Part shown: piece by piece, positions 1 to 64,000 of the stretch
Position numbering within the stretch: the first letter of the stretch is position 1
How the letters are laid out: every line of letters starts with the position of its first letter
Origin: Saccostrea cucullata
Lineage: Eukaryota
Length of the DNA stretch: 64,000 nucleotides
Assembly: GCF_032062105.1 (NCBI RefSeq)
Contig: NW_026927928.1
Coordinates: forward strand, 62,001 to 126,000
Direction of reading: 5' to 3'
Translations under genes and position numbers: made by a program
The notes under the pieces: model-generated
Told to the model about the DNA's origin: nothing
Seen by the model: the letters and a program-made list of their open reading frames with translations, nothing else
The model's database searches: none

Positions 1-72
1 TGAATCAGCATTTTCTTTATCCGATTCCTCATCACTAGAAGCTCCAATGATCGAGATATTTCCGTCGGCCAT
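1..72 (-). CDS. Probable first coding segment of a further paralogue running off the left edge (MADGNISIIGASSDEESDKENADS...)
   Basis: ATG at 72, frame open to the window edge, plausible acceptor near 96. The block ~430-800 (donor GGGACTTACC at 461) is homologous to the 5' region of paralogue 1 at ~7050-7400. Confidence 0.4.
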   Translation of the reverse strand, partial: MADGNISIIGASSDEESDKENADS

Positions 73-150
73 CCTTTCCTAATGTTTTTTTAAATGCTAA
101 GTAGCTAAAATAATATGAATGAATATTACTTTTAGGCATCAAAATAAATC

Positions 151-358
151 GAAATCGAAAGTAGATTTAAAGTGATAATACCAGGAAATTGACGTTCATC
201 CAATTTATCAATCCTAAAAGATCTTTTAACCTACATCATTTTTCAAAAGTCAAAAGTATTTTTTAAATAAAAATTATATGGCCTTTCTTTAAAGATTAGA
301 ATCAACAGATAAAATTGAATTTGCATTCTATTCAATCAAAATGAAACCGAAAGTAGAT
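151..358. promoter_or_regulatory. Two IRF-E/ISRE-like sites: GAAATCGAAAGT (151-162) and GAAACCGAAAGT (343-354)
   Basis: Both match GAAANNGAAAGT, both continue with AGAT, and both lie just upstream of the ATG at 72. Confidence 0.5.
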
Positions 359-1770
359 CTTCACATCGTACAGATAAATGATCTAATTAAATAAAATGCT
401 TTTTGATAATGAAATATTTAAAGTGCAATTGTGTGAATAGTTTAATAGAAAGTATATTCTGGGACTTACCTAAAACCTAGGAAGAAGTAGCTGAACAGTG
501 TTGAATTAATCTTAAATGTCCACGAATCCACGTGAATAGACCATCGATAGTTAATGTACTAAAAATATATACCGATAAGCCAAGGGGAAGATAATTAAAA
601 TGCCTTCATATATAGTATATGTTTGTGCCGCAATTTCACTACCAAAAATATCTACATGTAAATGATCTACATGATGAAGTCTATATATAAATAAAGAATA
701 ATGACTGCATGAGGAATCAAATTATCAGTTCAACTTATAAATAATGATCAAATGGCAGACGAAAATTTTTATCTCCGAATAAGCAGATCGAGCTGGGGTG
801 CATGATTGGAATATTTATTTCTCTGAGGATCGTAGTCTTTTTCATCTTATACTTGTTAACTTAAAGCTTGGATCTCCCCACAACTGCTTTTATACATGTA
901 CTTGATTGCTGATGACATCTTTACTCAAATCAAAACAACTTGAAAATCTATCCGTTTGGAACAATTTTTATTATTAATGCTTACAGTAATACTTTCATCT
1001 TGTTTACTGAGTCATCAGGTGACTTCTCCTGACAGTTTTATCTTTGCAGCAAATTCCATAGATATTTTCTTAATGTAACCTAACATCTTCCTATAACTTT
1101 GATTGGTCTGACTTTATTAACCCGGAATTTGTCCTCGTCTGTGCATATATCAGTATATTGTGTTTCTATATACAAAATCGATATAGCACCTTTTTGAAAT
1201 AGACCACTATGTAAATCTCCTTGGCATCTTTGTAATTTCAAAATTATTCTCAATAAGTAAAAATATTGCCAATTGTTGTAAAGAAAACAACGTAAAACAA
1301 CATGCATATATATTTTAATGAGCATAATAATTTTCTCCTTTAAAAAATAAATCACTCATACACAAGCATAACGGTTGGTTGGGGGGTGGGTGGGAGTTAA
1401 AAGGTGTGACATGAGTTTTATACACTGAGCAAAGGAAGATATGTTACTAGCGAAATCGCTCAAAAGTTGCCAGTAGCCACCATTCATCTGTACATTGGGG
1501 AGGGGGGGGGGGTTAGGAGGAGGGGAAGGTTAACTCTGCCGATATCCAACAATGTAAACTAAATTCAGTTGATCAATATGCAATTTAAGTATATGGTCCA
1601 GAAAATATCTCTTCCTTTTCTGGATCTTCCCGAATTACACAGCATCCAAATCATTTATCACAATTAAGAGTTATTTACTGAGTACCTCGGGAAAATAAAA
1701 TTGCTCAGGGATTTTTAAATCAATTCATACATAATGCAATTCACATTTTTTAAAATTAAATATTTCATGA

Positions 1771-4700
1771 CGAAAGAGTAATTCCTTTCACATTAAGTTC
1801 TTCTTTCACTCGTGATAAGTATTCCTCATCTGGATATCCGAATCTGGAAAAAAGATGTTTGGTGATTTTTATTGTAATTTCTCTGTTTTGAACGAAATCA
1901 ATATATCTAAAATAAAATGATTTTTAAAATACATTTTAAGGTCGTCTCTCTTTTGTTTACATGCAAATTCTGTCATTTTCATTCATTCTTTCTTTTAATT
2001 TTGACCATTTTTAAATTAACCTGATTTTGTACAATTTTACCCAGATGAATTTTTCGTTTTGTTTCAATGATACATGTACCAGCTTGAACTTGTTATCGCA
2101 CGTGAAAAATTCTTAGAACTATGCAATGTTTTAATGTATATACCTTTTGATCCTCCATTTAAAAAAAATCATTTATTTACTAGTACTTGTAATTTATAGA
2201 AAATAAGTTTGTGATTTTTTTTCAAATATCTTTATGATGAAAAGAGAAAAATAAACCGTTGAATTTAACAAATCTTACAAAGAAATTATTATTCTTTAAT
2301 TTTAAGATTGATAGATATTTGAAAACATTTATATCAACTAAATGTTAGACCTTTCTAAACCTCCATCTCGCCTCGTTTTATGATGAATGTCATTCTAAGT
2401 AACCACGCCTTCTTTCCCTGTGTTGCGAGAGACACCTATAGTGAACACCAATCTCTGTTTGAAGGCTTTCTCCAGTAAATTCAGAACTTCCATGCCCTCC
2501 TCCTTGTCTGGAAGATAAGCCTGTCTTTGTGTCCCAGTATATGGTTTACCTGGTTCTGAGTGGCATTCCTGCAAATAAACGAATGAAAAGAATCTAAGAA
2601 AGGAAAATTATGTGAAGCATTCGTCGTCTGGAATTTTCATGAATGGAGTCATTGTGTATCAAGACAGTCAAATAAAAATTCTAGGAAGGCCTAAAACGAA
2701 AAGGGCTTAATATTTACCTCTTGTTTCCCGTCCGGAAATTCGTAGCTGATGATGAAAGTCTCTGTTTTTGGGAATCCAGGCAGTGATTTCGTGTCCTTGA
2801 AAATTTTAGCTTCTCCGTTGGCAGGTTGAATTCCATAAAGTTTTCCGTACACGGTATTACAGACGGGCAAACTGGTTTTACAGAAAAATATCCAACAATA
2901 CATTCCTCGCAGAACTGATGATGACATCTAGTAAATTCAACAGGTTTCGTCATTTCATCCATGCAGATGATGCAGCTATTGTCTTGGGTGTTTTCTGACT
3001 GCTTTACGAAGTCCGCCAAGCTAACTGATTGATCTTTTGATGGTACCTTCCAAGTGTAAATGTATTGAAAAGGCCTAGAATCAAACTTTAAGGTTTTTTT
3101 AACGTTACCTCCAGAAATAGGAAGTTTTAAGCTTGTCTGTTTAAAGGTTGCTTCCAACATTTTTGTGAAGTCATCCTGCATGTTAACAAGATATATTTGT
3201 GTAATATTTGAGGGCTTGAACCTGGCATACCATTCAATTGCATCACGAGTAAGACTACAAAGGGTTTGGATAGTATTCGGATCCCGAAGATTACCTAAAA
3301 AGAAATCTATATTTATAAACAAGTAAACGGAATTTTGAGAAAAAAATCATCGTGGAGAAAAATGATATTACCTGCTCCAAGAAGTGGCATAACAATTGAC
3401 TGAATACTGCTCTTTTTTCTTCCAAATGATTGTCCTGCCAAGTTGTTCACTTCAAATAGTATTCCACAAACAAAATTCGTATAGTGCCTGTGGTGGTGAA
3501 ATAGCAATGGCTTTGTTTTTGAAAAGCCAACGATAATGGCATGACAGATTTTCTTAAAGCTCATATCATATCCCAAGGTCATTACTTGGCTATATAAAAA
3601 ATATGGTGCACTTTTTTGTAACTTTTCATGTTCTTCTCTATACTTTTTTCCACCCTTTGAAAGAAAGGTAGCTGCAAGACCACCTTTTCCTGTGAAATGT
3701 GGATTTTCACTACTAACTGCGACGTCTAAATCTGATAGCGTACCAATATCGCCTGTATATATGAAAACAGAAACATTGCCTATCTTGGTGGATTTCATTG
3801 AAGGGTGTTCATAATTTTTATTTTCCTTTGGTTTTGATACAGAAGCTTGTCCTCTGTTTGGTTTGTCTTGGGTTTTCTCTGACAACTTTGAGGCCTGTGT
3901 TGATGTTGTTGTTTTACTTTGTGTTGTCTTTGTTTCTTCCTCACTGTGGTATCTTACAACCAACCACGCTGGATCAATGGCCTGTTTAAAAGTTAAGTAA
4001 TGCTGATACTTTTCCTTAACTAATTCAAGGACTTCCATAGATAGATCAACAATGTGGAGCTCTTTAAGTGACCCAAACTTCTTCTGTTTGCTAAAGTCAA
4101 AGACGCCTTTCAGATACATTGCAGCACATAAGGATTTTGGTACTCTGAAAATACCTGTGTAAAAGAATATTTAAATATTATTTTTAAAAAGCATAATTAA
4201 AGAAAAGGCTTATGCATACTTTTATATACTTAGTATTGCCAAATTTAATATTTATGACCTGAAAAGATTGAAGATTGTAATATTTGTTCTGTCCGTCTCT
4301 TGGTCTGTAAAAATTCTAACCTTACCAATTCTGGTTGGTTGGAACTATGGCTTTTAAATTTCACCCGAGTTTTACCTGTGACAAGACCTTTTGTTGGTAT
4401 CAACAGTTTTGATCTTTTTATTTTTGACCCTGGAGGTTGATCTCCTTTTTAGAAGCCATGGCACTAGGGCTTTCCTATTTCAGATATGTCTGTTGTGAAA
4501 CACTCTTTCTTTATGTGTCATTACTTTTGACACTTTAACCACGAACTTAGAGTTTGACTCATTACTTAAAAAATTAATCTTTGATCATACATTTTGATTG
4601 GTTGGTGCTGGATGTTTCATATTTCTTAGATTATTCCTTGTGGCAAGACTTTTCTTTGACCAATAATTTTCATCTCTTGACCTCGAATTTCGGCTTGAAT

Positions 4701-6348
4701 TTGAAAAAAAAATAGTTTAATTATTAAGAAGTTCGGGACTGATAGTTCATGTGATGCTTATAAGGTTTTGTCCTCAAAGTTTGATTTTTTTTTTTAATTC
4801 ATTCTCTTTTAGTTAGCTTTGATCAATTTTTTTTCAAGTTAACAACCATGCTTTTCTGTAAACAGACTCTGAGGCAAAAAGGCTAAGTGTTATTAAATAA
4901 TGTTAGTTTGTACATTATCTTTGACATTTCAACCTTTCAAACAGAACTATGTATGGTCAGATTAAAGGCAAGTACTTCCATTTACACGGATCCGAAAAAG
5001 TGCTTTATCCTGTTTGTGTCTTTTTACTTTGATTTTTGACATATCAATAAATATCAAGTTTGATCTAGTCGACATACTAAGTACCTATTTTCAACAATTG
5101 TAAGACTAAAACATCAAGAGGAGATTTTTAATGTCTTCATCGTACATTGAATTACACTCATGACATACTAGCCAGTAAAAAACCCTTGAATCTTTTTCTA
5201 AAGTAATCATAATTGAAAAAAATACGAAAAAAAAATATTAACTTTAATTCATATATTCACCTGAACTTATGGTGGGAATGGCAACAGTTCTGACTTTGCA
5301 TTCTTTGGCCTTCTCTAAAAGGTTAGTTACAGTTCTTGCTAAATCTTTCAGGCATTCTAGCTTGTTTGTGTATTCTAGCCAAGAGGGCCCAACAACATGA
5401 ATAATCTTTTTAAATTTTAGCTGTCCTGCACCTGATAGGAACGCTTTTGAAACTGGAAGAGTTCCATGCTTCTGGATGTAGTCCTTACATTCTTTTCTCA
5501 TCACTGGACCTGCTCTCCTGGCGATCATTGCTGGAGTGCCTGAATCATGTGACAATTTATCGTTGGTGGCATTGACAATTATATCTACGTAAAGCTTTAT
5601 GACGAATCCTTCAGCAGTCAAAATTTCAGTGATTTCAGAATTTTGTTTACTTCCTATGCCTTTTGACGAGGTAGAAGACTTTTCTTCGGTTGAAGAATTT
5701 CTGTCTGTTGCCTGAAGGTCATTATCATTGCAGGGTGTACTACGGGTATTGTTATTGAATGTCTCGTTCTCTGACTCTTTTGATGTATAAAAAAACTGGT
5801 ATGTCAGGTGATCTTAATGTCGAAGTAGATGATCTTTTATCGGAAGCGGAATTTCTTTTTATGGACTGATTTTCACCTCTGTTTTGGATGTTGCTTTTCT
5901 CTTCATCTGTTTCACTTTCTGGGGGTTTCACTGTTTTTACTTTGGTATTTGCATGAAATAATTCTGCCTCTTCTGCAATATGTGTATCATTTTCATTTTC
6001 TTCTTTTTCTTCCTCGTTGTTTTTATTCCCATGATTGGCAACATGACTACTACCGTTTTCTTCTGATTCTTTGGTCGTAAGCTCAACACTCTCATTTCCC
6101 GTTTCTTTGTTGTCATATCTACAACCTATTAATTCATTATACCTTTCGGCAGCCTTCTCTGCCTCTCCTACAGCTTTGGCATAGAGAAAGCAGTGTGTTT
6201 GATCCGATGACACTACGTATGAGACATTTCCATCACTACAAATTTCTTTGAGGGCTTTATCAGCTTTCGCTCTCTCTTCAGGGTCTCCGCCTAGGTAGGT
6301 GACTTTCTCCTTCGATGAATTATTTTGGGATACTTTTTCCTGATCCAT
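1771..6348 (-). pseudogene. Paralogue 1: macro-macro-RING-DTC gene, disabled
   Basis: Exons 6377-5261 (ATG 6348), 4154-3372, 3294-2718, 2568-2351 and 1843 to ~1771. Lesions relative to paralogue 2: frameshift near the A7 run ~5790; 24-nt deletion in macro 1 (TDLLEADA lost); 1-nt loss at ~2866 in the last RING CxxC; TGG>TAG at 2395-2397 in [10 protein letters not shown]; native stop lost. Confidence 0.85.
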
Positions 6349-7522
6349 AATACTAATTGTGGGATGCTAAATCTAATCTGTAAAGTAAAGAGTGTTTTTA
6401 AAAATATCATATTCGATATTGTGTTTTCCTTTTTGATTGATAAAAATTGAAAGTATTACTGATATTGTTGTTGACACATTTGTTTAATTTTTTAATTGAA
6501 TTTCTAGTCTCTAAAATAAACATCATATACGTTCAGTATCATGTCAAAAGGTCGCTCAGAAAGTTCATGTCATTGTACTTCTTTTATTTGAGAAAAGAAA
6601 TGTAATGAGATGAAATTTAGAATTTGTAATATTTCATGTTCACAGCCTCCAATCTTACAACTGATAAGGTTTTAACTTTGTTTTAGTGAAATAAAAAGGG
6701 GAAGGGTAGGTATTGAAACAAACTATTTCTGTGGAGATGCATTAGGGATGCAGCAATCTGGGACATAAATAAAGCAAACAGGTCAATATATCCTTTCTAA
6801 ATACCTATTGAAAATTATCCAAGCCTATTCTCTTTAAAAGTGTCGAATCTTTCTTTTACCATTTTTGTAGGCGGCAATGTTAGTTGTGAAAAAACAAAAG
6901 TAACTAATCCTGTAACTGTTTTCTCTAGTATTACTTTGTGTTTTCTGTAGTATACTGCATGTTTTCTACAGAAAACTATATCGGCAAAATTATTGGGGGA
7001 CACCCCCACCCCCACCCCCGGTTTTTAAGGCCATAAGTAGAGAATAATTCAAATTGCAAATGTGAAAGAAGTGTATTTTGGGACTTACCTAAAAGTTACG
7101 TAGTTCTAAATAGTTGCGCTGTATAGAACTGAACATTCATGAATCGCATGTGAATACATACTATCAATAAAGATAGATAATGAACGATGTATATCGATAA
7201 AGAAAGGGCAATATAATTCAAATATGTCATATATTCTCAGTATGTGAAGCACTTCACTATCATAAAGATCTAAATGATAAACTCTACCTGAAATAAAGAA
7301 TGAAGACAGGATAATCAAATTATCAGCTCAACTTGTATATATAATAATCAAATGGCAGACGAAAATTTTATCTCGAAATAGCGGAGTTGTTGTGATTGGT
7401 ATTTTTTTTTTATAGATGAAATGAGAGGTCAGGTCTCTAGCTGTGGTCCAATTGATACTATAGACATAAATTTTGGATCTCACCGTTACTACTTCTTATA
7501 TACATTTACCTCATCACTCTTA

Positions 7523-7659
7523 TTTAGCTCACCTGAGCCGAAGGCACACGAGAGCTTTTCTGATCAAATTTTGTCCGTTGTCTGTCGTCGTCGTCGGCGG
7601 TGTCGTCGTTGTTGTTGTAAACTTTTCACTTTTTAGTTCACCTGAGCCGAAGGCTCAAC

Positions 7660-7691
<32 letters not shown>

Positions 7692-8970
7692 TGTCGTCGT
7701 TGTTGTCGTTGTCGTTGTTGTCGTCGTAAACTTTTCCCTGGGGGGGTGTAAAAATCAAGCCCCCCCCCCAGTTTACTTTCAGTTTTGATCTGATCTGTGT
7801 TTTTTCCTAGCCAATTGCTCAGGTGATCGATGTGGCCCCTGGGCCTCTTGTTCATCTTCTTTTCAAGAACCACTGGGTCAATTTCAACCAAACAGCACAA
7901 GGTATCCTTGCGTAAATGGGATGCAAGTTTGTTCAAATGAAAGGCCACACCCTCATCAAGGGGAGATAATAATGAATTAGTAATGGCATCTTTTAAAAAT
8001 CTTCTCAGGAAAGGTGAAACTCAAGTTGAAGCATTCTCTGATAGTATAAATTCAAGTTTGTTCAAATTATGAACCCCAGGGGAAGGCTGGGGCCACATTG
8101 GCGTATTAAAGTTTAACAAAGAAATACATAGGAAAACTCTTTGAAAACCATCTTCTTATGAACAGCAAAGTCATGATTGGTCATATTTATATGGAAGCAT
8201 CCTCCGATAGTGTAGATTCAAGTTTGTTCAAATCAAGACCCCCAGGGGCAGGATGGGGCCACAGTGATGTGTCAAAGTTTTACAAAGGAATATGTAGGAA
8301 AAATCTTTACAAATCTTCTTCTCAAGAATAGCAAAACCATGACTGGTCATAGTTATATGGAAGCATCCTCTGGTAGTGTAGATTTAAGTTTGTTCAAATC
8401 TTGACCCCAGGGGGGGTTTGGTGGCCGGAGTCTGAATGGAATAGCAAAGTTCAACATAACAATACATAGAAAACATCTTTAAAAATCTTCTCAAGAACAA
8501 CAAAGTCATAGTTATATGAAATCATCCCCAAGTAGTGTACCTGGGGCAAAGGTGGGGCCAAAATGGGTGATCAGAGTTTTAAAATGGATAACATAGAAAA
8601 ATTATCTTTTGAATTTGTCTTCTCGAGAACAGGAAAGCTGTGATTGTTCATATTTATATGAAAGCATCTTCGGGTAGATTCAAGTTTGTTCAAATCATAA
8701 CCCTGTGGGTAAAGTGGGGCCACATTGGGGGATCAAGGTTTTATGTAGGAATACACAGGAAAAATTGTAACAATTTTTCACAAAAACAACAAAGCCATGA
8801 TTGATCATCAATATAAAAGCATAAAAAGTAAAAATTTAAGTTTGTTCAAACACAGCCTCCCCCCTTCCACTGAACCCCCTTTTATATTTAAACTTTTCAA
8901 TACTGATCTGATTTTCGTTTTTACCTAGCTAGTTGGTCAGGTGAGCGATGTGGCCCCTAGGTCTCTTGTT
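7523..8970 (+). mobile_element. HINE/Helitron-N-type non-autonomous element with degenerate ~166-bp satellite repeats and a nested short copy at ~7631-7852
   Basis: 5' TTAGCTCACCTGAGCCGAAGG, (GTC)n tract, TCAAGTTTGTTCAAATCATGACCCC-type monomers, 3' CAGGTGAGCGATGTGGCCC...TCTTGTT. Confidence 0.85.
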
Positions 8971-9812
8971 TTATTTTCAATGCTAACAATAATACTTTTG
9001 ATGTTTAGAACGTTTTGATCCTGTCTACTAAATCATTAGGTGACCTCTTCGGACCATCTTATATTTGCAGCAAATTAAAGTTCGTTGATTTTTCTGACGT
9101 TACTAATCCAGAATTTGGCATGATAAATATATCTTCGTGTATCAACTATTGACTATATATACTCCATATTTATGTCATTCTTGAAATTGTGTCTCTACAA
9201 AATTTAGATGCCAGAGTTCATAAATAGACCACTTTGTACATCTTTTTGACATCTTTGTGGTGTAATTATCCTTCTCAATAAATCAAGACTTTATAAATTC
9301 TTTCAAACTTTAAAGAAAAACAATTAAAAACAACATGTACATGAATTTTTTTTTATTACATATTTTCAAATAAATGTAAAATAAATTATACGTGTCATGC
9401 ATAAGCACGTAATCAAACACGAGGTGGCTTAATCGTGGTTTTTGGTGGGTGGGGTGGGAGGGGGTAATTTGGTGGTTAAAAGGTGTGAAAAAGTTGTATG
9501 TATTTATTGAAACATAACTTTTGATATGTTCGCAAATAGTGTTAGTAGCCATGATTTATCTGTACATGGGTTGGTATTGGGCGGAGGTCGTGGGTCAAAA
9601 TAACAATGTAAATGCAATTTATCAATATGCCAAAGGAAATTGTCCTCATATTCTCTCTTTTTTCTGAATCCTTTAACGTACATAGAATTTAAATCATTTA
9701 CCACACTTGAAGAGCTATTAACCACGTTGCACGAAAACTGATATTGCTCAGGGAATTTCAAATGAATTCATACATAATGCAATCCACATTTTTTCTATCA
9801 AATATTCTATGA

Positions 9813-13965
<4,153 letters not shown>

Positions 13966-14560
13966 TATATAAAGAAAAACGAAATTATTATATATATAAG
14001 ATGTTTTTGAAACGAAATTATTATTCTAATAAATTATGGAAAAACGAAATTATTAAAAAACAAAAATTAAAAAAATATATAAAGCAACCTGAAATCAATT
14101 AGTTACTGTACTTTCTTTTTAATTCCAGGTAAATTTCTTACCTGCTGAAAAAAAACGAAATTAAACAAATATATAAAGAAAAACGAAATTATTGCAAACC
14201 AAAAATATATAAAGAAAAACGAAATTAATATATAAAGAGAAACGAAATTATTAAATAAAGAAAAACGAAATTAATATATAAAGAGAAACGAAATTATTAA
14301 ATAAAGAAAAACGAAATTAATATATAAAGAGAAACGAAATTATTAAATAAAGAAAAACGAAATTAATATATAAAGAGAAACGAAATTATTAAATAAAGGA
14401 AAACGAAATTAATATATCAAGAAAAACGAAATTAATATATAAAGGAAAACGAAATTAATATACAAAGAGAAACGAAATTAATATATAAAGAGAAACGAAA
14501 TTAAAATATATAAAGAAAACGAAATTATTAAAAGTAGAAAAACTGAAACAAAAATACGGA
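13966..14560 (+). repeat. Left array of ~19-22-bp units (TATATAAAGAGAAACGAAATTA / TTAAATAAAGAAAAACGAAATTA)
   Basis: Directly visible tandem array. Confidence 0.9.
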
Positions 14561-15644
14561 ATTTATAGAGGTGCACGGTAAGGGTCTGAACCCATAAATC
14601 ATTAGTGCACCGCGTCTGATAGACCTGATTTTGTTTCGACAATAAACAAGTGTGATGTTTGCCTTTATATTCACCTTTTCCTTAATCGAAAACGTATCCA
14701 TTACAATACATGGATTGGACGAATTTAACCTTTGATATCTAATTGCACAACTATTTAAGAAAACATGAACGTTAAGATTCCGTTGTTTACAACTCGTATT
14801 GTTGAATTTTTAACATTCAGGAAATTCCCTTATCCATTATTCAACTATCGCACAATACATTCATTAAAAAAAGGTGTAAAATAATACGTTATCGATCGGA
14901 CTTGGGTTTGTTTGACATATTAAAAAATTGTTTAAAGAGAACAGGTGCAAAAAGTAAAACGAGTCAAAGTGGTTACAAGAAGTAGATTTTAATAATTGCT
15001 TACTAAATTAGAAATAAAGCAAATCAGTTGAGTCCTTGATCTTATCAACGCATAATTAGAGGTGATGTACTGGCTACTAGTACTTGTTCTCACATATTAT
15101 AAATGTCCAACCCTCAGTCTGTACTATTTACAAGTCAGTGGTACTATAATTCTTGTTCTCATATATTTTAATTGACAAACTCGCAATTTGTATATTTATA
15201 AGTCGGTGATATTTATAAACAAACAATGCACACTATTGTACATAAGAAATCCCACAAAGTAATCAAATCATTTTTCTTTTTATAGTTTCAACAATCTAAG
15301 ATTTATGGGTACACAGATCGGACGCTAGGTTAAGTTCATGGGAATCCAGTAATACTATACGCAAGGTCTTGACCTTCTAGCTGAGCTCTATTGGGCTTCC
15401 ACAAAGCCCAATAGTGCAAACCAGAAATAAATAAAGAAAAAACGAAATTATTAAATAAAAGAAAACGAAATTATTAAATAAAAAAAATTATTAAATAAAG
15501 AAAAACGAAATCATTAAGTTAAGATACCATCATTGATAAGTTTAACAAAACAAAACGCGGGGATAAGGGTGCCAGTCACGCGTGGTTCATTCCACAGTGA
15601 GTGTGTCTTCAGCGCCAAACAGGGACGTGTTATTCACAGAGAAA

Positions 15645-15782
15645 ATGTCAGTTTTAAAAAGGTAAGTATTTTACAAGTGTGTGTGCCTTGTTTGATGATA
15701 ACGACAACTAACATAGATGTATATAATGCAATTTAAAATGTGTATACTTGCAGTCAGTACATCAATTCCATCCTTACTTTAA

Positions 15783-15825
<43 letters not shown>

Positions 15826-18800
15826 CATTTTGTCCGGCGTCCGTCTGTCTGTCTGTATGAAAACTTTTCACATTTTTTACTTCTTCTCAAGAACCACTGG
15901 GCCAATTTTCAACCAAGCTTGGCACAAAGTATCCTTGGGTAATGGGGATTCAAATTTGTTTAAATGAAGGACCACGCCCTTATTCAAGGGGAGATAATTC
16001 AGAAATAGTGAAAATTTGGTGGAATGTTTTAAAAATCTTCTTCTCAAGAACCATTGTGCCAGGAAAAATGAAACTTATAGGAAAGCATCCTCAGGAAGCG
16101 TAGACTAAAGTTTATACAAATCATGACCCCCGGGGGGGGTAGGGTGGGGTCACAATGGCCAATTAAAGTTTAACATAGAAAAATAGAGGAAAATTCTTTT
16201 AAAATTTTCTTCTCAAGAATACAAAGGCATGAATGATCATATTTATACAGAAGCATCCTCAGGTAGTGTATATTCAGGATTGTTCAAGATATGACCCCTG
16301 GGGGTAGAGTTGATTCAAATTTCCAAGTTTTACATAGAAATATGTAGAAAAAAAAACTTTATAAATTTTCTTTTCAAGAATGGCAAAGCCATTGTTAGTC
16401 ATATCCATATGGAAGCATCCTCAGGTAGTGTAGATTTAAGTTTGTTCAAGTCATGACCCCCTGGGGTAGGGCGGGGATACAATGTAAGTACAAATGTAAA
16501 GGACAAAAAGCCACAGGTTGTCAAAGAAATATGAAGCATCTTTAGTTAGTGTAGATTCAAGTTTGTTCTAATCATACCCTGTGCTCTTTAAGGATTGGTT
16601 GAAACCACTTTTGGGTTTAAACTTTCCAATAATAAATTGATTTCTGCTTTTTCCCAAGCTATAGTGCTCAGGTGAGCGATGTGACCCATGGGCCTCTTGT
16701 AGAATGTTCAGGACTATTAAAGAATTTTTTAATAATGTAAAGAATTACGCAATTATAATAATCCATTGGATGCTTTGACATATTCAAATTTCCCTGCAGT
16801 GAATTTTAATAATGCCATCAAACTTTGCAAAATTCGATTGGTAACATATCATTTTACAGCCCGGCTGTGTTGTTTGATTAGCTATAGGTGACAAATGATG
16901 TATTGCCATGGGAATTTTCTAAATGTTACAAATTTTATAGCCGTTGTATACACCGGAATCCTAACAGATATGTTAACTTCTTTTCCCAGACCTACAGGGT
17001 CAATTGATCAAACTGGTCAACGCATCACATTATTGTAAAGTTTGAAGATAATGAAGGCTGAAACGTTCCCTGTAGTGAATATTCACTCCACTTTGTCTTG
17101 TTAAAATATAAACCGAAGATTCTAATTACATGAGAAGATATAAATATGTAATTTTTCAACAAGATAAGAATGCCTTAAGTTTTCAAAGAAAACAATGTCA
17201 GAATGGCAATTTCTTGCGAGACAATCGGCTCTTATTTCCTTGGAATTTTGCATTTTATTGATATATTTTGGCACATTTACTTTAATATGTTGTAAAAGAT
17301 ACACGGTTAACTACATGTACTTACATTGCAATTATGTATTACAAATACAACAAAACATTAATTTGGAAATATGCTGAAAATTGTGGCCCCTAAGTTGAGG
17401 AAGAGGCTATAAAAGGATTTTTTTAAAGCAAAAAAAATTGGAAAATTAAATGTATTAGCGTAATTGAGGGGTTCATTCCAGAGTAAGTTTTATCTTCTTT
17501 AGAATACTTTCTGGATGGGGCAGAGAAAACTCGTGCCCCCTTCCTTAGAGCCATGTTTCGTTATGACTCACTAAAAATATTTCAATTTCCAAGTACTGCT
17601 TGTGTTTTTACAGTCCTCACAGATAATTTATGAAAAACAAAGTAGAACTAAAAGCTTTTTATTAAGATGCCTTTCATTTTTCATATACTCGTATTTTACT
17701 TAACCGAATATATCGGAAATAACTTTTAAAAATTAATTAAAACTAGATCTTGGTTTGGTCGGGATGTTCTTTCGATACTGCTAAAAGGAAAACTAAATTC
17801 ATTCTCAAAAGGTCCGCATAATCTTATTCGGTAGCTAAAACAACTTTTATTTGGGGATAGGTTAAAGATTGCACAACAAAACAGATACCTACTAACTGTC
17901 CTTTACCATTACTGAATTAGAAATTTACATGAGGAGTACACGAATTTCTAATTCAATTAAGGAATGTTTTTTAGTTTTGTGTGAGTTATTGGTGTGTGAA
18001 TCACACAGACTTGTCACGTAGGCATATTTCATGAAGCGCGCTTCATGAACAGGGCATAAATATTGATTCGTAAACGACATAACCTTGTCACAGGTCCGAT
18101 GATTAATAATGCCCTGTTCACACGAAGAGTTTAATTCGAATTAAACGTAAGTTTACTGCGAATTAGCTTCGCTTAGCGTTCACACGGAGAATTTAATGCG
18201 AATTAGTTTACTTCGCATTAGTTTACTGCGAATTAAATTACTTCGCATTAGCTCCGTGTGAACGCTAAGCGAAGCTAATTTGGATTAAATATTGGGGCAT
18301 GCGTAATGGCAAAATTAAGTCAAATCCGTCATGTCGGTGGTCAGCTTTAAGTACTTGTGCTATTTTAAGTGAAAAACTAAGAAAAAATATGTTAATCACT
18401 GAAATATGTCTCCAGACACTGTGGCATTATGTCTAATGCATTTGCTTCTGCATAAAGTGACGTGATTTGCAAATGACGTCATAATAGCCTTCCCCACGCC
18501 TGACTGTCGAAGTAAAAATTTAATTCGCATTAGTTTACTTCGCATTAGCTGTCGTGTGAACGCTATTTAATTCGCATTAGTTTGATTCGCATTAGTTTAC
18601 TTCGCATTAATTTACTGCGAATTAAACTTGCCGTGTGAACAGGGCATAACATTATGTTTGAAGGAGAGCAAAGTCATATTTTTATTTTTAAAAAAGTAAA
18701 AACGTTTGACTTGAGCAAGTCTGAATAGTTTATACATGTATTTTTCATGGAACGTTTTTTGAAATTGAATCTGGATGGACTAAAATCTATAAAACAGCAT

Positions 18801-20050
18801 TGTATTACTTTGTGATTTTTTTCAGGACACAAATTATGTTTCTAATATTGACCATCGCAACCAGCCTGCCTTTGTCAAATGCAACGTTACCTAAGCCACC
18901 ACAGATGCAACAGTTTGAGACGGAAGAGGATATGTTGAGAGCATATATGATTGAGGGTTATACATATGAAAAGATGCTTCTGTGTTTATCATTGTATCAC
19001 AGCATTACATGGAGCGTCCGTAAACTTAAACAAAGACTAAAATCTTTCAACCTCTATCGAAGGAAACACATGACTCCTCTTCCAATCGTTGAAGATAAAA
19101 TAAAAGAGGAGTTAACTGGCCCTAACAGTAATGTTGGGTACAGAGAAATGTGGAGGACACTACAAAGAAAATATAAACTTGTTGTTGCAAGGAATAAAGT
19201 AATGGAAATTTTACGGAGATTGGACCCCCATGGCAGTGAGAAAAGGAGGACACGGCGTTTGCAAAGACGAATTTATATCAGTGATGGTCCTAACTTTACC
19301 TGGCATATGGACGGTTTTGATAAATTAAAACCGTATGGATTTGCAATTCATGGTGCTGTAGATGGATTTTCCAGACGTGTCATGTGGTTAGAAGTATGTG
19401 CCACTAATAATGACCCAGCTGTTATTGCAGGTTATTATTTGAATTGTATAGAACAAATGGAAGGAATCCCAAAGAATCTTAGAACAGACCCTGGGACCGA
19501 GAACAGCACAACAGCAGCGATACAAACAGTTTTTTCTGTGAACGAATTAAGTCACAGGTTTGTCACTTCTGTAAGGAATCAGCGTATAGAGGCATGGTGG
19601 AGCTATTTTAAAAGAAACAAAGCTCAGTGGATGATGGACTATTTCTCCGATTTGTATTCAGTCGGTATTTACAATCCAGATAATCGATTTCAGAAATCTT
19701 GTTTTCAGTTTTGCTTTATGAATATATTACAAAAAGAACTCGAGAGTACCGCATTAGCATGGAACTCTCATAGAATAAGACCAAACACAGGCTCGTGTCC
19801 TGCAGGAATTCCAAATGAAATATATTTCTTACACGACCTCTACAGCAAATCAGACTTTAAACAGCCAATCAATCAGGACCAAATCAACAATATGAGAGTA
19901 AACACTAAACCTAAAAAGTTGTGTGATGATAACGATGTAGAAGAATACTTAGAGTATGTCAAATCCTTTGCAGATTGGGATGAACCAAGTGATTTTGACT
20001 CTGCGTTAAAACAATATTTGAGACTTATGCGCCTCTCTGGCGAAAATTAA
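15645..20050 (+). CDS. IS3/integrase-core DDE transposase (2 exons)
   Basis: Exon 15645-15661 (MSVLKR, AG|GTAAGT) joins in phase 2 to exon 18826-20050. IS3-type HTH GYREMWRTLQRKYKLVVARNKVMEILRRL. Catalytic WHMD...LRTDPGTEN...NQRIE with D(33)E spacing. Frame uninterrupted. Confidence 0.88.
15783..16700 (+). mobile_element. HINE/Helitron-N element with Cg170-type repeats in the transposase intron
   Basis: TTAGCTCACCTGAGCCGAAGGCTCAAGTGAGC...CTCAGGTGAGCGATGTGACCCATGGGCCTCTTGT. Confidence 0.85.
18110..18646. mobile_element. PIF/Harbinger-like MITE
   Basis: TIR TGCCCTGTTCACACG / CGTGTGAACAGGGCA, TAA on both sides, internal TTTACT(G/T)CG(A/C)ATTA repeats. Confidence 0.8.
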
Positions 20051-20274
20051 CAACATAGATAGATAGTAATAATTAATAAAAAAAAAAAGGCTTAAGAGGT
20101 ATTCAGAAAAGGAAAGTGTACATGCATGCCCTGCATATTCGCGAACTGGATTTCAGAGGTCAGAAAGGCGTGAAAGATCTACATTGTATTTAAATAATAT
20201 TGTTTTTAGAGAGCAACTGTTCATTAAACTTGGATTTTTATAATTCGTATTCGAAAATTCAGAAATGTATAGTT

Positions 20275-21021
20275 TTTGCCCCATGCTTCCGTCTCCGTCT
20301 GTCCAGCTGTCTTTCTATTCGTCTGCAAAAACTTTAACACGACTATAACCTTTGATTGGTTTGAGCAATGGGTCACATATTTCAAAAATATAATCCTTGT
20401 GACAATGCTTTTCTTTACGTATCAACATATTTGACCCCTTGACCTTGGAGTTTAAAATAATCCAGCCATAAATTACCTAATATTATAACCATGGCCATAT
20501 CTTTTGAACGATTGGTGCTATAATAGCTCTCAAATTTCACATGTGTATTTATTGAAACAAGATCTTTCAAGGAATATAAATATCTCTGACCTTTTGACTT
20601 TGACCCAGTTAAAAAAAATTAAAAATTCACAAATCTTTTGAACAATTAGTACAAGGGTCTTCATATTTCATAGGTGTATTTAATGTGACAATGCATTCCA
20701 TACCAACAAATTTGACTTTTTGAACTTAGAGTTTGACCTGTTTTTGAAAAAAGTTAAATTTGGATTTTGAACTTTTGAACATTGGTGCTTCATGTTTGGT
20801 TTACATTTCAAAAACCTTTAACCTAAGCCAAAAATTTTAATAGCAAGTGTCTGGGCTCTCCTTTTTCACATATATATTCATTGAGAACAAGTCCTTTCTT
20901 CCGATAACTAGTCAACCCTTTAATCCTTGACCTTGAAGTTTGACTAGTATTTGAGGAACTTTAACCTTCGCTAAAAGCTGACATATTGGGAAGAAAAGTG
21001 TTTCACGAACACATCCTAGTT
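20275..21021 (+). mobile_element. Degenerate HINE/pearl-like element between the two convergent transposon genes
   Basis: CCGTCTGT tract, repeated TTGACC...TTGACCTTG cores, 3' GTGTTTCACGAACACATCCTAGTT. Confidence 0.55.
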
Positions 21022-21328
21022 TTTTTCTGTCTTGATATACGATTACTTTTAATTTTACACGACATCCATTAAAACATGTTTATTTTTCTGTTTGGTTATT
21101 ACAAGGATATTATTGACTACATGCATAAACTGGAAGTCAAATCCTTAAAAAATATTTCCAGAATTTTGGTCTACTCTTACAAAAACACACACGTAAAATA
21201 TTGTGTGTAATTAGATATTCAATCTGATTTGTTTGCCCCATGCTATATGTTTTTGACTGATGTTGATACATGGAAGTAGTTTGTAATAGTTCTTCAGGAC
21301 ATGTACTGGGGAGTACCAAATGAGTCCT

Positions 21329-24300
21329 TTAAAATCTCCCAAAGCTTGGAGAATTCAAAATTCCGAAGTCCATATTGTCCTTAAATTCTTCATAGGACTG
21401 GACTACAGGTAACTTCAGCTCGTTTGCGCATGTGTTTGCTATTGGGAATTTTGATATGAAATTCTGCCCCTCCTCTTCTGCGTGAATGAATGATACTGAT
21501 GGTGAAGGAGTGAATCCTTGTGGGGGTATTGAATCAGATCCAGTTGCAAAAATAAGAATTGCAGAGAGTGATGCTTTGGCAGACTTTTCTGAAAGTAAAG
21601 GCATTAGGTATTGAATTAAGTGTTGACTTTCACAGTAAATAGATATATCTTTTTTTATTCTTACATGTAACATCCAACAGTATTCCACTTGACCATAATT
21701 GTAATGTAAAAATATTTTTTCTAATATTCATTAAGATGACAGAAATTCGGAAGGGGCTTGATATGTTGCTAGAAATAAATACCTTCAGCATCCTGGATGT
21801 AATCCCTCCAAAACCCCAATGTTGTATTTTCAATTAAACGCTTGCTACTTCCTACCACACTCATCTTGGGTATAAACAGACTTTCGATTTCAGCAGCGGT
21901 TGGTTGCATAGGACTATATATGAAGCAATTTCTGAGAAGATTTGGATGTTTGATGATTTCTTGTAAAACACCTAGAGTTTCCAATCCCTTTCTCAACCTA
22001 TTAAAAGAAATAAACTTATTCTTCTACTAAAACAAGCAAGTTTAATTAAAAACCTATATATAAGTAGTACATAATCTGCAAACTTACAATAATATACATT
22101 ATCCTATATATACGTTATCATAATTAATATTAAGCGTACCTTTCGTAAGCTGACCTTGTTCTTCCTAGAACATACCATCTCTTTAAATCTTCTGCAATAT
22201 GATATTTTTCCTCCACAGATTTTACATGATGGAAACATCCAGCTATCGTAAGAATACTTGCCTCGGCATGAAGGGTATTTTGAAGATCGTGTATGTTCTC
22301 TGCTTCCGTTATCTGTTGTTATATAACATTTCATAATTTATTTGTTTTCATATATTAATATAGAACAATGTCTTACAAGTTTTTAATATAGTCGATATAT
22401 CAGAGATTCTTTATTTAAAAATTCACTAATTTTATTTAATAACTGTCAAAATACATATTTCTATGGGAACATGAAGTGCATTAAGAATCCTCAGAAGTAT
22501 CTAGTATTCAGTTTACCCTCTTTATAGCATTTCTGACTTCCTCATTGGTTATATCGTCCAGCGGAACATGGATTTTCTCGGGCCCTTGTACCAAAGCATC
22601 AAACAGTGTTGGTGAGAAGAATTTTGGTGAAGGTCCACCATGTACAAGACAAATCGCCAACATTTGTCCGGCCATATAATAATCATCTCTTTGTAAAGCT
22701 GCAATGAACATAAGAAAGCATAAGATCATGGAACATTGGAAATATGCAGCTTACGTCATTTCAATCTCTTACAGACAAAACAATTATTGACAGACAATGA
22801 AATGGGCAGGTACAATTCGACGCGGTTGACCGAGAAAATGTTGGATTGAAATTCTAATTTGAAATGCATTTTCAATCCCCTTCAGCTACTCTAGAAGGCA
22901 TGGTTTTTTTATGCACCCAGAAGACAAATACTTTTAACTCCCAAAATTTTTAATATATTGTTTGAAATTCATATTCATATGATTTATTTTTAGCCTTAAG
23001 AAGACATATAAAATTCATAGAAGACATCGATTAATTTTTTTTCAGAGGAGAGCCATTTGATTCCAAAAATGACGATCGAGACAGATCACTCATACACAGG
23101 ACAGAATATATTTATTTCTAGAATGACTAAAACTTTTTTTTTAACTTTTGTCTCCACTGAAAACTTTTGAAATATTTTCTTCTTCATTAGCATGTTTGTT
23201 CACCCCCCCCCCCAACACACATGCATATACAAAAGAGAAATCAATTTTGTGTCTCTTATTGTTATAGTAGAAGACTAAGCTTCCTGTATGAAACAAGCGC
23301 CTGTGTTTATACCCCCTCCCCCCCCCCAAAAAAAAAATACATTTGTATGCGTACCCTGACTATCAAGAGCCAATATTCTGGATGTAATGGGGCCCTCAAA
23401 CATACACGTTTGGGAAAGGCTTCCCATAAGCAGGCGAAGGAACTCCCTTCTAGGGCCACCCTGATCCAAAGCCTCTTCCGATGCCCCTTCATCATCAGTA
23501 AATTTCACAAATAAGGTGTTTTCAGGTGAAAATGATGTTCTTTTGAATCCTCGACAAGCCCCATCCCAAACATTTTTTCTATTGATGTTGAATCTGTTTA
23601 TCTCTGTCTTCTTAATTTTTTGACTAAGATCCATCAAAATGTCTTTGACCGTTGTAGAAACTACTTCCCTAAAATATACATGCTAGAAATTATTCAATAA
23701 AATGAAAATACATGCAGCATGCAATTACACAAATAAGGCACGTAGCAACAGGAGGGGGATGTCCTCCCCCTTTTTACAAACATAACTTTATACTACTGTA
23801 TTAATAATATTCATTGAAGGCTGGGTGCTCCGCCCTCCTCCCACTTATACCCACAGTAAGGTAAAAAAGGGTAATATAGCATTATATGTAGATAATATGG
23901 TACTGAAAAAAGTCCAATCCCCTAACCACAACCCTACCCCCACCACCACGAAATACGATTTTCGAGTTTGGGCAATTTCTATTTTTTATTTGATTGTTTT
24001 TTAAGATAGAATTTTTTGTTATCTGATTGTCCCCTTTCAAAATTGATGCTATGTCACTGCAAATATCTTTATTTATGTAATATTTACTGAACATTGTCCT
24101 CTTCCTTATCAAGAAGGGGCGGTAGTGGTGAGACTGTTTTATCCTCTTTATCATCGCTTTCATCTGGCAATATGGTGATGTACTCACTATAAAGATATTG
24201 TTTTTATAAAAAAAAACATACAACCTATAATTTAATTTAAAAATATTTTTGATAATTTATAACATTACTAATAAAAAATATAATATAAATACCTGTAATT

Positions 24301-27176
24301 TAAGCAATGTGCCCCTGACATCGAAGAACTAGTTGATGGCTGGTCGTCCTTTTGTCTTTGAATGTTGGTTTGGGTTCTTTTTTTCCGAAACTTTATTTCT
24401 GGAGTGCCTGACGAGTCCCAAGAATCATCCAAGTTTATTTCGGGTAACTCGTCAGAGTCGGAGTCTTTTTGAACTGTTAAAAAATGAAATTAATGCATTA
24501 GCAATTAAACACATACAGAGACGTCGAAACCGGAGGGTGGGTGGTGTGGTTATCCCCCCTTATTTGTAGACATGTTCATAATATATAGGCATTTTAAATT
24601 GGTGTTTATATACATTTTTTGTTCAGCTCATACCTCCTTTCTATACCCAATTTTTAATTTCCTCTTGACACCTTTGGCATATGGGCAGATAAAATCGTTT
24701 AAAGCTATTGTAAAATAAATATTTCCAATGATGAATTCTCCGCTTTTTCTAAGTTATTTTAAAACATACCTTTTTCGTACTCCGTTTTTGGACATATATA
24801 TAGTGGTACTTTTTGATAAGGAAATCCAAGAAATTCCTTGTATCCACGAAGGGTCATGGGAGATGATGTGCCAGGAATACAGGTAGCTAACGAACCATCT
24901 TTATACAGAAGAACGTAACTGGTATCTGGTAGACCTTTATTAAGAAGGATATGCTTTTCCTGTGCTAATCTTATTAAGTCACCACCAGTGCTACTTGGTA
25001 GGACTTCCAAGGTAACGCCACTACCTCTTACGTACTTTGGTGCCCCTGCGTTGCATCTCATTAAACCTACAGTTATCTAATTTGAAAACAGAAAAAAAGA
25101 TATACATGGAAGATTAGGACATATGAAAATTAAGAACCGCACAAAAATGATCACAGTTAAAAAAAAAAAACATATTCTGTGATATTTAGCATATTTGTTG
25201 AATTAGAAAAAAACATACTTTTTGAAATACACTAAATGTAATTCAAATTTGTCATTTTGGTCGCATTTTATGCCGATATAACTATATTAAACCAGTAAAT
25301 TTTGATTATAAGTAATGAAACTTAACCTAATTAAAATAAAATGTTAGTTCCGCTCGCATACTCGCTTTTCTAACATTGATGGATACAGTGTGAAGTGTGG
25401 TGTGTTCATAAACCTACTATAGGTAAAAAAATCTCCGAACTAGCTCAAAAATCCTAATTTGATAAGGGGTGGGGTTTTATTTTGTTTTCACAATCAAAAT
25501 TCTTAATTATGCCTGGATGCTATGCTATGCTCCCATGCTTGAAACCTTGTTTATGTGTAATTATAATATGTATGCTTATACAGTGTAATTGGCGAACATA
25601 TATCATATATTCAGTTAAAAATCAGCAGGACGCAAAAAAAATAAAATAGTGCACGTGATCTACAGTTGTCAAAAAGGCTTTATATATATTCGTTGTTTCA
25701 ACAGATCTGCTGGTGTGTATACTGAATTCAAAGGATCAAGGGACATTTTTTCAAATTTGTACCATTGAATTAATTGATCTGTCAGCAGCGTTTTACCGCA
25801 TGCCAAGAAAACTTGTAGACACATTAGAGCGAACTTAAACGTTTATCTCTGATTTTTGTGCGCGGGGCCATTAATGTCATCAGTTTTGAGGGAAGGATCT
25901 TAAGTTTTATATTTCAGTTAGAATAATAAGTATTTAGATGCCTTTGTGTCCCTTTTCTTTCTTTTGTTGTTGTTGTTGTTGTTGTGTGTGTGGGGGGGGG
26001 GGGGGTCTAAATCAAATGCTGTTATGAAGTAAAATAAAAGAAAATGAAAATTAAATTAAGAATTTTAGTTTTACGAAAAGAATGAGTTATATATACAGCA
26101 TGAATTCTTTACCAAACATTCTTTCTTTTCTTGTTACATGTCTAGATGTCAAGATCACATCATAATACGGAACAGTCAATTTTACGAACAGTCGCAGCTA
26201 TTGCAGAAAAAAAATTACATAACCCGCTTACGCGGGTTAATATGTATTTTTTCTGCAACAGCTGCTTCCGTTCATTCCAGTAACAACAAACAAAGAAAGC
26301 ATTTTATTGTTTAAATAAATTAGCCCATCCATCCTTAAACTGTCCATAAATTTTTAAGCAAGATGTGTAACAGACAAGACAGTGGGTTCCTTTGAGAAAG
26401 TAATAACGGTAATAAATGACCCATAAGTAAAATGAAGGTATTTCTGGTGGTGAATTAATTTTAATATATACAGGTAAACGTGCAAGAATGCCAGGGCCTG
26501 GGTTTATAAGCAAAAAAAATTAAACTGCTTTCCTAACGTGAAAACCCTATTTCAAGTTGGTGGTGGTGATTAGTTTGGATGTAGGGATAGTCGTTGAATT
26601 CTGAAGCTTCATACCTATGACTTTTAAGTTTTAATATCAACTTCATGCAGATTTCGATGGTCTGCATTTTCAAAGGGGTGGAGCCCAAGCTCACTTTTTA
26701 GTTAATTTTAAATAATTCAAATAAGTCTATTTTTTCCTTTGACTCTTCAGAGTCTGATTAAAATTGTTTCATACACGTCAACTCAACCAGAAGGGTGTCA
26801 TCGTCTCAAGCCACGGTTCTGAGTCTACATGTTTGTCTCTCTCAATGGGAGAGGATCGTACATTTTGGCCGTGGTTTGCGATGATGAAAGATTGTATGTG
26901 CGTGAAAACCATGTATTCTGCATTTATATGTTCGCCTGAAAGAAATCTTTAGCTATACCAACCTTGACACGCCCTTCGCATTTTCTACCCTTTTTAGAGA
27001 AAGGAAATGTAGTTCTCCGTTCCTGTTCTTTTTCTCTTCTAAAGCTTTGAAACTCATCAAAAGTTGGTAATGTTACATGTTTTGTTCTTTCAGTGCCTGT
27101 AGTTTCTGTAAATACCACACATTGTATTTGTGATGGATAACTACAATGTAGAAGTTGTTTATATGAGACAGAGAGA

Positions 27177-27208
<32 letters not shown>

Positions 27209-27347
27209 TAGAGAAAGAGAGAGGGGGAGAGCCCGAAAGAGAGAATCTGTATATATACATACCCAAGGACTTGTCAATTTTCTTCCCACACTTTGAGCAA
27301 TAATTATCATTCTGATTAGGTGATCCACAAGAAGAACAAAATGCCAT
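21329..27347 (-). CDS. Zinc-ribbon + HECT E3 ubiquitin ligase (G2E3-like HECT), 10 exons, one apparent homopolymer frameshift
   Basis: Exons 27347-27263, 27105-26963, 25076-24770, 24473-24293, 24186-24088, 23668-23355, 22698-22517, 22312-22140, 21997-21783 and 21588-21329. Motifs CSSC...CSKC, EEALDQGGPRREF, LIFATGSDSIPPQGF, PIANTCANELKLP (catalytic Cys ~21429), C-terminal SFGRF*. The frame needs one extra A in the run at 24378-24384. Confidence 0.85.
26187..26273. repeat. Imperfect palindrome in a HECT-gene intron
   Basis: GCAGCTATTGCAGAAAAAA...TAACCCGC-TTAC-GCGGGTTA...TTTTTTCTGCAACAGCTGC. Confidence 0.6.
27165..27245 (+). repeat. (GA)n microsatellite in HECT-gene intron 1
   Basis: Visible; it generates the spurious SLSLSL ORFs. 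Confidence 0.9.
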
Positions 27348-27729
27348 TTTAGCGACGTCCTTATGAAATGAGGGGAATGGTGAAGTAAAAATATCCACGA
27401 AGTAATCAAATCATCCTCGTTATTGTTTCAACAACCCGTGATTTATGAATATACAGATGGGGCGCTAGGCTTATCCCGGAGGGAATTTTATAATACGATA
27501 CGCAAGGTCTTGACCTTTCAGCGATTCAAGCGCTCTTTGAATTGGATGTCATTAATTTTAATCAAGCAGAAACAGCCACCCTCTTGATCCTCTATGCATA
27601 ATGCCACACATCAACAAATTAAGTATACCGTTAAACAATTATTGACAATTTACTTCAAACATTAGATTGAAGTATTTGTTTCAGTTGATATTTTCTCTTT
27701 CTCCCTCACTCTCCTTTTTATTAAATAAT

Positions 27730-28280
27730 TTCTTTTTTTCTTTTTTTATAATTCCGTTTTTCTTTTTTTTAATAATTTCGTTTTTCTTTTAATAATTTAT
27801 ATAATTTCGTTTTTCTTTATATATAATTTCGTTTCTCTTTATATATTAATAATTTCGTTTTCTTTATATATTAATTTCGTTTTCCTTTATTTAATAATTT
27901 CGTTTCTCTTTATATATTAATTTCGTTTCTCTTTATATATTAATTTCGTTTCTCTTTGTATATTAATTTCGTTTTCCTTTATTTAATAATTTCGTTTCTC
28001 TTTATATATTAATTTCGTTTTCCTTTATTTAATAATTTCGTTTCTCTTTATATATTAATTTCGTTTTCCTTTATTTAATAATTTCGTTTCTCTTTATATA
28101 TTAATTTCGTTTTTCTTTATTTAATAATTTCGTTTCTCTTTATATATTAATTTCGTTTTTCTTTATATATAATTTCGTTTCTCTTTATATATTAATTTCG
28201 TTTTCTTATATATAAGACTTTAAAACTCGTTTTTCATATATATTAATTTCTTTTTAAGGCGGTATTTAATAATTTCGATA
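27730..28280 (-). repeat. Right array, reverse complement of the left array
   Basis: TAATTTCGTTTCTCTTTATATAT and TAATAATTTCGTTTT units. Confidence 0.9.
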
Positions 28281-29267
28281 TCACAGATATAGCTGCACAT
28301 TTGTTTGAATAGTGGAAAATGTGCACTTGCTGGTGTGTGACCTTTAGATTTCTATTTTAGGATTATACATCTACATATATAATTTTACCAACTATTTTTA
28401 AAATCTAATCATACCTAGAAGGGAATAGAATTTTTGAAAGACTTTCAAATTTCCCATTATATATATTTGTTTTTCATCAATAATTTCGTTTACAATTATA
28501 TAAAAATTTGTGTTCTTTATATATTTTTGGTTTGCAATTACAATACCTTTCACTAAAATCGAAAGAATAATGAATTTCAATGAAGTCTAGCTGTATATAT
28601 ACCAGGATTTAATCAAAACACGCTAAAATTGTATAAAGAATATAATTTTTCGTTAGAATTTGATAAAGAAATTAATATATTTTGGTAACCATAGTACAAT
28701 CTCTCATTAATACCAAAACCCACATGTATTTTATAGGGTTGAGTATCTTGTTCCAGTAGAGCTTTTGTATACATTTTAATTGAAATAAATACCAAATCAT
28801 AGAGCAGATTTTTATATTTTCTAAAAGCCATAACAATATGCTGATTAACAAAATATAAAAAATAATCATAAAAATAAGATTCTCTTGTGGCCTTAGCACA
28901 TGTATTGCTAACTGATTATGTCCAATAGATATATAGAAAATGTTCAACTGTTACATGTAACGTGTGCTATAGCAAACGTTAACGGTTGAACATTTTCAGT
29001 TTCATTTCAACAACCACTGAAACAATTTCATCGAATTTTGTCATAAAGCATCTATTAGAAAAGGGGAACAATATTTATAAATTTTATGGTCCCTGCCTTT
29101 CTTGGGTGTGAGGGGTGGGGAAAAACTAATGCAGTCATTTAAGCCCTCTTCACTCCTGTTCACAAAAACACTTTAAATGATGCCATGATTGTGATAAACA
29201 TTGAGATTTTCTACCAAAAATGTGAAATTAATAAACACAAAGTATTGGAGTAACGTTAGGGTTCTAG

Positions 29268-31367
29268 CCCGTACGAAAGTTGGAGGCGGAATGGGCACGG
29301 CTTGGGCACGGCTAAGACACGGAATCCGCACGGGTTTTTAAAAAGCCGCACGGGTTCTGCATGTCCAAGACACGAACACGGCTTCCGTGTCTGAAAGTTA
29401 GGAATCATCACTCACAGAAACCCGTGTGGAGGCACGAAATCCGTGTCCCAGGGAGACGGTTTTTAACTTAGGCGGGTTTTGCTTCAAACTATTTATTTAT
29501 ATCTCATGGCTTTTTACTGAGCATGCTCAATCATAACTTCCTTTATTTGAATATTAAATTGGAGGGATTCATGGTCATGAGCTAAGTCAATGTGTCTTTT
29601 TGCTCTATTTAAAGGATATTTAACTAATAGATGTCAGTTGGAATTGTATTTATGTCAGTCTGGGATAATTTCTTCACTTTTGAACTAAATGCAGTAAGTG
29701 TAATCTAGAATAAATAAGTCAATTTTTCAATTTTCATGATCTTCCTGTATTGCGATGTTGACAATGAACATGATGAAATAGTTTAGGTTTATTTGAATGA
29801 CTTAATGACTTTATGGGCTTTCACTAATCCTTTATAGTATATATTTTATGTGACATCACTGTGCTAGTGAAAGTTTTATTTAAACTAAATTCTTTCTCAG
29901 ATTGTGAAAACTTATAGCTACTAGATTAAATTACAATTGAATATTGTACATTATCATTAAAATCTTAATTAAAAACTAGCATGGATTGTAACTGATAGAG
30001 TTAATCTTTAACAGAAAGTAAATGGACACATTCATCTAACACTCCAGTCCAATACGAAAATTCGTAATATTACAAAAAAAAGTATTACGAGAAAGCGTAA
30101 TATTACAAGTTATCGTAATATAAAACTTATATTACAATTTTTCGTAATGTAGTTAAATTACGAATACGCGTAATATAGCAGATTGTAGAGACTATATTAC
30201 GAGTTTTCGTAATCCAAGACAAGTTCAAGCATTGCAAGAAATTGAGTGGCGGATAGCAAAGTATGACGTTTAATACGAGATGTCACGGGCGATAACTTGT
30301 ACGACTCTTACTAAGATTTGAATTCTGTGTATTTCAATAAGAATTGCACAAAAGTTGTATTATGCGATGAGGGTGTAATTTTTAGGGTAGACTTCGGAAG
30401 AAAAGTAGGGAGTTCGGGTGATATAGACCAATGCGACATGCTTAAGGGAATATTGAAATTTACTGGAAAATTGGTCTTATCCTTGGGAAAATTCCTATAA
30501 AAGAATAATAAAAGAAATTGTCCACTCACCCATCGCTGGCGGTACTTTCTTCTTGAATTTCCATGCTTTCTGATAGGCGTAACTGACCAAACTGACCGCG
30601 TGTTATCAGTAGCCATGGAATCTGATATATTACTGACGTCATACTTTGCTACCCACCACTCAATTTCTTGCAATGCTTGAATTTGTCTTGGATTACGAAA
30701 ACTCGTAATATAGTCTCTTACAATCTGCTATATTATGCGTATTCGTAATTTAACTACATTACGAAAAATTATAATATAAATTTTATATTACGAAAACTTG
30801 TAACATTATGATCTTTCGTAATCTTACGTTTTTTCGTAATATTACGAATTTTCGTATTGGACTGGACTGTCTAAGAGTTTTAACTTTTGAAATTCTAAAA
30901 CTATAAGCATTAATGTAAAGCAATGTGAAGTTAGTTTGGTTTCAGTAACCATTTTGGCATCCACAGTTACATCAAGAGATTCTCTAAAGGCCATGACCTA
31001 GATCTAGACAAATGCACAGATCCCGTGACTCCTTATATGGTATAAGGCACGGCTTTTTTGACACGGGTTTCCAAAAAACCGTGTCTCCATATATGGAAAA
31101 GGACACGGGTTTCAGACACGGGTTTACAGAATCCGTGAGTCCATATATGGAAACTAGCACGGCTTTCTGACACGGGTTTTGTAAAACCGTGTGATCTCAT
31201 TTAAATATTTCGGCCAATATCCCGTGCCGTGTCCGTGCCTCGACCACTTTTAGGCACGGCTTTCCATACATACTTTACATAGGAGCACGGAATGCTAAAG
31301 CACGGGTTTCTGGAGACGGAATCCGTGCCTGAGCCGTGTCTAAGCCGCCCGGACTGTTTCGTACGGG
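29268..31367. mobile_element. Non-autonomous CACTA/EnSpm-like element
   Basis: TIR CCCGTACGAAA / TTTCGTACGGG with many subterminal CACGG/CCGTG repeats at both ends; TSD unclear. Confidence 0.6.
30040..30869. mobile_element. Long-TIR MITE with 5-bp TSD (Transib-like), nested in the previous element
   Basis: ~230-bp TIRs (30040-30270 / 30637-30869) starting CACTCCAGTCC; TCTAA on both sides. Confidence 0.75.
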
Positions 31368-32659
31368 AATGATCATATATTGAAAATGTATAGTCTTTCA
31401 AAAATGTTCATTTTTAGCAGAAAAAATATTTGTATGGTTGGGATGTGGTGTCCAAAATTGTAAAATTTGTAGCCCCAGTGTGAGGAGTTGATTATTTAGT
31501 GAAAATTAACTACCGTTTTTCTCTGGATTTCAAGGGGAAAAGTGTATTGTTGTGAAGCAATAGTGTACCTCTTCTAAAACACTTTGAATGCCTTTGCTTC
31601 GGGGTCAAGGGTTCTGGTGGGGCTATATTGATTATATGTGAATTGAAAAATTTTAATGGATACTACTGTGAGATGTCATTCTCTAGTCATCCTTAATTTC
31701 ATGTACTTACATTTCCATTCGGGTCCTTTGCAAACTCTCAACATATATTTCAATTTAAGAATTAAGCTTTCATCTGATTTACAAAATAGTTTCCCTGACT
31801 TTATAGGTACAGCTGTATGTAGGATGACGTAGAATGGTGGAAACATATTAATTAATGTTGAGGAAAGAATTGGGTGTTTAAAAAAAACAATGTACACATC
31901 TTTTAACTAAAGATGTACAGTTAAACAAGGTTACAACAAACAACCTTACAGCAAAATCATGCTTGCTGCGAATTGACTTTTCTAAAACGTTTAAAAAAAA
32001 TTTTCTGATAGAACGTCAGTAACGTTTAATTGTATTTTTTCGTCACCGGCACTTCGCAATAACTGTGATACTCATTTTATGTGTTAAAATACACGACGAC
32101 AAAATTTCCCATGCATTTAGCTGACATATATGAATATATCTTTCAACTTGTACCATAAATATTTTTTTTTTAAACTATAAACATGTAGAAAAACTATGTA
32201 AAACCCTTTCAATGACATTAAAAGCTAAACAACTAACTCAAAAAAATCCACCTTCCAAGTCTCTCTTCCTCGCTGTTTCTCTTATAATGTACCCAATATA
32301 CCGGTAAGTAATGTTCTTCTAACTACCGACAGAATTTAACAAGTAAAAATCTTGTAAGAAAACATGACATCAAAAATATAGGAAAACAAACATTCCTTCA
32401 TATATAAAAATAGATAGCACAGACTGATACTAACAATGCTATAATTCTTTCTTTCTCACTCACTCCCTCGCTCTGTGGTTAAAAAAAATAATCGAGAATT
32501 TTCCCTTGTAAACAGGTATAAGTACTTGAAATTGTATTACGGTAAGTACGGAATAAATTTACTTAAAACTGATATGTAGTCAAGACAAAATAACTTTTTT
32601 GAAGTTTTAAGTCAAAGTAACTCAATCCAAAGTCTCAAATTGCTTCTAAACTGTCTGCC

Positions 32660-36547
<3,888 letters not shown>

Positions 36548-38482
36548 CTAAAGAAAAAAAGTTTCATTTGAAATCCAAAATGTCCGCGTATGAAAAGCAA
36601 TGCAAAATTATGAAGTGATGTGCATTTTTTTTCAATATACACTGTATATTTTTCTCGATGGTTGGAAATACTAGACTGCAGCTCTCATAATTTATATAAA
36701 TTGACATTTTACTCTGTATTATAGCTATGTTTTTATCTTTGAGATGCTAAAAAATGTGTATGTTAATGTTTATAAATATGCATGCACTATCATATGATCA
36801 TCTAAATCCTGTATTCTCAGGAAATCATATTTTATCTCAAAGCATTCAAAGAAAAAGAGTTTTCAACATTTAATATATCCCTTCTATACACACTTTCAGT
36901 AAATATACACCATTGAATTCTAATGAGGGGTGGTGATTAGCTAGCAGTTTTTGGGCATCACTAGTGTTAAACATATATATTTTTACACGATCATGTAAAA
37001 CACATAAAATTTAAAAGTGCACAAATGTATATGGTGTTATTGAAACACATGTTAAAAATATGTTTCACATGATTGTGTTTAACATGTGTAAAAATAAACA
37101 CACGGTGTATTTATACACATGAAAATATGTTAAACATATGTTTTATATATGTTATACTTTAAAAGGATCAATAAGCACCACATTCACACATTTGGGTTTT
37201 GTGGAAAAAGTTTATTTTTGCGTGGTCTCTGTGTCTTCTGTCCATTTTTTACAAAAGTGAATTCGTTTCTTTGAATCAAAATAACAAAAATAACGTTTCA
37301 AAATCATGGAGAGAAGACCCAGAGATAGAAAATTTTAGAAAACCGTGTTTAAAAATGTACCATTTTTGTACCAAATGTCTTATCTGGCAAATCATCAAGT
37401 TATATTTTAGCAAATCAAAGCTCAATTTCGGGAAAATATTTTCCTTTTCCGTTGCACAGGAACCCGATTAATAGCTTTAAAAATGTTAAAATTTTATGTG
37501 ACATGTCGATTAAACTTTTACTTTTCAATTACGCCACGATTTCTGCTGAATGCCAATCAAAGCGCCCACGTTCTTTTCACTTTTTATCTGTCGCATTATG
37601 AGCACTTCGCCCGTCTTATCCACCCATCATCTTATTGAGGCACATCTCGTCGGTTCCTACGGGCCTGAAGGGTTGAGATTAGAATTTCAAACTTCCACTA
37701 TAATTAATCCCAGTCGAAAAAAGCTTTTTCTCTGTTTTCTACTTGAGAATCATGGAGAGTGGGAATGATCATACCATGCATAGATCTAGAGGGCTTGCAG
37801 AGGTATGTATGTACTCTTACTTGGACCCCCCTCCCCTTCCCAGAGAAAACGCGGTTTCCTCCTCCGAGACAGATCTACATGTATTTGAAATTGGTATGAA
37901 AAGTCATAAGTATGAGGCTTTAAAAGTCAAAGCTAAAGCTTAATCCCCCCCCCGACCCCCCACACTCACGAAAGTTTTTTTTTTAAATGGGAAATGAGTG
38001 AACGTTAGTTTTTGTTTGTTTGTTTTATTTTTTTAATCAAGAAATTGGTCCCCAGTCAAAAAAATCCTGGATACCCGCCTGCATAATCATACATATTGAT
38101 CAGAGATATAAAAATATATAAATGATATTGATAGACAATTTAACATAACTATCGAGCCCTGATTTATTGACTGATTTTCTAACTCATGTTAATCCGGTGC
38201 CAATATTTCAATTTCATGTACTAGTATATTGAACCCTCACTTCCACAACTTACAATGCCAACGTTTTTATTTTTTTCTTTGCTTGAAGTGGCTGTTTTAG
38301 ATGATCCAGACATGTTGTAATACAACACAAGCCAATCTAAAACAACAACAAAAAAATATATAAATGTTTATTCACCATGCAATCAAGGGCCCGGGAGGGG
38401 GGGGGGGGCATGAACAAATTATTACAATATGATTACATTGTATGATCGAAGGGTTACCCGAATTAATATCTAATGTAATAAG

Positions 38483-38613
38483 CATAGGCACTCCCCGTCT
38501 AAATTGTTAAAAAAATTAATTTATCTACTATGCTTCAAACAAAATAAGTTTTGTTTATAGTATACATGTAGTAGAATATATTTTTTTAACAATTAAGATG
38601 GGAAGTGCCTATG
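38483..38613. repeat. Small palindromic MITE-like element
   Basis: CATAGGCACTCCCCGTCTAAATTGTTAAAAAAA ... TTTTTTTAACAATTAAGATGGGAAGTGCCTATG. Confidence 0.6.
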
Positions 38614-39059
38614 GTAATAATTTATGGAAATATTATATTTCTTGTTCATTATATTAATAGAGTTTTTTTTTTCAAACACACAAACCTACATGCATGAAGC
38701 CAGGGAACTTGTCTGCCTTGGTTTTTATCACCCCATCAGGAAAAACAATTTCTCTACATATTTGTATATAATATAGTCTTATTCATAGGCGCTCCCAATC
38801 TACTTCTGTAGTTCTGTAAATGACGAAAGATGGGTAGGCCTATAAATATACACTGTATATATGCAATTTCACTACATTATTTAAAAATTAGGACATTGAA
38901 TGAGTTGAATTTCATGATAAATGATAAAAGCAAGAATAATTCAGCATGACAGGGTAGGTTAAGCTAAGTATTGGACTTTGATAAGAAAAATACAGAATTT
39001 TCATCAGAAAGTGATTCGTTAACGGATACGATTCGTTATTTCACTGTACCTTAATTTGT

Positions 39060-39435
39060 AGTCTGAACTGTTACCAATCAATTATCTTGTTAAACATAAT
39101 TGGTCTCCATTATAATATCATTGCAGAAGTAACTGTATCAATTGCTTTATATAGCCCCAAAACTTGTAGAACTTTGAGTACAAAGTCTCTCAAGGAGACG
39201 TAATTTGATGAGTGGATTTTACATACATTATTTTAAGAAGAGTTCAAAGTTGTATATCATCACTGCACCAACATGACCAAGGTGCGCTTTTTTGTACATA
39301 CTGAGAAAATTACACCTTAGAGAAAAAAAGTGTAGTAAAATAGCTAAATTAAGCTATACCGAATAGCTTAATAAAGCTATATACATGTAGCTATTTAAAG
39401 GTATATAGCTAAATCAAGAGATTGTACTGGACCTG
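39060..39435 (-). mobile_element. Partial inverted copy of the MITE at 40383-42174
   Basis: Reverse complement aligns with ~40383-40740 and ends in the TIR AATCAAGAGATTGTACTGGACCTG. Confidence 0.75.
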
Positions 39436-39571
39436 GTCTATTTGATTGAATTCGTCATACTAGTATTTGCCATACGTACGCAAGCTCTGTAGCTATAATC
39501 ATAATTTTATCTCCAAATAGTTTGATTATAGACAAAAATGCCATTCATAATTAACATGATTAATGCTCAAA

Positions 39572-40090
39572 TTACCTTCAAAGACTAAAGCATTTGCCTT
39601 GTCGTCAAGGAAGAGTAAAATAAAGACAAACCGAAAGTTGGAAAAGTTGGGAATTCCTTGAAATCAGCAAAGGGAGAACATCGTCGGAAACTTTTCAACT
39701 TAATTAAAAAATGGATTTGATTGAAGCGTTTAATTATGTCTAAATTATTTATTGAATACAGTACATATTGCATTTCAATATGTCAGTGATTGTTAATGAA
39801 CATCATTGATATTATACATATTTTTAGGTTCTCGATAATTGATCGGGTTCGGGGATGACCAAAACGAAAGTAGATTTAGATTTGTGTTTTTGTTAAAAAT
39901 GACTGTATTACTTTTAGTGTATAGAAGCATAAATGTGCATGTGACATCCAAACGCGAGCCAAACAAACAAAGAAAATGATGATTTCCTGTCCATAGACCT
40001 AATTAACTTCTTTGTTTATAGCGACTTCAAAAGTATACGACAAAGTTCTTGATGAAGTAGGCTGATACTAAGGTACATTAATTGGTATAG
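39572..40090. promoter_or_regulatory. Candidate bidirectional immune-inducible promoter
   Basis: CAAACCGAAAGT (39627-38), GGGAATTCC (39649-57), TTCCTTGAA (39654-62) and CAAAACGAAAGT (39860-71). Flanked by a minus-strand donor (AG|GTAAT at 39576) and a candidate plus-strand donor (AAG|GTAC ~40072), between divergent genes. Confidence 0.55.
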
Positions 40091-41032
40091 GTATCGTAGT
40101 GTTTTAATTTCTTCTTTATTTTGTTGTTCAATTGTAAAAGTTTTACAATAGGTGTTTGAAACTACCTAAATGACCACATTGTACAATGAAATATTGTTCG
40201 TAACTACATGTATGCGTTATCGATATATCTAAAAAGTTTTGTGTGTCAAGGTCTATTTTAAACACATCTTATCAGATCTTTAAAAGGGAAAAACACCATC
40301 TTACTCCCCCTAATACTTTGCAGCAGTCACACCATTGCATGCAAATAGCCATATCTGAATGTGAACATTACAGTCAGTTCATCAGGTCCGGCACAATCTC
40401 TTGATTAAGCTATATAGCTTGATTTAGCTATATAGCTTTATTAAGCTATTCAGAATAGCTTGATTAAGCTATTTTGTCAGACTTTTTTCTCAAATGCGTT
40501 ATTTTTTCAACATGTGCAAAAAGTCGCACCTTGGTGCAGTGGAAATATTAAACTTTGTTTTCTTCTGAATACAATGCATGTAAAAATCACTCACCAAATT
40601 GCGTCTCCTTGAGAGACTTTGTACTCAAAGTTTTAAAAGTTTTGGGGCTATTGATGAGTGACCACACTGTTATTTCTTGAATGAAATTATAAAGGAGGCC
40701 AGTTATGGCCAACAGGATAATTGATTAGTAACAGTTCAGCACAATGAGAAGCAATCATACTTACCCACGCCTCACAACACACACAGTTACTCAAACAATG
40801 GAAAGTCATATTTTGCTTAAAAGTATTCAACAGCAGCAATGTTAGAACTTTCTGTGATTTAGGTTGTATTTTTGATAGTCCATAGTACATATATGAAGAG
40901 TCAAATATTTGCGACTTTTTGTTTATATCTTTCAAAAAACGTTTTTGTGAAAAATTGCATATAAATAGCTTTATCAAGCTATTTTGAATAGCTTAATAAA
41001 GCTATATAGCTTTTTAAAGCTATATAGCTTAA

Positions 41033-42149
41033 GGCCATATAAAATTAATCTTTAGATTCTCATCCCCGCCCGCCCCTCTCAAAGTGTCCCGCCCCGATGT
41101 TTTTTATTTTGATTTTTGGGTGTTAATAAAGGTATTTTCGTGTATTTTTATTCAGCAAGAATATGGGTCAAAGTTTAAAGGTTATCTCCCGTCTGCATTA
41201 AAAGTCATGTGTCGCTATTTATAGCAAAAGAGCCATGTGAAGAATGGAGAAAAATCGGCAGTAAAAGCAATTTAAATATGTAAGGAAAAGATCATTTGTC
41301 AGTATAGAGAAGGCAGAGAAGAAAAAATAGCATAAACACATCTAGATACCATCACTGGCATGAGCAAGTATTTAGATTGACTGATTGTATACTGTTTAAG
41401 TCCCTCTCCAGAATATTTCACTGATATGGAGAGACTCACCATTGCCGGTGAAGGGCTGCAAATTTAGGCCTATGCTCGGCACTTACGGAGTTTGAGCAGG
41501 GAGGGATCTTTATCGTGCCACACCTGCTGTGACACGGGGCCTCGGTTTATACGGTCTCATCCGAAGGACCGCCTCATTTAGTCGCCTTTCACGACAAGCA
41601 AGGGGTTACTGAGGACCTATTCTAACCCGGATCCCCACGGGTGCAAGTATTTAGAGAGATTGTAACTAAGTAAAAATAGACGAGGAAAATGACACCTGGT
41701 CAAGTTAAATACAAAATGTATAACGATCTCCAGCTGTGTGTGATTTTGCTTTTAAAAAAAACCAACAACATCGTAGACAGACTTTAAAGAAGGCCTAGAT
41801 TTTTCAGTAGATAATTATTAGAACATATTTTGCAAAATAAGAAGTCACACATACACAATTTATTGGTATCCCCACCTCATTTGTTCAGGGTGTGCCGTAT
41901 AATGTGTACTTGATAATTTGTTACTTAACGATAAATATTTCATATTTTCTTTAAATATTTAAAAGAATATGAAAAGAATTAAATCTATTCATATTTGCAA
42001 TAACATAATGAAAAAATTTGTATGAGGCGTCCATGTTTTGCTGATACGTATAATTTAACAATTATAAAAAATAAAAAATAAAATCCGCCCACCCACCCCC
42101 ATTTTTTAGCAAATTAGGATGAGAATCTAAAGATTAATTTTACCTGGCC
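41033..42149. mobile_element. Harbinger-like MITE (TAA TSD)
   Basis: TIR GGCCATATAAAATTAATCTTTAGATTCTCATCC / GGATGAGAATCTAAAGATTAATTTTACCTGGCC. Confidence 0.7.
41377..41642 (-). mobile_element. Bivalve SINE-type retroposon
   Basis: 13-bp TSD GCAAGTATTTAGA (41364-76, 41643-55), CAAT-like tail, body GACACGGGGCCTCGGTTT...GGTCTCATCCGAAGGACC. Confidence 0.8.
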
Positions 42150-42362
42150 TAATCAAGAGATTGTGCTGGACCTGTTCATTTACTTTGCTTACAAGGACCG
42201 GAGAATAAAAGAATTGATGAGTGCTCTATCATTCCAAGAATATCATCGAAGCATTATAAGAATTCAAACTATTGTATAAAATGTGGAGGAAACTTTCCAG
42301 TTTTTTTTTATTGTAGTTAACGATGTAGTTGTAATTGTAGTTGATGAAGTAGTTGTATTAGA

Positions 42363-44519
42363 ATGGAGAGAAAAGAAGAAAACATGGATGTGGATGGTCC
42401 TGTTCTTCGTAAACAAGGTAAATAAAATTTTAACAAAACCCAGGGCTCTATAAACACCACCTTTTGAACCGCTGTCCTAAGACATCCCTTCTAACGTGTA
42501 TTATACAATTATTGCATGATAGTGAGGGAGACATGAAGATTTCTTCGCCCATGAAAAATCATATTCCCCGAGGGCAATGCCTGAGGGGAATATGATTTTT
42601 TCATGGGCGAAGAAATCTTCATGTCTCCCGAACATTCATGCAATAATTATGTTATTATACCAAATCAAGCACAATGCAGAAGATATTAAAGAGAATCCAA
42701 TAAATAAAGTTAACATTTGATGAGAACAAAATGAAATACCAATAGGTGTAAGTCACACCACTAGCGTTTCATAAAAAAAAAAAACCCTTCGTGACAAGTC
42801 ATTCTGATTTACACACTGCAGTGTAGTTACATTCATTACCCACTCATGGAAACACTTTTTCTAACTATTTATACTTTAAGATTTTATATCGACATAATTA
42901 TTCAAAGATTTAAACAATCGAATTCATTATACTAGTAAATCATCGCATTCGCCGCATTGTGACATCACAATCGGGGAACACTACGTGAAAGACGTTCTGT
43001 ACACCTCAGTTGATTACATTTAGATGTAGGATAGCGTAGTCAGGCAAGGTGAACCGAATGCCGGAAACACGAAGTTTTTTTTTGCAGGGCAAACACGACG
43101 GTCACAAGACTGCTTCAGCCAATCAGATTCCTCTTTACTTGTGTTTATTTATATGAGGTATAATAATGTAATTTGTTATAGCCTTCATGTCCATCCGTCT
43201 GTCTGTTAGCTTTTTGTGTCCGGTGTCGAATAATTTACATTCCGGATATATTATGTTCCAACCGGAACCTTAGAATTATGATATTGGTTCCGGCTTTTAC
43301 TGTAAGTTAGGTTCCGGCTATGGCTACTGTTCACTGTAGGTAAAAGGGGTTCGAAGACTTATCAATGCTATTCATATAAATAGTAAAATACAGATCTGTG
43401 TCTTTAATACAGTTCTTCTTCTGTGTTATTTTTACAAATCTTAATACAAATGTATTTGTACTTACGTGCATAAATAAAATCTTGTTGAATTTTATTCAAT
43501 AGTTTTTAGCGGTGTCTATATTTGATCATATTTTGTCAACATAATTAACATTGAAATAAAAAAAAAAACTTCACCTGATGAGGAAAAATAACCAACAAAC
43601 AGGAACACCTTTTCTTCAAAATGCTTATAAATTAATTCCCTTTTTAGATCCATCTCCTATTATGTTCTTTTATGTAAATTCATTAATATAGTTGGTTTTA
43701 CAAGAACGCAACTATGGGTGCAAGGTAATTAAAATATTACCCAATAAGTTTTTTATCATAAATATAAATGATCTATCACCATTATCATCTGATCAGGGTG
43801 GTCATGTTTGCTTACGGCGATTCGCATGACTGCGAAATTATTTGTATCGATAGAACCAAAGGCAAGCTAGGGTGTCGTAAAACAGCATGATGGGGCATAT
43901 CAATGGAAACAAGTTTCCCACTTTCTTTTGTTTACAAAGAATCAAAATTATCAGCTGGAATTTCATGAATTAATATAATATTCAAATCAAATGGATTAAT
44001 ATAATATTCAAATCAAAGACATCAATAAATATGAATGTCTCTGTTAAAAAGACCACATATTCTGACATAAAATGTAAACATATGTATGTCTTACGCCGGT
44101 TTAAATCCTGCTGTATCATATACGAAGGTATTAGAGAAAGAAGAAAATTAAAATTAATAGGCAATATTAATTACATGTATAAATAAAGAGTTTAATACGG
44201 TGCCTGCATGCCCAGAACGTTTATTATGGCCGGAACAAAACTTATGTTGAGTGGAACATTTATTATGGCCTGGAATCAATATTATAGGTAACTATTTAAG
44301 TTCCGGCCAGAACGCTAAGTTACCCGGAACGTTTATTATGTGACACCGGCTCATAACTTGCATACTATCAGGTCAAGAATTATCAAACTTTGTCAATTGA
44401 TACATCTTGGGTAGAAGGGGTGTCATACATTAAAACAAGGTCACTTTGACCTTTAATTAAGATGGAGATGTCCTGTCCTCAAGATCTGTGATCAAATAGG
44501 TGTTTCATAAATCTTTTTA

Positions 44520-44563
<44 letters not shown>

Positions 44564-44595
44564 ATTTTGTCGGGCGTCCGTCTGTCTGTCTAGCT

Positions 44596-44657
<62 letters not shown>

Positions 44658-44677
44658 CAACAAACTTGCCACAAAGT

Positions 44678-44723
<46 letters not shown>

Positions 44724-47700
44724 GCCTCATTCAAGAGGAGAAAATTGGGAATTAATGAAAATTTGGTGGCATATTTTAAAAATCTTCTTCTCAAGAACCA
44801 CTGTGCCAGGAAACATAAACTTATGGGGAAACATCCTCAGGTAGTGTAGATTCAAGTTTGTTCAATTCATGACCCCCAGGGGTAGGGCAGGGCCTAAATT
44901 ACGGGCCAACCAAAGTTTAGGAAAATTCTTTAAAAATCTTCTTCTCAAGAATGACAAAGCCATAATTCCTCATATTTATATGGAAGCATGCTCAGGTAGT
45001 GTAGATTCAAGTTTGTTCAAATCATGGCCCCCGGGGGTACAATGTAGGGTGGGGCCAAAATGGCCGACCAAAGTTTTACATAGAAATATATATGAAAATT
45101 CTTTAGAAATCTTCTTCTCAAGAATGACAAAGCCATAATTCATCATATTTATATGGAAGCATGCTCAGATAGTATAGATTCAAGTTTGTTCAAATAATGA
45201 CCCCTGGGGGTAGGGCGGGGCCAAAATAGCCAACCAAAGTTTTACATAGAAATATATATGAAAATTCTTTAAAAATCTTCTTTTCAAGAATGGCAAAGCC
45301 ATAATTCATCATATTTATATGGAAGCATGCTCAGGTAGTGAAGATTCAAGTTTGTTCAAATCAAGACCCCATGGGTAGGGCGGGGCCAAAATGGCTGACC
45401 AAAGTTTAACATAGAAATATATAGGAAAATTCTTTAAAAATCTTCTCAAGAATAACAAAGTCATGATTGATATTAATATAGTTGGGATATTTATATGGAA
45501 GCATTCTCAGCTAGTGTAGATTCAAGTTTGTTCAAATAATGACCCCCGGGGGTAGGGAAGGGCCTTAATGGCTGGCCAAAGTTTTACATAGAAATACGTA
45601 GGAAAATTATTTAAAAATCTTCTTCTCAAGAATGGCAAAGCCAGAATTCATCATATTTATATGGATGCATGCTCAGGTAATGAAGATTCAAGTTTGTACA
45701 AATCATGACCCCCGGGGGTAGGGCGGTAGAGTTATCTTTCTTTATTTCGATGTTCCTGGAGATGTTGCTTGACGGTGAATAATCAAATGAGATAGATTTG
45801 CCTGGTCTGGTCATTAAAAAGAATAGTCCTGGTGTTTTGAAACATTTCATTTTGAAGCATATTAGATAACAAAGATTTAAAAGGTCCCAAACTTAAAAAT
45901 ATTCTACTTTCACTTTGGATCGAACCGGGGTTACAACTTCGTCAACGAATCGTTACAATTTGTAAACCTGAGATTTATAGTAAATATTTCTTTTGTTTAC
46001 AATATATATTTAATCGAAAATTGCACATTAAATGAAAACTTGGTATTGCCTTTATACTGTCAAAGCAAATAAACGTCCATTGTTTTGAAAACATGACTTG
46101 TTGCCGTCCTAGAAGTAAACAAAAGTTACCTCTCTTACGTCACAAGTGCTATCATTTGGCGCACTTTTTAAAAACAATTTTCTCAAAATTCTAATATGAA
46201 TTAATATTTTTTAAAAATTCTGGTTAATTTTTTCGATAAATAATGTTTCTCTTTAATGCTTAAATATGAATTTTACTCTTATTTCACACAAATTAAACAG
46301 AAATAATGATTTGAAATTTGAGGGCGAGACAGCCCCTTGACGACGGGCCGAGACAGAGATATCTCAGCCTTGAGGGCGAGACAGCCCTACTTCCAAAGCG
46401 CTGTATCGCCAAGTCCAAAACGCCTGTATCAGGGCTGATACACTACTAGGTATATGATATATAGAAATATATATGAAAATTCTTTAAATATCTTCTTCTC
46501 AAGAATGGCAAAGCCATAATTCATCATATTTATATGGAAGCATGCTGATGTAGTGTAGATTCAAGTTTATTCAAATCATGACCCCTGGGGGTAGGGCGGG
46601 GCCAAAATGGCCGACCAAAGTTTTACATAAACATATAGGAAAATTCTTTAAAAATCTTCTTCTCAAGAATGGCAAAGCCATAATTCATCATATTTATATG
46701 GAAGCATGCTCAGCTAGTGTAGATTCAAGTTTGTTCAAATCATGACCCCCGGGGGTAGGGAAGGGCCAAAATGGCTGGCCAAAGTTTTACATAGAAATAC
46801 GTAGGAAAATTCTTTAAAAATCTTCTTCTCAAGAATGGCAAAGCCAGAATTCATCATATTTATATGGAAGCATGCCCAAGTAGTTTAGATTTAAATTTGT
46901 TCAAATCAAGACCCCATGGGTAGGGTGGGGCCAAAATGGCCAACGGAAATTTTTAACGATATGTATAGGAAAATTCTTTAAAAATCATTTTTAAAAAATA
47001 GCAAATCCATGATTGGTTATGGGACTCATTTTGGATTTAAATTTACAATAAAAGCCATTTTCTACTTTTTCCTACCCTTAGTGCTCAGGTGAGCGATGTG
47101 GCCCATGGACCTCTTGTTATACCACTACTGATTTTTTCCTATATAAAAGAAAGGCAGGAAAATATGAATAATTCCCTTCTCAGTGAATTGACTAATTCCC
47201 CATGCATTAGTTTAATGAGCTTATCCCTGCTTCAGAAACTAATTCTCCAGATATCCGTAATCCTCTAGATTTCACCTTTGTATCTGTCTAATATGTTAAT
47301 GGACTAATTCCTCGTGCGATAGTCTTGAGGCTAATTGCCCGCCATTCGTAATCCTCTATTTGTATCAGTATAATAAAACAGTTAAAAAGTATATCATTGA
47401 GGGAGTTAGCAAGATTCCAGTTTCCCAAGACCAGGACTATTTCCCTTCTTATTAACTCCCACAATGATATACTTTAACTGTATAATATATCTGATGGGAT
47501 TTGGGCAAAGGAAACAGCATCATATAAAAATCTTGTTGACTAGCTAGCATCATATAAAAACCTTGCTGGCTAGCTAGTCTATATAAACTTTGAAGATAAA
47601 TTTGTTGTGAAATAATTCAGACTAATTTTATATTGTACATGTTGTATAGTATAATTCAAACTTAATAATACTGGTATATTATGTAATATTTCTTAATTTT

Positions 47701-50700
47701 GATTTTAATATCTTTGCAACAAATTGCAGAGTCATGTCTCGCTAAGATGACAATATTTATATAGTTAAAGAATAATCATAATTTGTTTGATGTTTTATTA
47801 GGCTGTAGCATTGTTAATCAATCATAAACTATACACTAAACAAAGCTTTAAATGGGCATTAGTTAAGTTCTAGCACAACCACATGAAAAATATATATCAT
47901 TTGTTTTAATTAATACCTTCACTTCGGGATATGTATACATTATATGGCCAGGAATGGAACATTATTTAAAGAATGGGTGGACTTAACTGGCCAGAAAAAA
48001 TGCCGCAAATTTATGTTCCATAAAATGTTGATTTTTTTCCATCATATAAACCTCCGATATCTTAACTGTGTATTTATGGTACGGATGTGAATTTAAAATG
48101 CTCTTTTAGAGGTAAACTAAATAAATATCGAAGGCATGGTGCCTGAAGATTTGTTGAATATCAATAGATAATCAGGGCCACGCATTTTTCATCGTCTGAA
48201 TACATAGTCAGCGTATGTTTGTCGGCTGTTCTTACGAAAACTGTATGTGTATATTGAAAAAAAACATGTTCCAAACAAACTTCTCGTTTCCATTGTTACG
48301 ACTTCGATTGACCTGTTAAATATTACAATTCATCACGTGATGTTCACCTGCGAGTGTACTCGTGGAAACAGTTCTTCAACCTTTATTCTTCAACCTGACC
48401 TAGATGAAAATCACTATGTTTGGTGCCGTTTAGCACATTAAATATTGTTTTAATTTGGTGTGTCCTCACATTTTTTAAAAAAAAAATCATAACGACATCG
48501 CCGTAATATTCCAAACACGTATTCAAATTTCTAGAGAGAGAGATGGAGAGAGAAATGTCAACAATGACACCAATCGATAGCCCCGCCTCCTATTAATATT
48601 GATAGCGCGACCTAAAAACCACTCCAGGTACATGTCAAATTCGGGAAGACAACACTAATGTATCGTTGTTTCAATTTTGATTCATGGCAACAAGGCATTG
48701 CTTTTGTACATTTGTTTAGCTATGTATCTAAAATAACCATGTATACGTCGCTCTTTCTAGTGGTTGTATTATATTTTGGATTCACTTTATTTTCAACTTG
48801 TTACAGTACCCGCATCGTTATTCTTTACAGGATACACGATACCATAAGATACACGCACGATACGATAGGATACACGCACGATACGATAGGATACACGCAC
48901 GATACGATAGGATACACGCACGATAGGATAAACGCAAAACACGATAAACGCAAAACACGATAGACCTGATAAACGATCTACACGATAGGATAAACGCAAA
49001 ACCTGATAGGATTGTTTCAAAATGCGGAACGTTTTTTGACAAAACGAAAAGATTATTTTGAATTAAATTTAAAGATTAAAGATTATTTTAATTAAATTAT
49101 ATTTTAATTTAAATACTCGCAGAGCTTCAAATCTTAACTATAAAGTACATTTACTTATTATAAAAAGAACCTGAGATCTCTGTATTAATTTTACAAAAGT
49201 TGTTTATTTATGTATATAAAAAATTGACAGTGATTAAATGGATTTTTATAAAATGGAGACTGTATTTTTGTTTTTATTTCTTCTTAAGTGTGTGAATTTT
49301 GAAACTCTATAAACAGATTTATTATTTATGAAAAATATATTTTAATTTTTTATCTAATAAATTTATCTACAAGTGCCAAGTTATTTCACGAAAGAAATTT
49401 ACGCAATAAATTTAATATTTGTATTTAATGTCTTAAGCTTACAATCTGCAATGTATCCAAAAATCGCAATTAAATATTAATATCTTAGAAAATAATACAA
49501 GTAGAAGACTGGCCGAAAGAAAGGTTTAAAGAAAACGGCTTTAACAAAATTAATAAATTTAACATGATAGATCTATCAAGAACGAAACAGTTGAAGAAAG
49601 TTGAATTTTCTGAATAGAGATCTAAATAATTATTAAAATAATGGCGATCTGCATTAATACATGTAAACTGTGTCATGAGAATATGAATCTGCTACAACTG
49701 CACATGTGCGTTTACGCTAAGCTCTGACTTATGTACATGTAAACATTTTACATTACAGATACTTAAAACGTCGTATTTATTAACGAACATTGAATGGTAA
49801 AATAATTTCTTCTTTACAATACAGAACAGAAAAATGAATTAACAAATATTAAAAGAGTGAAATGCGACTTTTCCGACTAAATAATTATAAATCATTGCTA
49901 TTAAACTCTGTGTGTATTGTTTCTAATAATAACGAAAAATAGTTTTAATTCGGCAAATGAATCATTAAACCTTAAACATCATTTTACACTGACCCGGTAA
50001 TCTCATATTAGGCATATTCGAAGGGCGGTATTTTGAAAGTCCGCAACCAACTAAATTAGATAAACAAGATCTAACCAAATAGCCAAATATAATATTGAAT
50101 TCTTAAATAAAGTTACATACGTATGGAATAAAATCAATTTATACTATAAATTGATTCGGTGTATTTATTAGTCTTACATGGTCACGGCGGATCAGACGAC
50201 TCATTTTGTTTTATTTTTTTTAGTAAGATACCGTTAAAAAATTTTGCGAGCTAATTTTTATAGTTTAGAAAGTTAGAACTATTTCATCCGTTTCCACGAT
50301 CAATGAAATCGTTTCCTAGAATTAATTTTTTCCGTTTTACATAAAAACCCGAAAGTGAACGTACCATAAGCGCAGTATATTTTTTTATGTTTATTAAAAG
50401 ACTTATTTAGATAAACATAATGGAAACATTGTACGAAATGAAAAAGAATCAACGGAGTGAGTTTAGGGGCTTCATTTCATTAAATTGATTTATTTGAAAT
50501 TTTTTTAACATTCAAGATGATTTTTTAATCCATAAATCGTACAATTATTTAATGTATTTTGAATTAAATCTTTTATAAAATTGTTCAAACAAGTTAGGAA
50601 CAAAATCCCGAAAATAAGTACATGTAGATGCGTTTCATTAGAACCAGGTAGTATTCGAGGTTACTAATTGACCCCAGGTGAGAAATTAGTCCAGGTATGT

Positions 50701-53700
50701 TGACGGTGATTACAAACATACGGACTGAGGTGTCAGTTAGGGGAGAAGGGGGAGGGGGCGGATGACCGCACAGGAAGACAGTGTGCTAATTAGAGAGCCA
50801 CACATACGTGTCATTTTTCTTGGTAGGAAAGGTCTTCGATTTATTTTGATTTTTGGCATCCCAATGGATAATATTTTGAGTTTAATTCCACGCCGAAAAG
50901 GTAAGCTGTTAAAAAACTTCATGTTTTCCCCTGTACATGTATATACATGTATTATTTTTAATCTAATGTCAGATAAAATTAATGAAAATCCACAGGCGCT
51001 TGACGTTTTTAACCTTTCTTTTTCCTACTATAATAATAACCAAGGCGTCTCACGTAGCCATCTTGGATTTTTTTCAGGTCAGCTACCTCACCTCGATTTT
51101 TAGTCTACAGTATGTTTAAAATAAACAGATACAACCCTTTCCTTGGAGTACTTACCTTAACCATGCCTCCACTTTCGGGCAATCCAACTCAAACCACATT
51201 AAACCCTCTGTAATCTTTAAAATATCGCTTCATACTCAGTCTACTGCTACCGACTCGGTAAAAATTTGGAAAAGGGAGGCCGGAAGTTAATGTTAGAACG
51301 TCATAATCCAGGAAAGCCCTTTTCTGATTGGTTGATATCTTATTAGTTATAAATATTAAACTTGCGGTAATATTTGAAATAGAAAACGAACTGTTTACAT
51401 CATGTAAATCTAAAGCATGAAAAATAAAATACACACAAAATAATGGAGCTTGAACAGTTTTACTGGTATGCATCATATAAATACCTAAGTAATCAATCAA
51501 ATTTAAGCAGAGGAAATTCTCATTTACATAATAACACTTCCGGCCTCCCTTTTCTAAGTTTTTACCGAGTCGGTAGCAGTATACTGAGTATGAAGCGATA
51601 TTTTAAAGATTACAGAGGGTTTAATGTGGTTTGAGTTGGATTGCCTGAAAGTGGAGGCATGGTTAAGGTAAGTACTCCAAGGAAAGGGTTGTATCTGTTT
51701 ATTTTAAACATACTGTAGACTAAAAATCAAGGCGAGGTAGCTGACCTGAAAAAAATCCAAGATGGCTACGTGAGACACCTTGGTTATTATTATAGTAGGG
51801 AAATTTTTTATTTATAAAGAGAAAGGTTAAAAACGTCAAGCGCCTGTGTGAAAATCTTCTATTTTATAGTAACAGTCATGGTGTGATAAATTGGGTAGAA
51901 CATTTTCATTGATTATATTTTATAATTTTGATTTCTTTTATTAATTTAGACATATGTCAAGAAATTTATAATTAGCTTCAAAAAAAATAAATTAAAATTT
52001 GAACGTATACGACCAAAATCGTTGTTAAAGTCATCTGGATCAATGTCTTTTGTTTTATTATATTTGTAACATCAAGACTTTAAATAATTTAATTTTGACA
52101 AAATAAATCATACAATTCGACAAATTATTTTTTAAAGTAATAGACCAGTTGATCGATCTACTTATAATTTCATTTCCGAAAAATAGAGTTACTGTTTAAA
52201 TTTTACAATTACTGTCTGCTTTACCATGATATAATTATTTTATTTATTTAATTAATTATTTATCAATTAATCAATTTATTCATTCATGAAATAAGCGATT
52301 AATTATTTTTTCCTTCTACGCTTTAATATTTATTATATTGATGAAAAAGAAAGGGATAAATCTTTATTTTCTCTTTTTCAGTTGAATTAATCTCATTTTT
52401 ATTAACAAAACGAAAAAGAAACTCGGAATAGCTCAGTAGTTTCTTTACATAGTGAAGATAAAAAGCGAGGGTTTCTGAATATACATGATAAACGCAAAAC
52501 ATGATACACGATAGAACCTGATAAACGATCTACACGATAAACGCAAAACACGATAAACGGAAAACACGATAGAAAACGCAAAACCTGATAAACGGAAAAC
52601 ACGATACGATAGGATACACGCACGATACGATAGGATACACGCACGATAGAACACGATAGAATTGTAAAGAATAACGATGCGGGTACTGTAGAGTGCAGTC
52701 TCAAAAAGATCCAAAATAGGGCGCTAAGTCCACCCATTCTCTGTGTATCAAGGTTAACATGATTTTCCTGCAGTGTAAACTGTTTAGGATAATAAATTGG
52801 ACAATATTTGATAGCTGTATCATGCTGTGATGGGGCACTTTATTGGGACTAGAACCGGGGCAATAAAAACTGAGAAAAATCATAAGACAAAGCTAAATTC
52901 ATAATGAATTGACTCTATGATGGTTATTATCACCAAAATTTCTGTTTTGTTATATAGATTGATTGTACCATTATGTTCTTTATACCCAATTGGAGAATTT
53001 TTCACTCATATTTAAACGTCATATGCATATACTTGTAAAAAGCTTCAAATTTTGACCTTTTCTTGACACTCAGGGCCATTGAGCAGTGATGAATCTTAAT
53101 CGGGCTAACCCCTGCGATTACACGGGGCCTCCGTTTTTAAGGTCTCATCTGAAGGACCATTAACTTTCACTTCAAAGTGCCGAGTGCATGGTGAAGGAAG
53201 AGTTGCTAGTTGCTACCAATGTTTTATTGACCCCGCCAGGTCAGTTGCAGCAAAAATGAACTTAAAACCTTTTAATTACCTAGCAAATGTTCTACTAAAT
53301 GAGCTACCATGATGGTTTGTTTTGGCAAGACAGAATATTTTTTCTCAAATAGATAGCTTCAGGAAGTGTTCTTTTTACAGATATCTAATTGCAAATCATA
53401 ATTTACAATTTTACTTACGGAAAACCATACCAATAAAATATCAAAAATGAATTTCTAAATTGAGACTGCCATCACACCAATTGGCAATTGAAACAGGTAG
53501 ATATAGTAATACAGAAAGACACTCTAGATATTGGTTTTTTGTGTTCAAATAATGTTGAGGACGAATTTCATTTTATTTTAATCTGTTCTGCTTATGAAAT
53601 ACTAGTACATCGTAAAAAATACTTAAAGTCTTATTATTGGAAAAAACCTTCAATGTTTAAATTGTTGCAACTTTTTAATGTTGAAAATGTGAAAGAATTA

Positions 53701-56700
53701 TGCAACCTAGGTAAATTTATTTACTTCAGCCTAAAGACTAGAGAATACTTGTTAAATTAATCATTTATGTCATATATTTATACATAAGTGTCATATGTTC
53801 ATAATTATCATATTCTCCTGTAAACCTGCATGTACAGTCATGTTTGTATTTGTTTGTACTGATGAGCTATAAAGCTCAAAGTCAATAAAGAACTTGTTTT
53901 ATAGAGAAACATGATGTCTTGAGTAACAATTAAGTTAATTAAGTAATTACATTCCTTAATATTTTGGGAAGTGACAAATTGGGAAAATTAATTAACACAT
54001 TCAATTTGGAAAAAGGTACCTTGTTTGAATTGGATCATTTTAACTAACCCCAATTATAGAGAATAAAGAGCCCTGAAACTACAGTTTATCCATGCTGTCT
54101 GTATCAACTGAGAGCAAATGTCTCTGGGGAAAAAGTAAAACTTCCCAAGCAATGATTTTAATGTATCATGAACATGATTAAGTTAGAGAGATTGTTAAGA
54201 AATAGATTTTGAAAGTATGTAGTTAAACTCTTTAACTCACTTAAGCCCAAGTGATCTGTCTGTCCATCCATATATTTTTCTATAGCTGTCTGTCTACATG
54301 TAGCTGTCCATCTACAACTTTTCACATTTTCAATTTCTTCTCAAGAGCTATACTGGACCATTTTAGACAAAGTAGGTACATGCGTGTCTCTGGGTGAAGA
54401 GGATTCTAAATTCTTGAACAAACTGGCAATTTAAGACATCCTCCCAAGGGGAGATAATTGAAAAAAGAGTGGAATGGAGTCATTAAATTTTTTTTCTCAA
54501 TAACAACTGGACAAGAACAAGAGATGTTTGTAAAACACTTATGCCCCCCTCCCCCCAAATTGGAATTTTTTTGTAAGTCCAAGGGGCATAACTCTGTCAA
54601 AAATGGCACGATTGTACCCAAAACAGAACTTGACCTAGATATTAATGTGATATATCTGTAAATTAAATTTCATCTCAGTATGTGCAACGGGTGCAAAGAA
54701 AATGAACAGAAACTGCTAATAATTGAAATTTTTCTAAGTCCTAGGGGCATAACTCTGTCAAAAATGGTGCGATTGTACCCAAAACAGAACTTGACCTAGA
54801 TATTAAGGTGATATATCTGTATACTAAATTTCATTTCAGTATGTGCAATGGTTGCAAAGAAAATGAGCGGAAACTGCTAATAATTGAAATTTTTCTAAGA
54901 CCATGGGGCATAACTCTGTCAAAAATGGTGTGATCGTGCCTAAAACAAAACTTGACCTAGATATAAATTCATGTGATATATCTGTATACCAAATTTCATT
55001 TCAGTATGTGCAACGGTTGCGAAGAAAATGAACGGAAACTAAGTGGACTGACAGACCGACTGACCGACAGACAGCAGCAAAGCAATATGCCCTCCCTTCT
55101 TCGAAGAGGGGCATAAATATTGAAATTTATATGAAAGCTTTCTGAAATAGTGTAGACTCAATACTATTCTAATCATGGCCTCAAGGGGTAGGACAAGGCA
55201 ACAAAATATATGAGTTCAAATTTTAATATTGAAATGTATATTAGGAAAAATCTTGCTCTTAGGAACCATTCTAACAGAAAAGCTGAAAATTATGTAGAAA
55301 TAGTGTAGATTCTAAATTGTTAAAAAACAGTCCATGGGGTTAGAGTCAGAGCCACAATAGGGAATCAAATTTTTATAAACAATGAAAGACATAGGAAAAA
55401 TCTAAAAAAAAAAAATCTTCTTAAGAAACACTGGGCCTGAAAAGATGATCTTTGTGAAACCTTCATGAGGTTATTTAAATTAAATTATTAAATTTAAACA
55501 TGTATAATCCAGTCTCTTAAAGGTAAGGAGGGGTCATAATATTGAAACATGGTATTGCATTGGGGAAAATAAGATGCAGTTCCAAAGTGATTGATTCTTG
55601 TGATTGTTGTGGCCCATTAACCTGACATTTTATATGCAATTTTAATATCTTTTTTCACTATTTGAAAAAAAAAATCACTAATTAATATAAAAACAACTTT
55701 CATTTATTATAAATTACAGTATTTTTACTATTGAAAATGTAGTTAAATACAATTATCCATTTACTTCTTTCTTTCAGATATGGAGTGCAATTGGGTAAGT
55801 AAATAGCACATGTAAAAATATTACTTGTAGGGGTGTAACAGTATATGGCTAGCTTGTCTAATTATGATTATATAACATGATACACTCATTACACTGGGCC
55901 TGTATCATGATATTTTTCATGATATTTTACTAATCACCTTTTATAGATTTTAGGTCACCTGAGTCATTCAGGTGACGTATTGCTATCCATTTTTGTCTGT
56001 CATATGTTAACATTTGAACATTTTTAGCTTACCGTATAATCCCTATTAACCGCCACAGGCGCTTAGAAAATTGCAAAAAGGGGGCTGTTATTTTGGTATT
56101 GATTTACTCTTCACAGATACATATAACTTATACAAATAGCACACTTACAATAGAACTTTTCCAAAAACCCTAGTGTAAATATATATCAATAACTGTATGG
56201 TGTAATGATATGTATTTTCAAGGGGATTTTTGGTTTATGGAAAATCTATGGGTTTATGAAGATTTGATTTTATGGCTGAAGAATTGTTCTGTTAACTTTT
56301 GTAAATGATAATCTACATTTCGTGGTGGACATGAATTCATAGGTCTCTTCATACCTTGAAAACAAGGAAAATAAAACCCATAACATTTTATAATTTCACT
56401 GTACATCTTAGATTTTATTTTACACTTGTACAGTTTTTCATCTGTTGAAGCTTATGATTCTATCATTTTATCATTTTACAGGAAAAATATTCCTGCAAAG
56501 GCCCAGGAAACATGACTTGTCAGTTTGCTCATGAGTACTCAAGTACACAAAAAGTACATCGCTGGAACATTACAGAAACTACTTACGATCTTATTGACCA
56601 CTTTTGTAAACTAGAAAAAGAAAACTTGAAACAAAAGTTTGCATATATATTCTCAGAAAAAATACAACTGATGATACGATCACACACCACGACAGAAGAT

Positions 56701-57697
56701 GAAATGGAGGTTATGAGGATAGTGCAAAGCATAGAAGAAAAATTGTCAAACTTGTGGTATCTGGAGATGAATAGTGTGGTGTCCAACAAATTAGGATATT
56801 CACCATCATTAAAGAAACTTACAGATTCTCATTGCTTAGTCTTAACTCCATTTTCCACAGAAGAGAGAAGGAGAAGAATTTGTATCGTCAGTGACAGTCT
56901 ATCTAGTTTGAAAAATTCATATGAAACCCTTTGTCATGAATACATGAGGGGAAATGCTCTTTCTATTGCCACTTTATCAACAGTTTCCAACTCTCGAGAA
57001 ATTTTAGCATCTAAAAGCAGCTCTAATGCATCTGCAAATGTTGGAAACCAACCTTCTCAACCAACTCCAAAATCAGAAAGTGGTCAAGAAAAATGTTTTG
57101 AGTTGTTGATTGACAGAACAACAATAAAAGTATACCAAAAGTCAGTTCTTGATGTGAAGGCAGATGCCCTTGTGAATGTTGCCAGTGAGCGCTTAACCCA
57201 TGATGCCAGTGTTTCCAAAGCAATCTGGGATGCTGCTGGTTTAGAATATTGGGATGAATGTGATAAAATTCTGGAAGAAAATAGCATGAAGCTAAAAATA
57301 TCTAAGTGTTATGAAAGTAAACCTGGTAGACTAAGTAAGAGCTTCAAAGTCATTCTTCATGCAGTTGGTCCTATTTGGACAGATTATGAAAATAAGGAGG
57401 AGTGTCTAATGTTTTTAAGACAAACCATTTATAATTTGTTGAAGAAAGCAGACTTATTGCGTGTTACCTGTATTGTGATACCAGCAGTAGACTCAGGTAA
57501 TAATGTTATTTTTTGACATTTTATTAAAAACATTACAGTAACACCTGTCTAATCTGACATACACTGGGAGATGATTATAGTCAGGATGTTGGATTGCACA
57601 TTGAAAAAAATATTTTAAAAAATAATAAAATAGGTAGGAATTAATGTCAGAATTTGCAGTGTGACGGATTACACAGGTGTCGATTAGACAGTTTTTA

Positions 57698-57737
<40 letters not shown>

Positions 57738-57840
57738 ACAAAATTTGTCCGTCGTTGTCGTTGTCGTCGTCGTTGTCGTTGTTGTTGTTGTCGTCGTTGT
57801 AAACTTTTCACATTTTCATCTTCTCCTCAAGAACCACAGG

Positions 57841-57912
<72 letters not shown>

Positions 57913-58132
57913 GCGCCCTTTTCCAAGGGGAGATAATCATGAATTTGTTAAAAATTAATGGCATTTTTAAAAAATCTTCTTCTCCAGAACCGCTGGGCCA
58001 GGAAAGATGAAACTCATGTGGAAGCATCCTCAGGTAGGGTAGATTCAAGTTTGTTCATATCATGACCCCCGGGGCAAGGGTGGGGCCAAAATGGCTGACC
58101 CAAGTTTTACATAGGAATATATAGGAAAAATC

Positions 58133-58166
<34 letters not shown>

Positions 58167-58298
58167 GGAAAGATGAAACTCATGTGGAATCATCCTCAGG
58201 TAGTGTAGATTCAAGTTTGTTCATATCATGACTCCCGGGGCAAGTGTGGGGCCAAAATGGCCGACCCAAGTTTTACATAGGAATATATTAGAAAAATC

Positions 58299-58332
<34 letters not shown>

Positions 58333-58464
58333 GGAAAGATGAAACTCATTTGGAATCATCCTCAGGTAGTGTAGATTCAAGTTTGTTCATATCATGACCC
58401 CCGGGGCAAGGGTGGGGCCAAAATGGCCGACCCAAGTTTTACATAGGAATATATAGGAAAAATC

Positions 58465-58498
<34 letters not shown>

Positions 58499-58633
58499 GG
58501 AAAGATGAAACTCATCTGGAATCATCCTCAGGTAGTGTAGATTCAAGTTTGTTCATATCATGACCCCTGGGGCAAGGGTGGGGCCAAAATGGCCGACCCA
58601 AGTTTTACATAGGAATATATAGGAAAAATCTTC

Positions 58634-58664
<31 letters not shown>

Positions 58665-59128
58665 GGAAAGATGAAACTCATCTGGAATCATCCTCAGGTA
58701 GTGTAGATGCAAGTTTGTTCAAATCATGACCCCTGGGGCAAGGGTGGGGCCAAAATGACCGACCCAAGTTTTACATAGGAATATACAGGAAAAATCTTTA
58801 AAAGTCTTCTTCTCAAGAACCACTGGGCCAGGAAAGATGAAACTCATGTGGAATCATCCTCAGGTCGTGTAGATTCAAGTTTGTTCAAATCATGACCCCC
58901 GGGGCTAGGATGGGGCCAAAATGGCCGACCCTTGTTTTACATAGGAATATATAGGAAAAATCTTTAAAAATCTTCTTCTCGAGAACCACCAGGCCAGGAA
59001 AGATGAAACTCATGTGGAATCATCCTCAGGTAGTGTAGATTCAAGTGTGTTCAAATCATGACCCCCGGGGCAAGGGTGGGGCCAAAATGGCCGACCCTTG
59101 TTTTACATAGGAATATATTAGAAAAATC

Positions 59129-59162
<34 letters not shown>

Positions 59163-62100
59163 GGAAAGATGAAACTCATGTTGAATCATCCTCAGGTAGT
59201 GTAGATTCAAGTTTGTTCAAATCATGACCTCCGGGGCTAGGGTGGGGCCAAAATGGCCGACCCAAGTTTTACATAGGGATATATAGGGAAACTTTTTAAA
59301 ATCTTCTTTTCAAGTACTTCAAAGCTATTATTTGTGATATTTATATGGAATCATCCTCAGGTAGTGTAGATTCTAATTTGTTCAAATGATGAATGCCTGG
59401 AGGGGGGGGGGGATAAATTCATGCCCGATGTGCTCAGGTGAGCGCTGTGGCCCCTGGGCCTCTTGTTATGATGCCTTTGTGAATTTTTTCTATATAAAAA
59501 TACCAGTATGACGAATAAACTTTTTTTTTTAAACAGCCCGTTCCGTGGAATAGTTTTTTACTATTTGCCCATGGTGAAATAGTCATCCAACTATTCACCA
59601 GCACATTCCGTTTCGGTCACTTTTTAGCTTAGAACTCTTCTGGTTTTAACCAGATTGTGACAATTTATGCGAGAAAATTCACTTCAGTTTAATAAAACAC
59701 CTATACTGACAAATTGGATAAAGGCCGTGTCACACTGTCACGATTTATGCTACGATTACCCACGAATTAAGAAAAGTTGAAAATCGCCGTTCATCGCCAG
59801 GTTTGTCTTGCAATTTTTCTACAGCGTGTGAAATATTTTGTTGCTAGAATGATGTGTCTGCGATGTCTGTGCGACAAAGTACGAGGTTTCTACGATTTAA
59901 GTACGAACTGAGGTGACAGCGTTACGAACTGGTTACGATATTTCTACGATTATGAAGGATTAAACGCGGTTACACACGATACTCGTACGAAGAACTACGA
60001 TATGCCACGTTACATACACGATATTCCCATGACTAATGGGGACTTCGTACGAATATACATGTAACAGAATGCATATATAGAGTAAAGGAAGATTTGTCTG
60101 ATATCATTAATCATCATAGTTATGTTACTTGATAATGGTAAAAACTACAGTGTTAGTTATGTTCCATCTCTTCATGTGTTTATTGTACACGGTGTTTATA
60201 GTTTCTGTTACACATGTATATTAAATTTATTTCACTTTTCTGAGCTTCTTTCGTTTTATTTTAGGCAGTATTTTGATTTCGACAGTGTTAACATCAGGCA
60301 CCGTCTGCCTACATCGTATTAACTCGTAGTTCAATCGCACAGTGTTCGTACAGCACTTGTCATCAATCGTCCTTTTTCGTATCATATTCGCGGGAAAGTC
60401 GCACTATGTTGTTATCAATTCGAAGAACGCTTGCAGTGTCTCGTAGGACACTCGCAGTAACTCGAGAGACACTCGCACAAACTCGAAGGACACTCGAAAT
60501 AACTCGTAGGACTCTCGTAGTGTCGCGAGTACTACGAAGTTCCGCGAATGTCGCACGAACTTCGAATATTAACTACGAATATGAGTACGAGTGCAGTGCG
60601 GATGCTGTGCGATTGTCTACGAATATTTAGAAATCGTACTGTGACCACGATTGTTTTGAACATGCTCAAAACAATCGCCAGGTTTGGCGATTTGCTGCGA
60701 TCCAACACGATTAAGGAAGATATCCTACGAGTACTTCTGCGATAAATCCCGATTTGCAACGATTTTTGAATTCGCAATGAATCGTAGCTATAAATCGTGA
60801 CAGTGTGACACGGGCTTAATAGCAAGTTTATTGTCCCCCTCGACAACAACTATTTCCCTCAGCTGCACCTTGGGAAATATATAGTTGTTGTCTTGTTGAA
60901 CAATAAGCTTGCTATTGTCCTCATTTAGCCAGTAAATAGGTGTATACTATACATATTTTTTCATCACTTAATGATCAACCAAAGCAAGGAAATTGCCTAT
61001 TAATGTGCAACATATAAGAAAAAAATTAATCCCAATTATGACAAAATTCTCTTTGATATTTCATCGAAGATATTAACATACAGTAAAACTCGGTTATAGC
61101 GAAGTCCTGGGGACCTGTGAATTTAATTCGCTATATCCGTAATTCGTTATATCCGTATCCGTATAGCGAATTCGTATAAGTATATATAGCGAACTCGCAA
61201 TATGCACATTTTCCTTCAAATAATACTTCCAAATATGACAGGGAAGCAATTATTACGATACATGCATTGGCTAACTAAGATTTTCGTTATGAATTGAATT
61301 TCATTTGCAAATTCTTACTAAAATAAAGTCAGTTCAACATATCTTTATTTTGAGATTTTTGAAAATTCGTTATAAAAGATGTAAATTTCATTATATTTTA
61401 CCTCTACGGGACTCAAAATCAGTTCACTATATCCGTATCAGAGTTCGTTATAACCGTAAAATTTTACAAAGAATTGCTAAGAATATTGCCGGGAACCCCG
61501 AAAAACTTCGCTATATCCGTGTTTTCGCTATATCCGTGTTCGTACTAAACGAGTTTTACTGTATATTTTAAGCCAACTTCAATTTAATTTTTTTTGCCCT
61601 CTTCTGACTTCAAATGAAAAATTTTTTCATCTAGCAAAAGACCTAAAAATTGCTCATAGGCAAAGGAATAGAGTTTACACTAAATATTTGTAGCATTGCC
61701 ATGATCAAAATAATAATGTAACTTTAATGATAATTCTACAAATAATTAATATTTCTAGGACCTCTTGGAATTCCTTTTGAATTGTGTGCTGAATCTTACA
61801 TTCTTGAGACTAAACAATTTATTTGTGATTATATTCCAATCCATTTGAAAGAAGTTCACCTCATAGCTACTGATCCTTCAACACTGAAGGAGTTGTTGGC
61901 TGCATCCAAAAAAATAAAGACTGATCCATTGTCTTCATCAGCAGTTGCATTGAAATCTGGATATCCTCAACATTTTGGGGGCACAGATCAGAATGCATTC
62001 AGATATGCTGCTCAGTCAATCAGCACACCATCAAGCAGACAACAATTAGAATTTAAAATAGGAAATATTAACGTGAAAATATATAAGGATTCCATACTGA

Positions 62101-64000
62101 ATGTAAAAGCAGGTGCAATTGTTAATGCTGCAAACGAAAATTTGTCACATGGTGCAGGTGTTGCACTTGCTATTTATCAAGCTGCTGGAGAAGAATTCAA
62201 CAAAGAATGTCAAAGAAAACTTAAAACACTAAACAGAGCATTGCATCCAGCAGAGGTATTAGAAACATCCCCAGGAAATTTGAAAATGAATTTCAAGTAT
62301 ATACTTAATGCTGTTGGTCCTCGATGGGATTTATATATGGACAAAACTCAGTGTATATTTCATCTGAACCAGACTGTGAAACAAATTTTGGAAAAGGCAG
62401 ATAGTCTCAAGATTTCTTCAATAGCAATGCCAGCTATAAGTTCTGGTATGTTTTTTGATGATCCACTTTTAGTTAAAATAAGTGCACTGCTTTATAAATC
62501 TGTAAATAATGCATAAACATATGATTAGTGCACTTTTTAAAAAAAAATGCTCTTTTTAATACCTGTGAAGCATGTACCTAGTCCTTGTGTTTTATTAATT
62601 GATAATGCGTAAAATTACAGAATAAAATCCATTTTTACGTTTCAGGAATTTTTGGAGTGCCTCTGCCATTGTGTGCAGAAATGTATTTGCTTGGAATTCA
62701 TGAATTCAGTAAACAAAGTCATTTTTGGGTGAGAGAAATTCACATAGTGGATCATAATGTGAATGTTTATAATGAGCTTACTGCAGCTTATGATAGATAC
62801 CAAAAAGACCCTCTGTCCATTGGCATAACAAGTGCAAAGTCACGTTATCCCAGGTTGATGAAAACTTTACCACCACCATCAAATAGAGAGAAAACTGAAA
62901 ACGTAAGCTCATCTTCAAGGCATGACTTCGGAAGAAGCCATTCTTCAGAATCGGGGTATTCTGCCAAACATCAGGAACCAAATACCGCAACATTAACAAC
63001 AGGTGATACAGACAGGGAGGTCAGAAACCCCAATTCTAATAGGCATGGCTGCTTAAAGAATCTTGTAAAACTTCCTGATAAAAGTATAGGACAGCAAGCT
63101 GCAAAAGTGTTCGAAATTCAAGATGTGCTGGTTGTTAAGATTCACACTGGCAGTATTGTAAAGTTTCAAGGAGATGCCATAATATGTAGCAATGATGATG
63201 GAATGACTGGTATTGGTCCATTAGCAAAAGCAATAGCTACAGCTGGGGGTTCAAAATACAGTGAAAGTTATTCTAAAATCAGAAGCAAATATGGATATGG
63301 AAGTATCAAAGGAAAACAAGGAGACATTGAAACCTGTAGTGGAGGGGAATTAAGGGTGGGCTTTGTTGCTCATGCTGTTATAAGTTCTATGATTAGGGCA
63401 GACAACTACAATCTTAAATTATACGGAGACACACTGAAGAGCATATTCTGTACAATCTTCAACTACAAAAAATCCAGAAAGTTTGCTATGCCTTTGATTG
63501 GAGCAGGTGAGTTGTTTGAAAATGTTGCTTAAGCTATTTTAAAAGGTTATTTAATCTAATTTATTTTACCCAAAATTTGATCCATTCTTTTTCAATTTAG
63601 GTCAGATTGAAAAGAACTCGGAGGACCTAAGGAAATGCTGTTCTACATTCTTTCAAGCTCTTGCTGAATTCTGTCAGAACTATCAGCCAAATTATGGTGT
63701 AAAGGAACTTCATTTGATTAACAGAAATCCCACTGTTACTAAATCACTGGTGGACGTTTTTGAATGCAATGTCAGCAAAGAAGCAAATGAAGCTGTCCAA
63801 ACTCCATCCAGACATCACAGATCAAGACCTGGAAGTGAGACAGCACTGGGACATGACGACCAAACAACAGTTAATGGTCACCATAGAATCCTCAACAGAC
63901 AAAACAGTTGGTCCCATTCAAAATCTGGAGGAACTGTAGCTGATAGAAAAGAATTGGATTTCAGAGGAACAGGGGCACGTCCTAAAACAGGGAGGTCCAC
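42363..64000 (+). CDS. Gene 4: CCCH-like finger + three macrodomains (PARP14-like N-terminal part); C-terminus beyond the window
   Basis: Exons 42363-42417 (less certain), 55778-55794, 56482-57496, 61759-62445, 62646-63506 and 63601 to beyond 64000 are all phase-compatible. Macro motifs DALVNVAS...AVGP...AVDSG; AIVNAANENLSHGAGVA...AISSGIFG; GSI...DAII...LIGAG. Confidence 0.82.
42507..42648. repeat. Long hairpin, probably one end of a non-autonomous element
   Basis: GGGAGACATGAAGATTTCTTCGCCCATGAAAAA...TTTTTCATGGGCGAAGAAATCTTCATGTCTCCC. Confidence 0.7.
43224..44345. mobile_element. Ginger-like non-autonomous DNA transposon
   Basis: TGTC...GACA termini, CCGG TSD, subterminal CCGGAAC repeats; interrupts a HINE-like TCCGGCTCATAACT. 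Confidence 0.7.
44519..47118 (+). mobile_element. HINE/Helitron-N element with a ~166-bp satellite array, interrupted by an unrelated insertion at ~45728-46457
   Basis: Canonical ends and repeated GGAAGCATGCTCAGGTAGTGTAGATTCAAGTTTGTTCAAATCATGACCCC monomers. Confidence 0.85.
48804..52688. mobile_element. ~3.9-kb non-autonomous TIR element (CAGT termini, TA flanks; Tc1/mariner-like ends)
   Basis: Perfect TIR CAGTACCCGCATCGTTATTCTTTACA at both ends; 21-bp GATACACGCACGATACGATAG arrays at ~48830-49010 and ~52490-52660. Confidence 0.8.
50991..51848. mobile_element. Foldback MITE with ~300-bp TIRs and 8-bp TSD (P/hAT-like)
   Basis: CACAGGCGCTTGACG...CGTCAAGCGCCTGTG; TGAAAATC on both sides (50983-90, 51849-56). 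Confidence 0.85.
52990..53210 (-). mobile_element. Degenerate SINE related to 41377-41642
   Basis: GAGAATTTTTCACTCATAT...CACGGGGCCTCCGTTTTTAAGGTCTCATCTGAAGGACC. Confidence 0.6.
53380..53897 (+). mobile_element. 3' fragment of a non-LTR retrotransposon (RTE-X/Proto2-like ORF2 end)
   Basis: Frameshifted LRLPSHQLAIETGRY...VEDEFHFILICSAY...RKKYLKSYYW...LGKFIY, followed by an AATAAA tail. Confidence 0.7.
54516..55116 (-). mobile_element. Pearl/HINE-like element with three ~161-bp repeats, nested in a degenerate plus-strand HINE (~54240-55620)
   Basis: AACAAGAGATGTTTG start, GGGGCATAACTCTGTCAAAAATGG three times, GACA tract, terminal hairpin ATGCCC...GGGGCATAA. Confidence 0.75.
57698..59466 (+). 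mobile_element. HINE/Helitron-N element with about eight homogeneous 166-bp monomers
   Basis: TCTTCTTCTCCAGAACC recurs at 57975, 58141, 58307 and 58473 (period 166); (GTT/GTC)n tract; canonical ends. Confidence 0.9.
59722..60816. mobile_element. PIF/Harbinger-like MITE
   Basis: TIR AGGCCGTGTCACACTGTCACGATTTAT / ATAAATCGTGACAGTGTGACACGGGCT, TAA TSD. Confidence 0.8.
61081..61561. mobile_element. Tc1/mariner (pogo-like) MITE
   Basis: CAGTAAAACTCG...CGAGTTTTACTG, TA TSD, internal TTCG(C/T)TATATCCG repeats. Confidence 0.8.

What the first reader, a model, noticed from the sequence alone, without database searches (positions are those of the whole stretch)
13966..28540. DNA transposon pairing an IS3-type transposase with a spliced HECT E3 ligase that keeps its catalytic residues
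Seen: inverted AT-rich arrays enclose an intact DD(33)E transposase (+) and a tail-to-tail 10-exon gene (-). That gene encodes a zinc ribbon, a compact domain, an acidic linker and a HECT domain with the catalytic Cys (ANTC) and the -4 Phe. Established: eukaryotic IS3-related elements (IS3EU) are a poorly characterised two-protein superfamily, and host G2E3 has PHD fingers, which are missing here. Inference: the ligase is transposon cargo or a partner protein that might degrade silencing factors, modify chromatin or control transposase turnover. Many annotated G2E3-like genes could be such passengers.
Basis: partly seen in the sequence, partly recalled or inferred. Interest (0 to 1): 0.85.

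Follow-up and report, generated by a model that had tools for sequence, protein, structure and literature searches.

The report
Transposon carrying its own ubiquitin ligase
This oyster jumping gene belongs to a poorly studied family (IS3EU) whose second protein turns out to be a HECT ubiquitin ligase, a pairing also kept in fish and a brachiopod, so many genes annotated as 'G2E3-like' are probably transposon parts rather than host genes.

Summary
Confirmed and general. The window (Saccostrea cucullata) holds an intact DD(33)E IS3EU/GingerRoot-type transposase tail-to-tail with a spliced HECT gene. RNA supports 8 of 9 introns; the catalytic Cys and -4 Phe are present. In this assembly 31 of 86 contigs with such a transposase have a HECT hit tail-to-tail within about 7.5 kb (one divergent). 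These pairs account for 30 of 69 HECT-bearing contigs. The pair recurs in four fish genera, Lingula and three unnamed assemblies, mostly inside TAYGG..CCRTA ends, with 6-bp target duplications in 6 of 9 elements. Both NCBI 'G2E3(-like)' fish genes I could trace back lie next to such a transposase. The 'compact domain' has a ubiquitin-like fold; relatives add CUE or UBX. Corrections: this copy lacks true termini and a TSD, and intron 1 is unsupported. Unexpected: many of these transposases begin with a signal-peptide-like segment. Ligase activity and substrate are untested; my best guess is ubiquitin/p97-linked turnover of the transposase. No paper searched names this protein as a HECT; Repbase could not be read. 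The scan's notes for this genome had no earlier report of it.

The parts
13966..14189 (.). Decayed copies of the 23-bp array; abuts a macro-domain exon that is cut here relative to its tandem paralog at 5233-5854
14193..14548 (+). Left subterminal array (14 x 23 bp), starting TGCAAACC; outermost terminal bases missing
15252..15376 (+). Direct repeat of 27395-27517 (76%); many ~1.8-kb non-autonomous copies join left and right parts here
15388..15524 (+). Internal end-like sequence: 11-nt inverted arms with a 5-nt spacer, then TGCAAACC and a short array; present in other genomic copies too
18836..20050 (+). Transposase CDS, 404 aa: signal-peptide-like N-terminus, HTH region, DD(33)E core
27263..27347 (-). 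HECT gene exon 1, C4 zinc ribbon; its splicing to exon 2 is not shown
26963..27105 (-). Exon 2, basic helix (5' edge uncertain; RNA contigs extend to at least 27150)
24770..25076 (-). Exon 3, ubiquitin-like (beta-grasp) domain
24088..24473 (-). Exons 4 (24293-24473) and 5 (24088-24186), acidic linker
21783..23668 (-). Exons 6-9 (23355-23668, 22517-22698, 22140-22312, 21783-21997), HECT N-lobe
21329..21588 (-). Exon 10, HECT C-lobe with catalytic Cys (21428-21430) and -4 Phe
27717..28257 (-). Right subterminal array, inverted relative to the left
28450..28536 (-). Decayed right-end piece ending GGTTTGCA; no TSD beyond it

Best explanation
An IS3EU/GingerRoot DNA transposon whose second gene is a HECT E3 ubiquitin ligase (zinc ribbon, ubiquitin-like domain, acidic linker, HECT; about 652 aa). 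Shown: the two genes move together as one unit, the HECT gene is transcribed and spliced, and it is under purifying selection about as strong as the transposase's. Inferred from the family: the DDE enzyme binds the subterminal arrays, cuts at TAYGG ends and inserts with a 6-bp duplication. Inferred from conserved residues: the ligase is active. Inferred, about 40% likely: its job is ubiquitin/p97-linked turnover of the transposase, limiting its level or stripping it from DNA after strand transfer, as ClpX does for phage Mu transposase (own knowledge). The UBL, CUE and UBX modules point to that machinery. This particular copy has lost its tips and is probably immobile, though both genes are intact. 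The confidence given is for the element's identity and a selected role of the ligase, not for the substrate.
For: 31 of 86 transposase contigs have a tail-to-tail HECT hit, one divergent, none tandem (hand comparison). Pair found for 6 of 7 foreign transposases traced and 2 of 2 'G2E3(-like)' genes traced back. TAYGG..CCRTA ends with perfect 6-bp TSD in 6 of 9 elements and a 7-bp TSD in one. Between two oyster lineages synonymous sites are saturated (pS 0.8) while dN is about 0.30 for both HECT exon 10 and transposase; a fish pair gives dN/dS about 0.18. Catalytic Cys kept in 97 of 99 complete fish relatives (81 by pattern, 16 more by eye). Beta-grasp fold, pLDDT 91, all top matches ubiquitin-like; CUE and UBX in relatives.
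Against: No activity or substrate data. 55 of 86 transposase contigs show no HECT hit, including a set of near-intact 36-39% relatives (L010-L017); some are fragments or near contig ends and the scan is a lower bound, but the ligase may be dispensable in some lineages. A beetle homologue has none within 10 kb. Deep co-phylogeny is unresolved (Mantel rho 0.33, p=0.09). Some pairs may be haplotype duplicates in this 1.17-Gb assembly.
Confidence: 0.85

Rival explanations
1. The ligase is an anti-silencing factor: it ubiquitylates host repressors or chromatin proteins so the element stays expressed and accessible.
For: Fungal IS3EU elements carry TET/JBP dioxygenases proposed to escape methylation silencing, plus an alpha-kinase opposite the transposase (PMC12730594), so the same slot holds host-modifying enzymes. 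The N-terminal modules vary between lineages (zinc ribbon+UBL, CUE, UBX), as an arms race would predict.
Against: No chromatin-reader domain (PHD, chromo) is detected by Pfam in any relative listed.
Confidence: 0.3
2. The transposase is routed to the ER by its N-terminal signal-like peptide, and the ligase with its ERAD-like modules controls how much is recovered or destroyed.
For: 54 of 75 homologues with a full N-terminus have a strongly hydrophobic segment there (29 non-redundant); 19 of those 29 meet the (-3,-1) cleavage rule by a crude scan. UBL, CUE and UBX are typical of ERAD factors (own knowledge).
Against: Fish transposases lack the segment as annotated yet keep the HECT gene. No trained signal-peptide predictor was available. 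The ligase shows no membrane anchor.
Confidence: 0.12
3. The HECT gene is a host gene (G2E3 relative) lying by chance between repeats, or a captured fragment with no role in transposition.
For: This copy lacks termini and TSD; GingerRoot elements are known to capture gene fragments (PMC6839031).
Against: Fixed tail-to-tail linkage in 31 contigs and in several phyla, inside TSD-bounded elements, with purifying selection.
Confidence: 0.02

Closest known systems
IS3EU/GingerRoot superfamily (Repbase; PMC10045372; PMC6839031)
   Same: Integrase-like DDE transposase without HHCC, TA..TA termini and 6-bp TSD in relatives, two proteins (as cited from Kojima 2019 in PMC8232023).
   Different: None of the papers read identifies the second protein; here it is a HECT ligase. 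The signal-like transposase N-terminus is not mentioned in the two family papers. Repbase entries and Kojima 2019 could not be read.
Fungal TET+ IS3EU elements (PMC12730594)
   Same: A modifying enzyme encoded opposite to the transposase; TAYGG..CCRTA ends.
   Different: Alpha-kinase and TET/JBP instead of a HECT ligase.
G2E3 and the GL-Metazoa HECT family (PMC3673628)
   Same: Divergent HECT domain; databases name these proteins G2E3 or G2E3-like.
   Different: Human and mouse G2E3 have three RING/PHD-like fingers and a HECT reported as non-functional; these proteins have zinc ribbon+UBL (or UBX) and keep the catalytic Cys. Whether GL-Metazoa is this family was not tested.
Ginger1 and Zisupton elements with ubiquitin-system domains (OTU, Ulp1, F-box; own knowledge)
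   Same: DNA transposons carrying ubiquitin or SUMO pathway modules.
   Different: Those are proteases or adaptors, mostly fused to the transposase; here a separate gene encodes a complete catalytic E3.

Membership tests
IS3EU/GingerRoot | Integrase-like DDE transposase without N-terminal HHCC | tested here: met
   Pfam rva_4 and weak HTH_21, DD(33)E
IS3EU/GingerRoot | TA..TA termini, in this window copy | tested here: not met
   Both ends stop at TGCA; copy appears end-truncated. Two guessed terminal patterns found nothing
IS3EU/GingerRoot | 6-bp TSD, in this window copy | tested here: not met
   Only an off-register 5-nt AT-rich match
IS3EU/GingerRoot | TA..TA termini and 6-bp TSD in HECT-carrying relatives | tested here: met
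   TAYGG..CCRTA in 9 elements; 6 perfect 6-bp TSDs, one 7-bp, two without
IS3EU/GingerRoot | Two encoded proteins | tested here: met
IS3EU/GingerRoot | Phylogenetic placement with curated Repbase IS3EU transposases | not testable with these tools
   Repbase sequences not available
HECT E3 ligase | HECT domain with C-lobe catalytic Cys and -4 Phe | tested here: met
   relative P0158 matches Rsp5, E6AP and NEDD4L structures at E about 1e-4
HECT E3 ligase | Ubiquitin thioester formation | not testable with these tools
   bench assay needed
G2E3 (host gene) | N-terminal RING/PHD-like fingers | tested here: not met
   No PHD-type Pfam family in exons scanned or in 120 relatives
G2E3 (host gene) | Single-copy gene at a fixed locus | tested here: not met
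   Many dispersed copies

The most novel reading that the evidence does not exclude
Animal IS3EU elements are a two-component system in which a self-encoded, active E3 ligase governs the fate of a transposase that is partly sent into the secretory pathway by a cleavable signal peptide; and the HECT domain of host G2E3 is a domesticated relic of this transposon ligase.
Probability: 0.15. Interest if true: 0.93.

Novelty: new variant of a known kind. Interest (0 to 1): 0.78.

Why it matters
It names the uncharacterised second protein of animal IS3EU elements and makes its role testable, for instance in zebrafish or cichlids, which hold near-identical copies. A transposon with its own complete catalytic E3 ligase was not found in the papers searched. 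It also warns that 'G2E3 expansions' read as host adaptation (for example 20 copies in a hadal sea cucumber, PMC9700323) may be transposon copies: about four in ten HECT-bearing contigs detected in this oyster are such pairs.

Tried and rejected
Two guessed terminal patterns gave no match, which is uninformative. The spliced model was searched exon by exon, by reference; no search with the joined protein was run. A joined translation was built only inside scripts to check the reading frame. Three context look-ups had no record. A single-sequence fold of a relative's N-terminal half failed (pLDDT 32). Co-phylogeny was inconclusive. Ten paper searches found no description of a HECT gene in IS3EU; Kojima 2019 is not held. 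No PHD-bearing G2E3 came up in the lists, so its relation to this family was not tested. Rejected: chance neighbourhood; 13966 and 28540 as true ends.

Full report
Observation. The window comes from the oyster Saccostrea cucullata (the transposase is NCBI LOC134275889). Two arrays of a 23-bp unit face each other, with arms 14205-14517 and 27858-28170 95% complementary. The plus-strand ORF (Met 18836, 404 aa) matches Pfam rva_4 at E=4e-31 and has D, D and E with 33 residues between the last two. The minus-strand gene ends in a HECT C-lobe with the ANTC cysteine and a Phe four residues from the end. Public RNA contigs from two studies and raw reads from a third show eight joints that match GT-AG introns and keep one frame open from exon 2 to the stop. 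The first intron is not supported: its donor lay outside the stretch laid, and two contigs run on to 27150, past both candidate acceptors. The best model uses donor 27262 and acceptor 27106. Without splicing the zinc-ribbon start is out of frame, unless the CT microsatellite differs in length in expressed copies. I searched the gene exon by exon, by reference, and left out any search with the joined protein; it was assembled only inside scripts to check the frame.

Boundaries. The young arrays begin at 14193 and fade near 28257; the outer pieces are only 70-79% like other copies. Other copies carry further bases outside the TGCAAACC motif, which survive here only at an internal end-like site at 15404. 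No 6-bp duplication flanks the copy, and the macro-domain exon cut at 13965 does not resume on the right. This copy is therefore probably end-truncated. Dozens of non-autonomous copies share both ends, many joined at a 125-bp direct repeat. Letters of other copies could not be fetched, so the oyster terminus and TSD stay undetermined.

Linkage in the genome. All but one of the eight closest transposase relatives (62-65% identity) have the HECT last exon 0.5-1 kb downstream on the opposite strand. Comparing by hand, 31 of 86 contigs with a transposase hit have a HECT hit tail-to-tail within about 7.5 kb; one pair is divergent and none is tandem. Chance would give well under one such pair (rough estimate from 86 windows of 8 kb in 1.17 Gb). 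Thirty of the 69 contigs with a Pfam HECT hit are such pairs. Some may be haplotype duplicates, and both lists are lower bounds.

Linkage elsewhere. The same arrangement appears in Oreochromis, Lingula, two Xiphophorus assemblies and three unnamed ENA assemblies; a beetle homologue shows none within 10 kb. Nine elements have TAYGG..CCRTA ends; six have perfect 6-bp TSDs and one a 7-bp TSD. These are the features given for IS3EU/GingerRoot (PMC10045372; PMC12730594; occasional 7-bp TSDs in PMC6839031). In the reverse test, genes named G2E3-like in Gambusia and G2E3 in Austrofundulus each lie tail-to-tail with an rva_4 transposase; the Gambusia transposase is only about 32% identical to the oyster one. 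Consecutive accessions show the same pairing in Notolabrus, and near-identical zebrafish proteins sit on three chromosomes. Most of the 120 best fish relatives are named G2E3 or G2E3-like, none lists a PHD family, 77 of 82 long ones have the ubiquitin-like domain, and 97 of 99 complete ones keep the catalytic Cys.

Selection and domains. Between the two oyster lineages synonymous sites are saturated, while dN is about 0.30 for both HECT exon 10 and the transposase; a fish pair gives dN/dS near 0.18. Exon 3 folds with pLDDT 91 into a beta-grasp; Foldseek and VIA-align return ubiquitin-like domains throughout (best Z 7.9, no single standout, so the fold class is shown but not a specific family). 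Relatives add a CUE domain or use a UBX domain. Shallow pairs agree between the two gene trees, deep branches are unresolved.

Mechanism. Shown: co-mobility, transcription and splicing of the HECT gene, purifying selection. Inferred from family knowledge: DDE transposition with 6-bp duplication, arrays as transposase binding sites, ligase activity. For the substrate I favour the transposase itself (about 40%): UBL, CUE and UBX modules tie ligases to ubiquitin chains and p97, which pulls proteins off DNA, and stable post-transfer complexes need removal, as ClpX does for Mu (own knowledge). Anti-silencing is the main rival (about 30%), supported by the TET/JBP and alpha-kinase genes of fungal IS3EU. 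A third reading comes from an unexpected feature: the transposase starts with a signal-peptide-like segment, shared by 54 of 75 homologues with a full N-terminus, 19 of 29 non-redundant ones meeting the (-3,-1) rule in a crude scan. Fish homologues lack it as annotated, and no trained predictor was run.

Comparison and novelty. IS3EU is described as poorly characterised and encoding two proteins (PMC8232023; PMC11934779). Searches pairing IS3EU, GingerRoot, HECT, G2E3 and transposon terms found no paper naming the second protein as a HECT ligase. Repbase entries could not be read and may note it. A HECT survey lists a divergent GL-Metazoa family beside G2E3 with no mention of transposons (PMC3673628). 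I file this as a new variant of a known kind: the lineage meets the IS3EU tests through its relatives, while this copy fails the terminus and TSD tests because it is damaged. Interest 0.78.

Noticed in passing
window 18836-18910 and homologues P0005-P0120: Transposase N-terminus resembles a cleavable signal peptide, followed in many relatives by a conserved V-L-P-x-Y start; odd for a nuclear enzyme.
   Followed up: partly
window 15388-15524: Internal end-like site with 11-nt inverted arms and a 5-nt spacer; the left arm is not a full right end, and the site is propagated in other copies.
   Followed up: partly
window 27165-27231: CT/GA microsatellite inside candidate intron 1; one more unit would put the zinc ribbon in frame without splicing.
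   Followed up: partly
window 2000-13960, 33800-36550, 56400-63550: Cluster of macro-domain genes, at least one with a RING and weak Deltex C-terminal match (11081-11710); the element interrupts one tandem copy.
   Followed up: partly
window 15778-16700, 18100-18650, 26180-26320, 26844-26886: Other repeats nested inside the element (166-bp tandem family, a 15-bp-unit foldback element, short high-copy pieces).
   Followed up: no
L010-L017: Near-intact transposases 36-39% identical to the window's with no HECT hit nearby; they may carry another second gene beyond the 1.5-kb flanks held.
   Followed up: partly
P0224 (Hoplias): Relative with a weak N-terminal THAP match and Ser in place of the catalytic Cys; possibly domesticated or a fused gene model.
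   Followed up: no
L033 2780-14922: Compact 5.25-kb intronless element with perfect TSD, next to a second rva_4 transposase with other ORFs; a convenient construct for assays.
   Followed up: partly
L035 and L036 ends: Intact TACGG..CCGTA ends but flanks do not match as a TSD; in L035 the right flank hexamer recurs 4 nt left of the left end.
   Followed up: no

What the first reader, a model, noticed from the sequence alone, without database searches (positions are those of the whole stretch)
39436..40382. Head-to-head macro-DTC and triple-macro genes share a compact IRF + NF-kB + STAT motif cluster
Seen: within 36 bp lie CAAACCGAAAGT (IRF-E-like), GGGAATTCC (kB-like) and an overlapping TTCCTTGAA (exact TTCN3GAA). 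A second IRF-like site is at 39860, and candidate splice donors point outward on both strands. Established: human PARP9 and DTX3L are head-to-head on an IFN-responsive bidirectional promoter next to PARP14, and oysters have IRF, STAT and Rel. Inference: a conserved or convergent bidirectional ISG-like module in a mollusc, possibly co-expressing two interacting proteins.
Basis: partly seen in the sequence, partly recalled or inferred. Interest (0 to 1): 0.7.

Follow-up and report, generated by a model that had tools for sequence, protein, structure and literature searches.

The report
Oyster IRF/NF-kB promoter between Deltex paralogs
Two related oyster ubiquitin-ligase genes point away from each other across a short stretch of DNA where one of them starts and the other likely starts; the stretch carries a paired IRF and NF-kB-like motif that recurs in front of several immune-type genes and is predicted to switch them on during infection, but the pair is not the vertebrate PARP9/DTX3L arrangement.

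Summary
The motifs are at the stated coordinates. The 947-bp interval is a unique spacer between two inverted transposon copies. One RNA contig splices from it (donor 39575) into the minus gene, so that gene's non-coding first exon lies here, ending about 25 nt from the IRF-like site. The plus gene's start is not shown; one shallow contig and one candidate donor are consistent with it. The 'triple-macro' gene is not PARP-like: beyond the window it ends in RING-DTC. Both genes are macrodomain-DTX3L-like paralogs in a 10-gene cluster, and no PARP domain was found on this contig. Published work dates the PARP9/DTX3L locus to after lungfish, so conservation is excluded. The IRF+kB pair is a recurring element: 20 sites genome-wide against 0 for the reversed control and about 6 expected. 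Eight of the 19 other sites precede cGLR, Ro60, IAP or TRIM-like genes. The STAT site does not recur (0 of 19) and is probably chance. Verdict: a likely IRF/NF-kB-type promoter, about even odds that it is bidirectional, convergent at most. Inducibility and binding are untested.

The parts
39436..40382 (.). Unique 947-bp spacer between two inverted transposon copies; holds the promoter region
   Evidence: Single match in the genome; bounded by inverted arms I11
39627..39638 (+). IRF-E-like site (AAANCGAAAGT class), first half of the IRF+kB composite
   Evidence: Sequence; composite recurs at 20 sites; binding untested
39649..39657 (+). kB-like 9-mer, second half of the composite, 10 nt after the IRF site
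   Evidence: Only GGGAATTCC in the window
39654..39662 (.). TTCN3GAA overlapping the kB site; probably incidental
   Evidence: 28 such sites per 64 kb; 0 of 19 sister composites have one
39860..39871 (+). Second IRF-E-like site, with the same TAGAT flank as sites at 152 and 344 upstream of another paralog
39576..39603 (-). Non-coding exon 1 of the minus gene (3' end exact; 5' end is only where the contig stops)
   Evidence: Loose end of the 1668-nt X1 contig reads across the 38336/39576 junction; coordinates
38254..38336 (-). Exon 2 of the minus gene with the start codon at 38313 (20 codons; missing from the public model P0001)
   Evidence: X1 contig piece and both junctions; matches the N-terminus of ortholog P0002
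32663..36547 (-). Remaining coding exons of the minus gene: KH-like pair, two macrodomains, RING, DTC
   Evidence: Pfam, tblastn, spliced contigs, model and Atlas match to KH_DTX3L for the ortholog
39798..39968 (.). Transcribed-looking stretch; candidate part of a non-coding exon 1 of the plus gene
   Evidence: One 176-nt contig at depth 2.7 in 1 of 4 runs, strand unknown, no splice seen
40070..40078 (+). Candidate splice donor AAG|GTACAT for the plus gene
   Evidence: Best plus-strand consensus match, second best by a recalled weight matrix; no RNA support
39063..39435 (-). Truncated transposon copy in intron 1 of the minus gene
   Evidence: 78% identical over 376 nt to the right copy
40383..42174 (+). 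Transposon stack: element with terminal inverted repeats and 5-bp flanking direct repeat, with nested insertions at about 41032-42150 and 41363-41643
   Evidence: I15, I25; joints
42317..42417 (+). First coding exon of the plus gene (ATG 42363), preceded by an acceptor-like T-run and AG
   Evidence: tblastn of P0016 residues 1-18; sequence; the acceptor is inferred
55778..55794 (+). 17-nt micro-exon of the plus gene
   Evidence: from protein P0016
56482..64000 (+). Coding exons of the plus gene: three macrodomains, then RING and DTC exons running past the window to about 66564

Best explanation
The spacer holds the first exon of a macrodomain-RING-DTC (DTX3L-like) gene, and its IRF-plus-kB motif pair likely acts as an infection-inducible promoter that probably also drives the divergent paralog on the other strand. 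Predicted working: an oyster IRF binds the AAANCGAAAGT site and a Rel dimer the adjacent kB site. The minus transcript starts within some tens of bases on the IRF side (exon 1 shown), and the plus transcript would start on the kB side, splice at 40073 and skip the transposon stack to reach 42317 (inferred). The products are predicted ADP-ribose-directed E3 ligases that carry in one chain the macrodomain and RING-DTC functions that tetrapods split between PARP9 and DTX3L. The head-to-head layout likely comes from local duplication and inversion within a 10-gene cluster, not from descent from the vertebrate locus.
For: Shown: spliced contig joins 39576 to 38336 and 38254 to 36547, at GT..AG ends; both genes end in RING-DTC, 53% identical over 184 aligned residues; 10 main DTC exons on the contig in both orientations. 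Composite: 20 distinct sites vs 0 reversed control, 5.9 expected by independence, P about 4e-6, or 0.0075 for 13 after collapsing paralogs. Of 19 other sites, 8 lie upstream of Ro60 (3), Mab-21/cGLR-like (3), BIR (1) or B-box/NHL (1) reading frames, against 0 of 20 Ras-upstream windows with these families. In those 8 the gene reads IRF-to-kB, which here points at the plus gene. The IRF-like motif occurs 6 times in 195 kb around other DTC genes vs 0 in 196 kb upstream of Ras genes, 0.66 expected. X1 has one contig at 39798-39968 and none on the neighbouring unique non-exonic bins. Oyster IRFs activate ISRE reporters (PMC5557890); 5 of 5 DTX3L-annotated rows are 'sustained' after poly(I:C).
Against: No read or contig joins the spacer to the plus gene; depth was zero at 39646-40042 in 4 of 4 runs at 90% likeness and at 39969-40380 nothing was laid in 4 of 4 at 82%. 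The RNA support rests on one run whose contig differs by about 5% from the window. The IRF-like motif is not a general oyster ISG mark: 1 site, repeat-like, in 186 kb upstream of 3 IRF, 1 viperin and 16 TLDc genes. It is common (10,651 vs 7,120 control) and 8 of 20 sampled strict sites sit in three repeat families. One composite site precedes an hnRNP-K-like KH gene and one possibly a matrixin; for 9 of 19 no family was identified downstream. The pattern was derived from this locus. Orthology of the C. gigas induced genes to these two was not tested.
Confidence: 0.52

Rival explanations
1. The element is a one-way promoter of the minus gene; the plus gene starts separately, just right of the transposon stack.
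For: Only the minus exon 1 is shown. A kB-like GGAAACTTTCC lies at 42288-42298, 65 nt before the plus ATG. 1.8 kb of transposon separates spacer and ATG exon. At other DTC genes the IRF-like site faces the same way as it does for the minus gene. The plus donor is mediocre.
Against: A T-run plus AG at 42316 looks like an acceptor; the 39798-39968 contig; 8 of 8 identified immune-type neighbours read in the plus-equivalent direction.
Confidence: 0.3
2. The motifs are general core-promoter or repeat-derived sequence, or chance, and confer no immune inducibility.
For: The IRF-like word is frequent and partly repeat-borne; absent upstream of viperin and most TLDc genes; patterns chosen post hoc; one composite precedes a KH-domain hnRNP-like gene.
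Against: The spacer is single-copy; composite enrichment and gene-family bias; 0 strict sites upstream of 20 Ras genes.
Confidence: 0.15
3. The locus is a conserved counterpart of the vertebrate PARP9/DTX3L/PARP14 module with an IRF-STAT promoter.
For: Head-to-head layout, macrodomains most like PARP14 and PARP9 macrodomain 1, DTC most like DTX3L; a TTCN3GAA match.
Against: The partner has RING-DTC and no PARP domain; 0 of 69 PARP matches on the contig; PARP9 absent from invertebrates and the locus younger than lungfish; GAS in 0 of 19 sister sites.
Confidence: 0.03

Closest known systems
Human PARP9 (BAL1)/DTX3L (BBAP) bidirectional IFN-gamma-responsive promoter (Juszczynski 2006, seen only as cited)
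   Same: Head-to-head genes, a DTX3L-type ligase, macrodomains, IRF-type sites between them.
   Different: Both oyster genes are RING-DTC ligases; no PARP; the recurring partner motif is kB, not STAT; the vertebrate locus arose after lungfish; sharing is unproven here.
Macrodomain-bearing DTX3L of non-vertebrates (bioRxiv 10.64898/2026.04.23.720386, section 5; ESM Atlas cluster of 74 members, commonest Mollusca)
   Same: KH-like, macro, RING, DTC in one chain; also in Mytilus, Ylistrum and Dendronephthya. DTC His and Glu aligned to DTX3L are kept.
   Different: Here expanded to a 10-gene cluster, with two or three macrodomains per gene; the Tyr that I equate with DTX3L Y719 is Phe (numbering counted from the C-terminus, human length recalled); no RRM match found.
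IRF-E plus kB composite promoters of vertebrate antiviral genes, such as IFN-beta PRDI/PRDII (recalled)
   Same: Adjacent IRF and kB sites close to the start of an immune gene.
   Different: Single IRF half-site class AAANCGAAAGT with a 1-15 nt gap; binding by oyster IRF and Rel not shown.

Membership tests
PARP9/DTX3L bidirectional module | One partner is a macro-PARP | tested here: not met
   P0016 has macro, RING, DTC and no PF00644; 0 of 69 PARP matches on C10065
PARP9/DTX3L bidirectional module | One partner is a DTX3L-type RING-DTC ligase | tested here: met
   Best PDB match is DTX3L DTC, E 1e-41; both genes qualify
PARP9/DTX3L bidirectional module | Head-to-head orientation | tested here: met
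PARP9/DTX3L bidirectional module | Both transcription starts in the shared interval | tested here: inconclusive
   Minus exon 1 shown; plus only suggested
PARP9/DTX3L bidirectional module | Functional STAT (GAS) site | tested here: inconclusive
   Consensus matched, but background 28 per 64 kb and 0 of 19 sister sites; binding not testable
PARP9/DTX3L bidirectional module | PARP14 adjacent | tested here: not met
   No PARP domain match on the 317-kb contig (only the best candidates are scored)
PARP9/DTX3L bidirectional module | The two products form a complex | not testable with these tools
   Needs co-IP
Macrodomain DTX3L-like Deltex ligases | C-terminal RING followed by DTC | tested here: met
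Macrodomain DTX3L-like Deltex ligases | Macrodomain(s) N-terminal to RING | tested here: met
   Two in the minus gene, three in the plus gene
Macrodomain DTX3L-like Deltex ligases | KH-like domains | tested here: inconclusive
   Met for the ortholog of the minus gene (KH_DTX3L, TM 0.53); no usable hit for the plus gene
Macrodomain DTX3L-like Deltex ligases | Orthology to DTX3L by phylogeny against all Deltex paralogs | not tested
   The tree held only 12 invertebrate rows and no vertebrate Deltex
IRF/NF-kB-responsive ISG promoter | IRF and kB sites next to the start, recurring at immune genes | tested here: met
IRF/NF-kB-responsive ISG promoter | Factor binding and motif-dependent induction | not testable with these tools
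   Needs EMSA, ChIP and reporters

The most novel reading that the evidence does not exclude
Oysters use a defined IRF-E-then-kB composite as the native cis-element of an interferon-like regulon (cGLR, Ro60, IAP, TRIM-like, DTX3L-like genes), and at this locus it fires both ways, so that a bidirectional immune promoter for macrodomain and Deltex functions evolved independently of the tetrapod PARP9/DTX3L promoter.
Probability: 0.33. Interest if true: 0.68.

Novelty: new variant of a known kind. Interest (0 to 1): 0.47.

Why it matters
Oyster IRFs have been tested on mammalian ISRE reporters (PMC5557890); a short, listed set of native composite sites would make it directly testable which promoter element drives the oyster's interferon-like response, which matters for herpesvirus resistance in farmed oysters. 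The locus also offers single-chain macrodomain-Deltex ligases for testing how ADP-ribose-directed ubiquitination worked before PARP9 existed. It does not extend the PARP9/DTX3L synteny to molluscs.

Tried and rejected
Complex prediction of the two N-terminal regions: no answer, score 0.02, partner fold uncertain; no evidence either way. Metagenome scan for the motif cluster: 0 matches, so conservation of the spacer in other bivalves was not tested. Homolog searches for the plus gene: no close oyster ortholog found, so its N-terminus could not be cross-checked. Atlas search of the plus N-terminus: no usable hit. Spacer against the surrounding 184 kb: no homology beyond an 18-nt match at the IRF-like site at 152. 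Recent inverted duplication mediated by the flanking transposons: rejected, the copies are only 78% alike and the genes 29-53%. The motif as a general ISG mark: not supported. Opposite order kB-then-IRF: 9 vs 4 control, not above the 5.9 expected. Foldseek returned only macro and RING-DTC folds among the rows listed. Earlier findings of this scan: 3 look-ups, nothing shown. Runs listed but never laid (17 of 24) are not used.

Full report
Setting. The window is G000:C10065:62001-126000. Proteins encoded on this contig carry the source label Saccostrea cucullata. Coordinates below are window coordinates.

Observation. The IRF-like site lacks the first G of the recalled IRF-E consensus, the kB site is a 9-mer, and TTCN3GAA occurs 28 times in the window. 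An order-3 Markov model gives 0.064 IRF+kB pairs per 64 kb and no triple in 4 Mb; in 774 kb of real sequence the pair occurs 3 times and the triple only here. The patterns were chosen after seeing the site. The interval 39436-40382 is single-copy and is exactly the gap between two inverted copies of one transposon, 78% alike.

The genes. The minus gene has two macrodomains, RING and DTC. The plus gene has three macrodomains but continues past the window into RING (63555-64535) and DTC (64918-65139) exons; the database protein P0016 (1277 aa) has macro, RING and DTC and no PARP domain. The two are paralogs, 53% identical over 184 residues of RING-DTC and 29% over a macrodomain pair, and they fall in different branches of a 12-row tree whose deep forks are weak. 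The contig holds 10 main DTC exons, 8 on minus and 2 on plus, and 0 of the 69 PARP-domain matches in the genome. A model of the S. echinata ortholog shows two N-terminal alpha/beta domains that the Atlas aligns to KH_DTX3L. By the residue rules of PMC10221186 (passages), minus macrodomain 1 and plus macrodomain 2 keep the Asn, Gly and Ile-Phe hydrolase positions and the others do not (activity is predicted only).

Where the genes start. The public model of the minus gene is truncated. The ortholog's N-terminus pointed to a 20-codon exon at 38313-38254. A 1668-nt contig of run X1 covers exon 3 and this exon; its loose ends read into 36547 on one side and into 39576 on the other, using the donor at 39575. 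About 28 letters lie in exon 1, so the contig stops near 39603, about 25 nt short of the IRF-like site. A contig cannot show a true start. This rests on 1 of the 7 runs laid, about 5% different from the window. The plus gene's first coding exon is 42363-42417, behind an acceptor-like sequence at 42316 and 1.8 kb of transposon. No joint from the spacer to it was seen. At 90% likeness depth was zero at 39646-40042 in 4 of 4 runs; at 82% one X1 contig of 176 nt, depth 2.7, strand unknown, lies at 39798-39968, with 20 unlaid letters that the output did not show. It fits an exon ending at the candidate donor 40073, but could be an antisense or unspliced product. Expression of the plus gene in these runs was not measured, so the negative is weak.

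Is the motif pair an element? The strict word AAANCGAAAGTWG occurs 3,953 times against 607 for the reversed control, but 8 of 20 sampled copies belong to three repeat families; the shorter word is only 1.5-fold over control. Around DTC genes not used to define it (9 of 22 other DTC contigs plus 40 kb more of this one; 195 kb) it occurs 6 times in 5 of 10 regions, one repeat-derived, against 0.66 expected. Upstream of 20 Ras-family genes it occurs 0 times in 196 kb, and upstream of 3 IRF, 1 viperin and 16 TLDc genes once in 186 kb, in repeat-like context. So it is tied to this family but is no general ISG mark. The IRF-then-kB composite gave 21 rows, 20 distinct sites, against 0 control; independence predicts 5.9 (P about 4e-6; 0.0075 if paralogous sites are collapsed to 13 groups). 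The reverse order gave 9 against 4. All 19 other sites were examined. Downstream in the IRF-to-kB direction lie Ro60/TROVE (3), Mab-21/cGLR-like (3, one behind a retrotransposon), BIR (1), B-box/NHL (1), a KH hnRNP-like gene (1) and a distant matrixin (1, with a RING-DTC gene on its other side); 9 had no Pfam-identified downstream gene. None of 20 Ras-upstream windows matched these immune-type families (a rough control). Seven of 19 sites have a 9-nt gap, but four of those are related promoters. None of 19 has TTCN3GAA within 20 nt, so STAT is not part of the element.

Mechanism. Shown: exon 1 of the minus gene, domain content, paralogy, recurrence of the composite. Inferred: IRF and Rel binding, inducibility, and a plus-strand start. 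For sharing: in the 8 immune-type cases the gene reads IRF-to-kB, which here faces the plus gene, while the minus gene demonstrably starts on the other side. Against: no splice seen, and a kB-like site at 42288 could serve a separate start. I put sharing near even odds.

Literature. bioRxiv 10.64898/2026.04.23.720386 (abstract, section 5 whole, passages; figures and supplements not seen, and they may show which taxa have macro-DTX3L) dates the DTX3L-PARP9 locus to after lungfish and states that DTX3L lost its macrodomain when PARP9 emerged, so macrodomain-DTX3L is known. PMC10221186 (passages) finds PARP9 only in jawed vertebrates. PMC5557890 (passages): oyster IRF2 and IRF8 are poly(I:C)-induced and activate mammalian ISRE reporters. 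PMC7064767 (passages and supplement rows): cGAS, IAP and TRIM families are among the antiviral sets; 5 of 5 DTX3L-annotated rows are 'sustained' after poly(I:C), two with adjacent gene numbers; of 2 Ro60 rows one is 'sustained' and one 'recall opposite'. PMC8195618 (passages): a DTX3L ortholog sits in an ISG-like module in Aplysia. PMC11080071 (passages): KH-like domains mediate DTX3L contacts. In the listings (titles and abstract starts only) I saw no paper on this locus or on an oyster IRF+kB composite; the library lacks most subscription papers.

Verdict. Observation largely right, interpretation partly right. This is a likely IRF/NF-kB-type promoter of a macrodomain-DTX3L-like gene, possibly shared with a divergent paralog. 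It works like the tetrapod module at most by convergence and is not a member of it. The transferable result is the recurring composite. Interest 0.47; new variant of a known kind.

Noticed in passing
G000 genome-wide, 20 sites listed; loci L094-L110, L044: IRF-then-kB composite upstream of cGLR-like, Ro60, IAP and TRIM-like genes; in three Ro60 genes it lies within about 20 nt of an ATG. A candidate regulon list.
   Followed up: partly
window 38254-38336 and 39576-39603, minus: The public protein model P0001 lacks about 78 N-terminal residues; RNA shows two further exons.
   Followed up: yes
window 152 and 344; 39861: Three IRF-like sites share a TAGAT flank; the first two lie 80-280 nt upstream of a likely start codon (72, minus) of another macro-RING-DTC paralog, behind a possible non-coding exon donor near 470 that is also seen upstream of the paralog near 7088.
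   Followed up: partly
window 14820-14829: A full 10-bp kB consensus about 800 nt upstream of the macro exon of the paralog at 13303-14025.
   Followed up: no
window 2714-14025: Two recent tandem macro-RING-DTC paralogs; the one at 2714-3346 appears frameshifted after the RING.
   Followed up: no
window 18725-27410: An integrase-core ORF (plus) next to HECT-domain exons (minus), resembling a DNA transposon carrying a HECT gene, inserted in the cluster.
   Followed up: no
window 40383-42174: Three nested mobile elements: outer element with a 5-bp flanking direct repeat, a middle element with 34-nt inverted ends, and an abundant short element with a 13-bp duplication; RNA contigs show the empty forms.
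   Followed up: partly
L099:332-2351 (G000:C8284): Two composite sites in inverted orientation 2 kb apart, 98% identical over 425 nt; an inverted duplication or an assembly artefact at a contig end.
   Followed up: no
L014, L017-L021, L023, L026, L029, L033: The IRF-like word is carried by at least three repeat families, which could spread IRF sites through the genome.
   Followed up: partly
L003-L007 and L034-L035 (window-equivalent 101584-140684): Further macro-DTC paralogs whose RING appears missing (105858-106490, 119494-120024), and sulfotransferase-like repeats at 76352-93851 (label from recall of the sequence, no family scan).
   Followed up: no
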